Below are positions 1-64,000 of a DNA stretch of 64,000 bases, one piece after another. The stretch's first letter is position 1. Each line of letters starts with the position of its first letter. The position numbers were made by a program, and so were the translations under genes. The stretch is taken from assembly GCA_030704795.1 (NCBI GenBank), contig JAUYCZ010000028.1:19202-83201 (forward strand). The letters run 5' to 3'. Below the pieces are notes generated by a model. The model saw nothing but the letters and a program-made list of their open reading frames with translations, did no database searches and had not been told where the DNA came from. This DNA comes from a bacterium (GTDB lineage: Bacteria; Patescibacteriota; Minisyncoccia; Minisyncoccales; GWA2-46-15).

Positions 1-2
1 CG

Positions 3-350
3 CGCCAATACGCCATGCTTCAAACCTTTCCCTTGACCCGACCCGAAGAGTTCGGCTACACCCCGTCTCTGCTTTACACCAAGGCAGAGCGCAACGCCAA
101 GAGCCTGGCCAACCTAAAGGTTATTTCCGGGCAATGCCAACTCGGTGACATGTTCCTCGTCATCAGCGATGCCCTCGCTGCCTGGCTCATGAACATCGTC
201 GCTTCGGGTGATCCGAAGAAGGCTCAGAGATTTCTGGAAATGCTGGCGGGCTTGAACCAGAAGCGGTTTCACCGCCTAATCAAGTCCTTGCTGGCAGCCG
301 GGCTTCTCAAGAACGACGACGTGACCCTGGCTCGAATCTTCGTAGTGTGA
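3..350 (+). CDS. PP2C-like phosphatase family protein, C-terminal fragment (5' end outside window)
   Basis: The frame is open from base 3. The tail GDMFLVISDALAAW...NDDVTLARIFVV resembles the C-terminal Asp-containing strands of PP2C_2-type phosphatases. GC-rich, with its own terminator. Confidence 0.45.
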   Translation, partial: RQYAMLQTFPLTRPEEFGYTPSLLYTKAERNAKSLANLKVISGQCQLGDMFLVISDALAAWLMNIVASGDPKKAQRFLEMLAGLNQKRFHRLIKSLLAAGLLKNDDVTLARIFVV

Positions 351-354
351 AGGC

Positions 355-392
355 AAAACCCCCGGTCCAATGGATTGGGGGTTCGTCTTTTT
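355..392 (+). terminator. Rho-independent terminator
   Basis: Stem AACCCCC (357-363) / GGGGGTT (377-383), then a T-run. Confidence 0.7.
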
Positions 393-410
393 ATCCGCCG
401 CTCCTTAGTA

Positions 411-439
411 TTGACGAAATTAAACATTTATGCTATAAT
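411..439 (+). promoter_or_regulatory. Near-consensus sigma70-type promoter (cassette copy 1)
   Basis: TTGACG (411-416), 17-nt spacer, TGCTATAAT (TATAAT 434-439). Confidence 0.7.
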
Positions 440-456
440 AGTCGTATCGAAGAGTG

Positions 457-498
457 AGAAAAGGATAGGGTTTTGTCCGTATCTTTTTCTGGCTCTTT
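457..498 (+). promoter_or_regulatory. Conserved 5' leader hairpin plus GGCTCTTT box (copy 1)
   Basis: AGAAAAGGATAGGG pairs with TCCGTATCTTTTTCT. A homologous hairpin with compensatory changes lies at 1864-1902. Confidence 0.5.
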
Positions 499-544
499 GG
501 CAAAATAATAATCTGTATCGACACATTCCGATAAGGAGGATGAT

Positions 545-1750
545 ATGTCTGGTTGGCCTTCGGCCGTCGAGTACGTTTCCGCGGTCCAGAACCCCCCGAT
601 CTGCTTCGACGACTCAGACCTGAAAGGTGGGCAGCCCAAGCTCACTTCCCTCGGTCTGCCGGTGTGTGCCTCGGGCAATTTCGCCACCGTCTTCCGCATG
701 GAGAACGGTGCCGCGACTTTTGCTGCGCGGTGCTTCACCCGGCCCGTCGTCGCAGACCAACAACAACGATACGCCGAGATCAGCAAGTATTTCTCGGGCG
801 TGTCCCTCGGCGCCTTGGTGGCGTTCGAGTACCTCATCAAGGGGATCCAGATCGCTGGACAATGGTATCCCCTCCTCAAGATGCAATGGGTAAAAGGCAA
901 GCGTCTCGACACCGAAGTCGAAAGTCGAGTCGGCAATCCCAAAGGACTTGAAGACTTGGCAACGGAGTGGCGCAGCTTGATGAAAGATCTGCGCGCCAAT
1001 CACATCAGCCACTGCGACCTGTCGCATGGCAACGTGATGTACAACGGCGGTTATCTGTTGATAGATTATGATGGAAGTTGGGTGTCTGCTTTAGCCGGAA
1101 CAAACTCTGGCGAGAATGGTCATCCTAACTTTCAACATCCGGAAAGGGTCAGCGCGGGCTATTACGAGGAGAACACCGATTCCTTTGCCGCGTTGGTAAT
1201 CTATCTGTCGCTGTTGGCACTGAGGTCCGACTCGTCCCTGTGGCCGACGTACAGCAACGGCGACAATCTGATCTTTACCGCCGCCGACTTCAAGGCCCCA
1301 GGAACGACGCCGATCTGGGCGCGTCTGAAAGTGAGCCCGGATGCCGAGGTTGTTCGGTTAACCGAAGAGCTGCAAAAGTTCTGCGGTTGGCCGGTAAGTT
1401 CCGTCCCGGATCTCGAGACGATCCTGACTCAACAACCTTATCCGCAGCCGGCAACGCCGTACACTCCGAGTACGCCTCGTCCCCGGGCCGCTCCGCCTCC
1501 TCGCCCCAGAACTCCTACAATGCCGATACCCGTGGCTCCAGCACCACGGCCGGTCACCACGCCATTGCCGCCGCCACTCCGGCCGGCGATGGCTCAACTC
1601 GCGACCTGTCCCAATTGCGGTACAGCCAGTCGGGCGGGCAGCAAGTTCTGCGCCAAATGCGGTTACTCCGTTGTGACAACAACGTGTCCGCATTGCGCTC
1701 AGACGACCGCTGTCCGCACCTTCTGTGCCCATTGTGGTCAGAGGTTGTGA
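545..1750 (+). CDS. Atypical protein-kinase-like protein with Pro-rich linker and C-terminal double zinc ribbon
   Basis: AAGGAGG RBS at 533-539. Gly-loop-like ASGNFATVF, catalytic loop HCDLSHGN and DFG-equivalent IDYDG. C-terminal CPNCG..CAKCG and CPHC..CAHCG pairs. Confidence 0.7.
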   Translation: MSGWPSAVEYVSAVQNPPICFDDSDLKGGQPKLTSLGLPVCASGNFATVFRMENGAATFAARCFTRPVVADQQQRYAEISKYFSGVSLGALVAFEYLIKGIQIAGQWYPLLKMQWVKGKRLDTEVESRVGNPKGLEDLATEWRSLMKDLRANHISHCDLSHGNVMYNGGYLLIDYDGSWVSALAGTNSGENGHPNFQHPERVSAGYYEENTDSFAALVIYLSLLALRSDSSLWPTYSNGDNLIFTAADFKAPGTTPIWARLKVSPDAEVVRLTEELQKFCGWPVSSVPDLETILTQQPYPQPATPYTPSTPRPRAAPPPRPRTPTMPIPVAPAPRPVTTPLPPPLRPAMAQLATCPNCGTASRAGSKFCAKCGYSVVTTTCPHCAQTTAVRTFCAHCGQRL

Positions 1751-1753
1751 GAG

Positions 1754-1797
1754 AAAACCCCCGATTCGTCGCCAGATGGACCGGGGGTTTGATTTTT
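1754..1797 (+). terminator. Rho-independent terminator
   Basis: Stem AAACCCCCG (1755-1763) / CGGGGGTTT (1782-1790), then GATTTTT. Confidence 0.7.
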
Positions 1798-1815
1798 AGA
1801 GTGGGCCATTTGATA

Positions 1816-1844
1816 TTGACAAAATAAAAAATGTATGCTATAAT
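1816..1844 (+). promoter_or_regulatory. Consensus sigma70-type promoter (cassette copy 2)
   Basis: TTGACA (1816-1821), 17-nt spacer, TGCTATAAT (TATAAT 1839-1844). Closely matches the promoter at 411-439. Confidence 0.7.
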
Positions 1845-1863
1845 TTTGGCATTAGGAAGAGTA

Positions 1864-1902
1864 AGAAAAGGAGAGAATGTTTCTCTATTTTTCTGGCTCT
1901 TT
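1864..1902 (+). promoter_or_regulatory. Conserved 5' leader hairpin plus GGCTCTTT box (copy 2)
   Basis: AGAAAAGGAGAGAA pairs with TTTCTCTATTTTTCT, followed by GGCTCTTT. Confidence 0.5.
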
Positions 1903-1960
1903 CTCAACTCAATACTCAATCGGAATCGAAACCAGAATATTCAAGAAAGGATGGTGGACC

Positions 1961-2764
1961 ATGAACTGCCCGAACTGCAACGCCCCAGTTTTACCCACAG
2001 ACCAATTCTGCACGGCCTGTGCCCAAACCCTTCAGCCGCAACCTCCCCCGCAACCCCAACCCCAAGCACAGCCACAACCTCAGGCGCAACCCCAACCGCA
2101 ACAACGCCGTTTCGTCTTCGGCAATCTGACTCTCGTTGCCATCTTCGGCGGCCTGATCGGATTGTGCATTCTGATCTCGGTCGTTCTGTTCCTTCTCGTG
2201 GGACAGAGCGGAACGAGTACGGCATCTCCGGCGCCGGTTGGGCCCTCGCCTACGCCCCGGATCGTTGTTCTGCCTCCGGCTGGCGCTACCCTGGCTCCAA
2301 CGGCAGTCGCGCCCCTGGCGCCTTCGCCAGCAATCTCGGGCGATCACCCGATCATCATGACTGGCGGGGCGAGCAACCCGGTCGGACAGATGCGGTACAC
2401 GACCGCTCTGCCCAACAGCGTCTGTTCGGGAGGCTGCGGGACGTTCGCAGGCACCGTTGTGCTCCGGCAAGTCCGGGTCACGGGCGCCAACGAATTCGTC
2501 GTTGATGTGGAAATCACTATCACCGACGTTAGCGGCGACCCATGGCTCTTCAACAACGGGCAAGGCGACATCGTCTTTGAGGTAGCGGGGACCAAGTTCA
2601 CCCCGACGGGAAACCGGAATCTGCCCACGCAGGTCACGGCCAAAGGAACTTTCAGTGGCTATCTGACCTTCGCGGGTCGAATACCGTTGGGTTCTGGGTC
2701 GTATCCTGTGAAATTGAGCATTCCGTCGCGACTTTCCCAGCCATTAGAAGGATGGCTAAAATAG
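1961..2764 (+). CDS. Zinc-ribbon / PQ-rich linker / single-TM protein with extracytoplasmic beta-rich domain (DUF4352-like)
   Basis: The ATG at 1961 gives MNCPNCNAPV..CTAC. A (PQ)n linker and the TM segment LTLVAIFGGLIGLCILISVVLFLL follow. The 1877 start would read through the leader hairpin, so I reject it. Confidence 0.6.
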   Translation: MNCPNCNAPVLPTDQFCTACAQTLQPQPPPQPQPQAQPQPQAQPQPQQRRFVFGNLTLVAIFGGLIGLCILISVVLFLLVGQSGTSTASPAPVGPSPTPRIVVLPPAGATLAPTAVAPLAPSPAISGDHPIIMTGGASNPVGQMRYTTALPNSVCSGGCGTFAGTVVLRQVRVTGANEFVVDVEITITDVSGDPWLFNNGQGDIVFEVAGTKFTPTGNRNLPTQVTAKGTFSGYLTFAGRIPLGSGSYPVKLSIPSRLSQPLEGWLK

Positions 2765-2778
2765 TCGCAAAAATAAAA

Positions 2779-2815
2779 GGGCGCGTTCGAAGTACGAACG
2801 CGCTCTTATATTTTC
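2779..2815. terminator. Bidirectional hairpin terminator at the island boundary
   Basis: GGGCGCGTTCG / CGAACGCGCTC stem with T-rich tracts on both strands, between convergent genes. Confidence 0.7.
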
Positions 2816-3216
2816 TATTGAACCGGTAGGTTCGGCGGTGGCTTAGGTTCGGACAATTCCGGCTCTTTCAATTCTTCGGCGATCTCGGCCATTCTTTGGC
2901 GAAAAGGATTCGGGGTTTCAGGAACCGGCGGAGGCGCTGGCGGCATTATTGGTCTGAATGGAGGGGGCATTAAAGGCCTGGGCACGGGTGGCATGGGTGG
3001 CGGCGGGACGATAACTGGCTGAGGTAAAACTGGAGACGCTTGAGCCGGTTCTGGCGCGACCGACGCTGGCGCGGGCGGAGCAATGGGTTTTTGCGGCTCG
3101 GGCGGTGTCGTCACGGGCAGCGACGGCTTGATAAGGGGTTTCTTGTCTTTTCGTGAGCGTTGATAGAAAAAAATGCCGAGCGAAACTCCCAAAAGAATTA
3201 AGAAAAAAAGTGTCAT
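2815..3216 (-). CDS. Proline-rich membrane-anchored hypothetical protein
   Basis: N-terminal TM segment MTLFFLILLGVSLGIFFY, then long PPxP tracts. Confidence 0.5.
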   Translation of the reverse strand: MTLFFLILLGVSLGIFFYQRSRKDKKPLIKPSLPVTTPPEPQKPIAPPAPASVAPEPAQASPVLPQPVIVPPPPMPPVPRPLMPPPFRPIMPPAPPPVPETPNPFRQRMAEIAEELKEPELSEPKPPPNLPVQ

Positions 3217-3226
3217 GGTTAAGTTT

Positions 3227-4678
3227 TTAGCTATTGTTCATTTTCCCTTTTAGATTCGGGCTTGTCAATAAAAGCGGCAGCTGGTAGATGTCGCCGGCAC
3301 CCATCACTACGAGGACTTCTTCACTCCGGAGATTTTTTTTGAGGTATGGCGCTGTTTCTTTGAGCGTGGGGATATACAATGTCTTTATATCTTGTATCTT
3401 GTATTTTGTATTTTGTATTTTTGAGATGGCTAAGGCCAGTTTTTTGGAGCTGACTTTCTTTTTGATGGTTGGACTTTCGCGGCCGGCAACGCTATAGATA
3501 TCAATCAGAATTAATTTGTCGATTGGCGCTTGACTCAAGACTCTGACAAAGTCTTTGAAGAGGTGGTAAGTTCTCTGATATTGATGGGGCTGGAAAACGC
3601 AGCTAATCTTTTTTCGGGGATATTTTTCCCGAACGGCTTTGAGCGTCACCTCAATTTCGGTCGGATGATGAGCGTAATCACTAACAATTATTATCTTCCG
3701 CGTTGTTCCGCGTAGTTCAGCGGTCGTGATTTCGAATCGGCGCCAGGCGCCGCGATATTCTCCCAAAGCCCTAAAGCTGATTTTGTCAGGAATTTTTAAG
3801 ATTCTGGCCGTGGCCAGCGCCGCCAAAGCATCTGCCAAAATGTGTTCCCCGGGAATTTTGAGAATCTTTTTTAGTTTTTTGGAGTCGCGCGATTTTGATA
3901 ATTGAAAATTTATAATTGAAAATTGATTGGAAATTGCCCCTCGGTCCTGAGCTCGGGGTCGAAGGAGTAATTGAAAATTGGAAATTAACTTCCGGGTATT
4001 TTCATCGTTTTTATTGATAACTAAATACCCTTTTTTCGGCAAATGTCTAATAAATTTCTTGAAGACTTTGATGATGTTGCTAAGGTTTTTAAAGTAGTCC
4101 AGGTGATCTCTGTCGATCGTGGTCAAAACAATTATCTGGGGCCAATAATTCAAAAAAGAACTTTTGTATTCATCCGCCTCAATGACCAGGTACTGGGATT
4201 TTCCCGGCCGATAGTTGCTGTCACCGAATTCTTTGAGCTTGGTGCCGACAATGACGGTTGGATCCAGCCCCGCCTTAATCAAAATCAAAGAAATTATGGC
4301 GGTAGTCGTGCCCTTGCCGTGGGTGCCGCAGACGGCAATGGTGAAATAGTTCTTAGTCAGCTTACCCAAGGCCTGAGGATAACTTTGGCATTTAATCTTT
4401 AATTGTTTTGCCCTTTTTAATTCCGCGTTCTGGTTTTGAATGGCCGGGCTGTAAATCACCAAATCTGGCCTCTTTGCCCTATCTTTTGCTTTGAGGTTTG
4501 GGTTGACCACTCTTTTGTCATTGGGCCCGAAGAAAATCTTGGCACCGGCCTTTTCCAGTCCCCGGCTGATTTCCGAAGGCTCCAAATCCGAGCCCGTCAC
4601 CTGATGATTTTGAGACAAATAATGTCGGGCGAGAGCCGAAACGCCAATACCGTTGATACCGATAAAATGGAGGCGCAT
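3227..4678 (-). CDS. murC: UDP-N-acetylmuramate--L-alanine ligase
   Basis: N-terminal HFIGINGIGVSALA and the Mur-ligase P-loop GTHGKGTTT. Length 483 aa. Confidence 0.9.
   Translation of the reverse strand: MRLHFIGINGIGVSALARHYLSQNHQVTGSDLEPSEISRGLEKAGAKIFFGPNDKRVVNPNLKAKDRAKRPDLVIYSPAIQNQNAELKRAKQLKIKCQSYPQALGKLTKNYFTIAVCGTHGKGTTTAIISLILIKAGLDPTVIVGTKLKEFGDSNYRPGKSQYLVIEADEYKSSFLNYWPQIIVLTTIDRDHLDYFKNLSNIIKVFKKFIRHLPKKGYLVINKNDENTRKLISNFQLLLRPRAQDRGAISNQFSIINFQLSKSRDSKKLKKILKIPGEHILADALAALATARILKIPDKISFRALGEYRGAWRRFEITTAELRGTTRKIIIVSDYAHHPTEIEVTLKAVREKYPRKKISCVFQPHQYQRTYHLFKDFVRVLSQAPIDKLILIDIYSVAGRESPTIKKKVSSKKLALAISKIQNTKYKIQDIKTLYIPTLKETAPYLKKNLRSEEVLVVMGAGDIYQLPLLLTSPNLKGKMNNS
3936..3968. 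repeat. GC-rich mini-insert (repeat family 1) inside murC, in frame
   Basis: Core CCCCTCGGTCCTGAGCTCGGGGTCGAAGG encodes LRPRAQDRGA. It is flanked by the direct duplication AATTGAAAATTG..TTGGAAATT (3914-3935 and 3969-3986). Confidence 0.6.
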
Positions 4679-4681
4679 AAA

Positions 4682-5251
4682 TTAAGTTGAAAGCGGGATG
4701 CTTTCTAAAACATGGTATTCTGGACCCTCTTTTTTTAATTCGCTTTCCATGACTTCGATTGACTCAACCAAGAAAGTAAAAGAGATTTCTTTGTCAATCT
4801 CGGGAATTTCCTCCGGTTCTAATTGATGCCATTGCCACTGTTTGATTCGGGCTAAGGTGATATGGGGACTAAAGCCATGAGTTTCTTGGTCGGGATCTTC
4901 TTTTACATTCTCAAAAAGGGAGCTTTCTAGGTCCTGTTGCAATCGAGTTAGTTCTTTTGAGGCCCGGCCTTCGACCCAGATCAGGCGGGGCGGTTTTTTC
5001 TTGGGGGGGCCAAAAACAATTCTCTTTAAACTCAAAGAGAAAGGGGTGTGTCGGCGGCCGACTCCTTTGACGAGGTCGCAGACATCGAGCAGTTCATCGT
5101 CGTTGACATAACCCAAGAATAAAAGCGTCAGGTGCAGATTTTCCTTTTTGGTCCAGCGGAGGGGTAAGTCGGGATAGTTGTCCCGAAAAGAATAAAGCTC
5201 TTTCCTGATCTTTTCGGGCACATTGATGGCGATAAAGATTCGTCGAGGCAT
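4682..5251 (-). CDS. thpR: RNA 2',3'-cyclic phosphodiesterase / 2'-5' RNA ligase family
   Basis: Two HxTx motifs (HLTLLF and HITLAR). Length 189 aa. Confidence 0.8.
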   Translation of the reverse strand: MPRRIFIAINVPEKIRKELYSFRDNYPDLPLRWTKKENLHLTLLFLGYVNDDELLDVCDLVKGVGRRHTPFSLSLKRIVFGPPKKKPPRLIWVEGRASKELTRLQQDLESSLFENVKEDPDQETHGFSPHITLARIKQWQWHQLEPEEIPEIDKEISFTFLVESIEVMESELKKEGPEYHVLESIPLST

Positions 5252-5288
5252 TTCAAAATCATACCATAAAGTGATATATTACGGGTAT

Positions 5289-5744
5289 ATGAAAAAAACT
5301 AAGAAAGAGAAGGCAAAAAAGAATCTCCAGGAGGAAACAGAAATTCAGCAGGTGGTTAACCACTATTTCTATACCAAGGGTTTGGTTTTGGACGAGATCA
5401 AAAAAAATGCCAGGAAAAGAAAGATTATCTATTCCCGCTTTACCCGGCCGGCCAAGCAACTTTTGGTCTTAGCCGGTTCCGTCGAGAAGGCTAAAAGCGC
5501 CATCACCCGAGTGGCCGAATGGGCCAAGTCCCGGAACTTAGACTATGCCATTGAAACCGTCTTTAAAAAATGGCTGGAATTGGACCGGTTAAAGCCAAAA
5601 GAAATCGTCAAAAAACCCTATTTTCAGGGCGATCCTCTCGTCTGGTCCGGCGCCAAAAGAAAATGGTACGTCATTTCCAAGGATGGCGATTGGCTGGAGT
5701 TTGCCGGCCGGGAAGAAGAAGTCGAATGGCGCATCATAAAATAA
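5289..5744 (+). CDS. Hypothetical protein
   Basis: Start taken at the ATG at 5289 (MKKTKKEK). No motif recognised. Confidence 0.45.
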   Translation: MKKTKKEKAKKNLQEETEIQQVVNHYFYTKGLVLDEIKKNARKRKIIYSRFTRPAKQLLVLAGSVEKAKSAITRVAEWAKSRNLDYAIETVFKKWLELDRLKPKEIVKKPYFQGDPLVWSGAKRKWYVISKDGDWLEFAGREEEVEWRIIK

Positions 5745-5745
5745 T

Positions 5746-6681
5746 ATGAAAATCATTTTCTTTGGCACGCCCGAGTTTGCCGCGACAATCCTAGAAGAGC
5801 TGATCAAGAGCAATCTCAAGCCCATTTTGGTTGTCACCTCTCCTGATAAACCTGTGGGCCGAAAACAAGTGATCACTTCCCCGCCCGTCAAGGTTTTGGC
5901 GGAAAAATATTCCATCCCGGCGCTGCAGCCAGAGATTTTAGAGATACCGGACTTTCGCCTGATTTTTTCCAATTCTCAACCAGACCTGGTGGTTTTGGCC
6001 GCTTATGGTCCGCCCTTTTTAACCAAGGAGTTTTTGGCCATTCCTAAATACGGCTGCTTAAACGTTCACCCCTCGCTCTTGCCCAAATACCGTGGCGCTT
6101 CCCCCATTCCTCACACTATTCTCAACGGCGAAAAGGAAACCGGCGTCACCATCATCCGGATGTCAGAAAAAGTTGACCGGGGAGATATTCTGGCCCAGGA
6201 GAAAACCGAAGTTTCTTCAGATGAGACGACCCCGACTTTAACGGCTAAATTGGCCAGCTTGGGCGCTAAGCTTTTGGTTAAAACCATTCCGCTTTTGCTC
6301 CAAGGCAGAATCGCTCCTCTCGCCCAGACCGATTCCCCCACTCCATACTGTTATCAGTTAAAAAAAGAACAGGGGCGGATTAACTGGCAAAAGTCTGCCG
6401 ACGATTTAGAGAGACAAATACGGGCCTTTGACCCTTGGCCGGGCACTTACGCTCTTTTTGCGGGCAAGATCTTGAAAATTTTGCGGGCTTGTGTTATTAC
6501 AGAGATGAAACCTCAAAGCCCACCAGGTTTCGTTTTTTTGACCCCGGACAGGAGAGTGGCCGTTCAAACCGGCCAAGGCTCTCTGGTGATAGAAATGGTT
6601 CAGCTCGAAGGCAAAAAGGCTCTGCCTGCGCCAGAGTTCTTGAGAGGCCACAAAGAAATTATCGGTCAAATATTAAAATAA
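5746..6681 (+). CDS. fmt: Methionyl-tRNA formyltransferase
   Basis: MKIIFFGTPEFA N-terminus, HPSLLPKYRG motif and the C-terminal Fmt domain. Confidence 0.9.
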   Translation: MKIIFFGTPEFAATILEELIKSNLKPILVVTSPDKPVGRKQVITSPPVKVLAEKYSIPALQPEILEIPDFRLIFSNSQPDLVVLAAYGPPFLTKEFLAIPKYGCLNVHPSLLPKYRGASPIPHTILNGEKETGVTIIRMSEKVDRGDILAQEKTEVSSDETTPTLTAKLASLGAKLLVKTIPLLLQGRIAPLAQTDSPTPYCYQLKKEQGRINWQKSADDLERQIRAFDPWPGTYALFAGKILKILRACVITEMKPQSPPGFVFLTPDRRVAVQTGQGSLVIEMVQLEGKKALPAPEFLRGHKEIIGQILK

Positions 6682-6700
6682 TACTCACTCCGTGTAAGCT

Positions 6701-7264
6701 ATGCTCGGTTATTTTGATCTAAGAAGAGGCGTTCGCTTTATCTACGAGGGAGAACCTTGGGAGGTTCTAGATTTCAGTCAGATGAAAAAAGCTCAGCGAG
6801 AGGGCATCGCCCAGGTCAAGATGAGAAGTATGGTTTCGGGCAAGGTCATTGAATGCGGTTTTCATTCCAGCGATAGCTTTAAGGAAGCGGATTTGCAAAA
6901 GCTCAAGGCGAAATATCTTTACCGCCATAACGGCAAATTCTTCTTTTGCCAAGAGGATAATCCCAAGAATCGTTTTGAGCTGACCGAGGAACAAATCGGT
7001 TCCGCCGCCCGTTTTTTAAAACAAGGCGTGGTCAGCGAAGCTTTAATATTCGAAGAAAAGATTATCAGCGTTTCTTCGCCGGTTAAGATTCAATTAAAAG
7101 TGACGGAAGCGCCTCCGGGAATAAGGGGCGATCGCGCCCAGGGCGGAGTTAAAGCCGTGGTCCTCGAAACCGGCGCTCAAATTAACGTTCCCCTATTCGT
7201 GGAAACCGACGACATTATTGAAATAAATACGGAAACCGGGGAATACACCCGAAGAGTTGAATAG
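6701..7264 (+). CDS. efp: Elongation factor P
   Basis: 187 aa with the three-domain EF-P pattern (FIYEGEPWEVLDF..., KVTEAPPGIRGD). Confidence 0.9.
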   Translation: MLGYFDLRRGVRFIYEGEPWEVLDFSQMKKAQREGIAQVKMRSMVSGKVIECGFHSSDSFKEADLQKLKAKYLYRHNGKFFFCQEDNPKNRFELTEEQIGSAARFLKQGVVSEALIFEEKIISVSSPVKIQLKVTEAPPGIRGDRAQGGVKAVVLETGAQINVPLFVETDDIIEINTETGEYTRRVE

Positions 7265-7266
7265 CT

Positions 7267-8454
7267 ATGGATCAATCTTTAGGTTTTTACCGCCTCGGCA
7301 TCGCCCCGAATATATTACAGATACTCGATAGACTTAATTTTAAAGTTCCCACGCCCATTCAGGAAAAATCGATTCCTCCGGCGATCGAGGGAAAGGATAT
7401 GATCGGCATCGCCCAGACCGGCACCGGCAAGACGCTGGCTTTCGGCGTGCCCATGATTCAGGCCGCGCTCCAAGGAAAACAGGGGCTCGTCGTCTTGCCG
7501 ACAAGAGAGCTCGCCCTCCAAATAAATGAAGTTTTCCGCAAGATCGGATCTTCCCTCGGCGTGCGGACGGCGGTTTTAATTGGCGGTGAGTCCATTGGCC
7601 GCCAAATTCAAGCGCTCCGGCGGAATCCCCAAATTGTCATTGGCACCCCGGGAAGGATCATTGATCACCTGGAACAAAAGACAGTCTCGTTCAAAACCAT
7701 GGCCGTTCTCGTTCTCGATGAGGCGGATCGGATGCTGGATATGGGCTTTGCGCCACAGTTGAAGCGAATACTCCAGGCACTGCCTCGCGATCGGCAAACG
7801 ATGCTTTTCTCGGCGACCATGCCGCAAGACATTATTAATATGGCGCGGGCCTATATGAGACTGCCCGTCCGCGTTGAAGTGGCTCCATCGGGTACTCCGC
7901 CCGAGAAGATTACGCAAGAACTTTTCTTTGTGGAGAAACAGGACAAGCCGCGGCTTCTGGAAAAAATCCTAACCGAGTATCGCGGATCCGTGCTTTTATT
8001 TTCCCGCACGAAATTCGGCGCGAAAAGAATTACCACAAACATCCGCGCTTTTGGCTATACCGTGGCCGAAATTCACTCCAACCGATCACTCAATCAGCGC
8101 CGGGAAGCGCTCGAAGGATTTCGAAACGGCACTTATCGAATTCTCGTGGCCACCGACATCGCCGCCCGCGGCATCGACGTGAGGGGCATCGAGCTGGTGC
8201 TAAACTACGATCTTCCCCATAGTCCGGAGGACTACGTTCATCGCATTGGACGGACGGGACGAGTGGGTGACGCCGGTCATGCCATCTCCTTTGCCATGCC
8301 GGAGGAGAAAGGCGATGTCCGGGGGATTGAGCGGCTGATCCGGGAAACCCTACCCCTCTCGAAACTTCCCCAACTTCCGCCCGCCCGCACGGCCATATTT
8401 GTGCCCAGATTTTCCAGGCCGGGACGGCTCAGCCGGCACCGACGACAAAGATAG
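7267..8454 (+). CDS. DEAD-box ATP-dependent RNA helicase
   Basis: Motifs AQTGTGKT, PTRELA, DEAD, SAT and HRIGRTGR. Confidence 0.9.
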   Translation: MDQSLGFYRLGIAPNILQILDRLNFKVPTPIQEKSIPPAIEGKDMIGIAQTGTGKTLAFGVPMIQAALQGKQGLVVLPTRELALQINEVFRKIGSSLGVRTAVLIGGESIGRQIQALRRNPQIVIGTPGRIIDHLEQKTVSFKTMAVLVLDEADRMLDMGFAPQLKRILQALPRDRQTMLFSATMPQDIINMARAYMRLPVRVEVAPSGTPPEKITQELFFVEKQDKPRLLEKILTEYRGSVLLFSRTKFGAKRITTNIRAFGYTVAEIHSNRSLNQRREALEGFRNGTYRILVATDIAARGIDVRGIELVLNYDLPHSPEDYVHRIGRTGRVGDAGHAISFAMPEEKGDVRGIERLIRETLPLSKLPQLPPARTAIFVPRFSRPGRLSRHRRQR

Positions 8455-8460
8455 TTCCCG

Positions 8461-8525
8461 TCATTATTCATTTTTAATATTGTCATTACTCATTTTAATA
8501 TTGTCATTATTCATTTTTAATATTG
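8461..8525. repeat. Tandem repeat of 22, 21 and 22 bp
   Basis: TCATTATTCATTTTTAATATTG at 8461-8482, 8483-8503 (1-nt deletion, 1 substitution) and 8504-8525. The third unit encodes the last obg codons and its stop. Confidence 0.9.
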
Positions 8526-9466
8526 TTCAAGATTTTTTCTACCTTTTTCAGACTTTTCGGATCATTGACGGAGATGGCCATGACCCGGGGATCTATTTTT
8601 TTGAGTGCTGATAATTTTTTATTGAGCTCGGCTGGCGTAACCAGGTCGCTTTTTGTCAGAAAAAGACGCTCGGGCTTTTCAAGAAGCGCCATGTTCCACG
8701 CGCCTAGTTCTTTACGGATAGTCTCATAGTCTTTCAAAGGATCGGAAGATTCCGCGGAAATGAGGTGGAAAAGAATATGCGTCCGCTCAATGTGGCGGAG
8801 GAATTTGATACCCAACCCCCGGCCGCTTGATGACCCCTCGATAAGCCCGGGAATATCGGCGAGAATGAGTTCGTAGTAGGCGCCCAGGTTGGGTTCAAGC
8901 GTGGTAAACAGATAATTGGCGACTTTGCTTTTGGCATTGGTGAGCTCGTTGAGCAAGCTTGATTTGCCGACATTCGGTAATCCCACCAAGCCGATATCGG
9001 CAATAAACTTGAGTTCGAGCCGGAAGGCAAAATTCTCTCCGGGCAGACCCGGCTGCGCAAACCGCGGCGTCGTGTTGGTTGAAGAACGAAATTGGAAATT
9101 ACCTTTTCCGCCCAGACCGCCTTTGGCGAGGAGGATCCGCTCGCCGGTCTTTTCAAAATTAATTTCGCGGCCGCTGATAAGATTGTGGGCGACAGTTCCA
9201 ATAGGAAGTTTTAGGATGAGATCACCGGCGTTGTAACCATCGCGGAACTGGCCGCGGCCGTCCCGGCCGTCCTCCGCCGAAAACACCTTTTTAAAGCGGA
9301 ACTGCCGGAGGGCGGTAAGATCGGAGACGCCTTCGGCATAGACGCTGCCGCCTCGGCCGCCCGACCCGCCGACCGGCCCGAGGCTTTTCATGTTTTTATT
9401 AAAGGCCACCGCGCCCTTGCCGCCGTGGCCCGCCCTTATTTCTATTTCGACGTCGTCAATCAACAT
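8507..9466 (-). CDS. obg: GTPase Obg
   Basis: Gly-rich Obg fold (AGHGGKGAVAF, GGSGGRGGSV) and G1 motif GLPNVGKSS. Confidence 0.9.
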   Translation of the reverse strand: MLIDDVEIEIRAGHGGKGAVAFNKNMKSLGPVGGSGGRGGSVYAEGVSDLTALRQFRFKKVFSAEDGRDGRGQFRDGYNAGDLILKLPIGTVAHNLISGREINFEKTGERILLAKGGLGGKGNFQFRSSTNTTPRFAQPGLPGENFAFRLELKFIADIGLVGLPNVGKSSLLNELTNAKSKVANYLFTTLEPNLGAYYELILADIPGLIEGSSSGRGLGIKFLRHIERTHILFHLISAESSDPLKDYETIRKELGAWNMALLEKPERLFLTKSDLVTPAELNKKLSALKKIDPRVMAISVNDPKSLKKVEKILNNIKNE

Positions 9467-9486
9467 TGTTTTTTAAAAGGTTAAAA

Positions 9487-9565
9487 GGTGACTGTCACCT
9501 TGATCGTTACGAACAAATTTGTTCCTAAATTTCGCATTTGGCGCGATTTTGAAAGATTCGATTTT
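9487..9565. repeat. Dispersed intergenic element (family 5), copy A, with palindrome GGTGACTGTCACC
   Basis: Shares blocks GGTGACTGTCACCTT, GAACAAATTT, AAATTyCGCATTTGGCGCGATTTT and AGATTCGATTTT with 59993-60086. Confidence 0.75.
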
Positions 9566-9611
9566 GAGCGAAAGGATTTTGGAGATGTTGTCTCCATCCG
9601 TCTTAATAATA

Positions 9612-9641
9612 GAAAATTCGCACGACACCATGCGAATTTTC
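9612..9641 (-). terminator. Hairpin terminator after hicA
   Basis: 11-bp stem GAAAATTCGCA / TGCGAATTTTC overlapping the stop codon, with a T-rich tail on the minus strand. Confidence 0.5.
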
Positions 9642-9877
9642 TAACCAGCGTTAAACCATTTTTCTTTTGGGATGCCGGATTGATTTATAATTCCCTTCAT
9701 TGTTTTGGGATCAAGCGCTTTCACGCCGTGGAAAGGGACGCATACCTGTCTAAATTTTTTATTGTAATTTCCGACGTAAAAATAATGGCTTCCTTCGACA
9801 TGATTCAATGAAAAATGATTATCTTTCAAAAGCCTTACTACATCGCTGAACGTCCAGTTAAAAATTTGACGCGGCAT
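9641..9877 (-). CDS. hicA: HicA-family mRNA interferase toxin
   Basis: 78 aa with the EGSHYFYV catalytic-His context typical of HicA/YcfA. A HicB-like gene lies directly upstream. Confidence 0.6.
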   Translation of the reverse strand: MPRQIFNWTFSDVVRLLKDNHFSLNHVEGSHYFYVGNYNKKFRQVCVPFHGVKALDPKTMKGIINQSGIPKEKWFNAG

Positions 9878-9882
9878 ACTTT

Positions 9883-10209
9883 TTACACAACCGCAAGAGT
9901 TCTCTCTCCAAAAGTGTACACCGGTGGCAAATATTTTGAAAGAGGAACTCCTTTCTTTTCTTGCAGTCTATCCCATAATTTTTCGTATTCCTCATCTGCC
10001 CTTTGGTTTAAAACTTGCGGACGCGCCTTAATTTTAATTACCGATTTTACATAGCCGCGAATAGCTTCAAATAAATACAGTAAAACTTCGCGAGGATCAT
10101 CGCCCGCTTCTATAATATTAAATTCGAGCGCTACCGCATACCATTTATCCCCTTCTTTAAAAACAATGTAGCGCACTCTTCCTTTTTGCAAGGTGTTTTT
10201 GTATTTCAT
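9883..10209 (-). CDS. hicB: HicB-like antitoxin
   Basis: 108 aa. YIVFKEGDKWYAVALEFNIIEAGDDPREV matches the HicB N-terminal fold pattern. There is a 5-nt gap to hicA. Confidence 0.55.
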   Translation of the reverse strand: MKYKNTLQKGRVRYIVFKEGDKWYAVALEFNIIEAGDDPREVLLYLFEAIRGYVKSVIKIKARPQVLNQRADEEYEKLWDRLQEKKGVPLSKYLPPVYTFGERTLAVV

Positions 10210-10340
10210 ATTTTTATGATAACAGATTAGACAGTAGTTTGCAACAATCGCAAATAATGAATATTTTAGTTGAAGTAGAGACTTTAAGGGGAAATTAAGC
10301 GATTTTTGACTTCCAGAACGGCGCGTCTCGATCGGGGCTA

Positions 10341-10985
10341 TTATTTCTTCTTTTTGTCCGAGTAATTCTTCCCGAGCAGATGTTCTTTCGTCTTTGCCTT
10401 GCCGTCTTTCGTCACAAATTCATCCCACCACCACTCGTTTGGGTTACTCTTTTTCATGGCAAAAGCCAGTTGTTTAGCTGATTTTGTGTGAAAATATGGA
10501 ACACGCGCGATGAAATCTCCCTCAAACCATTTCTCTGCGAGCTTGTTTCCCCTCCAGGTCAGAACCCACTCGTGATACATCTGTGCCAAGGAATCAGCGT
10601 CTTTCGCGCATTGAGAGACTAATGTTTTCCTCTCATTGTATTCTTTAAGCAGTTTTTTCAGGTCGGCTCCGAAATCTATATTTTTAAACTGGTCTTTGAT
10701 CGCCCGCTCCTCGTCGTCTTGGGTGTAATTCTTGGAAACAAAATCCAGGTCCCCTGTCCGCCCTTCGGCTAGGTCGTGGAAAGCGGCCATGCTCAACGCC
10801 TTCATCGCTTCTGCGTGATTGAGTTCTTCCATTCGCGCCAGGCAATAAGCAATGATTGAGGCATGGTTGCTATGGGAAGCAACGGTATCAAACGCATTGC
10901 CTAAACTGCGCACATGTGATCGGGGTGTTTGCAACAACGATCCCGCTTGCTGTATTAAAAAGAGGATTTTTTTATTGAATTGCAT
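10341..10985 (-). CDS. HD-domain phosphohydrolase (YfbR-like)
   Basis: H...HD signature (HSNHAS ... FHDLAEGRTGD). I prefer the ATG at 10985 because it avoids overlap with the upstream gene. Confidence 0.7.
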   Translation of the reverse strand: MQFNKKILFLIQQAGSLLQTPRSHVRSLGNAFDTVASHSNHASIIAYCLARMEELNHAEAMKALSMAAFHDLAEGRTGDLDFVSKNYTQDDEERAIKDQFKNIDFGADLKKLLKEYNERKTLVSQCAKDADSLAQMYHEWVLTWRGNKLAEKWFEGDFIARVPYFHTKSAKQLAFAMKKSNPNEWWWDEFVTKDGKAKTKEHLLGKNYSDKKKK

Positions 10986-11007
10986 AGTATTTACTGATTT
11001 TAAGAAT

Positions 11008-11280
11008 TTATAGCGAAACGAGTTTCGATATATCAAATTTTCTGTTTGCTATTAAAATCAGTTTCTTTTCGCGGCGCCAGCCCTTAATTTCGGCTTCGCG
11101 CTTCAAGGCACCACTTCGGTCTTTATGTTTCTCGGTATACAATACTTTCTTCACTTTTTTTGATTGGGTATACGCCCCTCCCTTGCCTAAACTATGTTCT
11201 TTGAATCTACGTCGTATATCGGTGGTAATACCGGTATAAATTGTTCCATCTCCGCATTCGATTAAATATACAAAATACAT
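11008..11280 (-). CDS. GIY-YIG nuclease superfamily protein (UPF0213/YhbQ-like)
   Basis: YFVYLIECGDGTIYTGIT ... RFKEH ... REAEIKGW. Confidence 0.8.
   Translation of the reverse strand: MYFVYLIECGDGTIYTGITTDIRRRFKEHSLGKGGAYTQSKKVKKVLYTEKHKDRSGALKREAEIKGWRREKKLILIANRKFDISKLVSL
11009..11034. repeat. TATAGCG-hairpin-CGATATATC motif (family 4 copy)
   Basis: TATAGCGAAACGAGTTTCGATATATC, 24 nt upstream of the HD-gene ATG. Confidence 0.6.
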
Positions 11281-11284
11281 GATA

Positions 11285-11413
11285 TAAATTATGGAGCGTA
11301 CATTTGCGCTGGTGCGCTCAGTACCTCTCCCTCACATTTGTTCGGGACTTTGCTCGCCTGCGTTCTTGCCCCTCGTCGTAAAGCTCCTCGGGACTGCGTC
11401 GCTACGCTCCTTG
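11285..11413 (-). other. GC-rich non-coding spacer 3' of tRNA-Gln containing family-1 repeat cores
   Basis: Contains TTCGGGACTTTG (11341-11352) and CCCCTCGTCGTAAAGCTCCTCGGGACTGCGTC (11369-11400). No ORF. Confidence 0.5.
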
Positions 11414-11484
11414 CTGCGGGACTAGGATTCGAACCTAGATAAGCAGATCCAAAATCTGCTGTCCTACCATTAGACGATCCCGCA
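11414..11484 (-). tRNA. tRNA-Gln (UUG)
   Basis: Cloverleaf read by eye: acceptor UGCGGGA/UCCCGCA, anticodon loop UUUUGGA, T-arm GGTTCGAATCC. No encoded CCA. Confidence 0.85.
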
Positions 11485-11518
11485 TCATAAATTCAAATTT
11501 CAAAGCACAAATTCCAAA

Positions 11519-12631
11519 CTACTCGACGCCGCAAAATTCGGCGATGGCCAATTCCAGGGGCAGCTGGAGAATCGGCGAAGATTTCATGCGGTTTTGCGCC
11601 TCGAGCAAGAGGTTGATCAGGCGGCGCAGCTCTTCTTCCTTAAACTTGGTTGCCTGCCCTTTTAATTTCTGGAATTCTTCATCGGTCAGGCCATCGGTTA
11701 AGGGATTGTGGAGTTCCGGGCCGCCGATCTTGAACATCAGGGTGGCGTGGAGATAGCCGATCAGCTCGATGGCCAGCTGTTGCAAATCCGCCCCTTGGTC
11801 AAAGGCTTCGTTCAGGGCGCTAATGGCCTGGGCCGTATTCTTGTCGGACAATAAATCAACCAATCGGCTGATCTTTCCCATTTCCACCACGCCCAACAGC
11901 TCTCTTAAATCCTCAACCGAAATGGTCGTTTCTTTCTTTCCCATCTGGGAAGAAAAAGTGGCGGCTTGGTCGAGAATACTTTCGGCGTCCCGGAAAGATC
12001 CCCCCGAATTTAAAGCAATCAATTCGAGGGCAGGTTTTTCGATCTTAATCCCCTCTTTTTCTGAAATTATCCCCAGGCGCTTGATAATCTCGGGCGATTT
12101 CAGCCGCCTGAAATCAAAATGTTGGCAGCGGGAAATAATGGTCGGAATCATCTTATGGATTTCGGTCGTGGCCAAGATAAAAATGGCATGACGGGGCGGT
12201 TCTTCCAAAGTTTTCAAAAGAGCGTTGGCCGCGTCTTTAGAAAGCTGATGGGCTTCGTCGAGAATAAAAACCTTGTATTTAGACTTAGTCGGAGAAAATA
12301 TAATCCCCTCTTTCAATTCCCGGATATCATCGATGCCCCGGTGAGAAGCGGCATCAATCTCGATTAAATCAATCGCCCGGCCTTCATTAATTTCAACGCA
12401 GCTGTCGCACTTATTACACGGTTCAAATTCTTTTAGGTCCAAGCAATTGACGGCCTTAGCCAAAAGACGGGCCATGGTAGTTTTGCCCGACCCGCGCGGC
12501 CCGGAAAATAAATAGCCATGGGAGATGGCCCCGGATTTTAAAGCATTGGTCAGGGTTTTGACGACGTGTTCCTGGCCGATGACTTCCGAAAAGCTTTTGG
12601 GGCGATATTTGCGGTAAAAAACTTGTGACAT
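11519..12631 (-). CDS. dnaX: DNA polymerase III subunit gamma/tau
   Basis: YRPKSF, Walker A GPRGSGKTT, Zn module CxxC..C..C and DEAH. Start taken at the ATG at 12631. Confidence 0.9.
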   Translation of the reverse strand: MSQVFYRKYRPKSFSEVIGQEHVVKTLTNALKSGAISHGYLFSGPRGSGKTTMARLLAKAVNCLDLKEFEPCNKCDSCVEINEGRAIDLIEIDAASHRGIDDIRELKEGIIFSPTKSKYKVFILDEAHQLSKDAANALLKTLEEPPRHAIFILATTEIHKMIPTIISRCQHFDFRRLKSPEIIKRLGIISEKEGIKIEKPALELIALNSGGSFRDAESILDQAATFSSQMGKKETTISVEDLRELLGVVEMGKISRLVDLLSDKNTAQAISALNEAFDQGADLQQLAIELIGYLHATLMFKIGGPELHNPLTDGLTDEEFQKLKGQATKFKEEELRRLINLLLEAQNRMKSSPILQLPLELAIAEFCGVE

Positions 12632-12635
12632 ATGG

Positions 12636-13229
12636 TTATTTGAACACCACAAACTTATATCCTGCGAAGTTCCACATTAATCCTACTACGCTGCCCAGCA
12701 AAGCGCCGACGTTGGCCCAGGTCTTGAGAGCTAATCCGAATTGGGGGCCAATGAGGTTAACCACCAGAGAAGCGACGCCGACATTGATGAGAAAACCAAT
12801 GGCGCTGACAACGAGAAACTGGCCGAATTTGCTCTGGCGGGAGCCGAAAGTCCAATTCTTGTTCCAAAAGTAGGAATTGGTGGTGGCGACCAAAAAGGAA
12901 ATCCCCTTAAAGACGGAGTACCAGAGACCGGCACTGGTGGCGGAAATAATGATCAAGAGGTTTAAGACGCCCAGGTCCACCAGCACGTTCAGGCCACCAA
13001 CCAAAAAGAACTTGGCGAACTGGTAAAGAATAGACAGCCTTTTCTTGAAAAACAGGGCGACGACCATTCCTCCCGCGCAGAGTAGCGGAAAAACGATCGG
13101 CAGGAGCCACCCATTTGTGGTGAGCTTGTCGAATCCAAAAGGCAGCGCCCCAATATTTTTAAAAATCAGCAGCATCAGCCAGGCGCTGATTTCACCGATG
13201 ACTAATGAGACCAAAATGTCTTTTCTCAT
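12636..13229 (-). CDS. GtrA-family membrane protein
   Basis: Four TM segments. The pattern FFLVGGLNVLVDLGVLNLL and a C-terminal KFVVFK are typical of GtrA. Confidence 0.65.
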   Translation of the reverse strand: MRKDILVSLVIGEISAWLMLLIFKNIGALPFGFDKLTTNGWLLPIVFPLLCAGGMVVALFFKKRLSILYQFAKFFLVGGLNVLVDLGVLNLLIIISATSAGLWYSVFKGISFLVATTNSYFWNKNWTFGSRQSKFGQFLVVSAIGFLINVGVASLVVNLIGPQFGLALKTWANVGALLGSVVGLMWNFAGYKFVVFK

Positions 13230-13288
13230 AGTGTTGTTTCAATTTACCACGGCCTGGGAAAAATGTAAAAAAGTGTTAAAATGGTCAT

Positions 13289-14740
13289 ATGACGACTCTT
13301 CGTTTGTACAACACGCTGACAAGAAAACTGGAGGGGCTTAGACCCATCAAGCCGGGCCGGGTTGGCATTTACTCTTGCGGGCCGACGGTTTATTGGAACC
13401 AGCACATCGGCCATATGTACTGCTATGTTCAATGGGATGTTTTAGTCAGGTTTTTAAGATATTTGGGATTTAAGGTCAAATGGGTAATGAACCTGACCGA
13501 TGTCGGGCATTTGGTTTCTGACGCAGATGAAGGTGAAGATAAGATGGAAAAAGGCGCCAAAAGAGAGGGCTTGACCGTCTGGCAGATAGCCGATAAATAC
13601 ATCCAGCAATTTAAAGAGAGCGTGGCCCTGCTCAACATCCAGGAACCCGACGTTTTCTGTCGGGCCACCGAGCACATCAAAGAACAAATAGAGCTAATTA
13701 AGAAGATCGAGAAAAAAGGCTTTACCTACAAGACCAAGACCGGATTGGTTTTTGATACTTCCAAGTTTCCTGAATATGCCAAATTCGCCAGACTTAATTT
13801 AAAAAAACAGACGGCCGGCTCAAGGGTAGAGGTTGACCCGGAAAAGAAAAAGCCTTGGGATTTTCTTCTTTGGGTGACCAACCAGCCGAATCACATTATG
13901 CAGTGGGATAGCCCTTGGGGCAAAGGTTTTCCTGGCTGGCACATCGAGTGCACGGCCATGTCCACCAAGTACCTGGGAAAACGGTTTGACATTCACACTG
14001 GCGGCAAAGAGCATATCCCGGTTCACCACACCAACGAGGTGGCCCAGGCTTTTGGCGCTTTCGGCCAGCAGACGGCCAATTACTGGCTGCATAACGGCTG
14101 GCTGGTGATTGAAAGTGAGAAAATGTCAAAGAGCTTGGGAAACAATGTTTTGGCGACTAACTTGATTGATAAGGGATTTAATCCCCTGGCCTTGCGTTAT
14201 CTGATTCTGACCTCTCATTATCGTCAGGGGCTGAACTTTACTTGGAAAGGATTGGGGGCGGCGCAAAGAGCTCTGGATAATCTTTACGAAAAAGTCGTCG
14301 AGTTAAAAGAGCAAAGTTCTCGAACTAAACCGAAGTCTCAAACCTTGGTCCCGAATCTGAGTCGAGGGAGCCGGAGCTTCAAGGAGTACCAAAAGAAGTT
14401 TATTGAGAGATTAGCTCAGGACCTCGGCGTTGCCTCGGCTCTGGCTCTGACTTGGCAGATGCTGAAAGACAAGGCCTTGAAGCCAGAAGAAAAATATAGG
14501 CTCCTGATCGATTTTGACCAAGTTTTCGGCCTAAAATTGTGGGAGGTCCGACCTCCCACAATCTTTGAGTTGCCGGCGGCGATGAAAAGGCTAGTTGAAC
14601 GGCGGGAAAAACTGCGTCAGGCCAAGAAATGGCAGGAAGCAGATGAGGTTAGAAAAAAGATTGAGAAGCTGGGCTGGCAGATTGAAGACACGTCCGAAGG
14701 ACCAAAGACTAGAAAAATGAGCTTAAATAATTTGTTTTAG
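13289..14740 (+). CDS. cysS: Cysteine--tRNA ligase
   Basis: HIGH (HIGHMY), KMSKS, and CGPTVY near the N-terminus. Confidence 0.9.
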
Positions 14741-14828
14741 AAACAACGCCGTTTTCTACTACCGGGTGTGCATTACCAGGGGATTTTTATTTATTGCCAA
14801 GGCTCCTGCCTTTTGTTAGATTAGAGAC

Positions 14829-16190
14829 ATGCCCGAGCCAATTTCAGAAAAACTTCCTCCGCAGAATTTGGAGGCCGAACAATCGGTCTTGGGTTGTCTT
14901 TTGATTGACCAAAACGCCATCATCAAAGTCGTTGATTTCCTCAAGCCCCGGGATTTCTACAGAGCCATCCATCATGAAGTTTATCAGGCCATGATGGATC
15001 TCTTTGAACGGAACGAGCCGATCGATCTGCTTTCGGTTTCCAGTCGCCTCAAGGAAAAAGAAAAGCTCGAAGAGATCGGCGGGACTTCTTATCTGACGCA
15101 GCTGGTCAATACCGTACCCACGGCCGCTCATACCTTAAATTACGCCCAGATCGTCCAGCGCAAAAGAATCTTGAGAGACCTGATTGACGCCAGCCACGAA
15201 ATTAATCAGATGGGTTACGACGAATCAGAAGACGTCGAGGTTTTACTTGATCAGGCCGAGAGAAAAATCTTTTCCATCACCCAGAAATCATTAAGCCAGA
15301 AGTTTTTGTCGATCAAAGAAAGCCTGGAAGAGGCTTTTGAAAGAATTGATCGGCTTTCCCGCCACGAAGGCGGCCCCCGGGGCGTGCCCACCGGCTTTAT
15401 TGATCTGGATAATATGCTTTCCGGATTGCAGAAATCAGATCTGATCATTCTCGCCTCTCGTCCCTCAATGGGAAAATCTTCTCTCGCCCTTGATTTTGCC
15501 CTCCACGTAGCGGTTCATGAAAATCTGCCCGTCGGGATTTTCAGCCTGGAAATGTCCATGGATCAGGTGGTGGATCGTTTGATTGCTTCCCAATCCGGCG
15601 TTGATCTTTGGAAGATTAGAACCGGCACCCTTTCTTCCCGGGGCGAGGATAATGACTTCTCTAAGATTCAAACGGCTCTAGGCGTTCTAGCCGAAACGCC
15701 AATCTATATCGATGACGCGGCCACTTCCAATGTTTTGCAGATGAGGGCGATGGCTCGTCGGCTTCAGGCGGACAAAGGACTGGGCTTGCTTATCATTGAC
15801 TATCTTCAGTTGGCTGAACCCCGAACTGGTACCGATAGCATGGTTCAGCAGATCACCGAGGTCTCCCGTTCTTTAAAGGGTCTGGCCCGTGAATTGAGTG
15901 TGCCGGTCTTGGCCATTTCCCAGCTGTCGAGAGCGGTCGAACAGCGCTCGCCCCAGATACCCCGGTTGGCCGATTTGCGCGAAAGCGGGAGTTTAGAGCA
16001 AGATGCCGACGTGGTTTTGTTTATTTATCGCGAAGACAGGTATCGTCAGGATTCAGAGAAAAAAAATATTGCCGACATCATCATTGCCAAACACCGCAAC
16101 GGCCCGGTGGGCAAAGTTGAACTCTACTTCAACGAACAAATCGTCAGCTTTAGAAATCTAGCCAAGGAAGAGCGTGAATTCATTGCCTAA
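14829..16190 (+). CDS. dnaB: Replicative DNA helicase
   Basis: PPQNLEAEQSVLG N-terminus and Walker A SRPSMGKSS. Confidence 0.9.
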   Translation: MPEPISEKLPPQNLEAEQSVLGCLLIDQNAIIKVVDFLKPRDFYRAIHHEVYQAMMDLFERNEPIDLLSVSSRLKEKEKLEEIGGTSYLTQLVNTVPTAAHTLNYAQIVQRKRILRDLIDASHEINQMGYDESEDVEVLLDQAERKIFSITQKSLSQKFLSIKESLEEAFERIDRLSRHEGGPRGVPTGFIDLDNMLSGLQKSDLIILASRPSMGKSSLALDFALHVAVHENLPVGIFSLEMSMDQVVDRLIASQSGVDLWKIRTGTLSSRGEDNDFSKIQTALGVLAETPIYIDDAATSNVLQMRAMARRLQADKGLGLLIIDYLQLAEPRTGTDSMVQQITEVSRSLKGLARELSVPVLAISQLSRAVEQRSPQIPRLADLRESGSLEQDADVVLFIYREDRYRQDSEKKNIADIIIAKHRNGPVGKVELYFNEQIVSFRNLAKEEREFIA

Positions 16191-16820
16191 ATGTATTCAC
16201 CCGCAATCCAGAAGTTAATTGATATTTTCTCTCGATTTCCCGGCGTGGGACCGAGAACGGCCTCGCGCTTTGTTTTCTATCTTTTGCGAAAATCTCAATC
16301 AGAAGCGGAAGAACTTCTAAACTCGATTATAAACGTGAGAAAAGCCGTCCAAGTTTGTATCTTTTGCCTGAACCTCTTTGAGCCCAAAAACGAGGAAACT
16401 CTTTGTCCTATTTGTCGTGACCCGAGACGGGATAAAACCCTGCTTTGCGTCGTGGAAAAGGAGGCGGACCTGGCCTTACTGGAAAAGACCAAGAAATATA
16501 AAGGCCTTTACTTTGTTTTGGGCGGGTTGCTCTCTCCTTTAAGGAAGAAAGAAACCGAACGGCTGATGATCGAAAGCTTCTTAAAAAGAGTCAAGAGCCC
16601 GGAACAATTCGGCCTGATCGAATCTAGTTTCAAAGAAGTGATCGTGGCCATCAGCTACACGACGGAAGGCGAAGCGACCAGCCTTTATCTGGAAAGGGCC
16701 CTAAAGCCGTTCAATAAAAAAATTACCCGCTTAGGACAGGGCTTGCCTTTGGGGGCAGAGATTGAATACGCTGACGAGGAAACTCTGTCGTCGGCTCTGG
16801 CGGGCCGGAAAGAAGTCTAG
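16191..16820 (+). CDS. recR: Recombination protein RecR
   Basis: HhH segment FPGVGPRTASR, a C4 zinc finger and a Toprim segment. Confidence 0.9.
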   Translation: MYSPAIQKLIDIFSRFPGVGPRTASRFVFYLLRKSQSEAEELLNSIINVRKAVQVCIFCLNLFEPKNEETLCPICRDPRRDKTLLCVVEKEADLALLEKTKKYKGLYFVLGGLLSPLRKKETERLMIESFLKRVKSPEQFGLIESSFKEVIVAISYTTEGEATSLYLERALKPFNKKITRLGQGLPLGAEIEYADEETLSSALAGRKEV

Positions 16821-17155
16821 GCGATTTGGGTGATCTCAACTTCGGTGTAGAGCTGGCGGTGGCCAGCTTTTTTATGGTAGCGGACTTTGGGTTTGAATTT
16901 TTGGATGATTATCTTTTTACCTTTTCCCTGCGAAAGAACTTTTCCCACAACTTTAACATTTTTAACTACGGGTCGGCCGATTTCCACTTTTTTATCCTTT
17001 TCCACCAGGAAAACCTGGTCGAAAACGACTTCGCTGCCGACCGGCAATTCAAGTTTTTCGATTCTCAACTTTTGTCCGGGCGAAACCAAATACTGCTTAC
17101 CGCCCGTTTTTATGACCGCTAATTGGACATTTGGATTTAGGATTTGATTTGGCAT
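16817..17155 (-). CDS. rplU: 50S ribosomal protein L21
   Basis: VIKTGGKQYLVSPGQKLRIEKL. Confidence 0.85.
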   Translation of the reverse strand: MPNQILNPNVQLAVIKTGGKQYLVSPGQKLRIEKLELPVGSEVVFDQVFLVEKDKKVEIGRPVVKNVKVVGKVLSQGKGKKIIIQKFKPKVRYHKKAGHRQLYTEVEITQIA

Positions 17156-17204
17156 TTTGGTTTAGGAATTTGAAATTCAATTTTTAATCCTACCACATCT
17201 TTCT

Positions 17205-18257
17205 CTAATCTTCAAGCGGCTTGTCTAATTGCTTGACGTCGGCTTGCGGCTTGCCGTCGGTGATTTTGGCGATATCTTTGTCGATCTTGCCGAATTCTTT
17301 ATAGGCGTTGTTATAGGCGGAGACCGTTGTTCCTAAATTGTTTCCCAGTTTTTTCATATATTCCTCGTAACTACCCAGATGTTTTGAAAGCAGTTCCACT
17401 TTTTCTTTGATTTCCTGGGCGAATTTTTCAATCTTAAAACCGCGTAAGCCCTGCAAAATTGTCATCAAAATCGCGTAAAAAGTCGTTGGCGAAACAATCG
17501 TCACTCGTTTTTCATGAGCGTAATCAATTAAGTCGCGGCCGCTGGATTTTAAAGCGCCGCCGACGCGGCCATCTAAAAGGTCGGAATAAACGCCGTCCGC
17601 CGGAATGAACATCAGGGCGAAATCCATCGTCCCCTTTTGGGGCTGGACGTATTTGGAGGTTTCGTCAATGCGGTTTTTCAGGTCTTGGGAGAAGCTTTTT
17701 TCCAGTTCTTCTCGTCGTTCCGGACTCTGCTCCTGAGCCAAGCGGTTATAGTTTTCCAGGGAAAATTTTGAATCAATGGGAATAATTTTTTTGTCGGCAA
17801 AAATGACGGCGTCAACGATCAGTTCTTTGCCCGTGGCTTCATCCGTTCCCAGATTATATTGCTTCTGATATTGGCCGGCCGGCAGAATATTTTTGAGCAG
17901 ATTTTCCAAAAGAAATTCGCCCAAAATGCCCCGCTGTTTTGGATTTTTTAAGATATTTTCCAGCGTCAGGATTTTCTCGGTGTGGCCGATGACCTGTTTG
18001 GTTGCCTGATCAACTTGGCCGAGCTTTTCGTATACCTCGCTGATGATTTTGGCCGACTGGTTGAATTGGTTTTGGATCGTCTGATTTGACTCAGCCAGCC
18101 GGGTGTCCAAGGTTTGGCTCAATTGCCCCATTTGCTGCTGAAGCAAGGTTAAGGCTTCGTTTTTTTCCACAGGTTTTTTTCTCAATAGCAAAACAATTGT
18201 TCCAACCAAAGCCAGGACAATTAAGACCAAAACGAATAAAATTATTTCAGACATCAA
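17205..18257 (-). CDS. rmuC: DNA recombination protein RmuC
   Basis: N-terminal TM segment, coiled coil, and RmuC nuclease-like C-terminus (DFALMFIPADGVYS). Confidence 0.8.
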   Translation of the reverse strand: MMSEIILFVLVLIVLALVGTIVLLLRKKPVEKNEALTLLQQQMGQLSQTLDTRLAESNQTIQNQFNQSAKIISEVYEKLGQVDQATKQVIGHTEKILTLENILKNPKQRGILGEFLLENLLKNILPAGQYQKQYNLGTDEATGKELIVDAVIFADKKIIPIDSKFSLENYNRLAQEQSPERREELEKSFSQDLKNRIDETSKYVQPQKGTMDFALMFIPADGVYSDLLDGRVGGALKSSGRDLIDYAHEKRVTIVSPTTFYAILMTILQGLRGFKIEKFAQEIKEKVELLSKHLGSYEEYMKKLGNNLGTTVSAYNNAYKEFGKIDKDIAKITDGKPQADVKQLDKPLED

Positions 18258-18282
18258 TCGCTATTCTAGAACAATTATCTTT

Positions 18283-19227
18283 CTAGCGCAAGAAGATTTC
18301 CGAAAGGAGGAAAGCGATATAAAGACCGAGTAGAAATAAGCCTTCTTTTTTAGTTAATTTTTTATCGCTGCGTAAGAATATGAGAAAGAAAACAGCCGAG
18401 ATAATAAGAAAAGCCCGAGCGATAAGATAGGGAGAAAAATCATCGATTTTAATCGGTGAAATCAGAGCGACAATGCCCAAGACCAGGGTGGCGGGGATAA
18501 TGACCGAGCCCATCAGGTCTCCCAAAATCAGCCAGCCTTGTTTTTTTCTAGCCAAGAGAATAGTAAAATAGAGTTCCGGTAAACAGTTTCCCAATCCGAC
18601 AATCAAGATCCCGACGAGGCCTAGGGGAATCGCCAATTCTTTAGCGAAAAATGAGGCCGAACCGACAATGCCCTGGGAAGCTAAAAGGAGCAAGGTAATG
18701 CCCGCCATGAGGCTGACGATGTTTTTGAGAAACGCTTTGCCGTCATTGTTGGGGTGGTCGTGATAGATCTTGGAGAATCTTTCCTCTTTAGCAAAAAGCC
18801 AGAGTCCATAGAACAAAAAGGCAAAAATTAGAATCAGGCCGTCGAACCGGGAGATTTCTTTGTCAGCCGCTAAAATTAAGGGCAGGACAGCGATTCCCAG
18901 AGTGAAAACCGAACTCGTTTGCACCATTCGGCTTTCAGTTCGAATCCCCCGGCTTAAAAGAATGCCAATAGCCATCACTAAAGTTAAATCAATGACATTG
19001 CCGCCGAGAACATCGCCAAAAGACAGTTCCGGAATCCCCCTTAGAGCCGAGCTGATGCCGACAAAAAGATTAGGCAGAGAGCTGGCTAGGGACATTATTA
19101 TAAAACCGACAACAAACTCCCGCCATTTTAAAAACTTGGCCACTCGAATTAAGCCGTTAACGATCAGTCGGCCGGAAAAGATAAAAGAAAGGGAGGAGAG
19201 GAGAAAGATGATGATATGAAAAACCAT
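18283..19227 (-). CDS. Ca2+/Na+ antiporter (CaCA/YrbG family)
   Basis: Two alpha-repeats (GDVLGGNVIDL and GLGNCLPELY) and about 10 TM segments. Confidence 0.75.
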   Translation of the reverse strand: MVFHIIIFLLSSLSFIFSGRLIVNGLIRVAKFLKWREFVVGFIIMSLASSLPNLFVGISSALRGIPELSFGDVLGGNVIDLTLVMAIGILLSRGIRTESRMVQTSSVFTLGIAVLPLILAADKEISRFDGLILIFAFLFYGLWLFAKEERFSKIYHDHPNNDGKAFLKNIVSLMAGITLLLLASQGIVGSASFFAKELAIPLGLVGILIVGLGNCLPELYFTILLARKKQGWLILGDLMGSVIIPATLVLGIVALISPIKIDDFSPYLIARAFLIISAVFFLIFLRSDKKLTKKEGLFLLGLYIAFLLSEIFLR

Positions 19228-19233
19228 GGATTA

Positions 19234-20346
19234 TTATTTTAATGAGTAGATTATCCCATACCCCATTCCCAGCACGAAAACCAGAATTAAAGGATAAGCC
19301 AGCCACCATTTCTCCGGCTTGATTTTCTTATACATCAGCAAAATCAGAATTCCCTCCAGGCCCATGGCCACCCCGCCAACCAGGCTGATGACGGAAAGAA
19401 AATCTTGGAAACCCCAGAGAAACAGTAAAAGCGGGACAGCCGCCGTCAGCCAGAAAGAAACCGAGGAGTTAATCTTAAAATCAAAAGTAAAAACTTTTCT
19501 TATGGTCAGGCCGAGGGCAATAAAAGAGGTAAAGGTAGTCAGAATGCCCAAGACGTAACCCAGATTGATAATCCCCTCTCCCAGAAAGGGCTTTAAGCCA
19601 GAAATGGCGTCTGGGGAAGTTGCTTGGCCGGAAATGCCGGTAATGGTGATAACAAAAAAAAGATAAACCAGAATCGGAATGAGAATGCCGGCAAGAATCG
19701 TTTTTCCCAAAAGCCGTTTGTCCCGTCCCAGCATCTCTTCGATCTCCGGAATCATCGTCGCTCCCCAAAGAGCGAAAAGAATCGGGCCGTAAGGCAGGAA
19801 AAAGTTATCGAGACTCGGGCGGCTCGCGGCGAGAAGATTCGAGAATTTAAAAAACGGCAAACCGCTTAAAGAAATGACAAAAAGGATTAAAAACAGGACG
19901 GCGAGGAAGAGAACGTCGAGTTTGGCGATCGATTTGATGCCAAAATAAATAAAAATGATGCCCAATCCAAAATAAATCAGGCTATAGAGAAATTCGCTTC
20001 CGCCCAAGGCCGGTTCTAAAAGACCGTTGAGAAACTTTCCGCCAATAAGCATGTAGACCAAAAGGGCGCCGAAGGTGCCCAGGATCATTGATAGGCCGGC
20101 CAGCTTTTTCCAGCCGGAACCCAGGTGTCTCTCAACATAACCCGGCAACCTCAAAAAATCCGGAGTTTCTAAAGCGACCTGGCCGAAAATCCAATGGATT
20201 AAAATGACGATTCCGCCCAGAACCGAGAAATACGCCAACATCGTCCAGATGCCGACTTGGGTGGCGACATAAGGCAGGACAAAAAAACCAACGCCAATAA
20301 TGGTGCCGGCCAGAGTTGAGATAGCAAAAATAAAGTTTTTAATCAC
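19234..20346 (-). CDS. Amino-acid permease-like transporter
   Basis: 370 aa, polytopic, with an aromatic/neutral amino-acid permease-like pattern. Substrate unknown. Confidence 0.5.
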   Translation of the reverse strand: MIKNFIFAISTLAGTIIGVGFFVLPYVATQVGIWTMLAYFSVLGGIVILIHWIFGQVALETPDFLRLPGYVERHLGSGWKKLAGLSMILGTFGALLVYMLIGGKFLNGLLEPALGGSEFLYSLIYFGLGIIFIYFGIKSIAKLDVLFLAVLFLILFVISLSGLPFFKFSNLLAASRPSLDNFFLPYGPILFALWGATMIPEIEEMLGRDKRLLGKTILAGILIPILVYLFFVITITGISGQATSPDAISGLKPFLGEGIINLGYVLGILTTFTSFIALGLTIRKVFTFDFKINSSVSFWLTAAVPLLLFLWGFQDFLSVISLVGGVAMGLEGILILLMYKKIKPEKWWLAYPLILVFVLGMGYGIIYSLK

Positions 20347-22939
20347 GTTTGTTTTTAACGATAAAATAATATTTTGCCAATTCGATCAAGAAAACATTAA
20401 GCAGGCCAAGGCCGAGAATGATTTTCCAGCTGGCCAGGGGCAAAGGAACGGTGCCGAGGAGAAGATTCAGGGGTTTAAAGTACAAAGCCGCCAGTAGGGC
20501 AGCCATTCCGAAAAACCACGCCCCGATTAACATTTTATTATCAAAAGGGTTTATTTGCCAGAGGTTTCTTCTTAAGGATTTGCAGGAAAAGACATATAAA
20601 AGCGAACTAATGCCAAGGATGGCGAAGATCATTGTTCTGAGATATTCCAAGGGATAATTCTGCTTTAAGAGCCAGAAAAATACCGCCATCAGGATCAAAT
20701 TAGTAAAGAGGCCGATGATAAAAATTATCGTCTTCATTTCCGGAGTGAGAAGAGGGGCTTGGTGGCCCTTTGGTTTTTGCGACAGGGCGTCCTTTTCCTG
20801 AGGCTCGAAAGCCAAAGCCAAATTGGGCAGACCGTCTTCAATCAGGTTTATCCATAAAATCTGGACTCCAGTAATGGGCAAAGGGACCTTGGCGATAATG
20901 GCGGCCGTCACGAGCAGGATTTCCGTAAAACTATCAGAGAGTAAATAAGTGATTATTTTTCTGATGTTGTCAATGATCGCCCTGCCTTCTTTAACCGCGG
21001 CCGTGATAATGGCAAAACTGTCATTGAGTAAAACTAGATCCGCGGTTTCTTTGGCGACTTCGGTTCCCGAACCCAAAACGATGCCGATATCCGCTTTTTT
21101 TAGAGCCGGCGCGTCATTGACCCCGTCCCCGGTCATGGCCACCACTTCTCCTTTTTTCTGCCAGGCGCTAACAATTTTGAGCTTTTGCTCGGGCTCCATC
21201 CGGTAGTAGATTTTAATATCATCGATGATTTTCTCCAGTTCGGTTTCGGAAAGTTTTTCCAGTTCTTCGCCGGAAAGAATATTTTTTCCCTCAATTTTAA
21301 AACCGAGCTCTTCCGCCACCGCTTTGGCGGTTAATTGGTGGTCACCAGTGGCGAAAATCACTTTAATTCCCCCGGCCTCGCACTCTTTAATTGCCTCTTT
21401 AACCTCTTTTCTGACCGGATCTTTGAGAGCGATCAGGCCGGTAAATGTCAGGTTTTCGGCCATTGCCTCAAGCGGCAAGTTTATGACTTCTTCCGGGGAG
21501 ATTTGGCGGAAAGCCGTGGCCAGAACCCGCCAGCCTTTTGAGGTCATTTCTTCTAGTTTTTTGCGCTTCTCCGGCGCATTCGCCGACGAATCAGAAGATT
21601 TTTCAAAAATTATTTCCGGCGCGCCCAAAAAGTAAATAATATTACCTTCCGGAGTTTGTCTCAAACTGGCCGAATATTTGTAGAGCGGGCTAAACAAAGC
21701 CTCTCTGATTTCCGGCTCTTTTTTCTCAAGCTCTTTTTTGTCCAAGCCGGCTTTGGCGGCCGCTAAAACAAGAGCTTTTTCTGTCGCTTCTCCTCTGACG
21801 ATCCATTGATCTTCAGGGTCTTGCGGATTTTCGAGAAAAGCCCGGCTGCAGGCCAGGCCGATTTTTAAAGGCAAAAGAAAGTTTTCCGGTCCTTCGACTC
21901 GGCTCAGGACAGGCCAGATTTCGGCCACCGCCATTTTTGCTTCTGTCAGGGTGCCGGTTTTGTCGGTAATGATGACAGTCGTGCTGCCCAAGGTCTCGGC
22001 CGAGACCAGTTTTTTTACCAACCCTTGTTTCTTTAAGATTCTTTGCATGCCCAGGGCCAGCACAACGGTCATGGCGATGGGCAGGCCTTCGGGAATGGCG
22101 GCGATCGCCACGGCCAGGCTGACGGTAAACATTTCAATAAATTCTTTGCCGGCGAGAATTCCTTGAAGAAAAACACCAGCGCAAATTAAGCTAATAAAAA
22201 TAGCGACAATTTTTGAAAAACGCGCCAGTTTTTTTTGGTAAGGCGTTTTTTCCTCTTTGATTTCTTTGATTAAGCCGGCAATTTTCCCTAATTGGGTGTG
22301 GCGGCCGGTCTCGATCACCACCGCCTGGCCGCTTCCTTCTTCAACAACGGTGCCGGCAAAAACCAGATTTTTCCTTTCGGCCAGGGGTGTTTGGCTGGGC
22401 AGAGCGTCCGTGTTTTTTCTTGAAGGCAGCCATTCTCCGGTCAGGATTGATTCATTGAGGCTTAAATCGCGACCGTCAATCACTCGGGCGTCGGCAGAAA
22501 CCTTATCCCCCGGATTTAAAATAATAATGTCTCCGGGTACCAAGTCTTGAGCATCGATCAGTTTAAAACTCCCCTTTCTTAAGACCTGGGCCTCAAGTTT
22601 TATTATTTTTCTTAATTCTGCCAGAGTTTTCGTGGCTTTTCTTTCCTGAAAAAAACCGACAACGGTGTTTAAAAAAACCGCGGCAAAAATGATGGCGGCG
22701 TCGGTCAACGCTCTAAAAAACAAGGTCACGACTCCTCCGATCGCCAGGATATAAATTAAGGGGCTGCGAAACTGCTCGAGAAAAATTCTTAAATCAGAAA
22801 ACAGCTTTTCTTGGGGCAGCTGGTTCCGGCCGAATTTTTCCTGCCTTATTTTTACTTCTTCTTGAGTCAGGCCGGTTTCTGGATTAGTTTCTAGCTTTTC
22901 CAGCGTCTCTTCGATTGTCAGACTGTGCCACATTTCCAT
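20339..22939 (-). CDS. P-type cation-transporting ATPase (type IIA, Ca2+-ATPase-like)
   Basis: Motifs DKTGTLT, TGDGVNDAPALK and IPEGLP in M4. Confidence 0.85.
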   Translation of the reverse strand: MEMWHSLTIEETLEKLETNPETGLTQEEVKIRQEKFGRNQLPQEKLFSDLRIFLEQFRSPLIYILAIGGVVTLFFRALTDAAIIFAAVFLNTVVGFFQERKATKTLAELRKIIKLEAQVLRKGSFKLIDAQDLVPGDIIILNPGDKVSADARVIDGRDLSLNESILTGEWLPSRKNTDALPSQTPLAERKNLVFAGTVVEEGSGQAVVIETGRHTQLGKIAGLIKEIKEEKTPYQKKLARFSKIVAIFISLICAGVFLQGILAGKEFIEMFTVSLAVAIAAIPEGLPIAMTVVLALGMQRILKKQGLVKKLVSAETLGSTTVIITDKTGTLTEAKMAVAEIWPVLSRVEGPENFLLPLKIGLACSRAFLENPQDPEDQWIVRGEATEKALVLAAAKAGLDKKELEKKEPEIREALFSPLYKYSASLRQTPEGNIIYFLGAPEIIFEKSSDSSANAPEKRKKLEEMTSKGWRVLATAFRQISPEEVINLPLEAMAENLTFTGLIALKDPVRKEVKEAIKECEAGGIKVIFATGDHQLTAKAVAEELGFKIEGKNILSGEELEKLSETELEKIIDDIKIYYRMEPEQKLKIVSAWQKKGEVVAMTGDGVNDAPALKKADIGIVLGSGTEVAKETADLVLLNDSFAIITAAVKEGRAIIDNIRKIITYLLSDSFTEILLVTAAIIAKVPLPITGVQILWINLIEDGLPNLALAFEPQEKDALSQKPKGHQAPLLTPEMKTIIFIIGLFTNLILMAVFFWLLKQNYPLEYLRTMIFAILGISSLLYVFSCKSLRRNLWQINPFDNKMLIGAWFFGMAALLAALYFKPLNLLLGTVPLPLASWKIILGLGLLNVFLIELAKYYFIVKNKRD

Positions 22940-23750
22940 ACTTAGTGTTTAAGCTCGGAGTTTGACAGGACGGGCAGAAAAAGGTGCCTCGGCCGCCGAG
23001 ATTAATTCTTTTGATAATTGTCCCGCACTTTTGGCATTTCTCGCCATCTTTTTGATAAACCCGGAAATGTTTTTGATATGAGCCGGGGCTGGTATCGGGT
23101 TTAATATAGGCTCCGTCAGCCGCCGAAGAGCCTTCGTAAAGAATTCCTTCTTTGAGAACCAAAATAATTGCTTCGCGAAGTTTTTTTATTTCCATTGGCC
23201 TCAGATTTTTTGCCGGCCTTTCGGGATAAATTTCTGCCTCCCAAAGAGCGTCGTTAGCGTAGATATTGCCGATGCCGGCAATTTTCTCCTGATCCAGTAA
23301 GACCAACTTTATTGGTTTGGTCGTTTTGGAAAAAACTTGTTTTAGATATTCATTGGTAAAATCCGGCCAAAACGGCTCCGGTCCCAGTTTTGTCAGTTCC
23401 AACTCTGAGCTCTTAACTATCTTCATCCAGCCGAATTTCCTTAAATCGTTAAAAAACAACTTTCCTTGGTTAAACGAGACGATCACGCGAGTTGCCCGGT
23501 CAGGATTTTTTTGCGTTACTACAAGCTGACCAGTCAGTTTTAAATGAATCAAAAGACTTTTGTTATTAGAGAGATTGATAATTAAATTTTTTCCCCGCCT
23601 TGCAATGCTAATAATTTTAACCCCAATCACCTCTTTGGGATTGTCGGGAAACTGCTTTTTTGACAAAATCTCAACACCAATGATTGTCTTCCCCACAATC
23701 GCCCTCTGTAAGTAACGTTTAATTGTTTCCACTTCCGGTAGCTCGGGCAT
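22884..23750 (-). CDS. mutM: Formamidopyrimidine-DNA glycosylase
   Basis: MPELPEVE N-terminus and zinc finger CQKCG...CPSCQ. The 3' tail overlaps the ATPase start by 56 nt. Confidence 0.85.
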   Translation of the reverse strand: MPELPEVETIKRYLQRAIVGKTIIGVEILSKKQFPDNPKEVIGVKIISIARRGKNLIINLSNNKSLLIHLKLTGQLVVTQKNPDRATRVIVSFNQGKLFFNDLRKFGWMKIVKSSELELTKLGPEPFWPDFTNEYLKQVFSKTTKPIKLVLLDQEKIAGIGNIYANDALWEAEIYPERPAKNLRPMEIKKLREAIILVLKEGILYEGSSAADGAYIKPDTSPGSYQKHFRVYQKDGEKCQKCGTIIKRINLGGRGTFFCPSCQTPSLNTKYGNVAQSDNRRDAGKARN

Positions 23751-23816
23751 ATATTAACTTTACACGATTAACGGCGAAAGTTGAAGCAATGGAAAAAATG
23801 TTGTATAACAGGCTTG

Positions 23817-24851
23817 ATGAATAATAACGATAAGAAACTCCAGATGTACTTTTTTGCCGTCCTGTTTTTAGGCGTTTTGTTTTTGGCGGTTTTTGTCTTT
23901 CTGCCATTTTTTATTCCGCTTTCGGTTGCCGCGGCGCTGGCGATTCTCTGCCGACCGTTCTACGAGCGGGTTGTCCGCTTAACCTACGGTCGCGAAGGTC
24001 TGTCAGCGTTTTTGACGGTTGTCGCGATGGTTCTTATTCTCTTGGCGCCGCTGACGCTCATCGGTATGATGGTGTTTCAAGAGGCGCGGGAACTTTCCCT
24101 GCAAATCAGTCCCTCGGGCGGAACGCTCGGGACCTTCGGCCTGCCGGCATTCATCGAAGAACAAGCGGCCCGCTTCTTTCCCGAGTTTTCATTGAATTTT
24201 AATGCCTATGCCCGTCAGGTCGTCAATTGGCTGGTGCAAAATCTCGGGATGATTTTTGCGGGAATCGTCCAGGTTTTGCTCAGCCTCTTTTTGGGCCTTA
24301 TGGCGTTTTACTACTTTCTTAAAGACGGCAGGAAACTGATCCATGCCGTTATGGCGCTTAGCCCTTTGCCGGACGAGCATGATCGGGAAATTTTAACTAA
24401 ACTCACAAACGCCATCAATTCTGTTATCAGGGGTTCGCTGGTTGTCGCCGCCATTCAGGGAATTTTATCAGGCGTTGGCTTGGCTATTTTTGGAGTTCCT
24501 AATCCCGCACTTTTCGGCAGTATCGCGGCCGTGGCGGCATTGATTCCGGGCATCGGGACCAGCTTGGTGCTTCTGCCCGCCATCGCCTATCTTTTTATCG
24601 CCGGTTCAATCGCTCCCGCCGTCGGCCTTCTCGTCTGGGCGGTTGTCATTGTCGGGCTGGTTGACAATATCCTGGGGCCGAAACTGATGGGACAAGGAAT
24701 TCCCGTTCACCCCTTTTTAATTCTTCTTTCGGTCATTGGCGGCTTGGGATTTTTTGGCCCGATCGGCTTTTTGCTCGGCCCCCTTGTTATTAGCCTGCTT
24801 TTTGCTTTAATTGAAATATATCGCCTGTATAATGCAAAGAAAACATTTTGA
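23817..24851 (+). CDS. AI-2E family transporter (PerM/UPF0118)
   Basis: Polytopic with a typical AI-2E C-terminal core. 23817 is the first ATG; the track start at 23781 is TTG. Confidence 0.7.
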   Translation: MNNNDKKLQMYFFAVLFLGVLFLAVFVFLPFFIPLSVAAALAILCRPFYERVVRLTYGREGLSAFLTVVAMVLILLAPLTLIGMMVFQEARELSLQISPSGGTLGTFGLPAFIEEQAARFFPEFSLNFNAYARQVVNWLVQNLGMIFAGIVQVLLSLFLGLMAFYYFLKDGRKLIHAVMALSPLPDEHDREILTKLTNAINSVIRGSLVVAAIQGILSGVGLAIFGVPNPALFGSIAAVAALIPGIGTSLVLLPAIAYLFIAGSIAPAVGLLVWAVVIVGLVDNILGPKLMGQGIPVHPFLILLSVIGGLGFFGPIGFLLGPLVISLLFALIEIYRLYNAKKTF

Positions 24852-24950
24852 GCGATTCATTCGCGACTCGATCCGATCACTGCCTCCCCTATTTTTCTAT
24901 ATAGTATAATAGAAATAGTAAGGTCGAAGAATAAGTTATATCGTAATCGC

Positions 24951-24976
24951 TATAGCGGGCAGAATGCCCGATATGC
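24951..24976. repeat. TATAGCG-hairpin-CGATAT motif (family 4 copy)
   Basis: TATAGCGGGCAGAATGCCCGATATGC, flanked by direct CGTAATCGC, 10 nt before the ATG at 24986. Confidence 0.6.
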
Positions 24977-24985
24977 GTAATCGCC

Positions 24986-25405
24986 ATGAAAACAAAATTA
25001 TTATTACTCTTTTTTCTGCTGGTCGTCTTGGCCGGGGCTTTTTTGGTCGTTAAAAACAGCCAATTTTTCTTAAAACTTCTTCCGGGCAGCACCCAAAGTC
25101 CTTCGGGCGGCGGGATTTGGTCCGGTCAAGGGGTAAGATTGTCTTTCACCGATCTCCAGACCGGCCAGGTCAAAAAGACGCTTCTGGCTTCAGAGAGTTC
25201 TTTGCCCGTCGAGATTTCGGGCTTGGACGTCAAAGTCAAAGACAGCGATTATAAAACCTATGTTTTGATGGTTGTCGGGAAAAGGGACGGGAGCAAGGAA
25301 GGCGAATTCATCCTTCGCTCCGGCGAATCCGCTATTTTCGAAGGCGTCAAGATCGAAACCGACGAGTTCATCAACTCGCCTTGTCCTCCGGGAGCCAAGT
25401 GTTAG
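24986..25405 (+). CDS. Hypothetical exported/membrane-anchored protein
   Basis: N-terminal hydrophobic segment KLLLLFFLLVVLAGAFLV. Confidence 0.5.
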   Translation: MKTKLLLLFFLLVVLAGAFLVVKNSQFFLKLLPGSTQSPSGGGIWSGQGVRLSFTDLQTGQVKKTLLASESSLPVEISGLDVKVKDSDYKTYVLMVVGKRDGSKEGEFILRSGESAIFEGVKIETDEFINSPCPPGAKC

Positions 25406-25419
25406 CATCAAAAGAAAAA

Positions 25420-25446
25420 GTCGGACATCGCATGTCCGACTTTTTA
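25420..25446. terminator. Bidirectional hairpin terminator (sequence recurs at 55010)
   Basis: GTCGGACAT-CGC-ATGTCCGAC plus TTTTT, between convergent genes. Confidence 0.75.
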
Positions 25447-26988
25447 TGATTTGAACTTCTCCAGAGCTTGCCGGCAGAATTCCTCATGGCCGGGATAGAC
25501 ATTTCTGGTTTTCATTTCGTCTAGTTTCAAGAATTCCATCTTCTGGCCTTCAAAGCATTCTGTTTTTTGTTGCCCGTCGTAGACGGTCCAGAAAATGTGG
25601 CGCGTGATCTTCTGGCCGCCCGGCAGAGAATAAACTTCTTCGGCCAAAAGACTTAAAGAATCAGCCTCGTAGCCCGTTTCTTCTTTTAACTCGCGGCGCG
25701 CGGCGGTTTCGGGTTCTTCACCCACCTCGACTTTGCCGCCGGGCAGGCACCAGCAATTCGGAAAAACGATATTAACTTTATTATCCCGGTGTTGCATCAG
25801 GACGGCGCCGTCTTCTCTGATCAAAATCACGCCGGCTGATTTCAACCCTTCTTCTTTGGCAAAACCCAGTTGTCCGAGCAACAAGAGGCCTAAAGCCCCC
25901 CAGACAAAGGCTAAAATCCAATCAGGGCGGGAAAGATTCATCAAAGGAATTAGGGTTAAAGCGGCCAAAAAAGACCCCGAATGAAGAGCGATTTCTCGGG
26001 CCAGGAAAAACTCCAGACGCTTGGTCTGGACCGCCGTATAATAGCTCAGACGGTCTAAAGGGATCCAGATGAAAATTCCGACTAATTCATAAATCAAATT
26101 AACCGAGAAAAGGAAAAACGGTCCGCCGAAAAACGGGCGGACCAGCCAGTTGATAAAGTTCAAAGGAACGCTCCAGCGGAAAACTTTGTTGCCAAAACGG
26201 TCCGTTAGCTTGCCGGCCGCCATCAATAAAATAAATGAAGCCAGGAGCGAGACCGAGGTGATGGCGCCGAGGAATTGGTAAGAACCGATGAGAAGGAAAA
26301 CATAGAGCGGCCAGATAATGTCATAGACCTGGGTGGTGATACCCGCGCCGAAATAGCCCAGAAAGAGACGAGGCATCTGTTTAAAAGGCAGGTTTTCTTT
26401 CAGGGTTTTTAAAGAAATATCCGGAAACTTGAATTCATACTTATCGAAGAAAAGAGGGAAACCCGAAATGATAATCAGGAAAAGACCCAATAAATAAAGA
26501 GGGGTAAAACCGGCCGTTTGAATGATTAAGCCGCCGATGATCGGTCCGGCAATAACGGCGAGTTTGGCCACGAGGCTGATTCGGGCCGCGTCCTGGCCAA
26601 AGTTCATTTTGTGATCCGAGCCAACAACGCTCAGATGAAACGGCAACCAATAAAGGGGCACCGCCAATCCCCAGAAGATGGCCGCCCAAAGGAAAAAGAC
26701 AGGATTTCTTTCGGCCAGAATTAAAAAAATAATGAAGAGGGCGCGGGGAATGGTTCCGGAAAAAGCAATCCAGTCTGAGCCGAACTTGGCCACCAAGCGG
26801 GCAATCGGCAAGGTAAAAACCACGATGGTCAGATTGAAAACCAAATAGAAGGCCAGAACCCAGCCCAATCCCTGGGTAATCTTAAAGATGTAGAGCGGGA
26901 TGAAGATTCCCACCAGAGAAAAGCCGAATTGCAGCAGAAAGTTGCTGGCATATAGACCGCCCAAACCAGGCAAGAAGATCCTTTTCAT
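25444..26988 (-). CDS. MFS-type transporter fused to a C-terminal NUDIX hydrolase domain
   Basis: About 12 TM segments, then the Nudix box GGKVEVGEEPETAARRELKEETGY. I prefer the ATG at 26988; the track start at 27069 is GTG. Confidence 0.7.
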   Translation of the reverse strand: MKRIFLPGLGGLYASNFLLQFGFSLVGIFIPLYIFKITQGLGWVLAFYLVFNLTIVVFTLPIARLVAKFGSDWIAFSGTIPRALFIIFLILAERNPVFFLWAAIFWGLAVPLYWLPFHLSVVGSDHKMNFGQDAARISLVAKLAVIAGPIIGGLIIQTAGFTPLYLLGLFLIIISGFPLFFDKYEFKFPDISLKTLKENLPFKQMPRLFLGYFGAGITTQVYDIIWPLYVFLLIGSYQFLGAITSVSLLASFILLMAAGKLTDRFGNKVFRWSVPLNFINWLVRPFFGGPFFLFSVNLIYELVGIFIWIPLDRLSYYTAVQTKRLEFFLAREIALHSGSFLAALTLIPLMNLSRPDWILAFVWGALGLLLLGQLGFAKEEGLKSAGVILIREDGAVLMQHRDNKVNIVFPNCWCLPGGKVEVGEEPETAARRELKEETGYEADSLSLLAEEVYSLPGGQKITRHIFWTVYDGQQKTECFEGQKMEFLKLDEMKTRNVYPGHEEFCRQALEKFKS

Positions 26989-27056
26989 ATTATCTATAAC
27001 AAAATAAAATTTTGATATGTCTACTGACCATCTTAACACAAACTGAAATTCGGAGT

Positions 27057-27566
27057 TTAAATTAGCCACAGCATCAGCAGGGCCGTCAGCGAGAGAATTA
27101 TTTCTAAAAAGACATTGGCTTTGGCTTTTTGGAAATAGTCTTTGAAGAATGAAAGCTTAAAGGCCCCCGGGTCTTTGCGCCGGGGGAATTTTACCCGAGG
27201 ATACAGCCAGGTAATCTGCGGCTCCCGGCTGATGCCTTGAAGTTTTAATCGATAAAGCCAAAAACCAGCTTCGTCTAAAAGCAAATGGAGAAGCAGGCTT
27301 AATAAAATTAGAATCTGGCCCGTCGGCGAGAGGTTGCCCCCGACGATAAAAATAAAAATTAACCAAAGGATGAAAGCGCCCAAAGGCGTATGGCTGATTA
27401 GGTCATGATGGCTCCTTTTCAAAAAGTTAGCCGACAGCAAGTCAAAATCAAGAACAATACTGGCGGCCAAAACCACCAAGGTTTCTGCCCCGGAAATATT
27501 AAAACCGGCCAGTTCAACCGACTTGACCAAAATATAAGAAGCGGCAATGTGTCCCGGCGGCAGCAT
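27057..27566 (-). CDS. Membrane-bound metal-dependent hydrolase (YdjM/DUF457-like)
   Basis: MLPPGHIAASY and HHDLISHTPLG His clusters between TM segments. Confidence 0.5.
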   Translation of the reverse strand: MLPPGHIAASYILVKSVELAGFNISGAETLVVLAASIVLDFDLLSANFLKRSHHDLISHTPLGAFILWLIFIFIVGGNLSPTGQILILLSLLLHLLLDEAGFWLYRLKLQGISREPQITWLYPRVKFPRRKDPGAFKLSFFKDYFQKAKANVFLEIILSLTALLMLWLI

Positions 27567-27568
27567 AG

Positions 27569-28423
27569 CTAGTTTTTCTTTGCCGCGTGTCCCCTCTCAA
27601 AATAGATAGTGACGGGCAAATGATATTTTTTTGATAATTCTTCAATTTTCTTTTCTGCCTGGTTGTAAAACTCGAAAAACTTTCTAGGATTAAACATCGT
27701 TTCCTTAAACTCTGGCAAAAGTTTCGGGTAATATTTTTTGAGAACCTTTTCCACGCCGGTCCAGTTGCCACCAATCGTATTAAAACTTTCGGTAAAAACG
27801 CGGCTGATACCGGCCTTTTTAAATTTTTTAAAAAGCTTTTCCGGGTCGGTAAAAATCGGCCAGTATGGACCCATCATAGCAAAAACCTTAATGCCGGCCC
27901 TGGTTAATTTCTGGGCGGCTTCAAATCTTTGTTGGATTGTCGGCGAGAAGGGTTCGGTCAACCTTTTCCATTTTTCGTCCAGAGTATTAATAGTGAAATT
28001 AACGTCAACTTTTTTAAACTGCTTTAAAATATCAAGGTCTCTGATAACCATTGATGATTTGGTCAGAAGGCTGACGGGATTGTCGTAACCATTAAGGACT
28101 TCCAAGATTTGCCTGGTTAGTTTATATTTGCCCTCCATCGGCTGGTAAGGGTCGGTGACCGTGCCGATATAAATCTGCTGGCCGCGGAACTTTAAAGATT
28201 TTATCTGCCTTGCCAAAACCTCGGCGATATTGATTCTGGCGTCAACAAAGCTGCCCCATTCTTCCTGGTGTCCGGTGAACCTTTTCATAAAGCGAGCATA
28301 GCAGTAAGCGCAGGCGTGCGAGCAGCCGACATAAGGATTGACGGCCAAGCCGCCGCCGGGAAAGCCGCATTTGCCCAAGGCGGATTTACATTGAATTTCT
28401 CTGATCTCTAATTTTAGGGTCAT
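27569..28423 (-). CDS. Radical SAM protein (SplB/DNA-repair-photolyase-like family)
   Basis: CSHACAYC CxxxCxxC cluster. ATG at 28423. Confidence 0.65.
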   Translation of the reverse strand: MTLKLEIREIQCKSALGKCGFPGGGLAVNPYVGCSHACAYCYARFMKRFTGHQEEWGSFVDARINIAEVLARQIKSLKFRGQQIYIGTVTDPYQPMEGKYKLTRQILEVLNGYDNPVSLLTKSSMVIRDLDILKQFKKVDVNFTINTLDEKWKRLTEPFSPTIQQRFEAAQKLTRAGIKVFAMMGPYWPIFTDPEKLFKKFKKAGISRVFTESFNTIGGNWTGVEKVLKKYYPKLLPEFKETMFNPRKFFEFYNQAEKKIEELSKKYHLPVTIYFERGHAAKKN

Positions 28424-28484
28424 CTTTAAGAACAAAACTAATTGGTTCGTCCACGATCGTAGCTGAACCTGATATTTAAATATT

Positions 28485-29228
28485 TTAAGAGAAAATGGTC
28501 AATGAGGCCATAATGCCGACGCCCAAAAGCATCAGAAGCATTTGCCAAAGAGAGGTTGAGGGTTTTGATTCTTGGTGCAGCTGCGGCAGAAGATCCGAGC
28601 CGGCCAGATAAAGAAAGCCGCCGGCGGTAATGGGCAACAATATCAAAGAAAAGCCCTCGAGGCGGGAACCGACGGCTAAAGTAATAACGGCGCCCAGAAT
28701 GGCGGTCAGAGCCGTTAGGAAATTAAAGAGAAGAGCCTTTTTGGCCGTCAGGCCCGAATGGATCAGGATGCCAAAATTGCCCAATTCCTGAGGGATTTCA
28801 TGGAAAATGACGGCCAGAGTCGTCGCCAAGCCCACCGGCAGGCTGACCATGAAACTGGCGGCCACCAGCATGCCGTCAATGAGGTTGTGGATGGCGTCGC
28901 CAATCAGGCTCATAGCGGCAAAAGACCGGACGTGTTCTTGGCAATCGATTTCGTGACAGTGCTGCCATCTCAAGAATTTTTCCAAGACGAAAAAAAGAAG
29001 AATTCCAAAGATGACCAGAAGCGATGTTCCCAGGTTGAGCCCCAACTTCTCAAAAGACTCGGGCAATAAGTGAATCAGGGCGTCGCCGAAGAGACCGCCC
29101 ACGGCAAAACTGACCAAGAAAAGAGAAATTTTTTTTATCTTTTCCTCCTTCAGGGCTAGGGCGAAAACGCCGATCAAGGAAATCAGGCTGATAATGGCGA
29201 CGCTGACGAGTGAATAAATCCAGATCAT
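28485..29228 (-). CDS. ZIP-family metal transporter
   Basis: HEIPQELGNFGIL signature and a His-rich loop HCHEIDCQEH. Confidence 0.8.
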   Translation of the reverse strand: MIWIYSLVSVAIISLISLIGVFALALKEEKIKKISLFLVSFAVGGLFGDALIHLLPESFEKLGLNLGTSLLVIFGILLFFVLEKFLRWQHCHEIDCQEHVRSFAAMSLIGDAIHNLIDGMLVAASFMVSLPVGLATTLAVIFHEIPQELGNFGILIHSGLTAKKALLFNFLTALTAILGAVITLAVGSRLEGFSLILLPITAGGFLYLAGSDLLPQLHQESKPSTSLWQMLLMLLGVGIMASLTIFS

Positions 29229-30347
29229 TTATTTTTCTGTACCTCGGGCTTCTCGGATATTATGAAAGCCGTCTCTTTTCAAAAATTGCACCAAACCGCG
29301 ATTAATTTCGCCGATGAGTTGCGGGCCCTCAAAAATCATTCCGGTAATGAGCTGCAAAAGTGAAGCGCCGGCTTTAATTTTTGTATAGGCGTCGGCGGCG
29401 GAAAAAATACCGCCGCAGCCAATAATAATATATTTAGCGCCGGTTTTTCGATAAATGAAGCGGATTTGAGCGTTGGATAACTCTTCTGTTGGCTTTCCGC
29501 TCAGGCCGCCTTTTTCCGGCACCATCTTGTCATATATCTTTGGAGCACCTCTTTTTTTAGTAAGATTGCCGCAGATAAATCCATGAATACGGTGGTTCTC
29601 ACATACTTGGAGGATAGCGTCAATCTGTTTTTCACTTAGATCAGGGGACATTTTTAAAAAGATGGGTTTTTTTGTAGAAATGGCGTCGATGGCTGAAAGA
29701 AGACGATCAAGTCGGTCTGGTTCGGTGAAAGGTTCGCCGCCAAAAGCATTCGGGCAACTGATGTTGATGGTAAAATAGTCTCCGATATCAACAAGTTGGC
29801 AAAACGCCCTTAGATAGTCGTTAATTCCGGCCTCGGTCTCAACCGTGACCGGACTATTAGTTTTAGCGATACTTGTTCCCAAAGGAATTTTGAATTTTTT
29901 TGAGCGTAATCGGTCAGCTATTTTTTCGCATCCCTCATTCTTTAATCCGTAATAGACAACCAGGGCGCGCGATTCTTTCAGGCGCCACAACCGTGGTTTT
30001 GGATTACCCGGGCACGGTTCACCGGTAATGGATCCTACTTCCGCAAATCCAAACCCAACGCAAGGAAGAATATCGGTGAGGAGGGCATCTTTATCAAACC
30101 CGGCGGCCAACCCGACCGGATTAGGAAAATATATTCCGAGGAGATTTTGTTCTAGCGTCGGATGGGTAAAAGAGAATGACAGCGATGTTATTTTTCTTGT
30201 AATCGCAAAGCGTCCAAGAAACTCGCCTACCCGTGTCATGGTATTATGAACTTCTTCCGGATCGCGGCGAAAATAAATAGGTCTTAATATATTGGCGTAA
30301 AAAAGGTGAAATAATTTGTTTCGCGCCGCTATCGTCAAATTATTCAT
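29229..30347 (-). CDS. pyrD: Dihydroorotate dehydrogenase
   Basis: FPNPVGLAAGFDKD, active-site loop NISCPN, and GGLSGKP. ATG at 30347. Confidence 0.85.
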   Translation of the reverse strand: MNNLTIAARNKLFHLFYANILRPIYFRRDPEEVHNTMTRVGEFLGRFAITRKITSLSFSFTHPTLEQNLLGIYFPNPVGLAAGFDKDALLTDILPCVGFGFAEVGSITGEPCPGNPKPRLWRLKESRALVVYYGLKNEGCEKIADRLRSKKFKIPLGTSIAKTNSPVTVETEAGINDYLRAFCQLVDIGDYFTINISCPNAFGGEPFTEPDRLDRLLSAIDAISTKKPIFLKMSPDLSEKQIDAILQVCENHRIHGFICGNLTKKRGAPKIYDKMVPEKGGLSGKPTEELSNAQIRFIYRKTGAKYIIIGCGGIFSAADAYTKIKAGASLLQLITGMIFEGPQLIGEINRGLVQFLKRDGFHNIREARGTEK

Positions 30348-30357
30348 AGCGAGTACG

Positions 30358-30930
30358 TTATAATCCAGATTGACTGTCTTCAATTGGATTTTCTTTCATT
30401 TTTTGGAGGATAAGGTTTTTTAATTCCTCTGCATTTTGTTTTTTGAGACCAGGAAGACTTACTTTATTCCCCGAAGATCCTAAGCTCTCTCCTTGCCCAT
30501 AAGCATTGGATTTAGAACCGTAGCTTTTATTCCACCAATGCGCCTTATTATCACCACCCGCCTGTGAGGCATTTTCAATTCTCAAAGAAGCCAGTCCAAA
30601 AATACGATCAAATAAATCCTGCTTCACAAAAACATTTTGTATCACGCCATAAGGTAAATTTCTTTGCTTTTTTGATATGACGCCTTGTTTGACGTGAAAG
30701 TATTTATCATCCAATGAATAGTGAAAATTTGCCCGAATCAAGGAATTTGCAATTAACATTATGGGTAAAGCCAAAACGAGGTATGGGAAATAATATCCAA
30801 AAAATAATGCCACCACGTTTATCAAAATTATAATGATAGGAGCTTTAAAAACCCAAAGTTTTGTTATTGGATAATTTTTTTCCGTAATAACATTACTATT
30901 TACTGTCATTGTTTGTGGTAAATTTTCCAT
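30358..30930 (-). CDS. Bacterial PH-domain (bPH_2, YdbS/YdbT-like) membrane protein
   Basis: Two TM segments, then GVIQNVFVKQDLFDRIFGLASLRIE. Confidence 0.65.
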   Translation of the reverse strand: MENLPQTMTVNSNVITEKNYPITKLWVFKAPIIIILINVVALFFGYYFPYLVLALPIMLIANSLIRANFHYSLDDKYFHVKQGVISKKQRNLPYGVIQNVFVKQDLFDRIFGLASLRIENASQAGGDNKAHWWNKSYGSKSNAYGQGESLGSSGNKVSLPGLKKQNAEELKNLILQKMKENPIEDSQSGL

Positions 30931-30935
30931 ATTTT

Positions 30936-31493
30936 TTATTGATTAATTTGGCTATTAGTATTTAAATTTTGACCTCTGTTTTTACTAATTTTTTGTTGTA
31001 TTGTTTCGAGCAACATTTTTCTCAAACCATCTGCTGCTGGTTTTTCAACGCCGTCTATGTGGGCTTCCATTCCAGAAGAAATTGTTGCACTAGACAGATG
31101 AACATCATAAAGACCAAAAATTCTATCGAGCAAGTCCTGATCAACATAAATATCTTGCACCCTCTCATAGGGAATTGTAATTTCCATCGGAGTTATCGGA
31201 CCCTTTTTTATGATTATGAAATCATTTGTTAAATCATAAAAATAAACTGCGTAATACCAGCGCTGGTAAAGATAGACCACTAAAATTATGATAAACATTA
31301 AACCAAAAATCCCAACCGTTGCTATTCCTAAATAACCACTCGCTTCAGTTTCTGAGCTTAAGGCAAAAGCAAGAACTCCCCAAATAGTGAGTAATAAAAT
31401 CGCCCAAACTAACGTACCCATGACTGTTTTCTTCAACACCTTTTTTGTGCTTAATGGGAATTTATCCCTTGTTTCACTTTGTGCTATTTTCAT
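30936..31493 (-). CDS. Bacterial PH-domain (bPH_2, YdbS/YdbT-like) membrane protein
   Basis: Two TM segments, then ERVQDIYVDQDLLDRIFGLYDVHL. Paralog of the neighbouring gene. Confidence 0.65.
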   Translation of the reverse strand: MKIAQSETRDKFPLSTKKVLKKTVMGTLVWAILLLTIWGVLAFALSSETEASGYLGIATVGIFGLMFIIILVVYLYQRWYYAVYFYDLTNDFIIIKKGPITPMEITIPYERVQDIYVDQDLLDRIFGLYDVHLSSATISSGMEAHIDGVEKPAADGLRKMLLETIQQKISKNRGQNLNTNSQINQ

Positions 31494-31617
31494 ATTTTTA
31501 TCTTTGAAAATTAGTTAAATTAATTTTTATTAACGACTTTACTTGCAATTTACTCCCCCTCCCCGGCACTTTTGCAATAATTATATGACATTACACCAAA
31601 ATTTCAAATAAATCAAG

Positions 31618-31644
31618 ATTCGGCGGCGCGTCGCGCCGCCGAAT
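31618..31644 (-). terminator. GC-rich hairpin 3' of tRNA-Glu
   Basis: ATTCGGCGGCGCG/CGCGCCGCCGAAT stem, followed on the minus strand by CTTGATTTATTT. Confidence 0.6.
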
Positions 31645-31677
31645 TGGTCGGGGAAAAATCTGAAAGTTTGATATTAA

Positions 31678-31749
31678 TGCCGCTAACCGGAGTCGAACCG
31701 GTGTTCTCAGCTTGAGAAGCTGATGTCCTGACCACTAGACGATAGCGGC
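31678..31749 (-). tRNA. tRNA-Glu (CUC)
   Basis: Acceptor GCCGCTA/TAGCGGC, anticodon loop TTCTCAA, T-arm ACCGGTTCGACTCCGGT. 72 nt. Confidence 0.85.
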
Positions 31750-31801
31750 AGAAGAGCTGCCCGGTCATTTCTGTCCGGGCAGTCTATCGGATTTAGCGGG
31801 G

Positions 31802-32029
31802 CTAGGCGGTGACGACGGCGCCGGCGGGCAGGTCGTGAATTTGCCAGCGATAGCGAATATTGTCAATGTCGGCGTGTTGAATGCCGATATCCATGACGAC
31901 GTCGGTTTTCCGCATGTTGATTGTCGCGTCGTTGTCGGCATAGCGGCAGCCGGAGAACATTCTCCAAACGCCGATCCGTGCGCCCAAGACGACGATACCC
32001 CACCATTTTTCGAGCCAGATAACCTTCAT
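31802..32029 (-). CDS. GC-rich orphan protein (75 aa)
   Basis: GGAGGTG RBS (32035-41) 5 nt before the ATG. Hairpin CTGCCCGG/CCGGGCAG (31757-31782) lies after the stop. No motif recognised. Confidence 0.5.
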   Translation of the reverse strand: MKVIWLEKWWGIVVLGARIGVWRMFSGCRYADNDATINMRKTDVVMDIGIQHADIDNIRYRWQIHDLPAGAVVTA

Positions 32030-32103
32030 GGTTACACCTCCTTTCCTTGTGATGGCTCTAATAAGATTCTTCTTGTTATCCCACCCTTAAAGGCAAAAGT
32101 CAA

Positions 32104-33789
32104 CTATTGGTAATCCGGGGGTATTTGCCAGATGTCAATAATGTATTTGGCCAAATCGTGGAAGATCGGCAGGGCGGAATATTCTGCCGTTTTGGCTTGA
32201 GGATTATCCAGCTTGACCAGGATCAAGAATTTGGGATTAAAGGCGGGAGCAAAACCAATAAATGACTGGATGGTTTTGTCCGAGTAGCCGGGCTTAGTCA
32301 CGCCCAGAGCCCCCCAGGAAACCTGGGCGGTGCCGGTTTTGCCGGCGACAAAATAACCGGGAATCTTCGCCTTTTTACCAAAGCCGTTTTCGACGACGCT
32401 CGTCATCATGGAAACAATCTGGGAACTGGTTCTCGGAGAAATAATATTCTCGGTGACCCCAGAAGAGGTCGCGGGAGAGATTTTCTGGCCGTTTCTGTCA
32501 ATGATTTCTTTGACGAGATGGGGCTTAACCAGCCGGCCGCCGTTGGCCAGGGCCGAAAAGGCGCGGATCAGCTGGATGGGAGTGATTTCTATTCCTTGGC
32601 CAAAAGCGGCCGTGGCAAAGTTTATCTCATATCCCTTTTTAAATTCTTTGTTCTGGGAAAAAACCTCGCCCTGAAGCTCAATATCGGTTTTAGTAAAGAA
32701 GCCGAATTTCTCGAGATATTTTAAAAACAGTTCGGATCCCAGCTGCTGCTCGGCAAAAACGGCTCCGGTATTAATTGATTTTTCCAGGACCTCGGTCATC
32801 GTTCTTTTGCCCCAGGTTCTCCGGTCATAGTTATAAATTGGCGTCTGGCCGATCCGGACGACGCCCTCATCGACATAGGTTGTTTGAGGCGTGATTTTCT
32901 CTTCTTCAATGGCCGCGGCCATGGTCAGGGGCTTGAAGACCGAGCCCGGTTCAAAGATCTTTTGGATCGCCGGGTTTTGGAAGATCTGCAAATCTTTTTC
33001 CTGTCCGTAGTTGTTAGGATCAAAATTAGGATAGCTGGCTAGGGCCAATATCTCTCCCGAATCGGGCCGGACCGCAATAATGGTCCCGCTTTCAAACTCT
33101 AGATTTTCTTTGGCCTTGGCCAGCAACTTTTCTGCCTCAAATTGAATTTGGTAATCCAGGGTTAAGACCAGATCGCTCCCCTTTTCCATTTCGTTGGGAG
33201 AGGAAAAAGAAATTAAGAACCCTTGAGCGCCTCTTTCTCCTTCTAAGGTGCCCTCTTTTCCTACCAGGACATCCTGATAAAAGCCCTCTAATCCATATTG
33301 GCCCTGTTTTTCTGAATCAACAAAGCCAACGGTTTGCGAAGCTATCGTACTTTGAGGAAAAACTCTGACTCTTTCTTCGCCGATGTAGATTCCGGCTATC
33401 TTTAGCCTTTGCAGTTTTTCCACTTCGGCGTCGGTCGCCTTATTTTTAACAAATTCGTAAGGGCTGTCTTGGCTCAATTTTTCTTCGACTAGAATTTCGT
33501 CCAGATTCAAGATTTGGCTCAAAGCCTTTTTGGCTTTATCCGGTTCTTTGATTTCCCGGGGCGAGACGTAGATAGATTTACGAACAGAGCTTGTGGCCAG
33601 AACTTGGCCGCCGGCGAAAAAGATCTCACCCCTTTCTCCGGCGCTGGCTGAGAAAAACTTTTGCTGGCCCTGGGCCAGGGCCCGATAATAACTGCCTCGC
33701 CAGACCTGAAGATAAAATAAACGACCGATGACGGTCGTTCCAAGCAAGATTAAGAAAATCAGAATGAGGCTGATTCGGTAACCTTTCAT
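32104..33789 (-). CDS. ftsI: Penicillin-binding transpeptidase (FtsI/PBP2-like)
   Basis: SVFKP (SxxK), SIN (SxN) and KTGT motifs. The start at 33789 (MKGYRISLILIF) overlaps the ftsL stop as ATGA. Confidence 0.85.
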   Translation of the reverse strand: MKGYRISLILIFLILLGTTVIGRLFYLQVWRGSYYRALAQGQQKFFSASAGERGEIFFAGGQVLATSSVRKSIYVSPREIKEPDKAKKALSQILNLDEILVEEKLSQDSPYEFVKNKATDAEVEKLQRLKIAGIYIGEERVRVFPQSTIASQTVGFVDSEKQGQYGLEGFYQDVLVGKEGTLEGERGAQGFLISFSSPNEMEKGSDLVLTLDYQIQFEAEKLLAKAKENLEFESGTIIAVRPDSGEILALASYPNFDPNNYGQEKDLQIFQNPAIQKIFEPGSVFKPLTMAAAIEEEKITPQTTYVDEGVVRIGQTPIYNYDRRTWGKRTMTEVLEKSINTGAVFAEQQLGSELFLKYLEKFGFFTKTDIELQGEVFSQNKEFKKGYEINFATAAFGQGIEITPIQLIRAFSALANGGRLVKPHLVKEIIDRNGQKISPATSSGVTENIISPRTSSQIVSMMTSVVENGFGKKAKIPGYFVAGKTGTAQVSWGALGVTKPGYSDKTIQSFIGFAPAFNPKFLILVKLDNPQAKTAEYSALPIFHDLAKYIIDIWQIPPDYQ

Positions 33790-34130
33790 CTGGTTACCAC
33801 CGTTGTTCCGGGCGATTGGATAAAGCTGACCATTTCTACCTTCTCGAGGTTTAAACTCTGGATCTGTTTTTCCAGATTGAAGAGAGTGTTTTCTTTCAGA
33901 TCCAGGATGGTCAGTCGTTCGTTCTCTTTTTTGAGGTTCGTTGACCTGTTCTGCAAATGTTGAAGTTGATAGGTTTGAGCGACAACTTGGCCGTTTTGCC
34001 AAAGCCAGGAAAAAATCATTAAAACGATGGCGGTAATACCGACCGACAAGATAAGGCCCGCCGATATTTTGAGAGAAATTCGTGGAAAAGAAAGGATTTT
34101 TATCTCGTCGGGAAAGGTTGAAACATTCAT
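33786..34130 (-). CDS. ftsL: Cell-division protein FtsL-like
   Basis: Single TM segment plus coiled coil, positioned between rsmH and ftsI. Confidence 0.55.
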   Translation of the reverse strand: MNVSTFPDEIKILSFPRISLKISAGLILSVGITAIVLMIFSWLWQNGQVVAQTYQLQHLQNRSTNLKKENERLTILDLKENTLFNLEKQIQSLNLEKVEMVSFIQSPGTTVVTR

Positions 34131-35008
34131 ATTTTTATTCCGGCTCTTAATTTAGCTGATCTTGAGCGCGGATTATTTTTTATCTCTTCGACGCCGGCCA
34201 TGACCGGTTTTTTGGTTAAAATTTTTAATCTTCCCGGCTGAGCCTTACTTTCCTGAGCTAAAAAGCTTTTAACGATTCGATCTTCTAAAGAGTTGAAAGT
34301 GATGACGCAGATTTTTCCTCCTTTATTCAAAACTTCCAGAATTTGAGGCAAGGTCCTTTCTAAATTCTCTAATTCGCGGTTGACGGCTATTCTCAAAGCC
34401 AGAAAGATTCTGGTGGCCGGGTGGATCCGTCCTCCTTCATAGCTTGGGGGCAATATTCTTTTAATGATCTCGGCTAATTGCCAGGTCGTTTCAATCGGTT
34501 TTCTATTCCTAAGGGAACAAATGGCGGCGGCCATCTTCGAGGCAAATCTTTCTTCTCCGTACTCTCGGAAAATCCTTTCTAGCTCGGCCGCCGGCCAGTC
34601 GTTGATGATATTCGCCGCCGTTAATTTGCTTTTGTCGCCGTCGAGGCGCATCATCAAAGGTTCATTCCGGAGAAAGGAGAATCCTTTTTGGGATTCTTCC
34701 AGATGCCAGCTGGAAATCCCTAAATCCAGAAGAACTCCCGAGATCGGCCCGAACTTTTTCTCTTTAACTATCTCTTTTAAATTGACAAAATTATCATTGA
34801 CGACGATCAGTCTTTGGGTTTTCCTCGCCAGCAATCTTTGATAAAGATCATTGTCTGCTTCCAGTCCCAAGATTTTTCCCCGCGGGGCGATTTTCTCCAG
34901 AATAGCAAGACTGTGTCCGCCTTCGCCGAAGGTGCCGTCAATGAAGTTTTCATTCGGCTGAGGGTCGAGGTAACTCATTACTTCTTTTAAAAGGACAGGA
35001 ATGTGCAC
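34127..35008 (-). CDS. rsmH: 16S rRNA (cytosine1402-N4)-methyltransferase
   Basis: HIPVLLKEV, DGTFGEGGHS and DLGISS motifs. Confidence 0.9.
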   Translation of the reverse strand: MHIPVLLKEVMSYLDPQPNENFIDGTFGEGGHSLAILEKIAPRGKILGLEADNDLYQRLLARKTQRLIVVNDNFVNLKEIVKEKKFGPISGVLLDLGISSWHLEESQKGFSFLRNEPLMMRLDGDKSKLTAANIINDWPAAELERIFREYGEERFASKMAAAICSLRNRKPIETTWQLAEIIKRILPPSYEGGRIHPATRIFLALRIAVNRELENLERTLPQILEVLNKGGKICVITFNSLEDRIVKSFLAQESKAQPGRLKILTKKPVMAGVEEIKNNPRSRSAKLRAGIKI

Positions 35009-35012
35009 GGCT

Positions 35013-35444
35013 CTAAATACCTAATTCTTTCAATCTCTCGGCAATGTCGCCACCGGCTTCTTCGGTCTTGTCTTTGTATTCCTTCCATTTCGCTTCGTCC
35101 CAGACCTCTAAACGATCGTTGACGCCGGCAATGACGACTTTTTTATTAAGACCGGCGTATTCCTTGAGAAAGTCCGGTACCAGAATCCGTCCCAGATTGT
35201 CCAGGGTAACTTCCATGGCGCCGGTGAGCATCAGCCGAGTAAAGCCTCTGGCATCGGCTCCGGACAAGGGTAATTTACTGATCTTTTCCACCAGTGTTTC
35301 CCAGGCCTTAACCGGATAAACGGACAAGCAGTTGTCTAGGCCCCGGGTGATGACGGCCTTTTTGCCCAAAGACTCGCGCATTTTTACGGGAATGGCCAAT
35401 CTTTTCTTTTCGTCAATTGAATAGGTGTATTCGCCGATGAACAT
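35013..35444 (-). CDS. mraZ: Transcriptional regulator MraZ
   Basis: The MFIGEY start and two SpoVT-AbrB halves with DEKKRLAIP / DNLGRILVP. Confidence 0.9.
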   Translation of the reverse strand: MFIGEYTYSIDEKKRLAIPVKMRESLGKKAVITRGLDNCLSVYPVKAWETLVEKISKLPLSGADARGFTRLMLTGAMEVTLDNLGRILVPDFLKEYAGLNKKVVIAGVNDRLEVWDEAKWKEYKDKTEEAGGDIAERLKELGI

Positions 35445-35449
35445 CTTAG

Positions 35450-35477
35450 TTATCCACTGTTTACCACACTTATCCAC
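35450..35477 (-). promoter_or_regulatory. Putative MraZ operator: three direct GTGGWWAA boxes with a 10-bp period
   Basis: The minus strand reads GTGGATAA-gt-GTGGTAAA-ca-GTGGATAA (35477-70, 35467-60, 35457-50), between the promoter and the mraZ ATG. Confidence 0.55.
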
Positions 35478-35496
35478 AGGCTATCCTCTATTCCCC

Positions 35497-35525
35497 ACTA
35501 TAAGCCATTGAAACACCCTCGTCAA
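35497..35525 (-). promoter_or_regulatory. Putative Pmra promoter
   Basis: Minus strand TTGACG (35525-20), 17 nt, TATAGT (35502-497). Confidence 0.55.
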
Positions 35526-35582
35526 TCACGAGGGAATAAGGAATTTTTCCACAGATTGTTAACACCCGGTAATGCAACTTAA

Positions 35583-35615
35583 AGACCCGACCTTGTATCC
35601 GTTAAGGTCGGGTCT
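35583..35615 (-). terminator. Hairpin downstream of the Clp-like gene
   Basis: Perfect 12-bp stem AGACCCGACCTT/AAGGTCGGGTCT. The T tract is short. Confidence 0.5.
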
Positions 35616-35636
35616 TGAGTTTAAGGGTCGGGTTTA

Positions 35637-35682
35637 AGAACCTCGCTTCGCAAGAACCTTAATTCTCGCTGAAGCTCGAATT
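35637..35682. repeat. Family-3 repeat copy (intergenic)
   Basis: Its reverse complement AATTCGAGCTTCAGCGAGAATTAAGGTTCTTGCGAAGCGAGGTTCT aligns with 56969-57016 at roughly 80% by eye. Confidence 0.55.
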
Positions 35683-38215
35683 AGAAAATTACGAGTTTAA
35701 AATCCGGCGTTTCCAGGCTGATTCTTTGCCCTCTTTTTATTTGTCCGGACAGCAAAGCCTGAGCTAAAACGTTTTCTATCTTGTCCTGGATGACTCGGCG
35801 CATTTGACGGGCGCCGAAAACGGGATCATAGCCGAGCCGGGCCACTTCACTGGCCAGCTCGTGGCTGACGATAAATTCTATTCCCTTTTCCGCCAGATTT
35901 TTTTTGAGTTTGTTTAGCATTAATTCAGCAATTTTAAAAAGGTTTTCTTCGGTCAGGCCCTTGAAGACGACGACGGCGTCAAAACGGTTAATGAATTCTG
36001 GCCGGAAGATGCCTTCGTTGAAAACGTGGGCGAGCAGTTTTTCCTTAATGGAAGGCATTTCCAGTTTTTCTTCAATGGCCCGGAGAATGATTTGGTAACC
36101 GGCGTTGGAAGTGGCGATGATGATAGTGTTGAGGAAGTTCACTTTCCGGCCCAGGCCGTCTCTCATCGAGCCTTCGTCGAGCACCGCCAGAAAGAGGTTG
36201 AGGATATTGGGATGGGCTTTCTCTATTTCGTCCAAAAGCACCAGAGAAAAAGGATTCTCTCTGACCTGGGTGACAAAGAAACTTTCTTCTTCGGTTGAAC
36301 CAATCAGTCTTTTTAGGTCCGTAGGATTCTGGAACTCAGAAAGATCGAGGCGGATCATCCGTTCTTCCGAGCGAAAGTAAGTGGCGGCTAAAGCTTTGGC
36401 CGTTTCGGTTTTGCCCACGCCGGTCGGGCCCAGAAACAAGAAAGTTCCCATCGGTCCTTTTCTGATAGTGATGTCGGCCCGGGCGCGCCTCAAGGCCGAG
36501 GAAACTTCTCTGACCGCCTCGTTCTGATTAATAATCCTTTCGTGCAAAAGATTTTCTAGATTGAGCAGATTTTGTTTTTCCTCAATGGAGATTTGGCCAA
36601 CCGGAATTTCGCTTTTTTCTGAAACGATTTGGGCCACGTGCCGGGGCAGAACCAAGGGGTCTTTACTCCTCGAGAGTTCGACCAAGAGTTCGGCCATCAA
36701 GTCCGTCGCTTTCTTGGGAAAAGGAATGGCGGGCAGATAGCGATCGGCTTCAATCACCAGTTCTTTCAGAGCCGGATAGCTGATGAACTTCTTGTATTTT
36801 ACTTCCCAGCCCGGGACGAATAATTGCAGCAACCTAATGGTTTCATCGATAGAAACCTCAGAAACCTCCACCTTTTCAAAAGAGGAAACGATGAGATTAG
36901 GCTCGATGAACCGATGGAAGCTGGCAAAGTCGCTGACGGCGATTAACCGGAACTGGGGAATCCTAAGATAGGCGGCCAGGGTGCCGGAAATATCCACCGT
37001 GCCGGGCCGGAGATGGCCGCCAATGAAGTTATGAAAGTCCTGGATGATTAAAATAATATTAGTGGCCTGAAGGACTTCTTGGAAGATTTGTTCTAAGACG
37101 GCTCCAGCTTCTTCTTGGCTTTCTTTGCGGTTAATGAGCAGGGAAAGATCGAGCTCCACCACTCTTTTGTAATTCAGCTCGGGCAAACTCTCGCCAAAAA
37201 GAATCTTTTGAGTTAGGGCCTGAAGCATCGCTCCTCGGCCAGAGCCTATTTCTCCCACCACCAAGACGTTATTGACCTCTTGTCGGGCCAGGACCCTTTC
37301 TATTTGTCCGATTTCTTTTTCGTGACCAACAATTTCCTCAAACCCCTTTCTCTCAACCATTTCTGTCCAGTCAATGGCGTATTGATCAAGGGTAATGGTG
37401 TAGCCGGCCGCCCAGCTTTTGGCCAGGCCGCCAATCTTAATCAGATTTTTGTATTCCCAGAATCTTTTTTTCTCTTTGATCTTCTTTTGACTACCTTCCC
37501 ACCACCAGGTCAGATTATCGATGTCTTCGGCCTTAAGGCTCGCCTCCACCAGGATTCTTTTGAATAGGGGGCCTTGTTTCGCCAGGCCGGTCAAGAGATT
37601 ACCCTGGCTGATTGAGTCATTGCCCCTTTTCTGAGCATTCCTTAACGACTCGAGTAATAGATCAGAAAAATTTTGTTCTCCGTCGGGTGACGGGAGCGTC
37701 AGGCTTTCTTCGACGATCTTTTGTATTTCTTTCCGATTCATCAATAACCTGGAAAGGACAAAAGAGATCAAGGGTGAGTCGCTGGAAATCAAGGAATAAA
37801 GAATAAGGGTCGTGTTAAGAGGAACTTTGCTTTTTTGGCTGAAACTGATGGCTTTTTCTACCACCTGGGCGGTTTCAAACTCCAGAAAATCCGCTAAATT
37901 GAAATTATCGGGATTAGCCAAAGCTTTTTGCAGGCCGACTTTCAACTTCGGTTTTTTGAGTTTCAATTCAAAAAACAAATTGAGTTGCCACAAAATTGCG
38001 GCCAGAGAAAAAGAAATAATCCCGGCGCCCAAAAGCCGTGAAAGAGACTCGGTTCCCAGGGCATTGGTTAGAAAGCCGTAGAGAAAGATCGAGAAAGAAA
38101 AAAGAAAAAGCAGGCGGAAAACTTTCTGGAAAAGAGATATCAATTGAAAACCAGAACTGCCAATCAGCCGGACGGCTTGAAAGATGGCGCTTTTTCTTAA
38201 GTCAAAATTCTCCAT
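35681..38215 (-). CDS. ClpA/ClpB-family AAA+ ATPase with N-terminal transmembrane region
   Basis: The second AAA module has GPTGVGKTE. The first module's P-loop is degenerate (GEIGSGRGA). The first ~90 aa are hydrophobic. Confidence 0.7.
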   Translation of the reverse strand: MENFDLRKSAIFQAVRLIGSSGFQLISLFQKVFRLLFLFSFSIFLYGFLTNALGTESLSRLLGAGIISFSLAAILWQLNLFFELKLKKPKLKVGLQKALANPDNFNLADFLEFETAQVVEKAISFSQKSKVPLNTTLILYSLISSDSPLISFVLSRLLMNRKEIQKIVEESLTLPSPDGEQNFSDLLLESLRNAQKRGNDSISQGNLLTGLAKQGPLFKRILVEASLKAEDIDNLTWWWEGSQKKIKEKKRFWEYKNLIKIGGLAKSWAAGYTITLDQYAIDWTEMVERKGFEEIVGHEKEIGQIERVLARQEVNNVLVVGEIGSGRGAMLQALTQKILFGESLPELNYKRVVELDLSLLINRKESQEEAGAVLEQIFQEVLQATNIILIIQDFHNFIGGHLRPGTVDISGTLAAYLRIPQFRLIAVSDFASFHRFIEPNLIVSSFEKVEVSEVSIDETIRLLQLFVPGWEVKYKKFISYPALKELVIEADRYLPAIPFPKKATDLMAELLVELSRSKDPLVLPRHVAQIVSEKSEIPVGQISIEEKQNLLNLENLLHERIINQNEAVREVSSALRRARADITIRKGPMGTFLFLGPTGVGKTETAKALAATYFRSEERMIRLDLSEFQNPTDLKRLIGSTEEESFFVTQVRENPFSLVLLDEIEKAHPNILNLFLAVLDEGSMRDGLGRKVNFLNTIIIATSNAGYQIILRAIEEKLEMPSIKEKLLAHVFNEGIFRPEFINRFDAVVVFKGLTEENLFKIAELMLNKLKKNLAEKGIEFIVSHELASEVARLGYDPVFGARQMRRVIQDKIENVLAQALLSGQIKRGQRISLETPDFKLVIF

Positions 38216-38221
38216 TGGGGT

Positions 38222-38620
38222 TTAAAAGAAGAGTCTTATTCCCTGCCAGAGGCTAAAGAAGATCAGAGCGGGCAGAAGAATCCAGACAAGGAAGACCAGA
38301 GCTCCGACCAAGAAGATGATTATCTCCACCAGGATGCCCATGACAATCATGACGCTGCGGACGATGGCGCCCAAGACGCGAGAAATTATATTTGAGAAAA
38401 TTACCTCGGCGTATTTTCCGACGTCAAAACCCCGAGGATAATACCACCGGTACTGCCGCCAATAGGCAAAGAAGGTTTTAAAAAGCAAGGGAATGGAGAA
38501 GTATTCAAAATTAAAAACCAGGATATTTCTCCAGCCTCTTAAAATCCCTCGGGGCGTTTCGACAAACTGCCAGGAAAGCCATTGACTTAAGAGGTTCTTT
38601 TTTTCCGCCGCCTCGATCAT
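38222..38620 (-). CDS. Hypothetical membrane protein
   Basis: 132 aa with two or three TM segments. Confidence 0.45.
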   Translation of the reverse strand: MIEAAEKKNLLSQWLSWQFVETPRGILRGWRNILVFNFEYFSIPLLFKTFFAYWRQYRWYYPRGFDVGKYAEVIFSNIISRVLGAIVRSVMIVMGILVEIIIFLVGALVFLVWILLPALIFFSLWQGIRLFF

Positions 38621-38654
38621 TGATCTATCTTATATCATTTTCCATAAATCAAAA

Positions 38655-38677
38655 AGAGGGGTGGGTAGTCCCCCTCT
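38655..38677 (-). terminator. Rho-independent terminator
   Basis: AGAGGGG/CCCCTCT stem, followed on the minus strand by TTTTTGATTT. Confidence 0.65.
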
Positions 38678-38685
38678 TTGTTTTG

Positions 38686-39006
38686 TCACGCGGGCGTCAA
38701 TTCGGTTCTGGCCCAGTTTTCGATTTCCTGCCATTGGGCGCGATCGCCGGTGGCGCGGATTCTGGATAGGGCTGTGCCGACTTTGTCATCGGTCATGTTA
38801 AATACCCTGGCCTCGAATACCTCGGCGCGGATTCCGGTGAGTATATTCCGGCCGAGGTGCCAGCGGATTGATTGAACCTGATCCTCGTTTAGCGTAGCGG
38901 TTCCTCCGAGCCCCAGGGCTACTTGACCGTGGATGGCTTGAAGAAGTTCCTCTGCGCTGCCCCCATTAACGGCTAGGGCGTTGAGCGCATCAGCTATTCC
39001 GTTCAT
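38686..39006 (-). CDS. GC-rich orphan protein (106 aa)
   Basis: ATG at 39006 preceded by AAGGAG. Lies immediately 3' of tRNA-Val. No motif recognised. Confidence 0.5.
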   Translation of the reverse strand: MNGIADALNALAVNGGSAEELLQAIHGQVALGLGGTATLNEDQVQSIRWHLGRNILTGIRAEVFEARVFNMTDDKVGTALSRIRATGDRAQWQEIENWARTELTPA

Positions 39007-39071
39007 GGATTTCTCCTTTCTCCCGCTACCCTCGGGGATGTGTGAAGGTTCTGTTCCTCCTTTTTGACCAG

Positions 39072-39143
39072 TGGGCACTACAGGGATCGGACCTGTGACC
39101 TCTGCAATGTGAGTGCAGCGCTCTGCCGCTGAGCTAAGTGCCC
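39072..39143 (-). tRNA. tRNA-Val (CAC)
   Basis: Acceptor GGGCACT/AGTGCCC and anticodon loop CTCACAT. The T-loop reads TCCGATC, with C where the near-universal U55 is expected. Confidence 0.75.
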
Positions 39144-39224
39144 GGGCTACTACTTTCTCATTTAAACCTATTTGTTTTTGCCTGTAAAGAGGTATAATAT
39201 TTCAATAGGTTTAAATGAGAAAAG

Positions 39225-39266
39225 ATGAAAATATTTGAATTTCATTTTAATCCCCACCTTCGCTAA
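39225..39266 (+). other. Duplicated gene-start remnant / 13-codon uORF
   Basis: ATGAAAATATTTGAATTTCATTTTAATCCC (MKIFEFHFNP) closely matches the true start at 39315 (MKVFEFIFNP). It stops at the TAA at 39264-66. Confidence 0.5.
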
Positions 39267-39314
39267 ACCTGCCTGCCGGTCAGGCAGGGCTACGGCGGGC
39301 AGGCCGATAATTAT
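39255..39314. repeat. GC-rich palindromic insert (family 2)
   Basis: Contains CCTGCCTGCCGGTCAGGCAGGG (39268-39289). The related perfect palindrome lies at 57746-57765. Confidence 0.65.
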
Positions 39315-41288
39315 ATGAAAGTCTTTGAATTCATTTTTAACCCTGGCGATAAACAAGACTTATTATTTGACAGCTTTTGCTATGAGCCCGGTAGCTCCCA
39401 AGAGCAAAAACTCGGGAGTCTTTATATTATCGGCGAGCTCAAGAATGCCCTGCCTCAGGATTCGAGACTTATCAATAATCTCGCCTTTCTTCTCAAGAGA
39501 GAATATTACTCCGGCTCTTCAGCCGAAGCGACTTTGAAAAAGGCTTTGAAAAAGGCTAATGATTTTCTTTCGGAAAAGACCAAGCTGGGCAATGTCAGCT
39601 GGCTGGGTAATTTATCCTTGACGGTTATTAGTTTGCACGATCTCGACCTGATCTTTAGCAAGGACGGAAAAACTAAAGTTCTTTTATTGAGACCCGGTCA
39701 CATTACTGATATCGGCAAAACCCTGGAAATCGAGGAATTTGAGCCTTATCCTCTGAAAATCTTTACCAATATTGTTGGCGGTAAATTTTTAGAAAACGAT
39801 AAGATTATCGTTCTCACCGAAGAGGTTTTTGAGTTTTTTTCCAAAACCGCTCTTCTGGAAAAAATCTCTCTGGCGCCGGACCAGAAAGCTCTGAAAGAAT
39901 TATTTCAAGACAAGGAAAAGGAATTTTCCCACCTTCGGGGTATTTGTTTTTTGCTTTTCTTGACCAAAGAAATCTCCCCCAAAAGCGAATTAATCTTCAA
40001 AAAAATGGCCACTCCCCTTTCTTTGAAAGATGTTTTTTCTCCCACTCAACGATTCTTTTCCGCCTTCAATCAATCGCTAAGGAGAATTTTCTCGAAACTC
40101 GATTTTTCTAAATTAAAATTAAAACTATTAAACGGAGTAAGTCTGCCCAAGATAAACTGGCCACAATTAAAGGTTTCAGACTTTAAGTTATCTCTTGAGT
40201 GGGAAAACAAAGAAGCGAGAAGAAATCTCCTTTTGATCTTTATCTTGGTTTCTTTTTTGATTCTGGGCTTTCTTTTTGCCCAGAAAGAAGAAGAGATAAA
40301 GGCCCGGAGTTTTCGCGATCGCTTGATCAGCCTTCAGGAAAAAGTTGTTAAAGCCCAAGGCTATTTGGCCTTAAGCCAAAACGAAAAGGCCAACAATCTT
40401 TTTAAGGAGGCTTTCGAAGACACCTTGCCCTTGAGCAGCGAAAATAGCTCGGTTAGCAAAGAAGCACTCGTCTTGAAGGCCCTGGTTGAGAAAAACCTCG
40501 TTGGCCTGAGCCAACTAGAAGAGTTGCCGGATCCCAGGCTCTTATTCTCTTTTGCCAATCAGAATTTTGTTCCTCAGCACTTGGTTGTTTTGGATAAGAC
40601 ACTTTACTTTTTCAGTCCTTACGAAAGAGAAATCGTCAAACTGGTTTCCGACCACGAATTGGAAAGAATCGGGGTCGATGAGGGTTTCAGCTTTGCCGTT
40701 CCCGGCAACAGAGAAATAATCCTGTTTACTAAGCCCAATAAAATCTCTTTCCTGACCGACGATAAGATTGAACTAGCCTTTTCTTTGAAGCTGCCCGATG
40801 CCGAAACGAGCTTTGCCGGCCTCTCCTCTTTTAAAGGAAGCTTGTATTTTCTCGAGAAGGGCACGGGCAAAATTTTTAAATATCAATATCCTTTAGCCAT
40901 CAACCGAGAAGAGCCCCAGTCATGGATTCAGGCCGGAGAAAGAAAGCCCTTAGGGGCGAGGTCGATCGGCGTCACGGGTTCTGTTTTTATTCTTAGCGAA
41001 GACAATTCCATTTGGGAATACCAGGCGGGCCAACTAAAAAAAATTATGAATTTATCGGTTTTTCCCTTTCCCAAAAGGCTGATAAAGCTGGTCATTTGGC
41101 CGCCTTTTTCCAGGTTTGCCATTTTAGAACCTTCAGAGAAGAGGGTTATTCTGATTAATCGATCCGGGTCACTGATCAAACAATTCCGGAGCGAGAAGTT
41201 TCTCGGCCTAAAAGATGCGGCTTTTTCTTCGGACGGTAAGTTCTTGTATCTTCTCAGCGGCCTGGAGGTTTACCAATTGGAGCTGTAG
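39315..41288 (+). CDS. Hypothetical membrane protein (657 aa)
   Basis: Central TM segment LLLIFILVSFLILGFLFA and a C-terminal beta-rich region. Function not recognised. Confidence 0.5.
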   Translation: MKVFEFIFNPGDKQDLLFDSFCYEPGSSQEQKLGSLYIIGELKNALPQDSRLINNLAFLLKREYYSGSSAEATLKKALKKANDFLSEKTKLGNVSWLGNLSLTVISLHDLDLIFSKDGKTKVLLLRPGHITDIGKTLEIEEFEPYPLKIFTNIVGGKFLENDKIIVLTEEVFEFFSKTALLEKISLAPDQKALKELFQDKEKEFSHLRGICFLLFLTKEISPKSELIFKKMATPLSLKDVFSPTQRFFSAFNQSLRRIFSKLDFSKLKLKLLNGVSLPKINWPQLKVSDFKLSLEWENKEARRNLLLIFILVSFLILGFLFAQKEEEIKARSFRDRLISLQEKVVKAQGYLALSQNEKANNLFKEAFEDTLPLSSENSSVSKEALVLKALVEKNLVGLSQLEELPDPRLLFSFANQNFVPQHLVVLDKTLYFFSPYEREIVKLVSDHELERIGVDEGFSFAVPGNREIILFTKPNKISFLTDDKIELAFSLKLPDAETSFAGLSSFKGSLYFLEKGTGKIFKYQYPLAINREEPQSWIQAGERKPLGARSIGVTGSVFILSEDNSIWEYQAGQLKKIMNLSVFPFPKRLIKLVIWPPFSRFAILEPSEKRVILINRSGSLIKQFRSEKFLGLKDAAFSSDGKFLYLLSGLEVYQLEL

Positions 41289-41312
41289 GCCTTTAATCTT
41301 TTCGGACAAAAG

Positions 41313-41342
41313 AAAACACCCTCTTTTTTCGAGGGGTGTTTT
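41313..41342. terminator. Bidirectional terminator
   Basis: AAAACACCCTC-TTTTTT-GAGGGGTGTTTT, between convergent genes. Confidence 0.75.
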
Positions 41343-41352
41343 CAGTTGATGG

Positions 41353-41769
41353 TTATTTTAGTTCTACCTGGGCGCCGGCGGCTTCGAATTTCTTCTTCAT
41401 CTCCTGGGCCTCTTCTTTTTTGACATTCTCTTTGACCATTTGGGGCGCCAGCATCGCCGCTTCAACCAGGTCTTTGGCTTCTTTTAAGCCCTTTTCGGTG
41501 ATATCTCTGACCGCCTTGATGACTTCGATCTTTTTATCGCCGACGGATTTCAGTTCGATATTATAGGTGCTCTTTTCTTCGACGGCTTCGGCAACGACGC
41601 CGGCGGCTTGAGGCATGGCCATCATCGGAGCTGAGGCCGAGACGCCAAACTTCTTTTCCAGAACCTTAACCAGTTCAGAGAGATCAAGCACCGAAAGCTT
41701 CTCGATTTTCTCAACGAGATCTTTGAACTTCGTCGGAACTTCACTTTTCTCTTTGATTTCTTCTGCCAT
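41353..41769 (-). CDS. rplL: 50S ribosomal protein L7/L12
   Basis: KIEVIKAVRDITEKGLKEAKDLVE and the ending AGAQVELK. Confidence 0.9.
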   Translation of the reverse strand: MAEEIKEKSEVPTKFKDLVEKIEKLSVLDLSELVKVLEKKFGVSASAPMMAMPQAAGVVAEAVEEKSTYNIELKSVGDKKIEVIKAVRDITEKGLKEAKDLVEAAMLAPQMVKENVKKEEAQEMKKKFEAAGAQVELK

Positions 41770-41774
41770 AATAT

Positions 41775-42299
41775 TTAGGATTTTATTTTACTTAAAACGA
41801 TAATTAGACCTTTAATGTTTCCTTGGAAAGTATTGATCAAACCGGAGATGGGACTAGCCAGGCTTCCCACGAGTTTAGCCAGTAATGCCTCTTTCGGCGG
41901 TAATTGGGCCAGGGCTAGGAGTTCGTCTTTGCCGACTAAAAGGCCGTCAAAAATCCCGGAAATGAACTTCAGGCTTTCGTGTGTCTGGGAAAACTCATAA
42001 AGTGATTTTAGGGCCCGGATCGAATCTTCAAAGGCAAAAAGAACCGCTACTTCCCCATTCATTTCTTTAACTTTGAGCGATTTCTCCTTCCCTTGATCAG
42101 TTTCCTTAAGGGCTAAATCGATTAAGGTTTTTTTGGCCACTTTCAGATTACCCTGGGCCTCTTTTATTTTACGACGCAAAGCCACCAGGTCTTTTGCTTT
42201 GACGCCCTGAATGTCAGTAAAAACAACTGATTTGGCTTTTTTAAGACTCTCCTTCAGTTCTTCAACGGTCTTTTGTTTTTGTTCTTTGGACTTGGGCAT
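41775..42299 (-). CDS. rplJ: 50S ribosomal protein L10
   Basis: 174 aa, sits upstream of rplL, with the L10 pattern VVFTDIQGVKAKDLVALRRK. Confidence 0.9.
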   Translation of the reverse strand: MPKSKEQKQKTVEELKESLKKAKSVVFTDIQGVKAKDLVALRRKIKEAQGNLKVAKKTLIDLALKETDQGKEKSLKVKEMNGEVAVLFAFEDSIRALKSLYEFSQTHESLKFISGIFDGLLVGKDELLALAQLPPKEALLAKLVGSLASPISGLINTFQGNIKGLIIVLSKIKS

Positions 42300-42339
42300 A
42301 GAAACTTGGGAACTTAGTTTCTAACTTAATAGCGAGTAC

Positions 42340-42365
42340 GATATATCGGGCTACTGCCCGCTATA
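42340..42365. repeat. TATAGCG-hairpin-CGATATATC motif (family 4 copy)
   Basis: GATATATCGGGCTACTGCCCGCTATA, in the rplJ 5' region. Confidence 0.6.
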
Positions 42366-42470
42366 AAAAACTGCGGGTTTTGCCGCAGACAAGAGAAAAT
42401 AACCTTTTTCACCTAAGCAGGGAATTAAGCCTTACGGCACCCGCTGTCTACGGCGACTGAAATCATCCTA
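42365..42470 (-). promoter_or_regulatory. Possible ribosomal protein L10 leader with attenuator hairpin
   Basis: The minus strand reads GCCGTAGACAGCGGGTGCCGTAAGGCTTAATTCCCTGCTTAGG, then CTGCGG-CAAAAC-CCGCAG plus TTTTTT (42388-42365). The position upstream of rplJ fits. Confidence 0.45.
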
Positions 42471-42476
42471 ACAGAA

Positions 42477-43019
42477 TCACTTTAACTTGTCAACAACGGC
42501 TTGGGCAAAAGCCGTCGCCGCCTCGGGGCCATTGGCAGTGATGATTAATCCGTCAACGACAACGGCGGAAGGGACTGAGTAATCGGCCCCTTCTTTTTTT
42601 AGTATCTCGACAAAGCTTTTATCCATATTCGAAGACCAAACCGTTGCCTTTTTATTTTTTAGAACCCCGGCTAAGGCGAGAATGGTCGGGGCAATGCAGA
42701 TGGCTCCCAAAACCTTATTCTCGAGAACGGTTTCCAGGACAATACGTCGGGCGGACTTGTCTTCAAAATAGCGAGAAGCCCCCGAGCCGCCGACAAAAAC
42801 GACGGCGTCAAAATCATGAACCTTGAGTTCAGAGAGAAGAAGGTTAATTTCGGCCTCGCCGCCGTAAACGCCCATGGCCGACCCCATCTTTTCGCTGACC
42901 GTCGTTATCTCAAAACCCGCTTTCTCCAGAACCTCTTTCGGCTCAAAATACTCTTCGTCGCGGAAGTCGCGGAAAGCAATAATTAAAGCGATCTTCTTTT
43001 TCTTTGAGGTTTGAGTCAT
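42477..43019 (-). CDS. DJ-1/PfpI family protein
   Basis: Nucleophile elbow GAICIAP. Length 180 aa. Confidence 0.8.
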   Translation of the reverse strand: MTQTSKKKKIALIIAFRDFRDEEYFEPKEVLEKAGFEITTVSEKMGSAMGVYGGEAEINLLLSELKVHDFDAVVFVGGSGASRYFEDKSARRIVLETVLENKVLGAICIAPTILALAGVLKNKKATVWSSNMDKSFVEILKKEGADYSVPSAVVVDGLIITANGPEAATAFAQAVVDKLK

Positions 43020-43028
43020 GCTTTGTAG

Positions 43029-43057
43029 TATAGCGAGCGGGACACCGCTCGATATAT
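43029..43057. repeat. TATAGCG-hairpin-CGATATAT motif (family 4 copy)
   Basis: TATAGCGAGCGGGACACCGCTCGATATAT, 10 nt upstream of the DJ-1 ATG. A TGCTATAAT box (43070-78) follows for pbpC. Confidence 0.6.
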
Positions 43058-43109
43058 CAGTTTACTAACTGCTATAATAAAGTGAATAAGCCAATAATTC
43101 AAGGAGGAA

Positions 43110-45335
43110 ATGAAATTAAGTTTGAATAAGAAAAAATGGCTGAGTCTGGTCTTGGCCGCCCTCTTTCTGACATTCCTGGCCAGTTTTTATCTGCAGCATC
43201 AGCTCGTCTCGCTTTATCGCCAGCAAGCCTCCTCTTTGGTCGAAGACCGGGAAGGTCGTGTTATTGCCATCCGGCCCAATCGCCAGGGATATTTTAACCG
43301 TCCAGTTGTTAATCTGCCCGCTAGGATGGCCGATCTTTTAGTTAAAAAGGAAGACCGATTTTTTTACTACCATAACGGCGTCAACCCGATTAGTATTATC
43401 AAAGCCTCTTTTGGCTATTTAGGGTTGGGCCAGAGAAAGGCCTCAAGCACCATTAGCCAACAGTTGGCCAAAATTCTTTTAGGCAACGAGCTGCGGCGAA
43501 CCGGGCAGAATAAACTCAAGGAAACCCTCTACGCTTTGAGTCTGGAGATTTTCCAGCCCAAGCGAGAAATCTTGAAAATGTATGCCAACTCCATTTATTT
43601 TGGCTATCAGGCCCAAGGGATCTTTGAGGCCAGCCGTCTTTACTTTGGGACCGATCCCGAAATGCTCACCGAGGGGCAGGTCTTACAACTTTTAGCCACG
43701 ATTTCTGAACCGGCCGAAAACAATCCCGCCAGCGAGAATAATGAGAAAATCAGTTTAGCCATGGCTAAAAAATTCATTTTTTCTGAAGAAGGCTTGAGTT
43801 TCAGTCAAGCTGGCCAAGTCAGAGAGCAGATGAAAAAGGTTTCGCATGCGGACGATCTTTTCTTCGAATTAAAATCGTTTTTGACGGAGCCGAAAACAAT
43901 TTGCCAAACGACCTTAGACCGAGATCTGACCAGAAAAATCAGAGAAATAGTCCAACGGAACATCGAAAGCTTAAAGATAGAGAATGCCCGGAACGCGGCC
44001 GTGGTAGTTTTAAAGCTGCCCGAAAATGAGATTTTGAGTCTCATCGGTTCGCCCGATCCCAATTCCTTTGAGTCGGGTTATCAGATTAATATGCTGATGG
44101 AATTGCGACCCATTGGCTCTACCATTAAGCCTTTTATCTATCTCAAGGCCTTTGAAAAAGGGTTGAGGCCCTATACCCTGGTTGAGGATAGAGAGTACAA
44201 ATATATTACCGCCTTAGGTTTCCCTCTTTATCCTAAGAATTTTGACTATCAATACCGCGGCCGGGTCAAACTTAACTACGCCCTCTCCAATAGCCTGAAC
44301 GTGCCGGCGGTCAAAGTCCTGGAATACGTCGGTTTGGAGGATTTCTATCAATTCTGGGGAAAGGAAATGGGCTTTAAACCGAAGCAGCCCTGGAACAGCT
44401 ACCAGCTAGGTATTGCCTTGGGGGGTTTGGAAATGAGCCTCTGGGACCTGGCCAGATACTTTACCATCTTTCCCAACCAGGGCTGGCTGAAAGACGTTAA
44501 GGTTTTTCAGTCGGGAGACTGTTTTCAGCCAAAGCCAGAAACAACCAAAGAGATTGCCCAACCCGGTTTCATCCAGCTGGTCAACAAGATTCTCAATGAC
44601 CGCCAGACCGGCGTGGAACAGTTCGGCATGAAGAGCGAGCTCAATCTCTTTCAGGAAAACTATGCCCTAAAGACCGGCACTTCGCGCGATTTCAGGGACA
44701 GTTGGATTATTGGTTATACCCCCGACTTCCTGGTCGGTGTCTGGGTAGGCAATGCCGACAACTCTCCCACCGACAAGATTTCTGGCCAACAAGGCGCGGG
44801 CCTGATCTTTTCCAATATTATGGAGCTGCTCTTGAATTCCCGATACAACTCATCGAGCCTGAAGGCTCCTCAGAGCCTGAACGGCAAAAAAACTCCTTTT
44901 GACTTCAGTCTCGTCAAAGATTTCCCATCCCTCGAGGGTACTCGGGACTTTCAGTCCCTCGACTCGGCTCGGGACTTTCAGTCTGATCAGGGCCTTGATT
45001 GGGGTCTCCAGGGTGACGATTATAAGAAAACCCAAAATCTTTTATTGGCGCAAGATACTGCTTTGATATTATTGCCGCACGACGGAGATTCTTTTCTGCT
45101 CGAGCCCAATACTAAAATCATCCTGCGCGCCCGCCAGGCCGTCGACTGGTTTGTTAACAACGAGTTTATCGGTCACGGCCAGGAGCAGATTTTCATTCCC
45201 CCGACTCCCGGCAACTATCAAGTCAAAGCCCAATCCCCCACTAGTCAGGCTGAAAGTCCCGAGTATCCACGAGGGGCTGGAAGCCCCGAGCGCTCCCGAG
45301 GGGAGGAAGTTTCCATTTCTGTCCTGGGCGAGTAG
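43110..45335 (+). CDS. pbpC: Bifunctional class A penicillin-binding protein, PBP1C-type
   Basis: GT51 motifs EDRFFYYHNG and STISQQLAK. Transpeptidase motifs STIKPF, SNS and KTGTS. C-terminal BiPBP_C-like segment W.VNNEFIG...PGNYQVKA. AAGGAGG RBS. Confidence 0.85.
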   Translation: MKLSLNKKKWLSLVLAALFLTFLASFYLQHQLVSLYRQQASSLVEDREGRVIAIRPNRQGYFNRPVVNLPARMADLLVKKEDRFFYYHNGVNPISIIKASFGYLGLGQRKASSTISQQLAKILLGNELRRTGQNKLKETLYALSLEIFQPKREILKMYANSIYFGYQAQGIFEASRLYFGTDPEMLTEGQVLQLLATISEPAENNPASENNEKISLAMAKKFIFSEEGLSFSQAGQVREQMKKVSHADDLFFELKSFLTEPKTICQTTLDRDLTRKIREIVQRNIESLKIENARNAAVVVLKLPENEILSLIGSPDPNSFESGYQINMLMELRPIGSTIKPFIYLKAFEKGLRPYTLVEDREYKYITALGFPLYPKNFDYQYRGRVKLNYALSNSLNVPAVKVLEYVGLEDFYQFWGKEMGFKPKQPWNSYQLGIALGGLEMSLWDLARYFTIFPNQGWLKDVKVFQSGDCFQPKPETTKEIAQPGFIQLVNKILNDRQTGVEQFGMKSELNLFQENYALKTGTSRDFRDSWIIGYTPDFLVGVWVGNADNSPTDKISGQQGAGLIFSNIMELLLNSRYNSSSLKAPQSLNGKKTPFDFSLVKDFPSLEGTRDFQSLDSARDFQSDQGLDWGLQGDDYKKTQNLLLAQDTALILLPHDGDSFLLEPNTKIILRARQAVDWFVNNEFIGHGQEQIFIPPTPGNYQVKAQSPTSQAESPEYPRGAGSPERSRGEEVSISVLGE
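44929..44982 (+). repeat. Family-1 repeat, 2 x 27 bp tandem, in frame in pbpC
   Basis: CCCTCGAGGGTACTCGGGACTTTCAGT followed by CCCTCGACTCGGCTCGGGACTTTCAGT. These encode SLEGTRDFQ and SLDSARDFQ. Confidence 0.85.
45250..45303 (-). repeat. Family-1 repeat, 2 x 27 bp, inverted orientation, in frame in pbpC
   Basis: CTGAAAGTCCCGAGTATCCACGAGGGG matches the reverse complement of 44929-44955 at 24 of 26 positions. The second unit is more diverged. Confidence 0.85.
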
Positions 45336-45338
45336 TTT

Positions 45339-45359
45339 GTGCGAAGCTTAGCTTCGCAC
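45339..45359 (+). terminator. Hairpin after pbpC (part of the left island end)
   Basis: GTGCGAAGC-TTA-GCTTCGCAC. No T-run, followed by TTGACA (45365-70). Confidence 0.45.
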
Positions 45360-45532
45360 GATCCTTGACATTTCAATGACTTTATGAAAAACTATCGTAT
45401 CTCTCCTTGTTGGCTTTCTGGTAATAAATCTTGTTGCTAGAAAGCCGGCAAGGATGACTGGCCCGTTGGTTCCGCAAGGCGGAATACGGTCAAAAGCGAT
45501 CTTTCCCAGCCCAAGGGGCAAGGAGTAGAAAA

Positions 45533-46096
45533 ATGGGAAAAAGTAGCTTGAAAGGGAATGAACTGACTTCCCTAGTGGAACGAGCGTCAGCGCTCCAAAA
45601 AGCCAGTAGAGGGTACCGAGACGGCGCTGCTGAAAGCGCCCGGTTGGCCCTCGACGAGTTAGTCCTTCAGATTCTGCGAGACCACCTCGAACAGGTAGTC
45701 TTGCGTCTGGATCCCAGGAAGTCACAGGCTTGGGATGACTTCTACGCAGTTCTAGAAGTCGAGGCGAACTCGGTGGTTCTGCGGATGCCAGTTCCTAAAC
45801 TCAAGTCGAAAGACTCAGAGCTGGCAAACAGGATTCGGACGAAGATCGTCCGGGAGGAAGAAATGGAAGCAACAATCATTGCGGTGATACTCGTCGTAGG
45901 AGGGATTGGGTTCATCGTAAAGATGCTTCGTCAAAGAGACGACGGAAATGGGTACGACTACATCGGTTACCTTGGCGCTGATGGCAAACCTTGCGACGCA
46001 ATTGGGTTAGCACGGTTTTGTCCCACCAAGAAAGAAGCCGAGGCCGTTGCTCGAGCGTTCGGCTACAAAGTAGAACGCGAGGAGATGAAACGATGA
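45533..46096 (+). CDS. GC-rich hypothetical protein with one central TM segment (187 aa)
   Basis: AAGGAG RBS 7 nt upstream. TM segment ATIIAVILVVGGIGFIV. No motif recognised. Confidence 0.55.
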   Translation: MGKSSLKGNELTSLVERASALQKASRGYRDGAAESARLALDELVLQILRDHLEQVVLRLDPRKSQAWDDFYAVLEVEANSVVLRMPVPKLKSKDSELANRIRTKIVREEEMEATIIAVILVVGGIGFIVKMLRQRDDGNGYDYIGYLGADGKPCDAIGLARFCPTKKEAEAVARAFGYKVEREEMKR

Positions 46097-46350
46097 AGAT
46101 CATCTTAAACGGTTTGAACGTCACTCTCGCTGAAGTTTTGACTAGACTTCAGGAAGAGGGCGCGCCTCGCTTCGCGGTAGCCCTATCGCGAAGTGATTAC
46201 GCCAAGAATCCCAACGAAAGAAAGCCAGGTAACGCCGTGATCGTTATGACCGCTGCTGAATTCCAGAAGTTAGAAGAAGAGCAACGACATACGGTCGAAA
46301 TGGTATTGGCAGCTCAACAGTTGGGTGCCCAAGTTGTTTTCCGTAGCTAG
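46093..46350 (+). CDS. GC-rich hypothetical protein (85 aa)
   Basis: ATGA start/stop overlap with the upstream ORF, and GAGGAG upstream. A terminator follows. Confidence 0.55.
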   Translation: MKIILNGLNVTLAEVLTRLQEEGAPRFAVALSRSDYAKNPNERKPGNAVIVMTAAEFQKLEEEQRHTVEMVLAAQQLGAQVVFRS

Positions 46351-46362
46351 TAGAGCTTAAAG

Positions 46363-46405
46363 GAGACTCAACGCCTTAGAAAAAGGAGTTGAGTCTTTTT
46401 ATTTT
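46363..46405 (+). terminator. Rho-independent terminator
   Basis: GACTCAAC (46365-72) / GTTGAGTC (46388-95), then TTTTTATTTT. Confidence 0.65.
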
Positions 46406-46430
46406 GGCGAGTCGCCAAGGACTGCGGCAT

Positions 46431-46544
46431 AAGCTGATTAAACAGCTATTGTTTTACGACAAAATAGCTCCCGGCCAATATCAAATCAAAGCCCAATCCC
46501 CCACCGCCCAGTCGGAAGAAATCACGATTTTTCTCAACCAGTAA
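46431..46544 (+). pseudogene. Orphan remnant of an alternative/ancestral pbpC 3' end
   Basis: Translates to KLIKQLLFYDKIAPGQYQIKAQSPTAQSEEITIFLNQ*. Shares the identical 19-nt TCAAAGCCCAATCCCCCAC with 45223-45241. No start codon or upstream ORF. Confidence 0.75.
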
Positions 46545-46552
46545 ATAAATCA

Positions 46553-46574
46553 GCACCCGAGATTTCTCGAGTGC
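46553..46574. terminator. Hairpin terminator (presumed original pbpC terminator, also serves the minus-strand small-ORF operon)
   Basis: GCACCCGAG-ATTT-CTCGAGTGC. A T-rich tract follows on the minus strand. Confidence 0.55.
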
Positions 46575-46598
46575 CGATTCGATTTGGCGTCGGTTGCG

Positions 46599-46739
46599 TT
46601 ATTCTTCGATGAAAAAGAGCGACGTGAAACCGGCGGCGAGCAACCCTTCGGTGGGGACGACATGAAAGATGCCGTTGATGATGAGCCCCAGCGCGAGCGC
46701 TCCGTACACGATCTTGCGCAACTGTCGATTGGTCAACAT
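46599..46739 (-). CDS. Small hydrophobic protein (46 aa), not in the ORF track
   Basis: GGAGGTG RBS 7 nt before the ATG. Sequence MLTNRQLRKIVYGALALGLIINGIFHVVPTEGLLAAGFTSLFFIEE. A terminator follows. Confidence 0.5.
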   Translation of the reverse strand: MLTNRQLRKIVYGALALGLIINGIFHVVPTEGLLAAGFTSLFFIEE

Positions 46740-46781
46740 GGCCAATCACCTCCTTTGAAACTCAGATTGTCGTTCGTTCGG

Positions 46782-46946
46782 CTAGCGAGTCGGCGGCGCG
46801 CCCGGTCGACAATGGGCGCAACGAAAAAGGTGCTTGTGTCGGCGTCCGGGCTTTGCCAGACAAGTAAACCCATGTTTACACATCACGCTACACTTTCCAT
46901 TGTCTCGGGACCGCCGCGGCCGATTCTTCCGCAGAAAATCGAACAT
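46782..46946 (-). CDS. Small basic Cys-rich (zinc-ribbon-like) protein (54 aa), not in the ORF track
   Basis: AAGGAGG 5 nt before the ATG. Sequence MFDFLRKNRPRRSRDNGKCSVMCKHGFTCLAKPGRRHKHLFRCAHCRPGAPPTR. Consensus promoter upstream. Confidence 0.45.
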   Translation of the reverse strand: MFDFLRKNRPRRSRDNGKCSVMCKHGFTCLAKPGRRHKHLFRCAHCRPGAPPTR

Positions 46947-46981
46947 CCATACCTCCTTGGTCTGGGATACGTACTGGATAA

Positions 46982-47009
46982 ATTATAGCACTAATAATAT
47001 AAATGTCAA
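46982..47009 (-). promoter_or_regulatory. Consensus sigma70-type promoter
   Basis: Minus strand TTGACA (47009-04), 16 nt, TGCTATAAT (TATAAT 46987-82). Confidence 0.65.
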
Positions 47010-47047
47010 GAGTTTGTGCGAAGCGAAATTTCGCCTAGCACAAATCA
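47001..47047. repeat. Right island end, an imperfect inverted copy of 45334-45373
   Basis: Shares AAATGTCAAG, GTGCGAAGC and GCACAAA blocks with the reverse complement of the left end. AGTTTGTGCGAAGC (47011-24) is also a direct repeat of 45334-47. Confidence 0.6.
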
Positions 47048-47049
47048 AT

Positions 47050-47081
47050 CAAAAAGCACACATCATGGATCGATGTGTGCT
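47050..47081 (-). terminator. Rho-independent terminator
   Basis: AGCACACATC/GATGTGTGCT stem, followed on the minus strand by TTTTTGATT. Confidence 0.7.
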
Positions 47082-47096
47082 CTGTTTGAAGGGCGA

Positions 47097-47381
47097 TCAC
47101 TTCACTGGGAGGAACGTGATTACCACGAGGAGGGTGCCACCGATCAAGCAGGCGCCCGCCAGGAAGTACCAGACGAGTGACGTCTGATGGTAAGCGGTAG
47201 CATAATTTGGCGCCGCTTTTGGCGTCCCTCGTCCACTTGCCTCTGATGCGCCACGCTGATACTCATCTGGTCCATAGCGGTGGATGTCCGTTTCCGCTTT
47301 TCGGCTTTCTTTGCGCCCTTCGCGCCAAAAGAAAACGCCTACCAGAAAAAGGATCGCCCCGATAATTTGCAATGTTAGCAT
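47097..47381 (-). CDS. GC-rich two-TM small protein (94 aa)
   Basis: ATG at 47381 preceded by AAGGAG. TM segments LQIIGAILFLVGVFFW and LVWYFLAGACLIGGTLLVVITFL. Confidence 0.55.
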   Translation of the reverse strand: MLTLQIIGAILFLVGVFFWREGRKESRKAETDIHRYGPDEYQRGASEASGRGTPKAAPNYATAYHQTSLVWYFLAGACLIGGTLLVVITFLPVK

Positions 47382-47420
47382 TGCACACTCCTTTCCTTTC
47401 TGCGGTTTATCCGCATAAAA

Positions 47421-47449
47421 ATTATACAATACTTAATTAAATTAGTCAA
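47421..47449 (-). promoter_or_regulatory. Near-consensus sigma70-type promoter
   Basis: Minus strand TTGACT (47449-44), 17 nt, TGTATAAT (TATAAT 47426-21), then leader hairpin TGCGG-ATAAA-CCGCA. Confidence 0.65.
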
Positions 47450-47506
47450 TACATCATCAAAAATCTCCGATTAGTATCGGGAATATTAGGCTCAGAGAAT
47501 AATTGA

Positions 47507-50500
47507 TTATCTCACGACAAAGTAGCTCCCGGCGGTGCGGCCGAAGTTCTCCGGGAAATACATTTCATAAGCCCGGGCGGGCAGATGAATGAAGTTGCCT
47601 TTGGCCATGGCTCGGACGTAGTAATCGAACTCGTAAACGCCGGGTTCCAGGTTTTCGGTAAAGAGGAAAGCCTGATCATCCCTTAATTCCTTAAAGCTGG
47701 GCTGGAATTCAGAATTGGTTAATTCTTTTTCTTGAAGCCGAAGCGATTTCTGTTCCGTGGCCAAGTCCAGATTGACGATTTCCAGGCCGGCCGGGATATA
47801 ATCTTCCACGGCGACAAAATGCCGGGATTTGGGAACCGTGATTTGAAGATTGACCCTCAGAACGTCGCCCGTTTTGGCTTCCACAACGGGTTTTTCATTC
47901 TTGGCGTCGTCCAGCCGGTAGAACGAGCGGGTAATGGAGAAGCCTTCGTCCCGCGGCGCGATCTGGTCGGCGGGCAGATAGTATTTCAGAACCAAGTCAT
48001 AGTAGAAGCCATTGTTAGAACTATTTAAGTCTTCCTTGATAAATTTGACCAGATTATTCTCATTGAATTTCAGTTCTTTTAAAGGAATCAATTTTTTGAA
48101 CTGATCAAGAATGGTGCGGGGTTCAAAGCGAAAGTTATCGGCCGGATTATCATTGACCTGGAGGCTCAGGGAAAAGTCTGATTCGGTTTCCTTTTTCCAG
48201 TTAAGATAATCGGTAAAGGCATCCACGACCTGCAGAGTATTATTGGTCGAGCCCCAGGCGCCATCTTTTTCGCGGGAATTCAATATCCAGCGGACCACTT
48301 TGTCGAGGAAAGGATTTTCGCTTTGATCTTTGCTCAAGGCTTTAAGATAGAGGGCGGTGTCCTTGATTGGTGTTTCGTAATAATACCAAAGCCGGTTTTG
48401 GTTGGGTTCCAGAAAAGCGCCCCGGGAATCGATATCGACCCGATTGTTCAGAGTTTCAAAAATTTTCTGTTTCAAGGCGACGGGAAAATCACCGCTTCTT
48501 TCGGACATTAAGATGGCCAGATAAGCCAAGGAAGTATTGCTGCTTCTTTCCTTAATAAAGAGATCGTTCCTGGCTATTTCCGTGACTTTCTGCTTCAAGA
48601 CTGTTCGGGAAGGCCAGTCTGGCAGTTGAGACAAGGCCGAAGCGGCTAGAATGACGTTATTTTCATCGCGGTAGAGGTAGTCCTGGCTGGTGATTTCTTG
48701 ATTAAGATAGTTGGCGGCCCTCTCCAGGCTATTTTGATTAATCCGGAAGCCGGCCAGAGAAAGATTCTGGAGCGCTTCCACGGCTGACAAGGTGGCGTAG
48801 AAGCTAGAGCCGCCGCCTCTCCAGAAAGCAAAGCCGCCATCATCTCTCTGGTTGTTGTAAAGCTGAGCCAGGCCAATCTCCACCAATTCATCAATCGAGT
48901 ATTCCCGACCGTCGTATTTAACTTTCTCCAGCTGGAATTTGTCGCCCAGATTAGGCAGGTTCAATCCTTTTTTGACAATGGCAATAGCTTTGAGCCGGGC
49001 AGCAATCTGTTCTGAACCCGCATAAGGATATTGGATGAGATAGTTTAAGGCGTCCGAGAGAAAGACGGCCAGGGTGGCCGAGCTATTGACCCTCAAGTCC
49101 CCTTTTTCTTTAACAACGTTTTCCGGCAAAAAAACATATTCTTTGATAACCTTGTCCGTGGCGTAACTGGCGGTCGAGGTCGTCTCATAGGTATTATTGG
49201 GCGTAATCTTGATATATTGAATGACGGTGTCTTCAAGGTCTCCATTCTTGGCCGAAAGGACAAAACGATGTTCCCCGCTCTCCATCTGTTCTGGGGCCTG
49301 CGCCTCAAAGTAAACCGTTTGGGTTTCGTTCTTGTCGATTCTGATTTGTTTTTTGGCGTTGTCGCCTTTCAGTAAAAGAGTCGGACTCTCAAAAGAAACC
49401 TCGAGTTTTTGATTCTCTGAGCTTTGGTTGAAGATTTTGGCGCCGACGAAGAATTGATCACCCGGCACAATAAAACGGGGTTTGAGAGGCACGATCATCA
49501 ATTCCTTTTTCGTCATGAATTCTTGATAGTTGATGCCCAATTTAGTGTCTTTGGTGACTCCCAATGTTTCGGCCTGCCAGGTGGTTAAGTTATCCGGTAA
49601 GGCAAAACGAATCTGGGCTCGACCATCCTCGCCCGTCTTTAGTGATCCTTCCCAGAGAGCTGTTTCCCGGAAGACGCCCCGAGCCCTTTTACTTAAAGCC
49701 TCGTCGGATCGGCCGCTGCCACCCTTGGTTTTAGAGATTTCCGTTTCCACCAAGATATTTTTCAGGTTTGAAGAGGCGGAAACGGTTAAAGGAAAACCGC
49801 CATAGAAAAAAACTAAGGGATTTTTTTGGGGATTACCCTTGAGGGCCAGGACGCTTAAGTCAACCACCGCCACGGAGAGTTCGCTGGAAACCCCTTTTCC
49901 CTGGGCGTCTTTAGCCTCAATATCCAGGATTACTTCTTCTCCGGGCAGGAAAGAGGTTTTATTGGGCTTGACCGAGATCTCTAATTCCTTGGTTTTGGTG
50001 TTGATTTTGAACTCCGCTTTTCCGAACTTAATCTCCGGTGACGAAGATTGCAGCAAGACCGAGACAAAGACATTGGGGACATATTCTTCCTTAATCTCAA
50101 AATTAAACTTGTAAAGACTGCCTTCGATCTCTTTGATCTGGTAGTCAAAGATCCGACCTCGTTCAATGGAAATCAAGGCCTTGGCATTTTTAAAGGGGGA
50201 TTTAATAATCAAACTGCCCTGCTGGCCTACTTCTAGATCGGTTTTCTCCGGTTTGACCTCGAGATTGGTTCCTTCCGTGGGTCGGACAGAAACCTGGCCT
50301 TCGCCCCAGACATAAAGACCGTAGGTTGAGGTGACCAGGTTTTCTTTTGAGTCTCGGGCAAAAACCTCGGCCTCATACTCCCCCTCCCGAGGCATTTTTA
50401 GAGGTTGAATGTATTCGCCCTGAGAATTGGTGGCAAAACTATATTGATTTACTTCTTCCCTTCTTTTCTCCCATTTATAGGAGTAGCCGCCCGTCGCCTC

Positions 50501-53500
50501 TTGTCTTTTGGCATAGACCCAATTAACTTTGTAAAGTCGCAGATTAACATTACTAACTTTCTGGGGTTGGCCCTGGAGATCCAGAGACTTAATCTTGAGA
50601 TTGACTTCCTCGTTTTTTCCGACAAAATATTTGTCCGAGTTGATTCCAAGGTAAAACTCTCCGGCGTGCAAGATAAAAGATTTCTGGGCGGAAACGCTTT
50701 GTCCTTGGGGATTGGTAATGGTAACATCAACGACAACGATTTTACTTTGCGGGCTTTCATTGGCACTCGAAACCTTGGCGATATCGAGGGGTTGGGAGAT
50801 TCTCGCTTGGCCCCGAACTAACTCTGCTTTTCCCCGGAACAAGAATCGGTCACCGTAATAGTAGGGTTGCCAGTAATCTCTTTCCGGGCCAAATCTCAAA
50901 TATTCATCTGAGTAACGATCAAAATAATAGTTCTGGCTGCTAAAGGAATAACTAATCTCGCCTCCCTCCAGGGGTACGCCAAAGTAATAATTGGCATCGA
51001 CCGTCAGATTAACCACGTCTTTAGAAACATATTCTCCCTTGTCGCTGCTTAATTTGACTTCAAAAGGAGAAGGTTGGTATTCTTGAACGTCAACAAAAGT
51101 ACAATTAGAGTCGTCCGCGCAAATCCGGTATTCTCCGAGAGGGGCGTTCTTGTCAAGTAAGAGCTTGGCGTTGAAGGTACCGAATTCGTTCACCGCTAAA
51201 CTCTGGTTCAGCATTTCCTCACTCCGTGAGTTATAAGCTTTGAGATTGATGTTTTTGTCCCGGTAGATTTCATAATTTCCATCGTAGCCCAGACGGAAAA
51301 CCCCTTTAATAAAGACTTCTTGGGCCGGCCGATAGATGGGCTTGTCCGTGTAGAGATAAATCTTTTTGGCGGTCGCGGCACTGCTTACCCAATCCAGCTG
51401 GTTTTCCCAGGGCGGGATAACCGTGCTGTCTTCGCCGTGGCTGACGATCGCCCCCTGCAGATTATCCACGACCTTAGTTAAAGCCACTCCTTCTTCATTG
51501 CTGAAGAAGGTGCCGACGGAATTAAGATTTTTTCCCTGAAAAAGTCTGACTTTGGCTTGATTAATCGGAGCCAGGCTGCTCAAGTCCGTAATCCAATAGA
51601 GATTGCGCAATTCCGCCAGACTCTCTTCGGTCAGGGGCTGGGCCGAGCCATAGAAAGCTGTTTCGGGCCGAATCTTCTTTTCGGCCACCGCTAAATTGGT
51701 GACGTTGAGATAGGTTCTTTCAAAGACCGGTCTTTGGCTTTGATAACCACTCTCGCTCCAGTGAGTGGTTTTGTAATCGGGGTGAGAGAAAGTTAGAACA
51801 TAATAACCCAGAGGATTTTCAAAATAATCCTTAATGTCGACTCTAAAGTAGTTTTTTCCCCAGAACTTATGCGGCAACTCAATGGTTTTGGTCGTTCGTT
51901 CTTGGCAACCGCCCATGGTTTGGGGTGGATCAAATAAATTGGGTTTTTGTCCGAGATAATAGAGGAAGCCGAGAGAGTCGAGTTTGCAAATATCCATCTG
52001 GACATATGCCATGTTTTGGGCCGCATAGGCCAGCTTAGTTTTTGTCGGAGAAGTGACATTATAGGTTTTCTGAAAATGATAGAAATTCAGATCTTCCGGA
52101 GGTATTGGCCCCGTTGTGAAGTTCAATGACGGCTCGGTTTTCTGGCCAAAGAGATCCTCGGCTTTAAGTTGGAGCTGATAGTGAGATCGGGGCATTAAGC
52201 CATAGCCAATATTGGTATGGAATTCATTCAGCCCGCATTTTTCTCCAGAGTAAAAATAGTTGACCCGATAAGAAGGCCACCAATAGTTTAGGGTGTAATC
52301 TAGATCAGCCTTCAGGTATTCTTTTAAGTCTTTTGTCTCGGGAGCCAAGAGCGGCGAATTAGAACAGATAACCAACTCTTTGACGCTGGCTTCCTCGGCG
52401 TTGTTGGCCGGAGAGGTGCTTAAGATTTTGAGCTGAGGATAGGCGACAACGTTCTGCCGGATCGGCTCCCGGTTAATAGTTAGGCCCCGGGAGTTGACGA
52501 TTCTTTCAAAAACAATTTCGAAAGTTTCGCCCAAACCGATCTGGTCCGCTTTAAAGGAAATGATCAAGGCCTTCCGGTTAATTATTTTTTCACAATCGTA
52601 CTCGCTATAAATGGCTTCTTCCTCGTCCCGACACTTTTCTCCATAGACGATGTTTTCTAATTTAGGAACGTTGATGCGCGATTGGTCCAAATTAACCTCT
52701 TCATAGAAGCTGACCACCAGTTTGCCCTGGGGATCAAAAAAACCAGGGTCAGCATAACTCGTTCTCTCTGAACTGGCGGAGACGCTCTGGACAATATTGG
52801 GGATTGAGACATCGGTCTGCCCGCCTTCTTCCAGGGCGATGTCCCCTTCCAGCGGATAAGCCCTGTTGATTCTCAAAGAATAACTTTGGTTAAAGTTCCA
52901 GAACCTTTCTCGGCCAAAACGATCTTTCTGGTTATAAACCAAAATAGTCGAGAGGTTTTCTTCCTTTTGGTCTTTGGCCGAAGAGGGTTTTGTCCGGGCA
53001 AAAGGCCTTAAGAGAAAATTGCCCCAGTCTTTTAAAGTCTTGAGGACGGCTTTCTGGCCGGCGCCGTTTTCGTTCTGGTATTCGGCAATAAAAGAAATGG
53101 GTCGGCCCGTCGCGTTATCGATTAAGGAAATCTCTCCTCGGGTTTTGTCCAGGTTAACCGGCTGATTAAAGCGAATGGCCACGGCTTGGTCATAAAGAAT
53201 CTGTTCTCGGGAAATATCAACGTACCTTAGTCTTCTGGTAATAAAATCATTAGTGACGGGTTTGACCTCTAGGCCATCCAGAGAGACAAAGCCCGCTTTG
53301 ATCCTGACTTGGTAGTTTGAAGCTCTTAAAAGTCTCTCCTGGGGAATAAACTGAAGATTTCGAGTGGTAATCCATTTAAAACGGCCCGGGGTTTGGGGAC
53401 TGATTTCTACGGGTACGTTTTTTTCTTCTAAATAGCCCAGTGTTGTCAAGGGAACCATCGGTCGGTTGAAGACAATGGTAATCTCAGAGTTTTCCGGCGT

Positions 53501-53980
53501 TTCTGATCCTTGGCTCGGAAAGACGCCGATAATCTCGGGGTTCTCAACGGCCAAAAAGTCTTGGCGGATCTTTCCTTCGCCTCCGGCCAGGGCCAATTCC
53601 ACCTCATAGTGTCGGTTTAAGTTTAGTTCCGACTTTGGCTTAAAATAGACTATGTTTTCATTCTCTGGACTCACCGCCGACAAAAGCGAGGCCAAGACAT
53701 TCGCCCTTTTGCTTTCCTGTCCGAGCCACTTTCCTTCGATTTCCGGCTGAAAGCGAATATTTTTTTGAGCCGAGCTTCTATCTACATTCGGCGGCAAGAA
53801 GACCGGAATGGCCGCCGATTGAGAAACTTTTTCCGGAACCAAGCGATAACTCTCCTGATAGGTTTGGGGCAGCTTTTTTGGCGCCAAATAGAAATAAAAA
53901 ATAATAGTTCCTATAACTAAAACCGCTAAAAGAATGGTTTTTTTCTGTTGTCTCAGAAATTCTTGAATTTGGGACGCCAT
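47507..53980 (-). CDS. Bacterial alpha-2-macroglobulin family protein (2157 aa), thioester Cys absent
   Basis: N-terminal TM anchor and long MG-domain-like repeats. LIQYPYAGSEQ sits where the family has YPYGCxEQ (49007-49021), about 500 aa from the C-terminus, as in characterised homologs. Confidence 0.8.
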   Translation of the reverse strand: MASQIQEFLRQQKKTILLAVLVIGTIIFYFYLAPKKLPQTYQESYRLVPEKVSQSAAIPVFLPPNVDRSSAQKNIRFQPEIEGKWLGQESKRANVLASLLSAVSPENENIVYFKPKSELNLNRHYEVELALAGGEGKIRQDFLAVENPEIIGVFPSQGSETPENSEITIVFNRPMVPLTTLGYLEEKNVPVEISPQTPGRFKWITTRNLQFIPQERLLRASNYQVRIKAGFVSLDGLEVKPVTNDFITRRLRYVDISREQILYDQAVAIRFNQPVNLDKTRGEISLIDNATGRPISFIAEYQNENGAGQKAVLKTLKDWGNFLLRPFARTKPSSAKDQKEENLSTILVYNQKDRFGRERFWNFNQSYSLRINRAYPLEGDIALEEGGQTDVSIPNIVQSVSASSERTSYADPGFFDPQGKLVVSFYEEVNLDQSRINVPKLENIVYGEKCRDEEEAIYSEYDCEKIINRKALIISFKADQIGLGETFEIVFERIVNSRGLTINREPIRQNVVAYPQLKILSTSPANNAEEASVKELVICSNSPLLAPETKDLKEYLKADLDYTLNYWWPSYRVNYFYSGEKCGLNEFHTNIGYGLMPRSHYQLQLKAEDLFGQKTEPSLNFTTGPIPPEDLNFYHFQKTYNVTSPTKTKLAYAAQNMAYVQMDICKLDSLGFLYYLGQKPNLFDPPQTMGGCQERTTKTIELPHKFWGKNYFRVDIKDYFENPLGYYVLTFSHPDYKTTHWSESGYQSQRPVFERTYLNVTNLAVAEKKIRPETAFYGSAQPLTEESLAELRNLYWITDLSSLAPINQAKVRLFQGKNLNSVGTFFSNEEGVALTKVVDNLQGAIVSHGEDSTVIPPWENQLDWVSSAATAKKIYLYTDKPIYRPAQEVFIKGVFRLGYDGNYEIYRDKNINLKAYNSRSEEMLNQSLAVNEFGTFNAKLLLDKNAPLGEYRICADDSNCTFVDVQEYQPSPFEVKLSSDKGEYVSKDVVNLTVDANYYFGVPLEGGEISYSFSSQNYYFDRYSDEYLRFGPERDYWQPYYYGDRFLFRGKAELVRGQARISQPLDIAKVSSANESPQSKIVVVDVTITNPQGQSVSAQKSFILHAGEFYLGINSDKYFVGKNEEVNLKIKSLDLQGQPQKVSNVNLRLYKVNWVYAKRQEATGGYSYKWEKRREEVNQYSFATNSQGEYIQPLKMPREGEYEAEVFARDSKENLVTSTYGLYVWGEGQVSVRPTEGTNLEVKPEKTDLEVGQQGSLIIKSPFKNAKALISIERGRIFDYQIKEIEGSLYKFNFEIKEEYVPNVFVSVLLQSSSPEIKFGKAEFKINTKTKELEISVKPNKTSFLPGEEVILDIEAKDAQGKGVSSELSVAVVDLSVLALKGNPQKNPLVFFYGGFPLTVSASSNLKNILVETEISKTKGGSGRSDEALSKRARGVFRETALWEGSLKTGEDGRAQIRFALPDNLTTWQAETLGVTKDTKLGINYQEFMTKKELMIVPLKPRFIVPGDQFFVGAKIFNQSSENQKLEVSFESPTLLLKGDNAKKQIRIDKNETQTVYFEAQAPEQMESGEHRFVLSAKNGDLEDTVIQYIKITPNNTYETTSTASYATDKVIKEYVFLPENVVKEKGDLRVNSSATLAVFLSDALNYLIQYPYAGSEQIAARLKAIAIVKKGLNLPNLGDKFQLEKVKYDGREYSIDELVEIGLAQLYNNQRDDGGFAFWRGGGSSFYATLSAVEALQNLSLAGFRINQNSLERAANYLNQEITSQDYLYRDENNVILAASALSQLPDWPSRTVLKQKVTEIARNDLFIKERSSNTSLAYLAILMSERSGDFPVALKQKIFETLNNRVDIDSRGAFLEPNQNRLWYYYETPIKDTALYLKALSKDQSENPFLDKVVRWILNSREKDGAWGSTNNTLQVVDAFTDYLNWKKETESDFSLSLQVNDNPADNFRFEPRTILDQFKKLIPLKELKFNENNLVKFIKEDLNSSNNGFYYDLVLKYYLPADQIAPRDEGFSITRSFYRLDDAKNEKPVVEAKTGDVLRVNLQITVPKSRHFVAVEDYIPAGLEIVNLDLATEQKSLRLQEKELTNSEFQPSFKELRDDQAFLFTENLEPGVYEFDYYVRAMAKGNFIHLPARAYEMYFPENFGRTAGSYFVVR

Positions 53981-53999
53981 AATTTTTAAAAATTGAAAA

Positions 54000-55004
54000 T
54001 TATAGATTAAGGTATTTTACCTTTTTAATGTTGTGTTCTTCAAGGGTCCGGCTGAAAAGAGTCTGACCCGCGGGGGTTGAAAGATAGTACCAGTAGAGGC
54101 TGTCGGTCGGGTAAATGGCGGCGACAATACTGTCGAGGCCGGGATTGGCAATCGGTCCCGGCGGCAGGCCGGCATATCTATAAGTATTGTACGGCGAATC
54201 AATTTTGGTTTGTTCGTAGGTGACTCGGTCCGGCTTTGTCCCCAAAGCATAGATGATCGTCGCGTCCACTTGGAGCCGCATGCCGACTCTTAATCTTTTC
54301 CAGAGAATACCGGAAACCAATTTTTTCTCTTCCAGGGTTTTCACTTCTTCTTCTATGAGAGAGGCCATGGTAATAATCTCAAAAATAGTTTTTTTCTGTT
54401 TTTCGATTTCCGTTCGCAGTTCGGGCGTCAACTTATCGCCAAGATTTTTCAGCATATTGGCGATCAGATCTTCGGCCGTTCCCCCATTTTCCAGCTCGTA
54501 GGTGTCCGGAAAGAGATAGCCTTCCAGGCCGGCTCTGGCCGGCTTGTCTTTCAGAAAGCCGAATTCCGCCGAGTAGTCGCGACTGGCGGCGGTCAAAAAC
54601 TGCTGCCTCTTGAACAAGCCCCGGACATTTAAGTAAGAATCGATTTCTTTCAGGTTCCAGCCCTCGGGAATGGTAACGGTTTGTTTGACGACATCGCCCC
54701 GAATCAACTTCTTCGCGATTCCCAGCGGCGTCATTTCCGAAGAAAGATAATAATCGCCGGCCTGAAGGTGCTTGACGCTGTTCAAAAAAATAACGGCGGC
54801 GTCGAAAAAAAGCTGGTTCTTCACTAGTTTCTCTTTTTCTAAATTAGCAGCGATTTCAAAAGCTCCTTCACCCCTTCTTACCGAAAAAAGCTTTTCTTGG
54901 CTGTCGCCGATTTTGGCCGGAGAGTTAACCTCGTTAACAACTATCCCGACAGCGCTTCCGATCGCAACGCCGACAATTAAAATTTCTAGGATTCTTTTTT
55001 TCAT
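54000..55004 (-). CDS. mltG: Endolytic murein transglycosylase MltG (YceG-like)
   Basis: N-terminal TM segment, LASLIEEE and SPYNTYRYAGLPPGPIANPG. Confidence 0.85.
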   Translation of the reverse strand: MKKRILEILIVGVAIGSAVGIVVNEVNSPAKIGDSQEKLFSVRRGEGAFEIAANLEKEKLVKNQLFFDAAVIFLNSVKHLQAGDYYLSSEMTPLGIAKKLIRGDVVKQTVTIPEGWNLKEIDSYLNVRGLFKRQQFLTAASRDYSAEFGFLKDKPARAGLEGYLFPDTYELENGGTAEDLIANMLKNLGDKLTPELRTEIEKQKKTIFEIITMASLIEEEVKTLEEKKLVSGILWKRLRVGMRLQVDATIIYALGTKPDRVTYEQTKIDSPYNTYRYAGLPPGPIANPGLDSIVAAIYPTDSLYWYYLSTPAGQTLFSRTLEEHNIKKVKYLNL

Positions 55005-55009
55005 AATAA

Positions 55010-55029
55010 GTCGGACATCGCATGTCCGA
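55010..55029. repeat. Second copy of hairpin GTCGGACATCGCATGTCCGA
   Basis: 20 of 20 nt identical to 25420-25439. Lies between the pcm stop and the mltG start. Confidence 0.85.
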
Positions 55030-55656
55030 TCATTTATTTATTAAAGGTACAAAAATGAATCCTGGATATTCGCGTTTTTCGAATTCGTTTTCGCTCTTTT
55101 TGGTGAATAACCAAATTGAGTTTTGGATCGGCGTCACGATCCGGCCGCCGATTTTCAGTTGCTTTTTCCAAGCCCGGGGCAGTTTTTCAGTCTCATCTTG
55201 AAAGCTAGCCGAAACAAGAATCTTGTCGTACGGCGCTTCTTTCTCGTACCCCTTTGATCCGTCAGCACAAATAATATTGACTATCCCCTTTTGGACAAAG
55301 CCATATTTATCGACATTTTTTATGCCGAATTGGGCTAACTCCGGCACGATTTCCATTCCGATAACTTTGCCCTTTAGCCCGACAATCTCGGCTAGTAATG
55401 CTGTCGTATAGCCGGACCCCGAGCCGATGTCCAATATTTTTTGGCCCGGCTCCGGTTGCAGCAATTCCAGCATAAAAACCACCACCAAGGGTTGCGAAAT
55501 AGTTTGTTCGTGTCCGATGGTCAGAGCTTCGTCGAGCTCGGCCAAGTCCTTGAGATCTTCCGGAAGGAAATCAACCCGTTTGATTTTGCGGAAAGCTTCA
55601 ATTATCCGCGGCGTTTTAAGCCAGTCCTGGGAAATAAGCGAGTCAATTAAATCCAT
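55030..55656 (-). CDS. pcm: Protein-L-isoaspartate O-methyltransferase
   Basis: TISQPLVV and the SAM motif ILDIGSGSGYTTALLA. Confidence 0.85.
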   Translation of the reverse strand: MDLIDSLISQDWLKTPRIIEAFRKIKRVDFLPEDLKDLAELDEALTIGHEQTISQPLVVVFMLELLQPEPGQKILDIGSGSGYTTALLAEIVGLKGKVIGMEIVPELAQFGIKNVDKYGFVQKGIVNIICADGSKGYEKEAPYDKILVSASFQDETEKLPRAWKKQLKIGGRIVTPIQNSIWLFTKKSENEFEKREYPGFIFVPLINK

Positions 55657-55664
55657 TAGTCGTT

Positions 55665-55690
55665 GGTATGCTGCTACGTAGCAGCATACC
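55665..55690. repeat. Perfect 26-nt palindrome spanning the def stop codon
   Basis: GGTATGCTGCTAC/GTAGCAGCATACC. It encodes the def tail RYAAT*. Confidence 0.8.
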
Positions 55691-56207
55691 GGGAGTTAAG
55701 TTTTCTTTTTACTCTTAATTTTTCAAAAAAGCCTAATCTCTCAAAAAACAATATGCCATCAAGGTGGTCGATTTCGTGCTGGAAGATACGGGCCAGAAAT
55801 CCCTCCGCTTTAAATTCGATTTCCTGACCCTCTTCATTAATGGCTTTTACCTCAACCCATGTCGGCCTTTTTATCTCTAACCAAAGCCCGGGCAGGCTCA
55901 GGCAGCCTTCTTTGCCAATCTCCTTTTCCTTGCTCAATTTCAAAATCCTGGGGTTGATAAATCCCTTAAGACCTTTTTTAGTCAAAACAACAATTACTCT
56001 TTTTAAAATTCCGACCTGATTGCCTGCCAACCCTACTCCCTTGACTTTGCCTTCTCCATTCGCCCGCTGGCTCAGGACAGGTTTTTCTTCCGTCATAGTT
56101 TCTTTCATTTGCAGAATCAATTCTTTGATTTCCGGAGTCATCTTTTCAATCTCCTCGGCTTTTTGCTTTAAAATCGAGTCGGGATAGATTCTAATTTCCA
56201 GTTTCAT
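55674..56207 (-). CDS. def: Peptide deformylase
   Basis: Motifs GVGLAGNQVG, EGCLSLPG and HEIDHLDG. ATG at 56207. Confidence 0.9.
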   Translation of the reverse strand: MKLEIRIYPDSILKQKAEEIEKMTPEIKELILQMKETMTEEKPVLSQRANGEGKVKGVGLAGNQVGILKRVIVVLTKKGLKGFINPRILKLSKEKEIGKEGCLSLPGLWLEIKRPTWVEVKAINEEGQEIEFKAEGFLARIFQHEIDHLDGILFFERLGFFEKLRVKRKLNSRYAAT

Positions 56208-56242
56208 TTTACTTTTTTGCAAAGCGAAAAAGCTAAGCTTGC

Positions 56243-57061
56243 TTATTTAATAAATTGTCTTCCCCACCAGAAGGTAACTATATAAATAGCCGGCAGGGCA
56301 ACAACACTTATATACCATACTGCGCGCCCAAATCTTGGACCGCCGAATTCGGCTAGGCGCACGAGAAGCACGAAAGACAAAAACCAGCCGACGAGGAGCC
56401 CGGCGCCGGGCCACTCCGGATGTACAAGTTCTCTGCCTCCGCCGACTTTATACCATTTTACCCACCCGCCCCACTTCATAATAAAAACGTGGAGAAGGAT
56501 GAGAATAAAGGCAAGGCGTACGCCCCAGTATTGCCACTGCCACCACCTTTCTCTACCGATGGCCGCCATGGCACGGTCATTAGAGATGAAAAAAATAACA
56601 ACCAGAACGATGGTAGCCGCGAGACCAAAAACAAAAGGCCAATTAAGCGTTCCTAAAGATCCCGATAAGGGAAATTTTGACGGCAGAAAAAAAAGAGAGA
56701 CAATTCCATGGGTAAGAGCAAGAAAAAAAGCGGCGATTCCCAGTTCTTTTCGGTATTGAACATAGCGATCAGGGAAAGAAAAAAAGCGGCTTAATGGGCC
56801 GATGAGAAGAACAATGCCCAGAAGCACTGCGGCGACACCGGCAAAAACTTTGTTGGCGATATAAAGATCGTAATAGCCGCGGCGGAAAAAAAGATATACT
56901 GATAAGATCGCAAACAGAACCGCGGCCGCCACCAATGCCGCGCCGTACTGCTGAAATTGATATTTCCAATTTCGAGCGAAGCGAGAAACAAGGTTCTCGC
57001 CGAAGGCAAGGTTCTTATTTCGAGCGAAGCGAGAAACAAAGTTCTTATTTCGTAGATTCAC
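56243..57061 (-). CDS. Ferric-reductase-like / MsrQ (YedZ)-like heme-binding membrane protein, start uncertain
   Basis: Six TM segments with conserved His (LALTHGIVSLFF, ILLHVFIM). There is no internal ATG. GTG at about 57061 or the track start at 57130 are the options. Confidence 0.45.
   Translation of the reverse strand: MNLRNKNFVSRFARNKNLAFGENLVSRFARNWKYQFQQYGAALVAAAVLFAILSVYLFFRRGYYDLYIANKVFAGVAAVLLGIVLLIGPLSRFFSFPDRYVQYRKELGIAAFFLALTHGIVSLFFLPSKFPLSGSLGTLNWPFVFGLAATIVLVVIFFISNDRAMAAIGRERWWQWQYWGVRLAFILILLHVFIMKWGGWVKWYKVGGGRELVHPEWPGAGLLVGWFLSFVLLVRLAEFGGPRFGRAVWYISVVALPAIYIVTFWWGRQFIK
56969..57045. repeat. Family-3 repeat, two 29-bp copies with a 48-bp period, in frame in the CDS
   Basis: ATTTCGAGCGAAGCGAGAAACAAGGTTCT (56969-97) and ATTTCGAGCGAAGCGAGAAACAAAGTTCT (57017-45). 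They encode VSRFARN twice. Confidence 0.85.
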
Positions 57062-57068
57062 GAAAACA

Positions 57069-59885
57069 TTATTGTTTAAGAATATCCCCCAGTCGTCTGA
57101 TGGCCTCGCCGTAGGTTGCCCAGTCGCCATCCCTTTGCGCTCGGAGCGCTTCCTCGTACGCCCCCAACGCTCTGCGTCTGCGCTCCTCCATATCCCTCGG
57201 GGCTGAGTCCTCGGGACGAACGCCTTGAGAGGGCTTTACTCCTGCTTCACGGCCAGCCGGCCGAGGCAGGCCAAAGATTTTCGCCAGCCCCTCTTCGAGC
57301 GTCTCTTCCATGGCAATTTTATTTTCATAGGCCACCACCACCCGTTTTAACTCGGGAATTTTTCCGGCTTGGGCCTTGAGATAGAGCGGACGCACATACA
57401 AAAGCGATTCTTCAATCGGAATGACCAAAAGCGGACCTTGGATTACTTGCGACCCGCCTTGGCTCCAGAGCGTAATCTGCTGACTAATCTCGGAGTCCTG
57501 ATTAATCCTACCGATGATTTGTTTGGGTCCGAAGACGAGCTTGTCTTTAGGAAAACGATAGACCGATAACTTGCCGTAATTTTCCCCATCGTTGCGGGCG
57601 ACCATCCAAGCGGATAAGTTGTCTTTTGCCCGGGGAGTAAAGGGCAGCATTAAAATATATTCCTCTTTCTTCTCGCCCGGCAATTTCATAATGATGTGCC
57701 GTGGTTGCATCGGCGGGATGCCGCCCGCGGATGTTCCTGCCTCCGCCTGCCTGCCGGCAGGCAGGGCAAGCGGGCCTTCTCCTTCTGAGGCAATAGTGGG
57801 GATTTCCCACTGGTCCTCTTTGTTGTAAAAAATCTGAGGATCGTCCATATGATAGACAGAATAAACGGCCGTCTGCAGGGTAAAGATATCCTCGGGATAG
57901 CGCAGATGGGGAACCAGGCTCTCGGGCATCTCTGACATCGGCCGGAATGTTCCGGGAAAAATCTTGCCATAAGTTTTGATAATCGGATCCTCTGTATCCG
58001 CCTGATAGAAGACAACGCTGCCGTTATAGGCGTCAACCACCGCTTTGACCGAGTTTCTGATGTAGTTTATATTTCCGCCGTTTAACCGCATCGGCTGCGA
58101 ATAAGGATAACGGTCGCTGGTGGTGTAGGCATCAACAATCCAGTAGACCTTGCCATCAGCGATGACAATATATGGATCTCGGTCAAAGGTTAAAAACGGC
58201 GCGATCTTGGCCACCCTATCGGCAATGGTGCGGTAGTAGAGAATGCGGCTCTCTTGGATTATGTCGTTGGACAAAAGCAGTTTAAGCGACTGGAATTTCA
58301 CCGCGTAAAAAACGCGTCTTAAAAAAGAGCTTATCTCCACCCCGCCCTTACCTTCATATGTCGCATAGACATTTTCTTCGCCCTTGGGGTAGTCAAACTC
58401 GCGGGATTTTGTTTTGGTAATGACATAGTCGTTTGAAAGCTCGCCGAAATAGATTTCCGGGCGCGAAATTTCAAGCTCTTTCACGTCTGATTTGGGCGGC
58501 AAATCTTTAACGAACAAAACCGGCAGTCCTTCCGGGGTAACTTGATTGACCGGTCCGGCGGCCACGCCGTAGCCGTGCGTAAATGTCAGCCGCTCGTTAA
58601 TCCAATTTCTATTCGGCAGGCTGGCCGAAGCGAGCTCCCGGGGGGAAAGCATAATCTGGCGAATTTCTCCGTCGATGATATAACGATCATTATCAACTTC
58701 GGCAAACTCGTAATAGGTTCTGATTTCTTGTATCTGGGAAAAAGTTGATAAAAGGGGTTTTCTGTCCCAAAGCCGTACATTTTTGACCGTGAGATTATTG
58801 TTCGCGATATCAGACACGGTGATCGGTTTATCTCCCGAGATTTCCCGTTCCTCAATTTTATCAAGCGCAAACCCCTGACGGGTAGCGGCGATATTGTGCT
58901 CAATAAACGGCGTTTCTTTTACGAGCTCGTTGGGGGCGACAATCAATTTTTGGACAAGAAACGGAATCATTGCTCCGGCGAACCCAACGACAACAGATAA
59001 AGAAACGGCTCCGATCAGCGGCGCTAACCTTCCTTTCCACGCCCAAAGAGCCGCCGAGACGGCCGCGAGCACGACCGTCGCCATTGAAATCCAAAGCATG
59101 AATATTCTCACGGTTGCGTCCGTATATGTCGCGCCGAAGACTAAACCGCTTTGGCTCGTGAGCAGCGCAAAACGGGAAAGATAGATTTCGGCGGCAATGG
59201 TTGAAAGAAAAATGGCTAGTAAGATGCCAAGATGGATTCTTGCCCCGCGGTCTATTTGTATATCATTAAGTGATCGTGCGTTTGCGATATAAAGCATGCC
59301 TCGCAAAAAATAGATGATCGCGCAACCGGCGAGCGATAAGAGAATGAGGAATTTTATCAACCCCAATCCTATTTGAAAGACCGGGAGAGAGAACAGGTAA
59401 AAACTGATATCCTGGCCAAAGACGGGATCGGCCGCGCCGAAAGCCGTGCTGGAAATGTATTTCAGCATCTCCGGCCAACTGAGAGCGGCCACTAGTCCGA
59501 AAAAAAGCGCGACGATCACGCTCAAGACAACGGCCGATTTTTTAATCAGGCGACCGTCTACCTCCATCGGCCGGTCGGAGGTCCCGAGTATCCCCGAGGG
59601 ACCGATCAACGCCGCCGGTAAAACCGCCGTCCACCCTGAGCTCTTCGAATGGGTTGAACGAAGCGCTAAAAAGAAGTTGGCGAGCAAAAAAACTGCGGCA
59701 AAAATTCCCGCTGACGAAAATAAGGCTATTTTAGCGAGGAGAGATTTAATAAAGATTTGCGTGTGGCCAACCTCGGAAAACCACCACCAATCAGTAACAA
59801 AGTCAACAATGCCTGGAAGAAAAACAGAAACAGCGAAAAACGCGATGATGACGAAAAGCTTTGTTGTTTTAAATCTGTTCATCAT
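57069..59885 (-). CDS. UPF0182 family membrane protein
   Basis: 938 aa. N-terminal TDWWWFSEVGH and several TM segments, then a large soluble region typical of UPF0182 (COG1615). Confidence 0.65.
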   Translation of the reverse strand: MMNRFKTTKLFVIIAFFAVSVFLPGIVDFVTDWWWFSEVGHTQIFIKSLLAKIALFSSAGIFAAVFLLANFFLALRSTHSKSSGWTAVLPAALIGPSGILGTSDRPMEVDGRLIKKSAVVLSVIVALFFGLVAALSWPEMLKYISSTAFGAADPVFGQDISFYLFSLPVFQIGLGLIKFLILLSLAGCAIIYFLRGMLYIANARSLNDIQIDRGARIHLGILLAIFLSTIAAEIYLSRFALLTSQSGLVFGATYTDATVRIFMLWISMATVVLAAVSAALWAWKGRLAPLIGAVSLSVVVGFAGAMIPFLVQKLIVAPNELVKETPFIEHNIAATRQGFALDKIEEREISGDKPITVSDIANNNLTVKNVRLWDRKPLLSTFSQIQEIRTYYEFAEVDNDRYIIDGEIRQIMLSPRELASASLPNRNWINERLTFTHGYGVAAGPVNQVTPEGLPVLFVKDLPPKSDVKELEISRPEIYFGELSNDYVITKTKSREFDYPKGEENVYATYEGKGGVEISSFLRRVFYAVKFQSLKLLLSNDIIQESRILYYRTIADRVAKIAPFLTFDRDPYIVIADGKVYWIVDAYTTSDRYPYSQPMRLNGGNINYIRNSVKAVVDAYNGSVVFYQADTEDPIIKTYGKIFPGTFRPMSEMPESLVPHLRYPEDIFTLQTAVYSVYHMDDPQIFYNKEDQWEIPTIASEGEGPLALPAGRQAEAGTSAGGIPPMQPRHIIMKLPGEKKEEYILMLPFTPRAKDNLSAWMVARNDGENYGKLSVYRFPKDKLVFGPKQIIGRINQDSEISQQITLWSQGGSQVIQGPLLVIPIEESLLYVRPLYLKAQAGKIPELKRVVVAYENKIAMEETLEEGLAKIFGLPRPAGREAGVKPSQGVRPEDSAPRDMEERRRRALGAYEEALRAQRDGDWATYGEAIRRLGDILKQ
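57194..57217. repeat. Family-1 repeat core in the UPF0182 CDS
   Basis: CCCTCGGGGCTGAGTCCTCGGGAC, encoding part of VRPEDSAPRD. Confidence 0.55.
57746..57765. repeat. Family-2 perfect 20-nt palindrome in the UPF0182 CDS
   Basis: CCTGCCTGCCGGCAGGCAGG, within the segment LALPAGRQAEAG. Confidence 0.8.
59581..59600. repeat. Family-1 repeat core in the UPF0182 CDS
   Basis: GTCCCGAGTATCCCCGAGGG matches 45257-45276 at 19 of 20 positions. It encodes GPSGILGT. Confidence 0.8.
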
Positions 59886-59992
59886 AATATCGACCTGATT
59901 ATAGCAAATTTAATATCCCAGCGCCAGCGGCAGAACAAAAAAATCAGGACCAGGATTACGACGATTTTGTCAGGCGTCATGTTCTTTTGACT

Positions 59993-60086
59993 GGTGACTG
60001 TCACCTTTTTTCGCCGAACAAATTTAAGCTCAAATTCCGCATTTGGCGCGATTTTTGCGAATTTTTAATGTTTGAGATTCGATTTT
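59993..60086. repeat. Dispersed intergenic element (family 5), copy B
   Basis: Has the same four blocks as 9487-9565, including GGTGACTGTCACC (59993-60005). Confidence 0.75.
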
Positions 60087-60200
60087 AAATATTTAGAAAA
60101 CAGCCGGCGAAACGTAAGAACGTTTAATTTGCTTCACAAATTATTACGTTCAACGTTCCAGCAACGTTTAAATTTTTCTAAAAGAAAATTTATTACGTTG

Positions 60201-60271
60201 CGGGGGTACTCCGACTCGAACGGAGATCAATGCTTTTGGAGAGCATCATTCTGCCATTGAACTATACCCCC
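60201..60271 (-). tRNA. tRNA-Trp (CCA)
   Basis: Acceptor GGGGGTA/TACCCCC, anticodon loop CTCCAAA, T-arm CTCCGTTCGAGTCGGAG. Confidence 0.85.
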
Positions 60272-60277
60272 GAAGGA

Positions 60278-60442
60278 TTATTTTTTCCCTTCTTTGTGAA
60301 TCGTGTGTTTCCGGCACCACTTGCAGTATTTTTTCAATTCCAACTTCTTCTCCGCCGCTTTCTTGGACTTGTGGGTAAAGTAGTTAATCCTTTTACAAGA
60401 GGAGCACTGCAGTTTGACGTATGGTTGTTTTTTGGTGGCCAT
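60278..60442 (-). CDS. rpmG: 50S ribosomal protein L33 (54 aa), not in the ORF track
   Basis: MATKKQPYVKLQCSSCKRINYFTHKSKKAAEKKLELKKYCKWCRKHTIHKEGKK, with the CxxC...CxxC L33 pattern. Confidence 0.85.
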   Translation of the reverse strand: MATKKQPYVKLQCSSCKRINYFTHKSKKAAEKKLELKKYCKWCRKHTIHKEGKK

Positions 60443-60490
60443 TTTTTAAATACTGATTAATGCTGATTAAACTGATTAATGCGGATACTG

Positions 60491-60563
60491 AGCCGATGGT
60501 CGGAATCGAACCGACGACCTACTCCTTACCATGGAGTCGCTCTGCCGTCTGAGCTACATCGGC
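60491..60563 (-). tRNA. tRNA-Thr (GGU)
   Basis: Acceptor GCCGATG/CATCGGC, anticodon loop ATGGTAA, T-arm GTCGGTTCGATTCCGAC. Confidence 0.85.
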
Positions 60564-60630
60564 GAATTTCTCTGTTATCCTATCAGAAAAACGAAAAAAT
60601 GGCAAAATTCTGCAAGACCAACTCTTTTTC

Positions 60631-60685
60631 TTGACAGGATGTTTTATGCTTGTTAATCTGTTGAAATCAGACTAAATTAGTCTGA
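60631..60685 (+). promoter_or_regulatory. Putative suf promoter and Rrf2 operator
   Basis: TTGACA (60631-36), 17 nt, TAATCT. The perfect inverted repeat TCAGACTAA-A-TTAGTCTGA (60667-60685) ends 12 nt before the ATG. Confidence 0.5.
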
Positions 60686-60696
60686 CTACCTATACT

Positions 60697-61092
60697 ATGA
60701 AGCTGTCAACTAAATCATATTACGGCTTAAGGGGGTTGGCTCATCTGGCAAAAGAGGATGGGCCTTGTTCGGTCAGAAAAATAAGCCGGGAAGAAGGCAT
60801 CCCTCAAAAATATCTGGAAAAAATCCTTCAAGAATTAAAAAAGGCCGGTTTGCTCTATTCCAAAAAAGGCGCTGACGGAGGCTATGGGTTATCCCAAAAA
60901 CCAAAAACAATCAGCGTCGCTAAAGTTGTCAATGTTCTCGAAGGCGGGATCAGCACCGCTCCTTGCCTGGGCAAAAACCGAATTTTTTGTCGCCAAATAA
61001 ATCTTTGCCAAGAAAAAGGTTTCTGGGAAAAACTTGCCAAAAACCTTGATCAAGCTTTAGAAAAAATAACCTTAGACCAACTAACTAGGTAA
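60697..61092 (+). CDS. Rrf2-family transcriptional regulator (IscR/SufR-like)
   Basis: MKLSTKSYYGLRGLAHLA wHTH N-terminus and three Cys residues near the C-terminus. Confidence 0.8.
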   Translation: MKLSTKSYYGLRGLAHLAKEDGPCSVRKISREEGIPQKYLEKILQELKKAGLLYSKKGADGGYGLSQKPKTISVAKVVNVLEGGISTAPCLGKNRIFCRQINLCQEKGFWEKLAKNLDQALEKITLDQLTR

Positions 61093-61094
61093 AA

Positions 61095-61808
61095 ATGCTT
61101 AGCTTAAAAAACCTAACGATTTTCGTGGATAAAAAAAAGATCATTGAAAATCTTGATTTTAATTTTGAACGGGGGAAAATCTACGCCTTAATGGGGCCCA
61201 ATGGTTCAGGCAAATCAACCTTGGCCCTGGCCATCGTTGGCCATCCGGGTTACCGGGTCTCCAGAAATTCTAAAATCATTTTTGAAAAAAAGCCGATCAA
61301 AAACCTGGCTCCGGAAAAAAGAGCCGAACTGGGCCTATTTCTGTCTTTCCAGCACCCGTTTTCTCTTTCCGGAGTCAATATTTTTCAGCTTTTAAGGAAA
61401 GCTCTGGAAGGAAAAATTGATCCCGGCCTTCTCTATCAACAAACCCGGAAACTGGCCAAGCTTTTGAAAATAAAAGAAGAACTGCTTGAGCGGTCTTTAA
61501 ATGAAGGATTTTCCGGCGGCGAGAAAAAGAAAATGGAGGTTTTGCAGGCCAGCTTGCTTAACCCTAAGTTTCTCATTTTTGACGAGATTGATACCGGCGT
61601 TGACGTTGACAGCTTAAGGCTGATGGCCGGCTTTCTAAAAAAGTTCAGAAAGCAGAAAAAAACCATTCTCTTAATTACTCATTATAACCGGATTTTAAAA
61701 TATACTAAGCCCGACAGGGTTTTGGTCATTAAAGACGGCCAGTTAGCTAAGGTCGGAAATTTTAAATTAGCTCAATTAATTGAAAAATATGGCTACCGAA
61801 AAATTTAA
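61095..61808 (+). CDS. sufC: Fe-S cluster assembly ATPase SufC
   Basis: Walker A GPNGSGKST, ABC signature FSGGEKKK and Walker B FDEIDTG. Confidence 0.9.
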   Translation: MLSLKNLTIFVDKKKIIENLDFNFERGKIYALMGPNGSGKSTLALAIVGHPGYRVSRNSKIIFEKKPIKNLAPEKRAELGLFLSFQHPFSLSGVNIFQLLRKALEGKIDPGLLYQQTRKLAKLLKIKEELLERSLNEGFSGGEKKKMEVLQASLLNPKFLIFDEIDTGVDVDSLRLMAGFLKKFRKQKKTILLITHYNRILKYTKPDRVLVIKDGQLAKVGNFKLAQLIEKYGYRKI

Positions 61809-63186
61809 TTTAGAGTATAAATATGGGTTTTCGATGCCCGAAAAATCAATTTTCAAGGCCAAAAAAGGCCTATCCAAAAATGGTGTTTTGGAAATTTCCG
61901 GCCTCAAGGACGAACCCGATTGGATGAGAGATTTTAGGTTAAAAAGCTATAAAACATTTAAGCAAAAAAAGATGCCTCGGTGGGGTGGCGAGTTGTCAAA
62001 AATCAAATTTGAAGAAATTATCTATTTTGCCAGAGCGATTAACAAGCAAGCTCAGTCGTGGGAAGATTTACCCAAAGAAATTAGAGAAACTTATGAGAAA
62101 ATCGGCATTCCCGAGGCGGAAAGGAAAATGCTTTTGGGCGGCGTTTCTTCGCAATACGATTCCGAAGTCGTCTATGAAAGTATTCAGAAAGAATTATCAA
62201 AACAGGGAGTCATCTTTTGCGACACCGACACGGCCGTCAAAAAATATCCGGATATTGCTAGGCAATATTTCGGCACTTTGATCCCGGCCTCAGATAATAA
62301 ATTTGCCGCCCTAAATTCGGCCGTCTGGTCCGGCGGCAGCTTTGTTTACATACCAAAGGGAGTAAAAGTCGCTCTTCCTCTTCAGGCCTATTTTCGCATC
62401 AACGCCAAGAACTTCGGCCAGTTTGAGAGAACCTTAATCATTGCCGAGGAAAATAGCCAGGTACATTACGTTGAAGGCTGTACTGCTCCAATTTACGCTA
62501 GCGACTCTCTGCACGCGGCCGTGGTGGAAATCTTTGTCAAACCGGGTGCCCGAGTTAGATACACCACCATCCAAAACTGGAGTAATAATGTTTATAATCT
62601 GGTGACCAAAAGAGCCAAGGTTGAAGAAAACGGCGTCATGGAATGGATCGACTGCAATTTAGGTAGTCGGCTTACCATGAAATACCCCTCGTGTTATTTA
62701 GTCGGCAAAGGGGCCCGGGGCGAGGTTTTATCAATCGCTTTTGCCGGTAAAGGACAGCACCAGGATGCCGGCGCGAAAATGCTCCATTTTGCCCCGAAAA
62801 CCTCCTCGAGGATTATCTCTAAATCAATTTCTAAGGACGGCGGCCGGACTTCTTACCGGGGCTTGGTTCAGATTTTTCCCGGGGCTAAAGAGGCCTCCAG
62901 TTTTGTTTCTTGCAACGCCCTAATTCTGGACGAGCAATCTCGGTCGGATACTTATCCCGTCATGAGAATCAAAGAAAAAGACGCCTCCTTGGAACACGAA
63001 GCGACGGTTGAAAAGATCGGAGAAGAAAAACTGTTTTACCTGACTTCCCGGGGGATTAAAAAAGAAGACGCCGAAAGCTTATTAGTCAACGGTTTCATTG
63101 AACCGGTCGCCAAAGAAATTCCCCTAGAATACGCGGTTGAATTAAGCCGGTTGATGAATATGGAAATGACCGGAACCGTCGGTTAG
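61789..63186 (+). CDS. sufB: Fe-S cluster assembly protein SufB
   Basis: Typical SufB core (FERTLIIAEENSQVHYVEGCTAP, TTIQNWS). First ATG at 61789. Confidence 0.9.
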   Translation: MATEKFNLEYKYGFSMPEKSIFKAKKGLSKNGVLEISGLKDEPDWMRDFRLKSYKTFKQKKMPRWGGELSKIKFEEIIYFARAINKQAQSWEDLPKEIRETYEKIGIPEAERKMLLGGVSSQYDSEVVYESIQKELSKQGVIFCDTDTAVKKYPDIARQYFGTLIPASDNKFAALNSAVWSGGSFVYIPKGVKVALPLQAYFRINAKNFGQFERTLIIAEENSQVHYVEGCTAPIYASDSLHAAVVEIFVKPGARVRYTTIQNWSNNVYNLVTKRAKVEENGVMEWIDCNLGSRLTMKYPSCYLVGKGARGEVLSIAFAGKGQHQDAGAKMLHFAPKTSSRIISKSISKDGGRTSYRGLVQIFPGAKEASSFVSCNALILDEQSRSDTYPVMRIKEKDASLEHEATVEKIGEEKLFYLTSRGIKKEDAESLLVNGFIEPVAKEIPLEYAVELSRLMNMEMTGTVG

Positions 63187-63190
63187 ATTG

Positions 63191-63796
63191 ATGATTAACT
63201 TTATCGATGTTAAAAAAGACGGAAAAGAGAGTTATCTGGTGGACAAAAAAGGCGTTCACTTGTTTTTTGTTCATAATCTTTCAGCAAAGCTGAAAGTAGA
63301 AATCATCGCCCGGCAAGCAAAGGTTTATATCTTGGGCTTTTTTTGGGGCCGAGGCAAAGATAATTTTAATTTAGAAACCGTCCAGCATCACTTGGCGCCG
63401 GAAACTTTTTCTGACCTTTTGATCAAAGGCGTCTTCTTTGATCAATCCAAATTTCTTTACCGCGGTTTAATAAAAATCGAAAAAAAGGCGCAACTTTCCC
63501 ACGCTTTCCAGAAAAACCAAAATCTGATAATGTCAAAAAATGCTTTTGTCTCCTCCCAGCCGGATTTGGAGATTGAAGCCAATGATGTTTTTTGTACCCA
63601 CGGCTCCACGACCGGCAAGCTGGATAAAGATCAATTATTTTATCTCAAGAGCCGGGGTTTGAGTTCTAAAAATGCCGAGAAACTTTTAATCAGCGGGTTT
63701 TTTGAAGAGATATTTGCTAAGATTAAAGAAGTCGGCTCCGACTCCTTGGCCAGAGACTGCAAAAAAATGTTAAAGTTTTCAACATATGAACCTTAA
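63191..63796 (+). CDS. sufD: SufD-like Fe-S assembly protein (short form)
   Basis: C-terminal SufB/D beta-helix motifs (DLEIEANDVFCTHGSTTGKLD, LFYLKSRGL). Confidence 0.65.
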   Translation: MINFIDVKKDGKESYLVDKKGVHLFFVHNLSAKLKVEIIARQAKVYILGFFWGRGKDNFNLETVQHHLAPETFSDLLIKGVFFDQSKFLYRGLIKIEKKAQLSHAFQKNQNLIMSKNAFVSSQPDLEIEANDVFCTHGSTTGKLDKDQLFYLKSRGLSSKNAEKLLISGFFEEIFAKIKEVGSDSLARDCKKMLKFSTYEP

Positions 63797-64000
63797 GCGC
63801 TATCTAAAAGATTTCCCGCTTTTGGCGAAAGCCAAAACCTTGATCTATCTTGACTCGGCCGCCAGCTCTTTAAAGCCGGCGGTTGTTATTGAAAAAATCA
63901 AAGAATATTACGAGCAATACGGTGTTAATATTTTCCGGGGAATCTACAAAATTTCCGAGAAAGCGACCCAAGAATACGAAAAAACCCGCGAAGCGGTCGC
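63786..64000 (+). CDS. sufS: Cysteine desulfurase SufS-like, N-terminal fragment (runs off window)
   Basis: FPLLAKAKTLIYLDSAASSLKP...YEQYGVNIFRG pattern of class V aminotransferases, following sufD. Confidence 0.75.
   Translation, partial: MNLKRYLKDFPLLAKAKTLIYLDSAASSLKPAVVIEKIKEYYEQYGVNIFRGIYKISEKATQEYEKTREAV

Follow-up and report, generated by a model that had tools for sequence, protein, structure and literature searches.

A TerY-P-type four-gene island with a zinc-ribbon membrane partner beside murC in a Wildermuthbacteria-like CPR bacterium

The genomes of CPR bacteria are tiny, and few defence systems have been recognised in them. The PknB-PstP and PrkC-PrpC systems are Hanks-type kinase/PP2C pairs that lie beside cell-wall genes, and an anti-phage system named TerY-P, represented in PADLOC by the models TerY, PP2C and STK_OB, was reportedly presented by Gao et al. 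in 2020. The TerY-P triad was described by Anantharaman, Iyer and Aravind in 2012; by the published definition, which Bell et al. (eLife 2024, PMC11090510) summarise, its kinase is an STK fused to a zinc ribbon (ZnR). According to the same summary, the triads were first described in Ter-associated contexts, and a metal-sensing phosphorylation switch was proposed for them (Anantharaman et al. 2012, cited in PMC11090510); TerY-P is a known defence-associated system (PMC11090510).

The window is the whole 64-kb stretch of DNA that was analysed, and its positions 1-2815 cover the right-hand three quarters of an accessory island of four genes in a Wildermuthbacteria-like CPR bacterium. The order of the genes is a TerY-like vWA gene, a PP2C-type phosphatase, a Ser/Thr kinase that ends in a double zinc ribbon, and a zinc-ribbon membrane protein (ZnTM). 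An independent Logan assembly (contig L001) is identical to window positions 1-3963 at 100% and adds 1618 nt leftward, and this left extension supplies the TerY gene missing from the window. A sequence-only reading had described a three-gene unit running past the left edge; the continuation was confirmed, and the unit has four genes, the unseen one being the TerY vWA gene. The island and its right flank contain the following features.

L001 186-1022, just left of the window: TerY-like vWA gene; PADLOC TerY E = 3.9e-85, profile positions 3-276 of 277
1-350, plus strand: PP2C-like phosphatase, C-terminal 115 codons; PADLOC PP2C E = 2.6e-13 for this window fragment
545-1750, plus strand: TerY-P-type Ser/Thr kinase, 401 aa; PADLOC STK_OB E = 3.5e-65
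1961-2764, plus strand: ZnTM, 267 aa; N-terminal zinc ribbon, TM helix and putative C-terminal beta-sandwich
2777-2807, no strand assigned: bidirectional terminator-like hairpin, detected on both strands, between ZnTM and the convergent Pro-rich TM and murC genes
2815-4678, minus strand: backbone flank outside the island, with a Pro-rich single-TM protein (2815-3216) and murC (3227-4678)

By family models and gene order, the first three island genes are assigned to the TerY-P triad. The vWA protein carries a MIDAS motif (DxSxS, read in the sequence as VDGSGSTS), and is accompanied by a PP2C-like phosphatase and a kinase with a C-terminal zinc ribbon; the three genes are adjacent and co-directional in L001 and keep the same order in contigs L002, L003, L110 and L111. 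These domains, their direction and their order are shared with the triad as it is summarised in PMC11090510. The complete PP2C gene (241 aa, L001 1243-1968) matches the PADLOC PP2C model at E = 1.9e-36, scores 8.2e-5 and 22.7 bits against Pfam PP2C_2, which is under the gathering cut-off of 24, and ends in a visible NDDVTLARI motif. Unlike the triad in a tight operon, the island genes are separate units of terminator, promoter and leader, with gaps of 194-220 nt, in each of which a terminator-like hairpin and a promoter are found. The homologues from other phyla form tight operons, with gaps of 4-40 nt in L003, L110 and L111; a tight operon is typical of the family and lies outside the published TerY-P definition. 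The island further differs in having a conserved fourth gene, ZnTM, after the triad, in its CPR host, and in its surroundings, where McrBC/CoCoNuT, WXG100/FtsK and nuclease genes were not seen.

The kinase domain (residues 1 to about 300) is followed by a Pro-rich linker and, at the C-terminus, by a double zinc ribbon (354-398). Positions 3-303 of the STK_OB profile align to this domain and the OB-fold half (about 304-562) is unmatched, the linker and the double zinc ribbon taking the place of the OB fold; the OB part is likewise lacking in the ZnR form of PMC11090510. In Pfam, the tail matches DZR (1.1e-7, 32.4 bits against a cut-off of 27.3) and Zn_ribbon_3 (1e-9), and the protein reaches 2e-5 and 24.6 bits against Pkinase (PF00069), whose gathering cut-off is 31.7. 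Across 26 members of the kinase family, H156xD158LxxGN163, D174-Y-D176 and R62 are invariant, and R62 is taken by us to occupy the position of the usual beta3 lysine (VAIK). From these profile and motif comparisons the fold is judged kinase-like and the clade atypical. The three protein identities first proposed were upheld by the PADLOC PP2C and STK_OB matches and by the zinc ribbon and TM helix of ZnTM, and the suspected phospho-signalling or conflict module of foreign appearance turned out to be a TerY-P triad; however, the zinc-ribbon kinase, which had been called atypical, is the standard form of the TerY-P family (PMC11090510). The island shares its three protein families with the reported anti-phage system, its kinase domain matching STK_OB 3-303, whereas the defence reportedly shown by Gao et al. 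(2020) concerns an OB-fold kinase and the island kinase has zinc ribbons.

The island is set apart from the backbone by its composition. Per-kb GC over window positions 1-3000 is 0.54, 0.55 and 0.59, against 0.37-0.525 over the remaining 61 kb; the coding sequences of PP2C, kinase and ZnTM have GC contents of 0.57, 0.59 and 0.61, respectively, and the intergenic spacers are AT-rich (0.39-0.41). GC3 lies at 0.66-0.74 in the island genes, whereas the backbone averages 0.537 (sd 0.046, maximum 0.614, 26 ORFs), an excess of 2.8-4.5 sd for the island, so that the contrast between GC-rich coding parts and AT-rich spacers seen at the outset was borne out. The GC step is sharp at about 2800, close to the left edge of the window. 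Since the Pro-rich TM gene has a backbone-like GC3 of 0.53 (murC, 0.51), the compositional end of the island is placed at about 2764-2815, in agreement with the sequence-only reading, and the hairpin at 2777-2807 forms its right boundary, an equivalent element being found at the same junction in L002 (6808-6837) and in L038. An abrupt GC change right at the edge of the window is also what would be expected if GC-rich DNA of another organism had been fused to a CPR contig. This was excluded as an assembly chimera or contamination, and we consider it next to impossible, because the 2770-2820 junction is crossed by the independent Logan assembly at 100% identity, the same junction and gene order recur in four contigs of related organisms from different samples (L002, L038, L105 and L106), and host-type promoters lie within the AT-rich spacers of the island. 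The junction, flagged earlier for checking, is therefore genuine. A scan with murC places the host in Patescibacteria, the nearest genome being Ca. Wildermuthbacteria GWA2_46_15 (Fmt 87% and ThpR 94% identical).

Three related lineages carry the island at one and the same site beside murC, and MurC is 65-68% identical between them. In L002 and in L038/L105/L106 the four-gene layout adjoins the Pro-rich TM gene and murC, and both flanking genes are kept beside the island in L002, L038 and L105. The island is absent at the murC of L006 (MurC 62%) and at those of about 75 other CPR murC loci, and the murC-adjacent site is still accessory on this account. Between the window and L002, TerY, PP2C, STK, ZnTM and MurC are 51, 56, 57, 34 and 68% identical, respectively, and the PADLOC TerY-P models also match the L002 orthologues. 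Between the window and L105, similarity of the triads is undetectable and the ZnTM proteins are 70% identical; the two kinases are related at profile level only (hhalign probability 87%, 21% identity). In the L038/L105 lineage, an unrelated vWA-PP2C-kinase triad, which PADLOC does not recognise as TerY-P, is located directly upstream of the same ZnTM. The parts of ZnTM follow different partners: the ZnR head is common to the window and L002, and the TM helix and C-terminal domain are common to the window and L105. Swapped parts make the locus a mosaic, in which the zinc-ribbon head of ZnTM changes along with the triad type, an association based on only two triad types, and the TM and external part is exchanged independently. 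In L002, a HEPN/MNT element is a defence-like neighbour.

The island GC3 is deviant in all three lineages, including L002 and L105, and the nearest non-CPR relatives lie in GC-rich Chloroflexi-type genomes. The homologous loci outside CPR have 61-67.5% GC and gene gaps of 4-40 nt; no homologue was found in phage records. The proposal of horizontal acquisition stands in part: the accessory distribution, the deviant GC3 in three lineages and the Chloroflexi-type relatives agree with it, but the murC synteny in L002 and L038/L105/L106 implies that this is not a recent strain-specific insertion but an old variable site common to the clade. The sequence-only reading had counted conserved murC synteny in related genomes and uniform GC as evidence against itself; the former was found and the latter was not. 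An origin from a GC-rich donor, with its nearest homologues of Chloroflexi type, and entry next to murC in an ancestor of this CPR clade probably account for this pattern.

The stable position beside murC in three lineages could reflect a domesticated housekeeping role. A Ser/Thr module of the envelope or cell division, comparable to PknB/PstP, would be inherited vertically with murC and use ZnTM as an extracytoplasmic sensor, with no conflict system involved. It would explain why the same place by the Pro-rich TM gene and murC is occupied although MurC has diverged to 65-68%, why a membrane protein with an external domain is present, and why the divergence of the triad between the window and L002 only slightly exceeds that of MurC. 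The likeness to PknB-PstP and PrkC-PrpC extends to a Ser/Thr kinase and a PP2C beside a peptidoglycan gene. In contrast to those pairs, however, the island kinase is putatively soluble (no TM helix was noted on reading its sequence), belongs to a different clade, is sub-threshold for Pkinase and has Arg at the presumed beta3 Lys; the external domain belongs to another protein, the accessory locus has a foreign composition, and the Pfam search of the island proteins found neither PASTA nor FHA domains. We regard the housekeeping role as improbable, because the island has no PASTA or FHA domains by Pfam, is missing from so many CPR murC loci, is convergent with the backbone and divided from it by a bidirectional terminator, exceeds it in GC3, and encodes three proteins that are matched by defence-system models. 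In addition, the triad has been exchanged at its site for an unrelated one, as is typical for conflict loci and not for core signalling.

ZnTM contains, in order, a zinc ribbon (CPNC...CTAC), a Pro/Gln repeat linker, a TM helix (56-80), a Pro/Ala linker and a beta-sandwich domain (124-267). Its start is placed at 1961 because homologues begin with MNCPNC or MTxCPNC, and it scores 3.6e-5 and 23.9 bits against Pfam Zn_Ribbon_1, just under the cut-off of 25. In the AF2 model, residues 56-80 form the TM helix and the C-terminal part a beta domain (C-domain pLDDT 72-94); the zinc ribbon is predicted to be cytoplasmic and the beta-sandwich, beyond the single TM helix, to be external and Ig-like. The ZnTM domain family has only 11 representatives among 1.84 billion. 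ZnTM-family genes without any triad exist (L107-L109), so the link to the triad is not obligatory; ZnTM is a lineage-specific membrane partner that is new relative to the known TerY-P triad.

Based on the results presented above, we consider it likely that the locus is a TerY-P four-gene accessory island of GC-rich donor origin, encoding a phospho-switch coupled to ZnTM and expressed from per-gene units. The kinase and phosphatase would control how far a target is phosphorylated; this target is probably the metal-binding vWA protein or one of its partners, and the switch may be turned on and off in response to phage infection or to envelope or metal stress. ZnTM, acting as sensor or output, would tie it to the membrane. 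This link is argued mainly from two unrelated vWA-PP2C-kinase triads that, at one locus, are both directly upstream of ZnTM; a further argument is that the zinc-ribbon head changes with the type of triad, the TM and external part being swapped independently. The original Ter context suggests another function, a metal or tellurite stress module in which the vWA MIDAS senses metal and the kinase and phosphatase relay the signal, rather than an anti-phage system. The Ter-associated first description and the proposed metal-sensing phosphorylation switch, as summarised in PMC11090510, are in its favour, as is the MIDAS motif of TerY. But the screen of other CPR murC loci, made with the four island proteins TerY, PP2C, kinase and ZnTM and not with terD, terC, terZ or terB, found no homologue, and family models were applied to a minority of the window's small ORFs; the island-flanking genes with a family match in L001, L002 and L105 are unrelated to ter functions, and in-situ swapping and the HEPN/MNT neighbour in L002 fit conflict better. 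A metal-stress role in place of an anti-phage one appears even less probable than the housekeeping one. For the switch coupled to ZnTM, retention of this protein through a complete exchange of the triad provides a concrete candidate handle on the TerY-P mechanism and its phosphorylation target, and the variable site that the clade shares beside murC indicates that CPR bacteria keep and exchange defence systems. The triad is known; the ZnTM partner, the mosaic locus and a cassette repeated before three genes are new.

This cassette consists of a terminator, a promoter and a 45-nt purine/pyrimidine leader hairpin. Homology between spacer 345-547 and spacer 1745-1963 extends over about 200 nt, and a third homologous copy is located just left of the window. 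The mutual homology of the two spacers had escaped the sequence-only reading. Their elements in the window are as follows.

357-393, plus strand: intrinsic-terminator-like hairpin (357-383) and T-run after PP2C, cassette copy 2; 12 pairs, 7 of them GC, then CGTCTTTTTA
411-439, plus strand: promoter-like site of the kinase gene, TTGACG-17-TGCTATAAT, 11/12, extended -10 TG
446-502, plus strand: leader hairpin copy of the kinase gene, GAAGAGTGAGAAAAGG...CTTTTTCTGGCTCTTT, beginning about 10 nt past the -10 element
533-539, plus strand: Shine-Dalgarno AAGGAGG of the kinase gene, from sequence reading, 5 nt upstream of the ATG at 545
1755-1798, plus strand: imperfect terminator-like hairpin (1755-1790) and T-run after the kinase, cassette copy 3; inverted repeat I5
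1816-1844, plus strand: promoter-like site of the ZnTM gene, TTGACA-17-TGCTATAAT, 12/12 with TG
1853-1906, plus strand: leader hairpin copy of the ZnTM gene, GAAGAGTAAGAAAAGGAGAGAA...TTCTCTATTTTTCTGGCTCTTT; covariance model R1, 65.1 bits

The hairpin at 357-393 aligns with its counterparts in the two other cassettes, one of them being inverted repeat I5, whose 16-nt arms are 81% complementary. The promoter-like sites read TTGACG-17-TATAAT for the kinase and TTGACA-17-TATAAT for ZnTM, and only 5 sites of at least 11/12 occur in the whole 64 kb, 2 of them within the 2.8 kb of the island. AT-rich terminators, near-consensus sigma-70 promoters, the conserved leader hairpin and a strong SD make up each unit, and the earlier description of a hairpin terminator, a TTGACr-17 promoter and an AAGGAGG-type RBS for each gene was confirmed (357-383, 411-439, 533-539 and 1816-1844). 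Remodelling of a GC-rich operon of foreign origin into successive AT-rich units, each with its own promoter and terminator, illustrates how foreign genes can be adapted to a host unlike their source.

Computed folding energies of the leader hairpins run from -26 to -38 kcal/mol; the copy at 446-502 reaches -37.8 kcal/mol (z = -5.2) and 62.1 bits with R1. The purine and pyrimidine arms are both conserved in sequence and the apical stem covaries, those of 1853-1906 and 446-502 differing by compensatory changes. Across 10 copies, 93.9% of cells are paired and 5 pairs are changed on both sides, and the score of the real copies was attained by 0 of 500 shuffles. R1 found no further copies in the window, and Rfam gave no match at the gathering threshold in the window and none at E <= 1 in L001 (leader hairpin and TerY leader). 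With its shared sequence and covarying stem, the hairpin is a candidate new regulatory RNA element. It may act as a 5'-terminal RNA stabiliser or processing element that evens out expression of the four genes. The stabiliser reading fails as stated in L002, because no recognisable promoter stands ahead of the hairpins preceding PP2C and the kinase there; processing of a read-through transcript would be needed instead.

The ompA and ermC leaders are 5'-terminal mRNA stabiliser hairpins, and phage T7 has intercistronic RNase III hairpins. Like these, the element is a stem-loop, long and stable, which precedes successive genes and lies either at the predicted 5' end of each transcript (window) or between two cistrons (L002); unlike them, the putative leader element has two sequence-conserved arms, a covarying apical stem and no Rfam match. 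A wider reading, in which the locus is a four-component membrane-coupled vWA-PP2C-kinase switch with ZnTM as constant sensor or output and an exchangeable triad, and the hairpin a new class of cis-acting RNA that accompanies GC-rich, foreign-looking genes in low-GC genomes, is offered tentatively, as we lean against it. Three copies of the hairpin belong to this island, one of them left of the window, and two to L002; it is also found before GC-rich genes for Pro/Thr-rich membrane proteins, downstream of sortase genes, on unrelated metagenome contigs.

The kinase protein of the GC-rich island (window 1-2815) is also encoded on L001, an independently assembled 5.6-kb contig that matches window 1-3963 with 100% identity and extends it by 1618 nt leftward. 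This extension contains the remainder of the PP2C gene, preceded by the gene for a 278-aa vWA protein. Of the PADLOC models for the TerY-P defence system, TerY matches the vWA protein (E = 3.9e-85) and PP2C the phosphatase (E = 1.9e-36 for the full protein and 2.6e-13 for the window fragment); the match of the kinase to the STK_OB model (E = 3.5e-65) covers the kinase half of that profile, and the kinase tail carries a double zinc ribbon (Pfam) in place of the OB fold. The TerY-P triad has been defined as a TerY-like vWA protein, a PP2C-like phosphatase and an STK with a C-terminal zinc-ribbon fusion (PMC11090510), and its OB-fold version is a stand-alone anti-phage system by experiment (PMC11090510; see also PMC4978471). 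The first three genes of the island are the TerY-P triad as published, and the fourth encodes a zinc-ribbon/TM/beta-sandwich protein (ZnTM). The three-gene island proposed by the sequence-only reading is therefore real but longer, as the TerY gene on the L001 extension also belongs to it. The triad belongs to a family already known. New features are its CPR host, a membrane partner that is conserved, the swapping of modules at a single site and per-gene cassettes that include a leader hairpin.

The kinase motifs H156xD158LxxGN163 and D174-Y-D176, which the same reading called atypical, are traits of the family, invariant in 26 homologues. Arg62, which is assumed to occupy the place of the usual beta3 lysine, is likewise invariant in these homologues. 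The kinase has no match in phage records, and its only two matches in plasmid records are to cyanobacterial plasmids (31-33% identity); these comparisons do not point to a phage or a plasmid as carrier of the island. The closest kinase homologues outside CPR, with 45% identity, belong to Chloroflexi-type MAGs and lie in loci of 61-67.5% GC. In three TerY-P loci outside CPR (L003, L110 and L111), the gaps between triad genes are 4-40 nt.

The composition of the island is foreign to its surroundings. The first three kilobases of the window (1-3000) have GC values of 0.54, 0.55 and 0.59, compared to 0.37-0.525 in the remaining 61 kb. The GC3 values of the PP2C, kinase and ZnTM genes are 0.665, 0.672 and 0.664, whereas 26 backbone ORFs have a mean of 0.537 (sd 0.046, maximum 0.614). 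The contrast is at the codon level, and the island spacers have a GC of 0.39-0.41. The Pro-rich TM gene at 2815-3216 (minus strand) has a backbone-like GC3 of 0.53, so the compositional island stops before it. Windowed GC and codon usage thus bear out both the contrast and the right edge read from the sequence. Across all three lineages, the GC3 of island genes is 0.66-0.83 and that of the flanks is 0.41-0.55. The possibility that the island junction is an assembly chimera, raised by the same reading, is excluded by five independent contigs. The Pro-rich single-TM protein, encoded directly downstream of murC, has no Pfam family match and is kept in the window, L002, L038 and L105 at 59-70% identity.

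A MurC scan of GTDB species representatives led to Patescibacteria, in which the closest relative is Ca. Wildermuthbacteria GWA2_46_15 (L038); its Fmt and ThpR-like (LigT) proteins, both encoded adjacent to murC (4682-6681), are 87% and 94% identical to those of the window. MurC itself (3227-4678) is 65% identical to the L038 orthologue; murC, which adjoins the variable site, is unusually diverged, with low-complexity inserts. Among the 80 murC loci from the scan, island proteins were found in L038 alone (ZnTM). The next relative, L006 (MurC 62%), has neither the island nor the GC step. The other carriers of the island, L002 and L105/L106, were reached by protein look-ups and not by the MurC scan. 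L002, from a different sample and with a MurC 68% identical to that of the window, has TerY-PP2C-STK-ZnTM convergent with murC and the Pro-rich TM gene, as in the window. At the same site, L038, L105 and L106 have genes in the same order for a vWA protein, a phosphatase (PP2C_2), a kinase (Pkinase) that ends in a zinc ribbon, and ZnTM. The triads of this type lie at:

L038 9392-13226, minus strand
L105 6544-10378
L106, also carrying this triad

These triads have no BLAST-level similarity to that of the window and are not matched by the PADLOC TerY-P models, and the kinases of the L038/L105 type and the window are related only at the profile level (hhalign 87%, 21% identity). On the other hand, the ZnTM proteins are 70% identical, and 82% over the C-domain. 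The triads of the three loci look like an unclassified TerY-P-like clade. L002 shows the reverse pattern: its triad is of the same type as that of the window (51-57% identity), whereas its ZnTM is just 34% identical. In the ZnTM alignment, the zinc-ribbon head is common to the window and L002, and the TM and C-domain are common to the window and L105. The sequence-only reading had counted synteny with murC in relatives against an acquired island; the island adjoins murC in L002, L038, L105 and L106, and the synteny test is thus positive. The murC-adjacent island is a clade-wide mosaic accessory site and not a core gene cluster. An alternative in which the island is a housekeeping envelope-signalling module is weakened by its absence from other CPR murC loci, its convergent and insulated layout, the codon bias of its genes and the exchange of the triad in situ. 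Upstream of the island in L002 (568-2275) lie a HEPN/nucleotidyltransferase toxin-antitoxin pair of the MNT type and the GC-rich gene (GC3 0.67) of a 312-aa protein with no family match, and the left flank of this site may hold further accessory genes.

ZnTM (1961-2764) has a zinc ribbon at its N-terminus, followed by a Pro/Gln repeat linker. In its AF2 model, a disordered linker joins a TM helix (56-80) to a C-terminal beta-sandwich (pLDDT 72-94); a search of the PDB with this model gave no significant solved-structure match, only generic Ig-like sandwiches (best E = 0.02). The zinc ribbon is probably cytoplasmic, judging from the RR preceding the TM helix. A word-index search with full-length ZnTM, flooded by Pro/Gln low-complexity words, gave one match, and the C-domain alone returned only protein P0122. 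An exhaustive HMMER search found 11 representatives of the domain family among 1.84 billion, which implies that the family is truly tiny; members with a complete N-terminus have a common ZnR/TM/domain layout and a CxGGCG motif. The triad of L003 is followed 750 nt downstream by an unrelated beta-propeller-like repeat protein, and that of L111 by a low-complexity ORF that is unlikely to be a genuine gene. As neither is ZnTM, this partner is specific to the present CPR clade. The ZnTM-family gene P0121 (35% identical; L107 4400-5793, also in L108 and L109) occurs with no triad, overlaps the end of a gene for a coiled-coil protein with a terminal zinc ribbon and adjoins an IS (rve) transposase.

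The kinase/phosphatase pair may toggle a target, probably TerY or a partner of TerY, and ZnTM would join this switch to the membrane. The role of such a system could be defence or stress. The alternative of a metal-stress module found no supporting gene among those examined near the island, in an examination not aimed specifically at ter genes.

The spacers of the island are built from repeated signals, and the promoters and terminators recognized in the sequence-only reading hold up:

357-383 and 2777-2807, terminator-like hairpins
411-439, promoter-like site, 11/12, with TG
1755-1790, imperfect hairpin
1816-1844, promoter-like site, 12/12, with TG

Promoter sites of at least 11/12 number five in 64 kb, two of them in the island. 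The three spacers of the island, 194-220 nt long, repeat a single cassette. In order, it comprises a terminator-like hairpin and TATTGAC-17-TGCTATAAT, then a 45-nt hairpin whose 5' arm is rich in purines and whose 3' arm is rich in pyrimidines, and last approximately 40 nt of conserved leader and AAGGAGG. In the L038 type, a terminator and promoter precede each gene where the spacer is readable, and the leader hairpin was not found in these spacers. Integron-like cassettes were rejected by inspection, with no integrase and with repeats unlike attC. Two more of the window's five best promoter matches, both on the minus strand (47009-46982, 12/12; 47449-47421, 11/12), fall in a 2.1-kb stretch (45350-47500) with small ORFs only, flanked by a PBP1C gene (43110-45335) and the gene for a 2157-aa alpha-2-macroglobulin (47507-53980, minus strand).

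The cassette hairpins have fold energies of -26 to -38 kcal/mol and start approximately 10 nt past the -10 element, near the expected transcript start. In L002, the hairpin and leader precede PP2C and the kinase with no recognisable promoter in front, which implies that the hairpin is older than, and independent of, the promoters. In an alignment of ten copies, 93.9% of cells are paired and five pairs are changed on both sides; several columns are fixed by the search pattern, so the weight rests on the free columns only. None of 500 shuffled alignments reached the observed score, and slid registers were 50-69% paired. A role as a DNA operator was rejected because of the variable distance between the conserved arms and the covarying inner stem. 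The hairpin probably acts at the RNA level, as a 5'-terminal stabiliser or processing element. In the window, a covariance model recovered the two island copies and no others (65 and 62 bits, against 15 for the next-ranked match), and it gave no convincing copy in approximately 1 Mb of CPR loci; a match in L030 (27.6 bits), apparently within coding sequence, was discarded as a chance purine/pyrimidine hairpin. The leader hairpin is not an element of CPR in general, and its pattern had zero matches in viral contigs. The TerY gene also has a strongly structured 5' leader of approximately 190-220 nt (L001 50-188, immediately to the left of the window; L002 2575-2720), with fold energies of -64.4 kcal/mol (z = -7.7) and -57.5 kcal/mol (z = -6.2), in which a long hairpin, CUGAGAUCAUGCCGUGAG...CGGGAUGAUCUCAG, is kept in both lineages via compensatory changes. 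Neither this leader nor the leader hairpin has a match in Rfam.

An exact-pattern scan of JGI metagenomes found the hairpin at 19 loci, eight of which form one coherent group:

L093, hairpin at 10813-10858
L086, L092, L094, L095, L101, L103 and L104, further hairpin contigs

In this group, a sortase gene lies immediately upstream of the hairpin, which is followed after 15-60 nt by the SD of the gene for a TM-anchored, Pro/Thr-rich protein. Five of the loci allow a comparison with the sortase gene; in each, the downstream gene is GC-rich (GC3 0.55-0.64) and the sortase gene has a lower GC3 (0.27-0.54), a contrast that matches the one in the island. The eight loci represent one evolutionary occurrence and are thus a lead and not a result. 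The metagenome hairpin has the form AAGAyCGAGAAAAG-stem-TTTTTCTGGTTCTTT, and a repeated TAGGACAT motif lies upstream of it.

Follow-up and report, generated by a model that had tools for sequence, protein, structure and literature searches.

A 23-bp hairpin maintained by compensatory changes in the leaders of TerY-P island genes of a Patescibacteria genome: a candidate mRNA stability and processing element

In a window of 64 kb (the whole stretch of 64,000 nucleotides analysed) from the genome of a member of the Patescibacteria (CPR), the genes of a horizontally acquired TerY-P island are preceded by homologous hairpins of about 55 nt, which lie 40-65 nt upstream of the start codon. The stem comprises 23 bp in 9/9 aligned copies, in which nearly every pairing is retained despite changes of sequence. 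The hairpin is thus a cis-element supported by covariation and associated with a recognisable defence system. We tentatively propose, with somewhat less than even confidence, that it acts in cis and post-transcriptionally as a determinant of 5'-end stability and of processing for each downstream mRNA.

As judged from its genes and their products, the island consists of the TerY-P triad together with a zinc-ribbon membrane protein. The triad, a putative anti-phage system, is made up of a TerY-like vWA protein (PADLOC match with E = 3.9e-85), a PP2C phosphatase and a kinase with a zinc ribbon, the genes for all three being adjacent and in an order that agrees with that of L004. It was described by Anantharaman et al. 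2012 and Gao et al. 2020, as summarised in PMC11090510, where a C-terminal zinc ribbon variant of the TerY-P kinase is also described. The island genes have a GC content of 57-61%, against 46% for the genome, and the fourth of them is syntenic in L002. While the same three proteins form the triad of other phyla, their genes are packed there into a compact operon with about 20 nt between neighbours (L004), whereas the spacers of the island are A/T-rich, extend over 120-245 nt and contain a stem-loop, an optional promoter and the hairpin. The hairpin also illustrates how a foreign operon that had been compact came to be split into separately signalled genes after its transfer into a CPR genome. 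The features of the window that bear on this arrangement, all on the + strand, are as follows.

1-350, + strand: 3' part of the PP2C-like phosphatase gene (full gene at L001 1243-1968; PADLOC PP2C, E = 1.9e-36)
357-394, + strand: GC-rich stem-loop AACCCCCGG..TTGGGGGTT followed by CGTCTTTTTA, the terminator-like 3' end of the PP2C gene (dG -22.6 kcal/mol)
411-439, + strand: predicted sigma-70-type promoter TTGACG-17-TATAAT with TATGC (TRTG / extended -10), 11/12 matches; predicted start at about 445-447
447-500, + strand: hairpin W1, a 23-bp stem with 1x1 mismatches and a 6-nt loop (dG -30.5 kcal/mol, z = -8.2; 67.8 bits with the covariance model)
501-544, + strand: unstructured A/U-rich spacer with semi-conserved AATCTGTAT..ACACATTCC and the Shine-Dalgarno sequence AAGGAGG at 533-539
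545-1750, + strand: Ser/Thr kinase with a C-terminal double zinc ribbon, the TerY-P kinase (Pfam Pkinase, DZR and Zn_ribbon; PADLOC STK_OB, E = 3.5e-65)
1755-1797, + strand: GC-rich stem-loop AAACCCCCG..CGGGGGTTT followed by GATTTTT, the predicted terminator of the kinase gene (dG -23.7 kcal/mol, z = -5.6)
1816-1844, + strand: predicted sigma-70-type promoter TTGACA-17-TATAAT with extended -10, 12/12 matches; predicted start at about 1851-1852
1854-1904, + strand: hairpin W2, with the 23-bp architecture of W1 and another apical stem (dG -22.6 kcal/mol, z = -4.4; 72.5 bits with the covariance model)
1905-1960, + strand: spacer and Shine-Dalgarno sequence AAGGATGG (about 1947-1954), from the sequence
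1961-2764, + strand: fourth island gene; its product has a zinc ribbon at the N-terminus, then a Pro/Gln-rich linker and a transmembrane helix, and at the C-terminus a domain of unknown function
2777-2817, + strand: predicted bidirectional terminator closing the island (stem-loop at 2777-2807, from a terminator consensus scan)

The first-pass annotation of this DNA had described the intergenic regions 351-544 and 1751-1960 as two homologous terminator-promoter-leader cassettes. That the two are built alike was borne out: all of the elements listed were found at or near the positions given for them, and the regions share 80% column identity when aligned. The stem-loops at 357-383 and 1755-1790 are each followed by a T-run, and both promoters carry an extended TG. 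The homology of the cassettes therefore stands, but their number does not, as a third copy, W0, lies 380-600 nt to the left of the window start (L001 1023-1242) in the spacer 5' of the PP2C gene. The limits that had been drawn for the hairpins, 457-490 and 1864-1894, proved too short. Because the GAAGAGT regarded as flanking sequence pairs with GGCTCTT, the stem extends over 23 bp, at 447-500 and 1854-1904. Its 5' arm is purine-rich and its 3' arm pyrimidine-rich, with the conserved blocks GAAGAGTRAGAAAAGGA (449-465 and 1856-1872) and TTTTTCTGGCTCTTT (484-498 and 1888-1902); the stem base is A/U-rich and is followed by GGCAAAA or CTCAACT. The loop of W2 also contains an ATG in frame with the downstream gene; this is probably fortuitous, because the corresponding spacer of L002 is devoid of a hairpin.

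Two other lineages of the island, whose proteins are 56-63% identical, carry homologous hairpins in the corresponding spacers, which makes seven island copies in three lineages. Two further copies, at the unrelated Patescibacteria-like loci L037 and L026, are probable homologues and complete the nine that were aligned. No part of the spacers is conserved between lineages as well as the hairpin: the remainder has diverged or been lost through promoter gain or loss and indels, while the hairpin has been kept with compensatory changes. A promoter precedes it in 4/7 island copies (W0, W1, W2 and M0), lying in each case between the upstream stem-loop and the hairpin. In the other three (L2a, L2b and M1), the hairpin comes directly after a GC stem-loop with no adjacent U-tract. 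The cassette elements described by the first-pass annotation are thus present in the window, but do not form an obligatory unit. The promoter region that holds the L037 copy is divergent; a TTGACA-17-TATACT promoter is predicted about 37 nt upstream of the stem, and a gene lies on the other side of the hairpin. Because the promoter lies between the upstream stem-loop and the hairpin, and L037 likewise has the order promoter, hairpin, gene, the hairpin belongs to the downstream gene. Within the sequence examined, neither L037 nor L026, where the context is one of Cys-rich secreted proteins, has its copy adjacent to TerY-P genes. The leader is accordingly shared by the island genes, as had been suggested, without being strictly specific to the island.

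A covariance-model search of the 64-kb window returned no further copy, the next best match scoring 18 bits (E = 0.25), and the window together with L001 (about 65.6 kb) holds island copies only, three in all. Other strong promoters in the window lack such a hairpin, which is not a general host feature. The motif is absent from about 110 kb of four syntenic relatives reached via MurC (L042-L048), as is the island itself, and no hairpin was found at distant kinase and PP2C homologues of 41-45% identity, where the operons are compact (L004, L005, L008-L010). The exact arms, AAGAGYRAGAAAAG N{12,32} TTTTTCTRGCTCTT, had no match in genome, metagenome or viral contigs. A degenerate arm pattern gave 17 metagenome matches, 13 genome matches and one viral match, in which the pairing of the arms is forced by the self-complementarity of the pattern and is not evidence. 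Most are Firmicutes-type terminators or generic purine/pyrimidine hairpins and were rejected as chance matches. Judged by apical stem length, lack of a U-tail, position upstream of a co-oriented gene and taxon, only L037 and L026 were kept, with L014 as a possible case. The contig ends of L003, L006 and L007, which fall near the repeats, were judged to be assembly breaks at repeated k-mers and not transcript ends.

All copies fold into a single long hairpin (dG -22 to -30 kcal/mol, z -3.9 to -8.2 relative to shuffled sequences), interrupted by one or two 1x1 mismatches that recur at columns 11/50 or 13/48, at 21/40 and at 25/36. Among the nine aligned copies, 91.3% of the paired cells are complementary, as opposed to 56-70% when the partners are slid, and 9/23 pairs have changed on both sides. 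The covariation score is 0.342, compared with 0.185 in shuffles, and 0/500 shuffles reach the observed value; an independent RNAalifold prediction recovers this helix. Copies share 72-91% identity over the lower two-thirds of the stem, and 29-88% in the apical parts; AAGA, AGA and AAG (5' arm) and UUU, CU and UCUUU (3' arm) are invariant. The genome of the window alone carries three differing apical sequences, all of which are still paired. The three compensatory changes noted previously are correct, consisting of U-A to G-C at columns 23/38 and G-C to A-U at 26/35 and 27/34. A shared lower stem under a varying upper stem likewise describes the window copies, but between lineages the lower stem covaries too, with the outer 8 bp changing in concert at columns 5/56, 11/50, 12/49 and 13/48. 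The first-pass annotation had read the structure as a selected RNA acting as a cis-regulatory, processing, stability or protein-binding signal, and had made this reading depend on further copies and on covariation once more homologues were aligned. The copies at the other lineages and loci and the double-sided changes described above support it in general.

The alignment also identifies the strand on which selection acts. Because G20·U41 is invariant in 9/9 copies, and G·U exceeds A·C by 29 to 7 over the alignment, the selected molecule is shown to be the sense-strand RNA. In 7/9 copies the antisense fold is the less stable of the two, and the sense strand receives about 25 bits more from the covariance model, as is partly expected of a model built on that strand.

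Several established classes of element were compared with the hairpin. A covariance-model search of Rfam 15 yielded no family at its gathering threshold, and L001, L002, L006 and L007 gave no Rfam matches at E <= 1; the sole overlap, MIR8008, is spurious (19.5 bits against a gathering score of 66, E = 1.7). An intrinsic (Rho-independent) terminator does not fit a structure with an A/U-rich stem base and no U-tract after the complete hairpin, and the terminator consensus scan picks out GC stem-loops (357-383 and 2777-2807) while passing over the long hairpins. In full-leader folds there is no conserved alternative pairing with the Shine-Dalgarno sequence, and the 3' arm was rejected as an anti-Shine-Dalgarno element; a decoy Shine-Dalgarno sequence of the STAB-SD type in the 5' arm was also rejected, since AAGGAG is found there in only 3/9 copies. 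RNase III processing sites have a double-stranded stem of about two turns, at least some 20-22 bp, in which small internal mismatches are frequent; all nine copies have the 23-bp helix with recurrent 1x1 mismatches. The feature of 5' stabilisers, a stem that begins about 0-4 unpaired nt from the 5' end, is predicted for W0, W1, W2 and M0, whereas L2a, L2b and M1 are promoterless.

In the mechanism that we tentatively favour, the 5' untranslated region of every downstream island gene would open with the hairpin, which would give each cistron its own defined, protected mRNA. In the promoter-bearing copies, 7-12 nt separate the end of the -10 box from the stem base, and transcription is predicted to start 0-5 nt before that base. 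The hairpin would there cap the primary 5' end and, in the manner of a 5' stabiliser, block 5'-end-dependent decay, thereby prolonging the half-life of the message. In the promoterless copies, the hairpin RNA would instead be made by read-through of a GC stem-loop resembling a leaky terminator. The two-turn duplex would be a natural substrate for a double-strand-specific nuclease such as RNase III, whose putative cleavage would divide the polycistronic RNA into units; 23 bp amounts to two helical turns, the size class of the RNase III substrates T7 R1.1 and the rnc and pnp leaders. A regex search of the 64-kb window for RNase III, RNase Y and RNase E signatures gave no match, which is uninformative given that most of the genome lies outside the window. 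Both halves of the model meet with difficulties. A pure 5' stabiliser needs neither a conserved sequence nor a fixed length of 23 bp, and the 72-91% identity of the lower stem suggests a sequence-specific partner. The three island copies without an upstream promoter imply that the hairpin is not always the primary 5' end, and the distance of about 37 nt between predicted promoter and stem at L037 also speaks against the model. Moreover, cleavage by RNase III usually removes or destabilises a 5' hairpin, so that the stabiliser and processing halves may not act together.

A possible, though rather unlikely, alternative is that the hairpin is an RNA operator, bound by a protein specific for its sequence and shape that coordinately represses or activates the translation or decay of the island messages, for which ribosomal-protein leaders and phage coat-protein operators are the models. 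Such a role would account for a lower stem conserved in sequence and not in pairing alone, as seen in its invariant blocks, and for the invariant G·U at 20/41 beside the recurrent 1x1 mismatch at 21/40, a typical feature of protein recognition. Paralogous copies within a genome are, furthermore, mostly more alike than orthologous copies between genomes, as expected if all of them track one binding protein. The binder would be a host protein; an island protein, for example the zinc-ribbon kinase, is less likely, because the L037 and L026 copies are not beside TerY-P genes, although nucleic-acid binding by the zinc ribbon of the TerY-P kinase has been the subject of speculation (PMC11090510). 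However, no candidate binding protein was identified, and the hairpin is 40-65 nt away from the Shine-Dalgarno sequence, for which the full-leader folds gave no conserved alternative pairing. We consider it quite unlikely that the hairpin acts during transcription, either as a promoter-proximal pause or attenuator, or, like phage HK022 put and the Bacillus EAR element, as a processive-antitermination RNA that permits reading through the GC stem-loops at gene ends. Every gene does end in such a terminator-like stem-loop, with a hairpin upstream of the next one, and in most copies a five-U run after the apical stem and a complementary A-run before it resemble a weak A-tract terminator. Yet the apical stems are short, A/U-rich and mismatched, the complete hairpin lacks a U-tract, and the covariation of the outer 8 bp is not required of a terminator. 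A stem that begins at about +1 allows no alternative antiterminator fold, and the put and EAR architectures differ from that of the hairpin, which has no Rfam match.

Selection might also act on the DNA, as an operator for a dimeric repressor over the start, an attC-type site, or a promoter-carrying remnant of a MITE, REP or Correia-like repeat, but this is very improbable. The perfect-looking inverted repeat does span +1 to +55 of strong promoters, and repeats of the Correia type are known to introduce promoters, along with hairpins that RNase III can cleave, into mRNAs. The cassettes of W2 and M0, at different gene positions, share a near-identical -10-to-stem segment, TTWGGCATTAG, which suggests cassette copying. 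However, the conserved strand asymmetry of the G·U pairs is unexplained by a symmetric, palindromic operator, and the variable centre has remained able to pair with itself, something not required of an operator spacer. The conserved outer arms, small unpaired positions and variable top recall attC only superficially, as the arms AAGAGYRAG / CTDGYTCTT lack the AAC/GTT core (RYYYAAC, GTTRRRY) and neither L001 nor L002 contains an integrase; the island genes are not integron cassettes, because together the four constitute a single functional operon, which other phyla have in compact form (L004). Three copies in more than 65 kb, with none in the relatives, are few for a mobile repeat, and together with the divergence of the stem top and the lack of visible target-site duplications argue against a recently active MITE. 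That the hairpin is a functionless passenger of a spacer duplicated and homogenised by gene conversion within the island is the least credible reading, and would be highly surprising. It would agree with the homology of whole spacers and with the closer similarity of copies within one genome, but not with the retention of the hairpin and its compensatory changes between lineages in which the rest of the spacer has diverged or been lost, nor with the pairing of three different apical sequences in the window genome.

A further and more far-reaching proposal, which we regard as unlikely, is that the hairpin represents an undescribed RNA motif restricted to Patescibacteria and read by a dedicated sequence-specific factor, by which the host domesticates and post-transcriptionally gates acquired, GC-rich and potentially toxic genes. 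The stem-loop, optional promoter, hairpin and Shine-Dalgarno sequence would then constitute a portable "expression adaptor" inserted between the genes of a foreign operon, with the TerY-P defence triad and the Cys-rich secreted proteins of L026 as examples of the genes gated. The Patescibacteria are uncultured and have reduced genomes; to our knowledge, almost nothing is known of their control of mRNA, and a literature search found no study of mapped transcription starts in the group. The hairpin thus offers a concrete and testable entry point to mRNA control in these organisms.

A stem-loop in a 5' untranslated region is, as such, a familiar kind of element. Under the stability and processing model, the nearest relatives of the hairpin are the 5'-terminal stabiliser stem-loops, such as those of the E. 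coli ompA 5' UTR and the B. subtilis aprE and ermC leaders. It shares with them a stable hairpin a few nucleotides from the predicted 5' end, placed before an unstructured spacer and Shine-Dalgarno sequence and in cis to the downstream cistron. Known stabilisers are, however, shorter and are not conserved in sequence between genes, whereas the island hairpin always has 23 bp and a conserved lower part, and three of its island copies, unlike stabilisers, have no promoter in front of them. The RNase III processing hairpins of phage T7 early mRNA (R0.3-R1.3) and of the E. coli rnc and pnp leaders provide the second parallel, being mutually homologous hairpins of about two turns, with small mismatches, that lie between consecutive genes of a cluster and upstream of each cistron. 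The T7 sites differ in having a larger, asymmetric internal loop within a single polycistronic transcript that lacks internal promoters, and in belonging to a phage; in the Patescibacteria bacterium, cleavage remains putative. Finally, repeats of the Correia (NEMIS), ERIC and BOX type are co-transcribed and fold into long hairpins that RNase III cleaves; they may contain promoters, and they likewise place a promoter and long hairpin module in intergenic spacers, repeated within a genome. While these repeats are high-copy, dispersed and near-identical inverted repeats with target duplications, the hairpin described here is low-copy and, within 64 kb, confined to the island, and the top of its stem has diverged while its pairing has been kept.

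The spacers at 351-544 and 1751-1960 are 80% identical in pairwise alignment, and each contains the blocks GAAGAGTRAGAAAAGGA and TTTTTCTGGCTCTTT. Folding showed that these blocks pair with one another, and the hairpin of each spacer is therefore a 23-bp stem, preceded by a stem-loop and a promoter:

357-383: GC-rich stem-loop with T-run, dG -22.6 kcal/mol
411-439: near-consensus sigma-70 promoter with extended -10, TTGACG-17-TATAAT
447-500: hairpin W1, 23-bp stem, dG -30.5 kcal/mol, z = -8.2
1755-1790: GC-rich stem-loop with T-run, dG -23.7 kcal/mol
1816-1844: near-consensus sigma-70 promoter with extended -10, TTGACA-17-TATAAT
1854-1904: hairpin W2, 23-bp stem, dG -22.6 kcal/mol, z = -4.4

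The first-pass annotation had recognized both hairpins, but as structures of 34 and 31 nt, which by folding are only the inner parts of these stems. The three compensatory changes it reported are borne out by the alignment of copies. Rfam returned no family matching the hairpin spacers.

Searching for exact matches to the kinase protein led to a 5.6-kb contig, L001, which extends 1618 nt beyond the window's left end. This extension carries a third cassette (L001 1023-1242), composed of a stem-loop, TTGACA-17-TATAAT, a hairpin (AAAGAGCGAGAAAAG..TTTTTCTAGCTCTTT) and a Shine-Dalgarno sequence, upstream of the gene that ends in window 1-350. The resulting four-gene island contains the TerY-P triad in its zinc-ribbon variant, as described in PMC11090510:

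left of the window: TerY-like vWA protein (PADLOC E = 3.9e-85)
3' end at 1-350: PP2C phosphatase (PADLOC E = 1.9e-36)
545-1750: Ser/Thr kinase with C-terminal double zinc ribbon (PADLOC STK_OB E = 3.5e-65; Pfam DZR)
1961-2764: zinc-ribbon membrane protein

The best named matches of MurC are from Nealsonbacteria, Parcubacteria and Gracilibacteria, identifying the host as a Patescibacteria (CPR) bacterium. The GC content is 57-61% in the island genes, 39-41% in the spacers and 46% in the remaining window; beyond this lineage, the nearest named island homologues belong to Ardenticatenaceae, at 45% identity, and the island is absent from four syntenic relatives. The TerY-P island is evidently foreign and horizontally acquired. 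Downstream of murC and a small Pro-rich membrane protein lies a variable hot spot (window 2765-3226; contigs L042 11480-14000 and L043-L048), which holds the TerY-P island in the window genome and in contig L002. In L042 it is occupied by a different GC-rich insert, coding for zinc-ribbon and coiled-coil proteins, and in the other relatives it is empty.

Close island homologues were found in only two further lineages, at 56-63% protein identity. In L002, the island occupies the same chromosomal place, adjoining the Pro-rich membrane protein and murC, and its TerY-PP2C and PP2C-kinase spacers consist of a GC stem-loop followed directly by the homologous long hairpin (GAAGAACAAGAGAAG..TTTCTCTTGYTCTTT), with no promoter between the two; its third spacer has a promoter and lacks the hairpin. 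In the M lineage (contigs L006, L007 and L003), the TerY-PP2C spacer combines stem-loop, promoter and hairpin, and the PP2C-kinase spacer has stem-loop and hairpin without a promoter. The hairpin is thus the constant element and the promoter, present before it in four of seven island copies, is optional. Three-way alignments show the hairpin to be the main conserved block of orthologous spacers. The spacers of more distant TerY-P operons (e.g. contig L004) measure about 20 nt and lack the hairpin.

The W2 loop contains an ATG (1877), preceded by AAGGAG, that shares the reading frame of the zinc-ribbon membrane protein gene, annotated as starting at 1961 (window 1877-1963); as L002 has no hairpin in that spacer, it probably arose by chance. 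The TerY gene has its own long leader, unlike the hairpin and 69% identical between lineages (L001 60-185, left of the window; L002 2496-2736), with a long-range stem (GAGATCATGCCG..CGGGATGATCTC) that in L002 lies downstream of a TTGACA-17-TATAGT promoter. It gave no match in Rfam and is a possible second cis-element in the island.

The 23-bp helix was scored over nine aligned copies. Cells were paired in 91.3% of cases, versus 56-70% when partners were slid and 83.1% in shuffles. Both-sided changes occurred in 9 of 23 pairs, affecting 21 cells versus 8.7 in shuffles, and the covariation score was 0.342 versus 0.185 in shuffles, with none of 500 shuffles reaching the observed value. The lower stem also covaries between lineages, from G-C to A-U (alignment columns 11/50), U·G to C-G (12/49), mismatch to A-U or G-C (13/48) and A-U to G-C (17/44). 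G·U outnumbers A·C by 29 to 7, G20·U41 is invariant in all nine copies, the sense fold is better than the antisense in seven of the nine, and RNAalifold found the same helix independently. Together, these results indicate that the selected molecule is the sense-strand RNA.

A covariance model of the hairpin detected no additional copies in the 64-kb window (next best match, 18 bits) or in approximately 110 kb from relatives, and no such hairpin follows the other strong promoters in the window. A degenerate arm pattern matched mostly chance terminators, with three exceptions:

L037 (Patescibacteria MAG): probable copy flanked by a TTGACA-17-TATACT promoter and the gene of a small membrane protein, within a divergent promoter region
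L026 (CPR-like contig): probable copy in an A/T-rich genome, preceded by a GC stem-loop and lying between two GC-rich genes for Cys-rich proteins
L014: possible copy between trpS and a radical-SAM gene

Since the pattern itself forces the arms to pair, these copies carry less weight than those in the island. In L026 (2117-4608, minus strand; contig 37% GC), the spacer with the probable homologue separates two genes of 58-59% GC that encode secreted proteins rich in Cys and Asp, with Dictyostelium-type CTDC repeats, the same theme of GC-rich foreign genes, A/T-rich spacer and hairpin as in the TerY-P island.

Several other features of the window were recorded:

8460-8526: three tandem repeats of ~21 nt (CATTAYTCATTTTTAATATTGT) in an A/T-rich intergenic stretch, possibly iteron-like or else repeated promoter elements
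25415-25447 and 55005-55037: terminator-like palindrome AAAAAGTCGGACATCGCATGTCCGAC, 29.6 kb apart, 88% identity
42355-42471, minus strand: ribosomal protein L10 leader (RF00557, 46.9 bits) upstream of rplJ and rplL
45200-47450: second, slightly GC-richer patch (50-52% GC), with a 50-nt repeat at 45205 and 46468 (82% identity) plus two near-consensus minus-strand promoters (47009-46982, 12/12; 47449-47421, 11/12) ahead of small genes; possibly a further acquired segment
56964-57045: two 34-nt direct repeats, 91% identical, 48 nt apart, each with the palindrome TTTCGAGCGAAGCGAGAAA
11414, 31678, 39072, 60201 and 60491: tRNA genes

The hairpin goes with the gene that follows it. Its stem ends 36-65 nt ahead of the start codon, and promoters, where present, come after the upstream stem-loop and before the hairpin, with 7-12 nt from the end of the -10 box to the stem in the four island copies that have them. 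In the promoter-bearing copies, the hairpin would therefore lie at the extreme 5' end of the predicted primary transcript. In the promoter-less copies, the GC stem-loop ahead of the hairpin has no adjacent U-tract, which fits read-through. A transcriptional role for the hairpin is improbable, and a role at the DNA level slightly more so; that the hairpin is a passenger without function is very improbable. The main rival is an RNA operator, in which a sequence-specific partner reads the hairpin. It is suggested by how strongly the lower stem is conserved in sequence and by the invariant G·U beside a recurrent mismatch, and is possible, if rather unlikely.

The hairpin is thus a genuine candidate RNA motif, with covariation in its favour, no counterpart in Rfam and a link to a horizontally acquired TerY-P defence island in Patescibacteria; stem-loops of this kind, in 5' UTRs or between cistrons, are already familiar. 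From geometry, we tentatively favour a reading in which it acts in cis to determine mRNA 5'-end stability and processing. The placement at the predicted 5' end is that of known 5' stabilisers, and the fixed two-turn length with small mismatches is typical of RNase III sites, for example those separating early genes of phage T7; on this view, the promoter-less copies would be processing sites within read-through RNA.

Follow-up and report, generated by a model that had tools for sequence, protein, structure and literature searches.

Nested hairpin-forming repeats and a probable second start codon at the 5' end of a conserved Patescibacteria gene

Organization of the locus

The window analysed here is a single stretch of 64,000 nucleotides. 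The locus of interest is the 5' end of a gene for a conserved Patescibacteria protein of 657 amino acids, and the first ten codons of this gene are present in two copies separated by a GC-rich block. The features of the locus, and a second copy of one repeat elsewhere in the window, are as follows.

39071-39143, minus strand: tRNA-Val(CAC), from ARAGORN and Rfam
39154-39172: left arm of an inverted repeat, perfect over 19 nt, on either side of the promoter; relatives have this arm too
39191-39198, plus strand: predicted ancestral -10 box, GGTATAAT
39204-39222: right arm of the same inverted repeat, newly copied in inverted form from 39154-39172
39225-39254, plus strand: copy 1 of the gene start, ATGAAAATATTTGAATTTCATTTTAATCCC, peptide MKIFEFHFNP
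39225-39266, plus strand: ancestral start, now a 13-codon uORF, MKIFEFHFNPHLR followed by TAA
39253-39267, plus strand: 5' half of the family A element, CCCACCTTCGCTAAA; consensus and sharp ends from 119 copies
39268-39288: family B element, CCTGCCTGCCGGTCAGGCAGG, located within the apical loop of the family A element; 121 copies, sharp ends
39289-39304, plus strand: 3' half of the family A element, GCTACGGCGGGCAGGC
39305-39314, plus strand: AT-rich spacer of 10 nt, CGATAATTAT, between the element end and the second ATG
39315-39344, plus strand: copy 2 of the gene start, ATGAAAGTCTTTGAATTCATTTTTAACCCT, peptide MKVFEFIFNP
39315-39372, plus strand: divergent 5' tract, comprising copy 2 and codons 11-19 (GDKQDLLFD)
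39315-41288, plus strand: 657-aa conserved Patescibacteria protein
57746-57765: second family B copy in the window, CCTGCCTGCCGGCAGGCAGG, in-frame LPAGRQA

The 657-aa protein has an N-terminal alpha/beta domain, labelled PPM-type phosphatase by UniRef, followed by a long helical middle (residues 299-352 onwards) and a C-terminal six-bladed NHL-like propeller. Pfam assigned no domain to it.

The two copies of the gene start

Copy 2 is located exactly 90 nt 3' of copy 1 and shares its frame. The two copies are identical at 23 of 30 positions without gaps, and at 25 of 30 when a -1/+1 T indel pair is allowed. The flank-to-flank local alignment score was 16, a value reached by 0.04% of 5000 pseudo-sites in the window. 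A sequence-only reading of this DNA had proposed that 30 nt of the gene start recur 90 nt upstream and that the upstream copy now terminates after 13 codons inside an insert. The recurrence is real, since such a score is rare at pseudo-sites, and the frame of copy 1 closes at TAA 39264-39266, after 13 codons. The ATG of copy 2 (ATG2) lies 48 nt past this uORF stop codon.

In the homologue comparison, copy 1 corresponds to the family consensus MKIFEFHFNP, and it differs from the close relative L001 by three synonymous and no non-synonymous changes. The conservation of H7 is at least 90%, and copy 2 has I7 at this position. Because it matches the consensus and keeps H7, copy 1 is, as judged by sequence comparison, the ancestral gene start. 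Copy 2 is an outlier among orthologue starts, with 21-23 of 30 positions identical to each of them, compared with 23-28 of 30 among distant orthologues mutually. The proposal that a functional start was regenerated is supported by the position of the downstream ATG, which heads an intact and conserved 657-aa ORF and probably serves as the working start.

The divergence is not confined to the duplicated part. Identity to L001 is 70% over the 58 nt at 39315-39372 and 89% over the remainder of the gene, and it is back at 97% from 39375; the excess divergence thus reaches 28 nt beyond the duplicated part, to 39372. For codons 1-19, pS was about 1.0 and pN 0.16, compared with 0.28 and 0.05, respectively, for the rest of the gene, and binomial tests on the divergence of this tract of only 19 codons gave P values of 1e-5 to 8e-5. 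Further low-identity patches against relatives are found within the gene, which shows that the gene is a recombination mosaic. A diversity-generating retroelement was rejected as a candidate, because the differences between L001 and copy 2 in the inspected alignment lacked an adenine-only pattern.

The upstream region was compared in the same manner. The 5' end of tRNA-Val(CAC) faces the promoter of the 657-aa gene, and the region to the left of this tRNA gene (38621-39070) has no counterpart in relatives, as seen by blastn against L001. The sequence GGTATAAT, which had been noticed ahead of the upstream copy, lies at 39191-39198 and is also found in the relatives' promoter, consistent with a putative -10 box. 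It precedes the ATG by 8 nt in the relatives, a distance suggesting a leaderless mRNA, and precedes the ATG of copy 1 (ATG1) by 26 nt here. The relatives lack 18 nt at 39203-39220. The DNA fold of the inverted repeat has a z of -6.6, and the 19/19 match of its arms implies a very recent templated event. The 60-nt promoter region showed at most one mismatch against the relatives, compared with 15% divergence in other intergenic regions (P = 6e-4), and most 60-nt windows of the 657-aa gene were 93-98% identical to the relative. The near-identity of the promoter region is ambiguous and may reflect either constraint or exchange. A Shine-Dalgarno sequence was found in only 5 of 46 ORFs, and the RNA around ATG2 is predicted to be unstructured.

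The GC-rich block between the copies

The block was earlier described as a single 60-nt GC-rich palindromic element. It is GC-rich, with 62% G+C over the 60 nt and 70% over the 50-nt element part against 47% for the window, and it does contain a palindrome, the exact form of which was matched in 0 of 100 window shuffles. However, the block is composite and not one palindrome, being made up of a 31-nt family A element, a nested 21-nt family B element and the 10-nt AT-rich spacer. These results show that the block consists of two very small hairpin-forming repeats, one inserted within the other, and that it lies immediately after codon 10 (TTTTAATCC) of the conserved Patescibacteria gene. The spacer belongs to neither family and has no counterpart in relatives. 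The RNA of 39268-39303 is predicted to form a hairpin (-25 kcal/mol) that separates the uORF stop from ATG2. An Rfam search of 39144-39450, at gathering and permissive thresholds, gave no RNA family beyond chance-level matches.

Family A reads CCCNC-CTTCGCYAARGCTWCGGCGGGCARG-C (31 nt) and family B reads CCTGCCTGCCGG-N-CAGGCAGG (21 nt). The stem of family A consists of a 6-bp GC part and an apical 2-bp part, and the arms of family B are 8 bp. In the 119 copies of family A, the information content is about 2 bits within the 31 nt and drops sharply to about 0 at either end. Covariation is seen between the Y and R positions (C-G 76, T-A 37, T-G 4 and C-A 2). The Y-A-A of family A gives, in the T/A allele, the in-frame TAA at 39264-39266, and the C/G allele is open in all six frames. 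The ancestral ORF stops after 13 codons because the T/A allele sits in the sole TAA-reading frame. The tetramer GTAG occurs only in the interior of family A, in the W = A allele and on the minus strand.

Families A and B in other genomes

In a scan of GTDB genomes, family A was found at more than 120 near-identical loci, in genomes of uncultivated bacteria, among the matches listed. Among these matches, the phyla were Patescibacteria, Omnitrophota, Acidobacteriota, Verrucomicrobiota/PVC, Bacteroidota, Proteobacteria, Nitrospirota and Chloroflexota, and all 80 of 80 record titles were MAGs. At roughly half of the low-GC loci, family A is present inside long ORFs. Its copies are often in-frame within essential genes. 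Examples are ValRS, IleRS, LeuRS, UvrA, RecR and LigA, in six frame/orientation combinations, and in RecR the insertion amounts to 13 aa when compared with PDB 3vdp. In ORFs of at least 150 codons, the 'RLRQGFGGQ' frame was observed with the C allele only (6 of 6). Family B was found, near-identical and with sharp ends, in more than 120 metagenome contigs. Its second copy in the window lies inside a UPF0182 gene (57069-59885, minus strand), so that one family A and two family B copies are present in the window, all inside genes or at gene starts. No further composite of B within A was seen among 120 family B metagenome matches. Only 10 exact family A cores were found in IMG/VR, and the plasmids of cultured bacteria gave only partial, chance-level matches to the element; these results do not support a mainly viral or plasmid vehicle.

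The palindrome had been expected to recur with flanking duplications, and a lack of other copies would have spoken against the earlier proposal. The count instead revealed widely dispersed repeat families, and direct repeats beside the elements are enriched in both. Flanking direct repeats with a score of at least 9 were present at 8.4% of the family A copies, against 0.7% of pseudo-sites, and for family B the values were 14.5% and 0.37%. The flank repeats at other family members are 9-20 nt long and lie mostly within heptamer arrays, as at L249, L175, L214 and others. The RecR gene of L069 provides one example, in which the 13-aa (39-nt) insertion contains the 31-nt element, with a 13/15 direct repeat at its flanks.

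The insertion site in relatives

The closest relatives are Ca. Wildermuthbacteria, represented by three to four independent assemblies (L001/L002 and L261/L262); L261 is almost identical to L001, and the comparison is thus one with a single distinct relative lineage. All of them read promoter-ATGAAAATATTCGAGTTTCATTTTAATCC-GGGGGCAAAA, without the insert and without the second start. The insertion at an originally empty site, as claimed before, is therefore borne out by the orthologous loci. A family A element is present at the identical nucleotide and in the same frame in L003, without a duplication, and L004, L255 and L256 have other GC-rich inserts directly after AATCC. An expanded linker occurs at this site in 21 of 111 homologues, and about a fifth of the orthologues have some GC-rich insert there. 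The AlphaFold model has strands at residues 2-8 and 17-23, which places the insertion site, after P10, in the loop of the first beta-hairpin of the modelled structure. The arrangement start-element-start was seen in none of the relatives compared.

Origin of the second start

We consider it probable that the nested hairpin repeats broke the old ORF and that a second start, itself probably placed by recombination, rescues the gene. Transcription would most likely still proceed from the ancestral promoter, and the mRNA would carry, in this order, the old start as a short uORF, the stable hairpin, and an unstructured AT-rich stretch containing ATG2. This codon would be used without a Shine-Dalgarno sequence, like most genes of the genome. 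The reading frame would be preserved by a second ATG 10 nt past the element, followed by diverged codons 1-10 and then the rest of the 657-aa ORF, and from this arrangement we infer that the gene survives through ATG2.

With less certainty, recombination at the element appears a likelier origin of the second start than a fresh duplication. The tract at about 39305-39372 is far more diverged than its surroundings and its synonymous sites are saturated, which argues against a fresh copy. The joints of such a recombination would be the repeat element on the left and the conserved TTTGACAG... (DSFCYEP) on the right. One possible route is an exchange between two differently placed copies of the element; it needs a parent with a second element just upstream of the ATG, and none was observed. 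Alternatively, an older allele that already had the start-element-start order may have introgressed from a more distantly related organism. All orthologues examined are about equally far from copy 2, so that a simple import from a typical orthologue fits poorly. No donor with the N-terminus MKVFEFIFNPGDKQDLL was found among 120 listed homologues, and CGATAATTATATGAAAGTCTTTGAATTCATTTTTAACCCTGGCGATAAACAAGAC can serve as a probe for the donor allele of the second start. The enrichment of flanking direct repeats means that an insertion-linked duplication may still have been the original source.

The strongest competitor, which we nevertheless regard as unlikely, is that the element transposed in this lineage and made a target-site duplication of 30-40 nt, of which the downstream copy diverged in place. 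The earlier proposal of a long target duplication holds in part: the end of copy 1 coincides exactly with the left boundary of the element, the site is empty in relatives, and both families show an excess of direct repeats immediately at their ends. The RecR insertion of L069 with its direct repeat points in the same direction, and 30 nt upstream the perfect inverted duplication of 19 nt shows that the locus undergoes templated rearrangement. However, a simple and recent duplication of the target is not supported for copy 2. Ten unrelated nucleotides lie between the sharp right end of the element and copy 2, 7 of 30 positions differ between the copies, and copy 2 is farther from every orthologue than distant orthologues are mutually. 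The excess divergence, with its saturated synonymous sites, takes in 28 nt outside the duplication, and in L003 the element occupies this very site without any duplication. Duplications of the transposon type abut the element, are identical at birth and have a fixed length; here a 10-nt gap, an identity of 23/30 and a length of 30 nt, against 9-20 nt mostly within heptamer arrays elsewhere, were found.

Less probable still is an evolved regulatory leader, in which the old start would act as a ribosome-loading uORF and its termination beside the strong hairpin would control access to ATG2. The intact copy 1, with only synonymous differences from L001, the near-identical promoter region described above and a hairpin that starts 2 nt after the uORF stop would all agree with such a function, but a simply recent rearrangement predicts the same pattern. 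Moreover, the 5' hairpin around ATG1 is weak (z = -1.1), and the arrangement, occurring in no relative compared, gives no conservation signal.

We find it slightly more improbable that homology-facilitated illegitimate recombination brought in a foreign fragment, consisting of an element, the 10 nt upstream of a divergent orthologue and about the first 19 codons of that orthologue, with its right end anchored in the DSFCYEP-coding sequence and its left end at CC(C) microhomology after codon 10. The divergent tract does end sharply on its right, at conserved sequence, the gene is mosaic, the junction is GC-rich with an overlap of 1-2 nt, and the spacer resembles the AT-rich sequence upstream of the ATGs of other orthologues. 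On the other hand, the left joint would have fallen by chance at both the exact element end and the codon-10 hot spot, the listed homologues contain no donor, and the capture presumes natural transformation, which is not established in this lineage.

An assembly chimera, in which two loci or strains were joined via a shared repeat, is very improbable. Both junctions are covered by two independent Logan contigs, which come from the same sequencing run. In favour of a chimera, each of them breaks off inside the element, at its variable positions, which suggests another copy of the composite in the sample. Against it, they overlap by 25 nt across the locus-specific joint between family A and family B and agree with the MAG. 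Ordinary reads and typical assembly k-mers exceed the shared sequence of about 36 nt in length and so should span it, and the gene would otherwise be without the promoter context of its relatives.

Programmed translational bypass or stop read-through, fusing both copies into one protein that would contain the peptide HLR-X-TCLPVRQGYGGQADNYMK, is hardly credible and was rejected on codon logic: the copies share a frame with a single stop followed by a hairpin, but the take-off codon CGC has no CGC/CGU landing codon (the sole CGA precedes TAA) as in the T4 gene 60-type match, the product would have a duplicated N-terminal strand, and ATG2 and a standard N-terminus are intact.

Implications and comparison with known systems

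The locus is a clean natural example of a conserved gene that outlasted a stop-bearing insertion, with a relic uORF and a second start that probably took over, and the empty sites in close relatives allow a direct comparison. For annotation, the true ancestral start differs from the probable working start, and similar GC-rich inserts in aminoacyl-tRNA synthetases, RecR, UvrA, LigA and ClpB of candidate phyla are real insertions and no errors. If the elements are mobile, the enzyme moving them, their crossing of phyla, and the protein-loop variation and recombination in streamlined genomes become approachable via existing metagenomes. It is a tentative idea, and one we would not yet favour, that families A and B represent an undescribed cross-phylum class of mobile DNA of at most 31 nt. 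Such a class would keep its sequence across Patescibacteria, Omnitrophota, Acidobacteriota, Verrucomicrobiota, Bacteroidota and Proteobacteria, insert in-frame in essential genes, nest, seed flanking repeats, and provide recombination joints that remodel gene ends; the present locus would then capture one such event, the start having been made to move by a stop-bearing allele.

Several known repeats resemble the two families. Rickettsia palindromic elements (RPEs) are palindromic and lie in-frame in functional protein genes, where they are tolerated at permissive sites (PMC3733652). Families A (ValRS, IleRS, LeuRS, UvrA, RecR and LigA) and B (UPF0182) are likewise in-frame in ORFs. However, RPEs are about 100-150 nt long and families A and B only 31 and 21 nt. 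Reports of RPEs come from Rickettsia, in contrast to the many phyla that have family A, and the CGTC end tag of RPEs is missing from both families. To our knowledge, start-codon relocation has not been described for RPEs.

REPs are imperfect palindromes of 20-40 bp with a GTAG or CGTC tag at one end, some of which lie in replication and repair genes (PMC3733652). REPs and REPINs are moved by RAYT transposases, which are of the Y1 HUH type. Families A and B share with them the character of dispersed, GC-rich, hairpin-forming imperfect palindromes. They differ in their ends, which are CCCN.../...ARGC in family A and CCTG.../...CAGG in family B, without a terminal GTAG or CGTC. In addition, REPs are high-copy, mainly extragenic and species-specific, in contrast to the one family A and two family B copies per 64 kb, which are genic, and to the near-identity of copies across phyla. 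MITEs are 70-300 bp long, with terminal inverted repeats of 15-30 bp from an IS element (PMC3733652). The present families, of 31 and 21 nt with arms of 6-8 bp, are much smaller.

The small dispersed repeats (SDRs) of Nostocaceae (Elhai et al. 2008, Genome Res 18:1484) are reportedly compact hairpins of 21-27 nt, nested and found in genes and heptamer arrays, and are said to be perhaps mobile without an obvious transposase. By this description they would resemble our elements in size, nesting (family B in A) and heptamer-array flanks. The sequences probably differ, and family A occurs in many phyla. SDRs have been reported only in Nostocaceae (PMC5861425).

Repetitive hairpin-forming elements are also present in sponge mitochondria (PMC2800124). 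Mobile GC clusters of organelles are similar in being GC-rich hairpins that invade AT-rich genomes, coding regions included; they are organellar, unrelated in sequence and presumably different in mechanism. Some integrative elements carry a surrogate gene end, leaving the displaced original beside a diverged, functional replacement, but here only 60 nt lie between the ends, with no integrase or cargo. A literature search with the element sequence, its six translated peptides and the repeat classes found no description of the elements. The kind of repeat, REP-, RPE- or SDR-like, is already known. The two families themselves appear to be undescribed, as does the relocation of a start codon.

Structure of the duplicated start

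The window derives from a Patescibacteria MAG, and the product of its 657-aa gene (39315..41288, + strand) is NCBI MDP2927018.1, with the nearest relatives in Candidatus Wildermuthbacteria. The first ten codons of this gene are present twice, as copy 1 (start ATG1) and copy 2 (start ATG2). The intervening block contains family A, a 31-nt GC-rich hairpin repeat, and family B, a 21-nt palindrome. The two copies, the TAA, GGTATAAT and the palindrome had been described in the sequence-only reading, and their coordinates matched when the window was re-read.

Features of the duplicated start and the 60-nt block
39191-39198, -10 box (GGTATAAT)
39225-39254, copy 1, MKIFEFHFNP
39253-39267, 5' half of family A
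39264-39266, TAA stop of the copy 1 frame
39268-39288, family B, the palindrome
39289-39304, 3' half of family A
39305-39314, unrelated spacer CGATAATTAT
39315-39344, copy 2, MKVFEFIFNP, 90 nt 3' of copy 1 and in frame
57746-57765, second family B copy, in-frame in a UPF0182 gene

The flank similarity score was 16, which only 0.04% of the pseudo-sites in the window reached. Two Logan contigs of the same sequencing run, independent of each other and overlapping across the element, confirmed both junctions, and an assembly artefact is therefore unlikely.

Empty site in the relatives and the 5' region

Comparison of the orthologous loci revealed an empty site in the closest relatives, L001/L002 (88% protein identity) and L261/L262, of the Wildermuthbacteria GWA2_46_15 lineage. 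The tRNA-Val and the promoter of the window are also present there, followed by TATAAT-attttaag-ATGAAAATATTCGAGTTTCATTTTAATCC-GGGGGCAAAACC... Two pieces of the window are absent from them, 18-19 nt at 39203-39220 and the block from 39254 on. The former repeats 39154-39172 in inverted orientation; this gives a perfect 19-nt inverted repeat, 39154-39172 / 39204-39222, on either side of the promoter (DNA fold z = -6.6). Its right arm is missing in all relatives. Because a quasi-palindrome (TTTAAGATGAAAA vs TTTCTCATTTAAA) already exists in their sequence, this arm was apparently made by a very recent template-switch 'correction'. The adjoining inverted duplication, by which the distance from the -10 box to ATG1 grows from 8 to 26 nt, is evidence that this locus also undergoes templated rearrangements.

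The 60-nt tRNA-gene intergenic region 39144-39203 differs from L001 at one position at most, against a divergence of about 15% in other intergenic regions (P = 6e-4); this reflects either strong constraint on a bidirectional promoter or a recent exchange. The segment 38621-39070, adjoining the tRNA-Val 3' end, is unlike the relatives: it holds a 106-aa ORF whose Shine-Dalgarno sequence is GGAG, and they have a different ORF, of 70 aa, in its place. A small variable islet may lie here at the tRNA gene. Immediately downstream of the 657-aa gene lies rplJ-rplL on the opposite strand, an order kept in distant orthologues, with a ribosomal protein L10 leader upstream of rplJ-rplL (42355-42471, - strand; RF00557, 46.9 bits). 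Elsewhere in the window, a terminator-like hairpin (AAAAAGTCGGACATCGCATGTCCGACTTTTT) occurs in two copies (25415-25447 and 55005-55037; 88% identical, about 30 kb apart), and a perfect 24-nt direct repeat (GTCATTATTCATTTTTAATATTGT; 8460-8483 and 8503-8526, 43-nt spacing) lies between two genes.

Families A and B

In the orthologue L003 (about 39% identity), CGCCTTCGCCAAGGCTTCGGCGGGCAAGC sits in-frame at the very nucleotide where the window element lies, and a pattern derived from these two copies was used to search the GTDB genomes for family A. More than 120 loci were found among the matches listed, from Patescibacteria, Omnitrophota, Acidobacteriota, the PVC group, Bacteroidota, Proteobacteria, Nitrospirota and Chloroflexota; the 80 record titles listed for them (loci L005-L124) were all MAGs, with no cultured isolate. 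Alignment of 119 copies defined a 31-nt unit, CCCNC-CTTCGCYAARGCTWCGGCGGGCARG-C, with sharp ends where the information content falls to zero on both sides. The unit forms a hairpin whose GC stem is 6 bp long, and its Y/R positions covary (C-G 76, T-A 37, T-G 4, C-A 2). The window unit is interrupted at the apical loop by CCTGCCTGCCGGTCAGGCAGG, which is family B, also sharply bounded and matched in more than 120 metagenome contigs among those listed. The palindrome, seen in two copies by the earlier reading, thus belongs to families widely found beyond this locus.

Two Logan contigs (L259:1 and L260:1; SRR13727536) end in the element, exactly at the family A variable positions N (CCCNC) and W (GCTWCGG). 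These contig ends alone suggest that a further A(B) composite of this kind is present in the sample, so that the composite would propagate as a unit. Three tandem family A copies with a 32-nt period occur in L015 (Omnitrophica), and copies immediately adjoin tRNA genes in L016, L042, L101, L115 and L123.

At about half of the low-GC loci, long ORFs contain family A, which occurs in them in six frame/orientation combinations. The host genes include ValRS, IleRS, LeuRS, UvrA, RecR, where it is a 13-residue insertion as compared with PDB 3vdp, and LigA. The C/G allele is stop-free in all six frames, and the T/A allele has a TAA in the 'RLR-Q/stop' frame, for which ORFs of at least 150 codons carry the C allele only (6/6). 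Because the window has the exact T/A allele (CTTCGCTAAA...GCTACGGCGGGCAGG) in this frame, the stop of the copy 1 frame was brought in by the element and not by later mutation.

Origin of the second start

Copy 1 agrees with the consensus of the protein family, in which H7 is at least 90% conserved, and the three differences between copy 1 and L001 are all synonymous. Copy 2 is aberrant, with 21-23/30 identity to every orthologue, as compared with 23-28/30 among distant orthologues. The window is a mosaic relative to L001: most 60-nt windows show 93-98% identity, but 39315-39372, comprising copy 2 and the never-duplicated codons 11-19, shows only 70%, returning to 97% from 39375. In this tract pS is about 1.0 and pN 0.16, against 0.28 and 0.05 in the rest of the gene (P = 1e-5 to 8e-5). 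Further patches (about 40035-40150, with 21 additional nt, 40455-40570 and 40635-40695) have 63-78% identity to the relatives on a background of 93-98%. These patches point to a gene that is a recombination mosaic with divergent alleles.

Flanking direct repeats are a real trait of both families. A flank score of at least 9 was found for 8.4% of family A copies (0.7% of pseudo-sites) and 14.5% of family B copies (0.37%). Those at other copies measure 9-20 nt, directly adjoin the element ends and are mostly part of heptamer arrays; the L003 element has none. Because the window repeat is atypical in being 30 nt long, offset by 10 nt and inside the divergent tract, we favour recombination as the origin of the second start, with the element as the left joint and the conserved DSFCYEP-coding sequence as the right one. 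Either element copies at different positions could have exchanged, or an older start-element-start allele could have introgressed. In some other lineage, the arrangement may originally have come from an insertion-linked duplication.

The sequence-only reading had proposed an insertion with a long target duplication. The empty site supports the insertion; a simple, recent duplication is not supported, given the saturated synonymous sites and the 10-nt offset. A fresh duplication after the split from L001 does not fit, since the synonymous divergence of the copy 2 tract is too high and the divergence of the never-duplicated codons 11-19 would be left unexplained.

The insertion site as a hot spot

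Other GC-rich elements follow AATCC immediately in L004, L255 and L256, and the linker at the codon-10 site is expanded in 21 of 111 homologues. In the AlphaFold model (mean pLDDT 84.6), residues 2-8 and 17-23 are strands with a loop between them, and from these three observations the loop is permissive. Since no target motif is conserved in the family A flanks, we ascribe the hot spot mainly to selection; transfer between orthologues via conserved flanking sequence is possibly an additional cause. A 48-nt GC-rich in-frame clpB insert of L001 (ATTGACCCGTTCGACTCCGCTCAGGGTCAATCCTGAGTCAATCGAAGG; L001:1813-1860, window equivalent 37898), absent from the window, is a reciprocal case of small-element gain or loss, and insertions of this sort continue in the lineage. 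Further GC-rich repeats, 44929-44986 and 45245-45302 (PSLEGTRDFQSLDSARDFQS and ...AESPEYPRGAGSPERSRGE), lie in-frame in a 741-aa ORF (43110-45335); together they make up an imperfect inverted repeat of 58 nt, and they are similar to the codon-10-site insert of L004.

Probable expression from the second start

Shine-Dalgarno sequences are rare in the window genome (5/46 ORFs), and in many genes the ATG follows a -10 box at a distance of 7-9 nt. The distance of only 8 nt in the relatives suggests that their mRNA for this gene is leaderless. In the window, the ancestral promoter would probably give a four-part mRNA: ATG1 with a 13-codon uORF, the UAA stop, a predicted hairpin (-25 kcal/mol, 39268-39303), and, after 11 AT-rich nt, ATG2 in unstructured RNA.

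Comparison with known systems

A limited literature search found no published description of families A or B, or of start relocation by such an element. The most surprising and least explained feature is the near-identity of the elements across phyla. In behaviour, families A and B are like REPs, Rickettsia RPEs and cyanobacterial SDRs. They fall outside the tags, sizes or lineage limits that define REPs and RPEs, and would be set apart from SDRs, reported only from Nostocaceae, by the spread of family A over many phyla (PMC3733652, PMC5861425).
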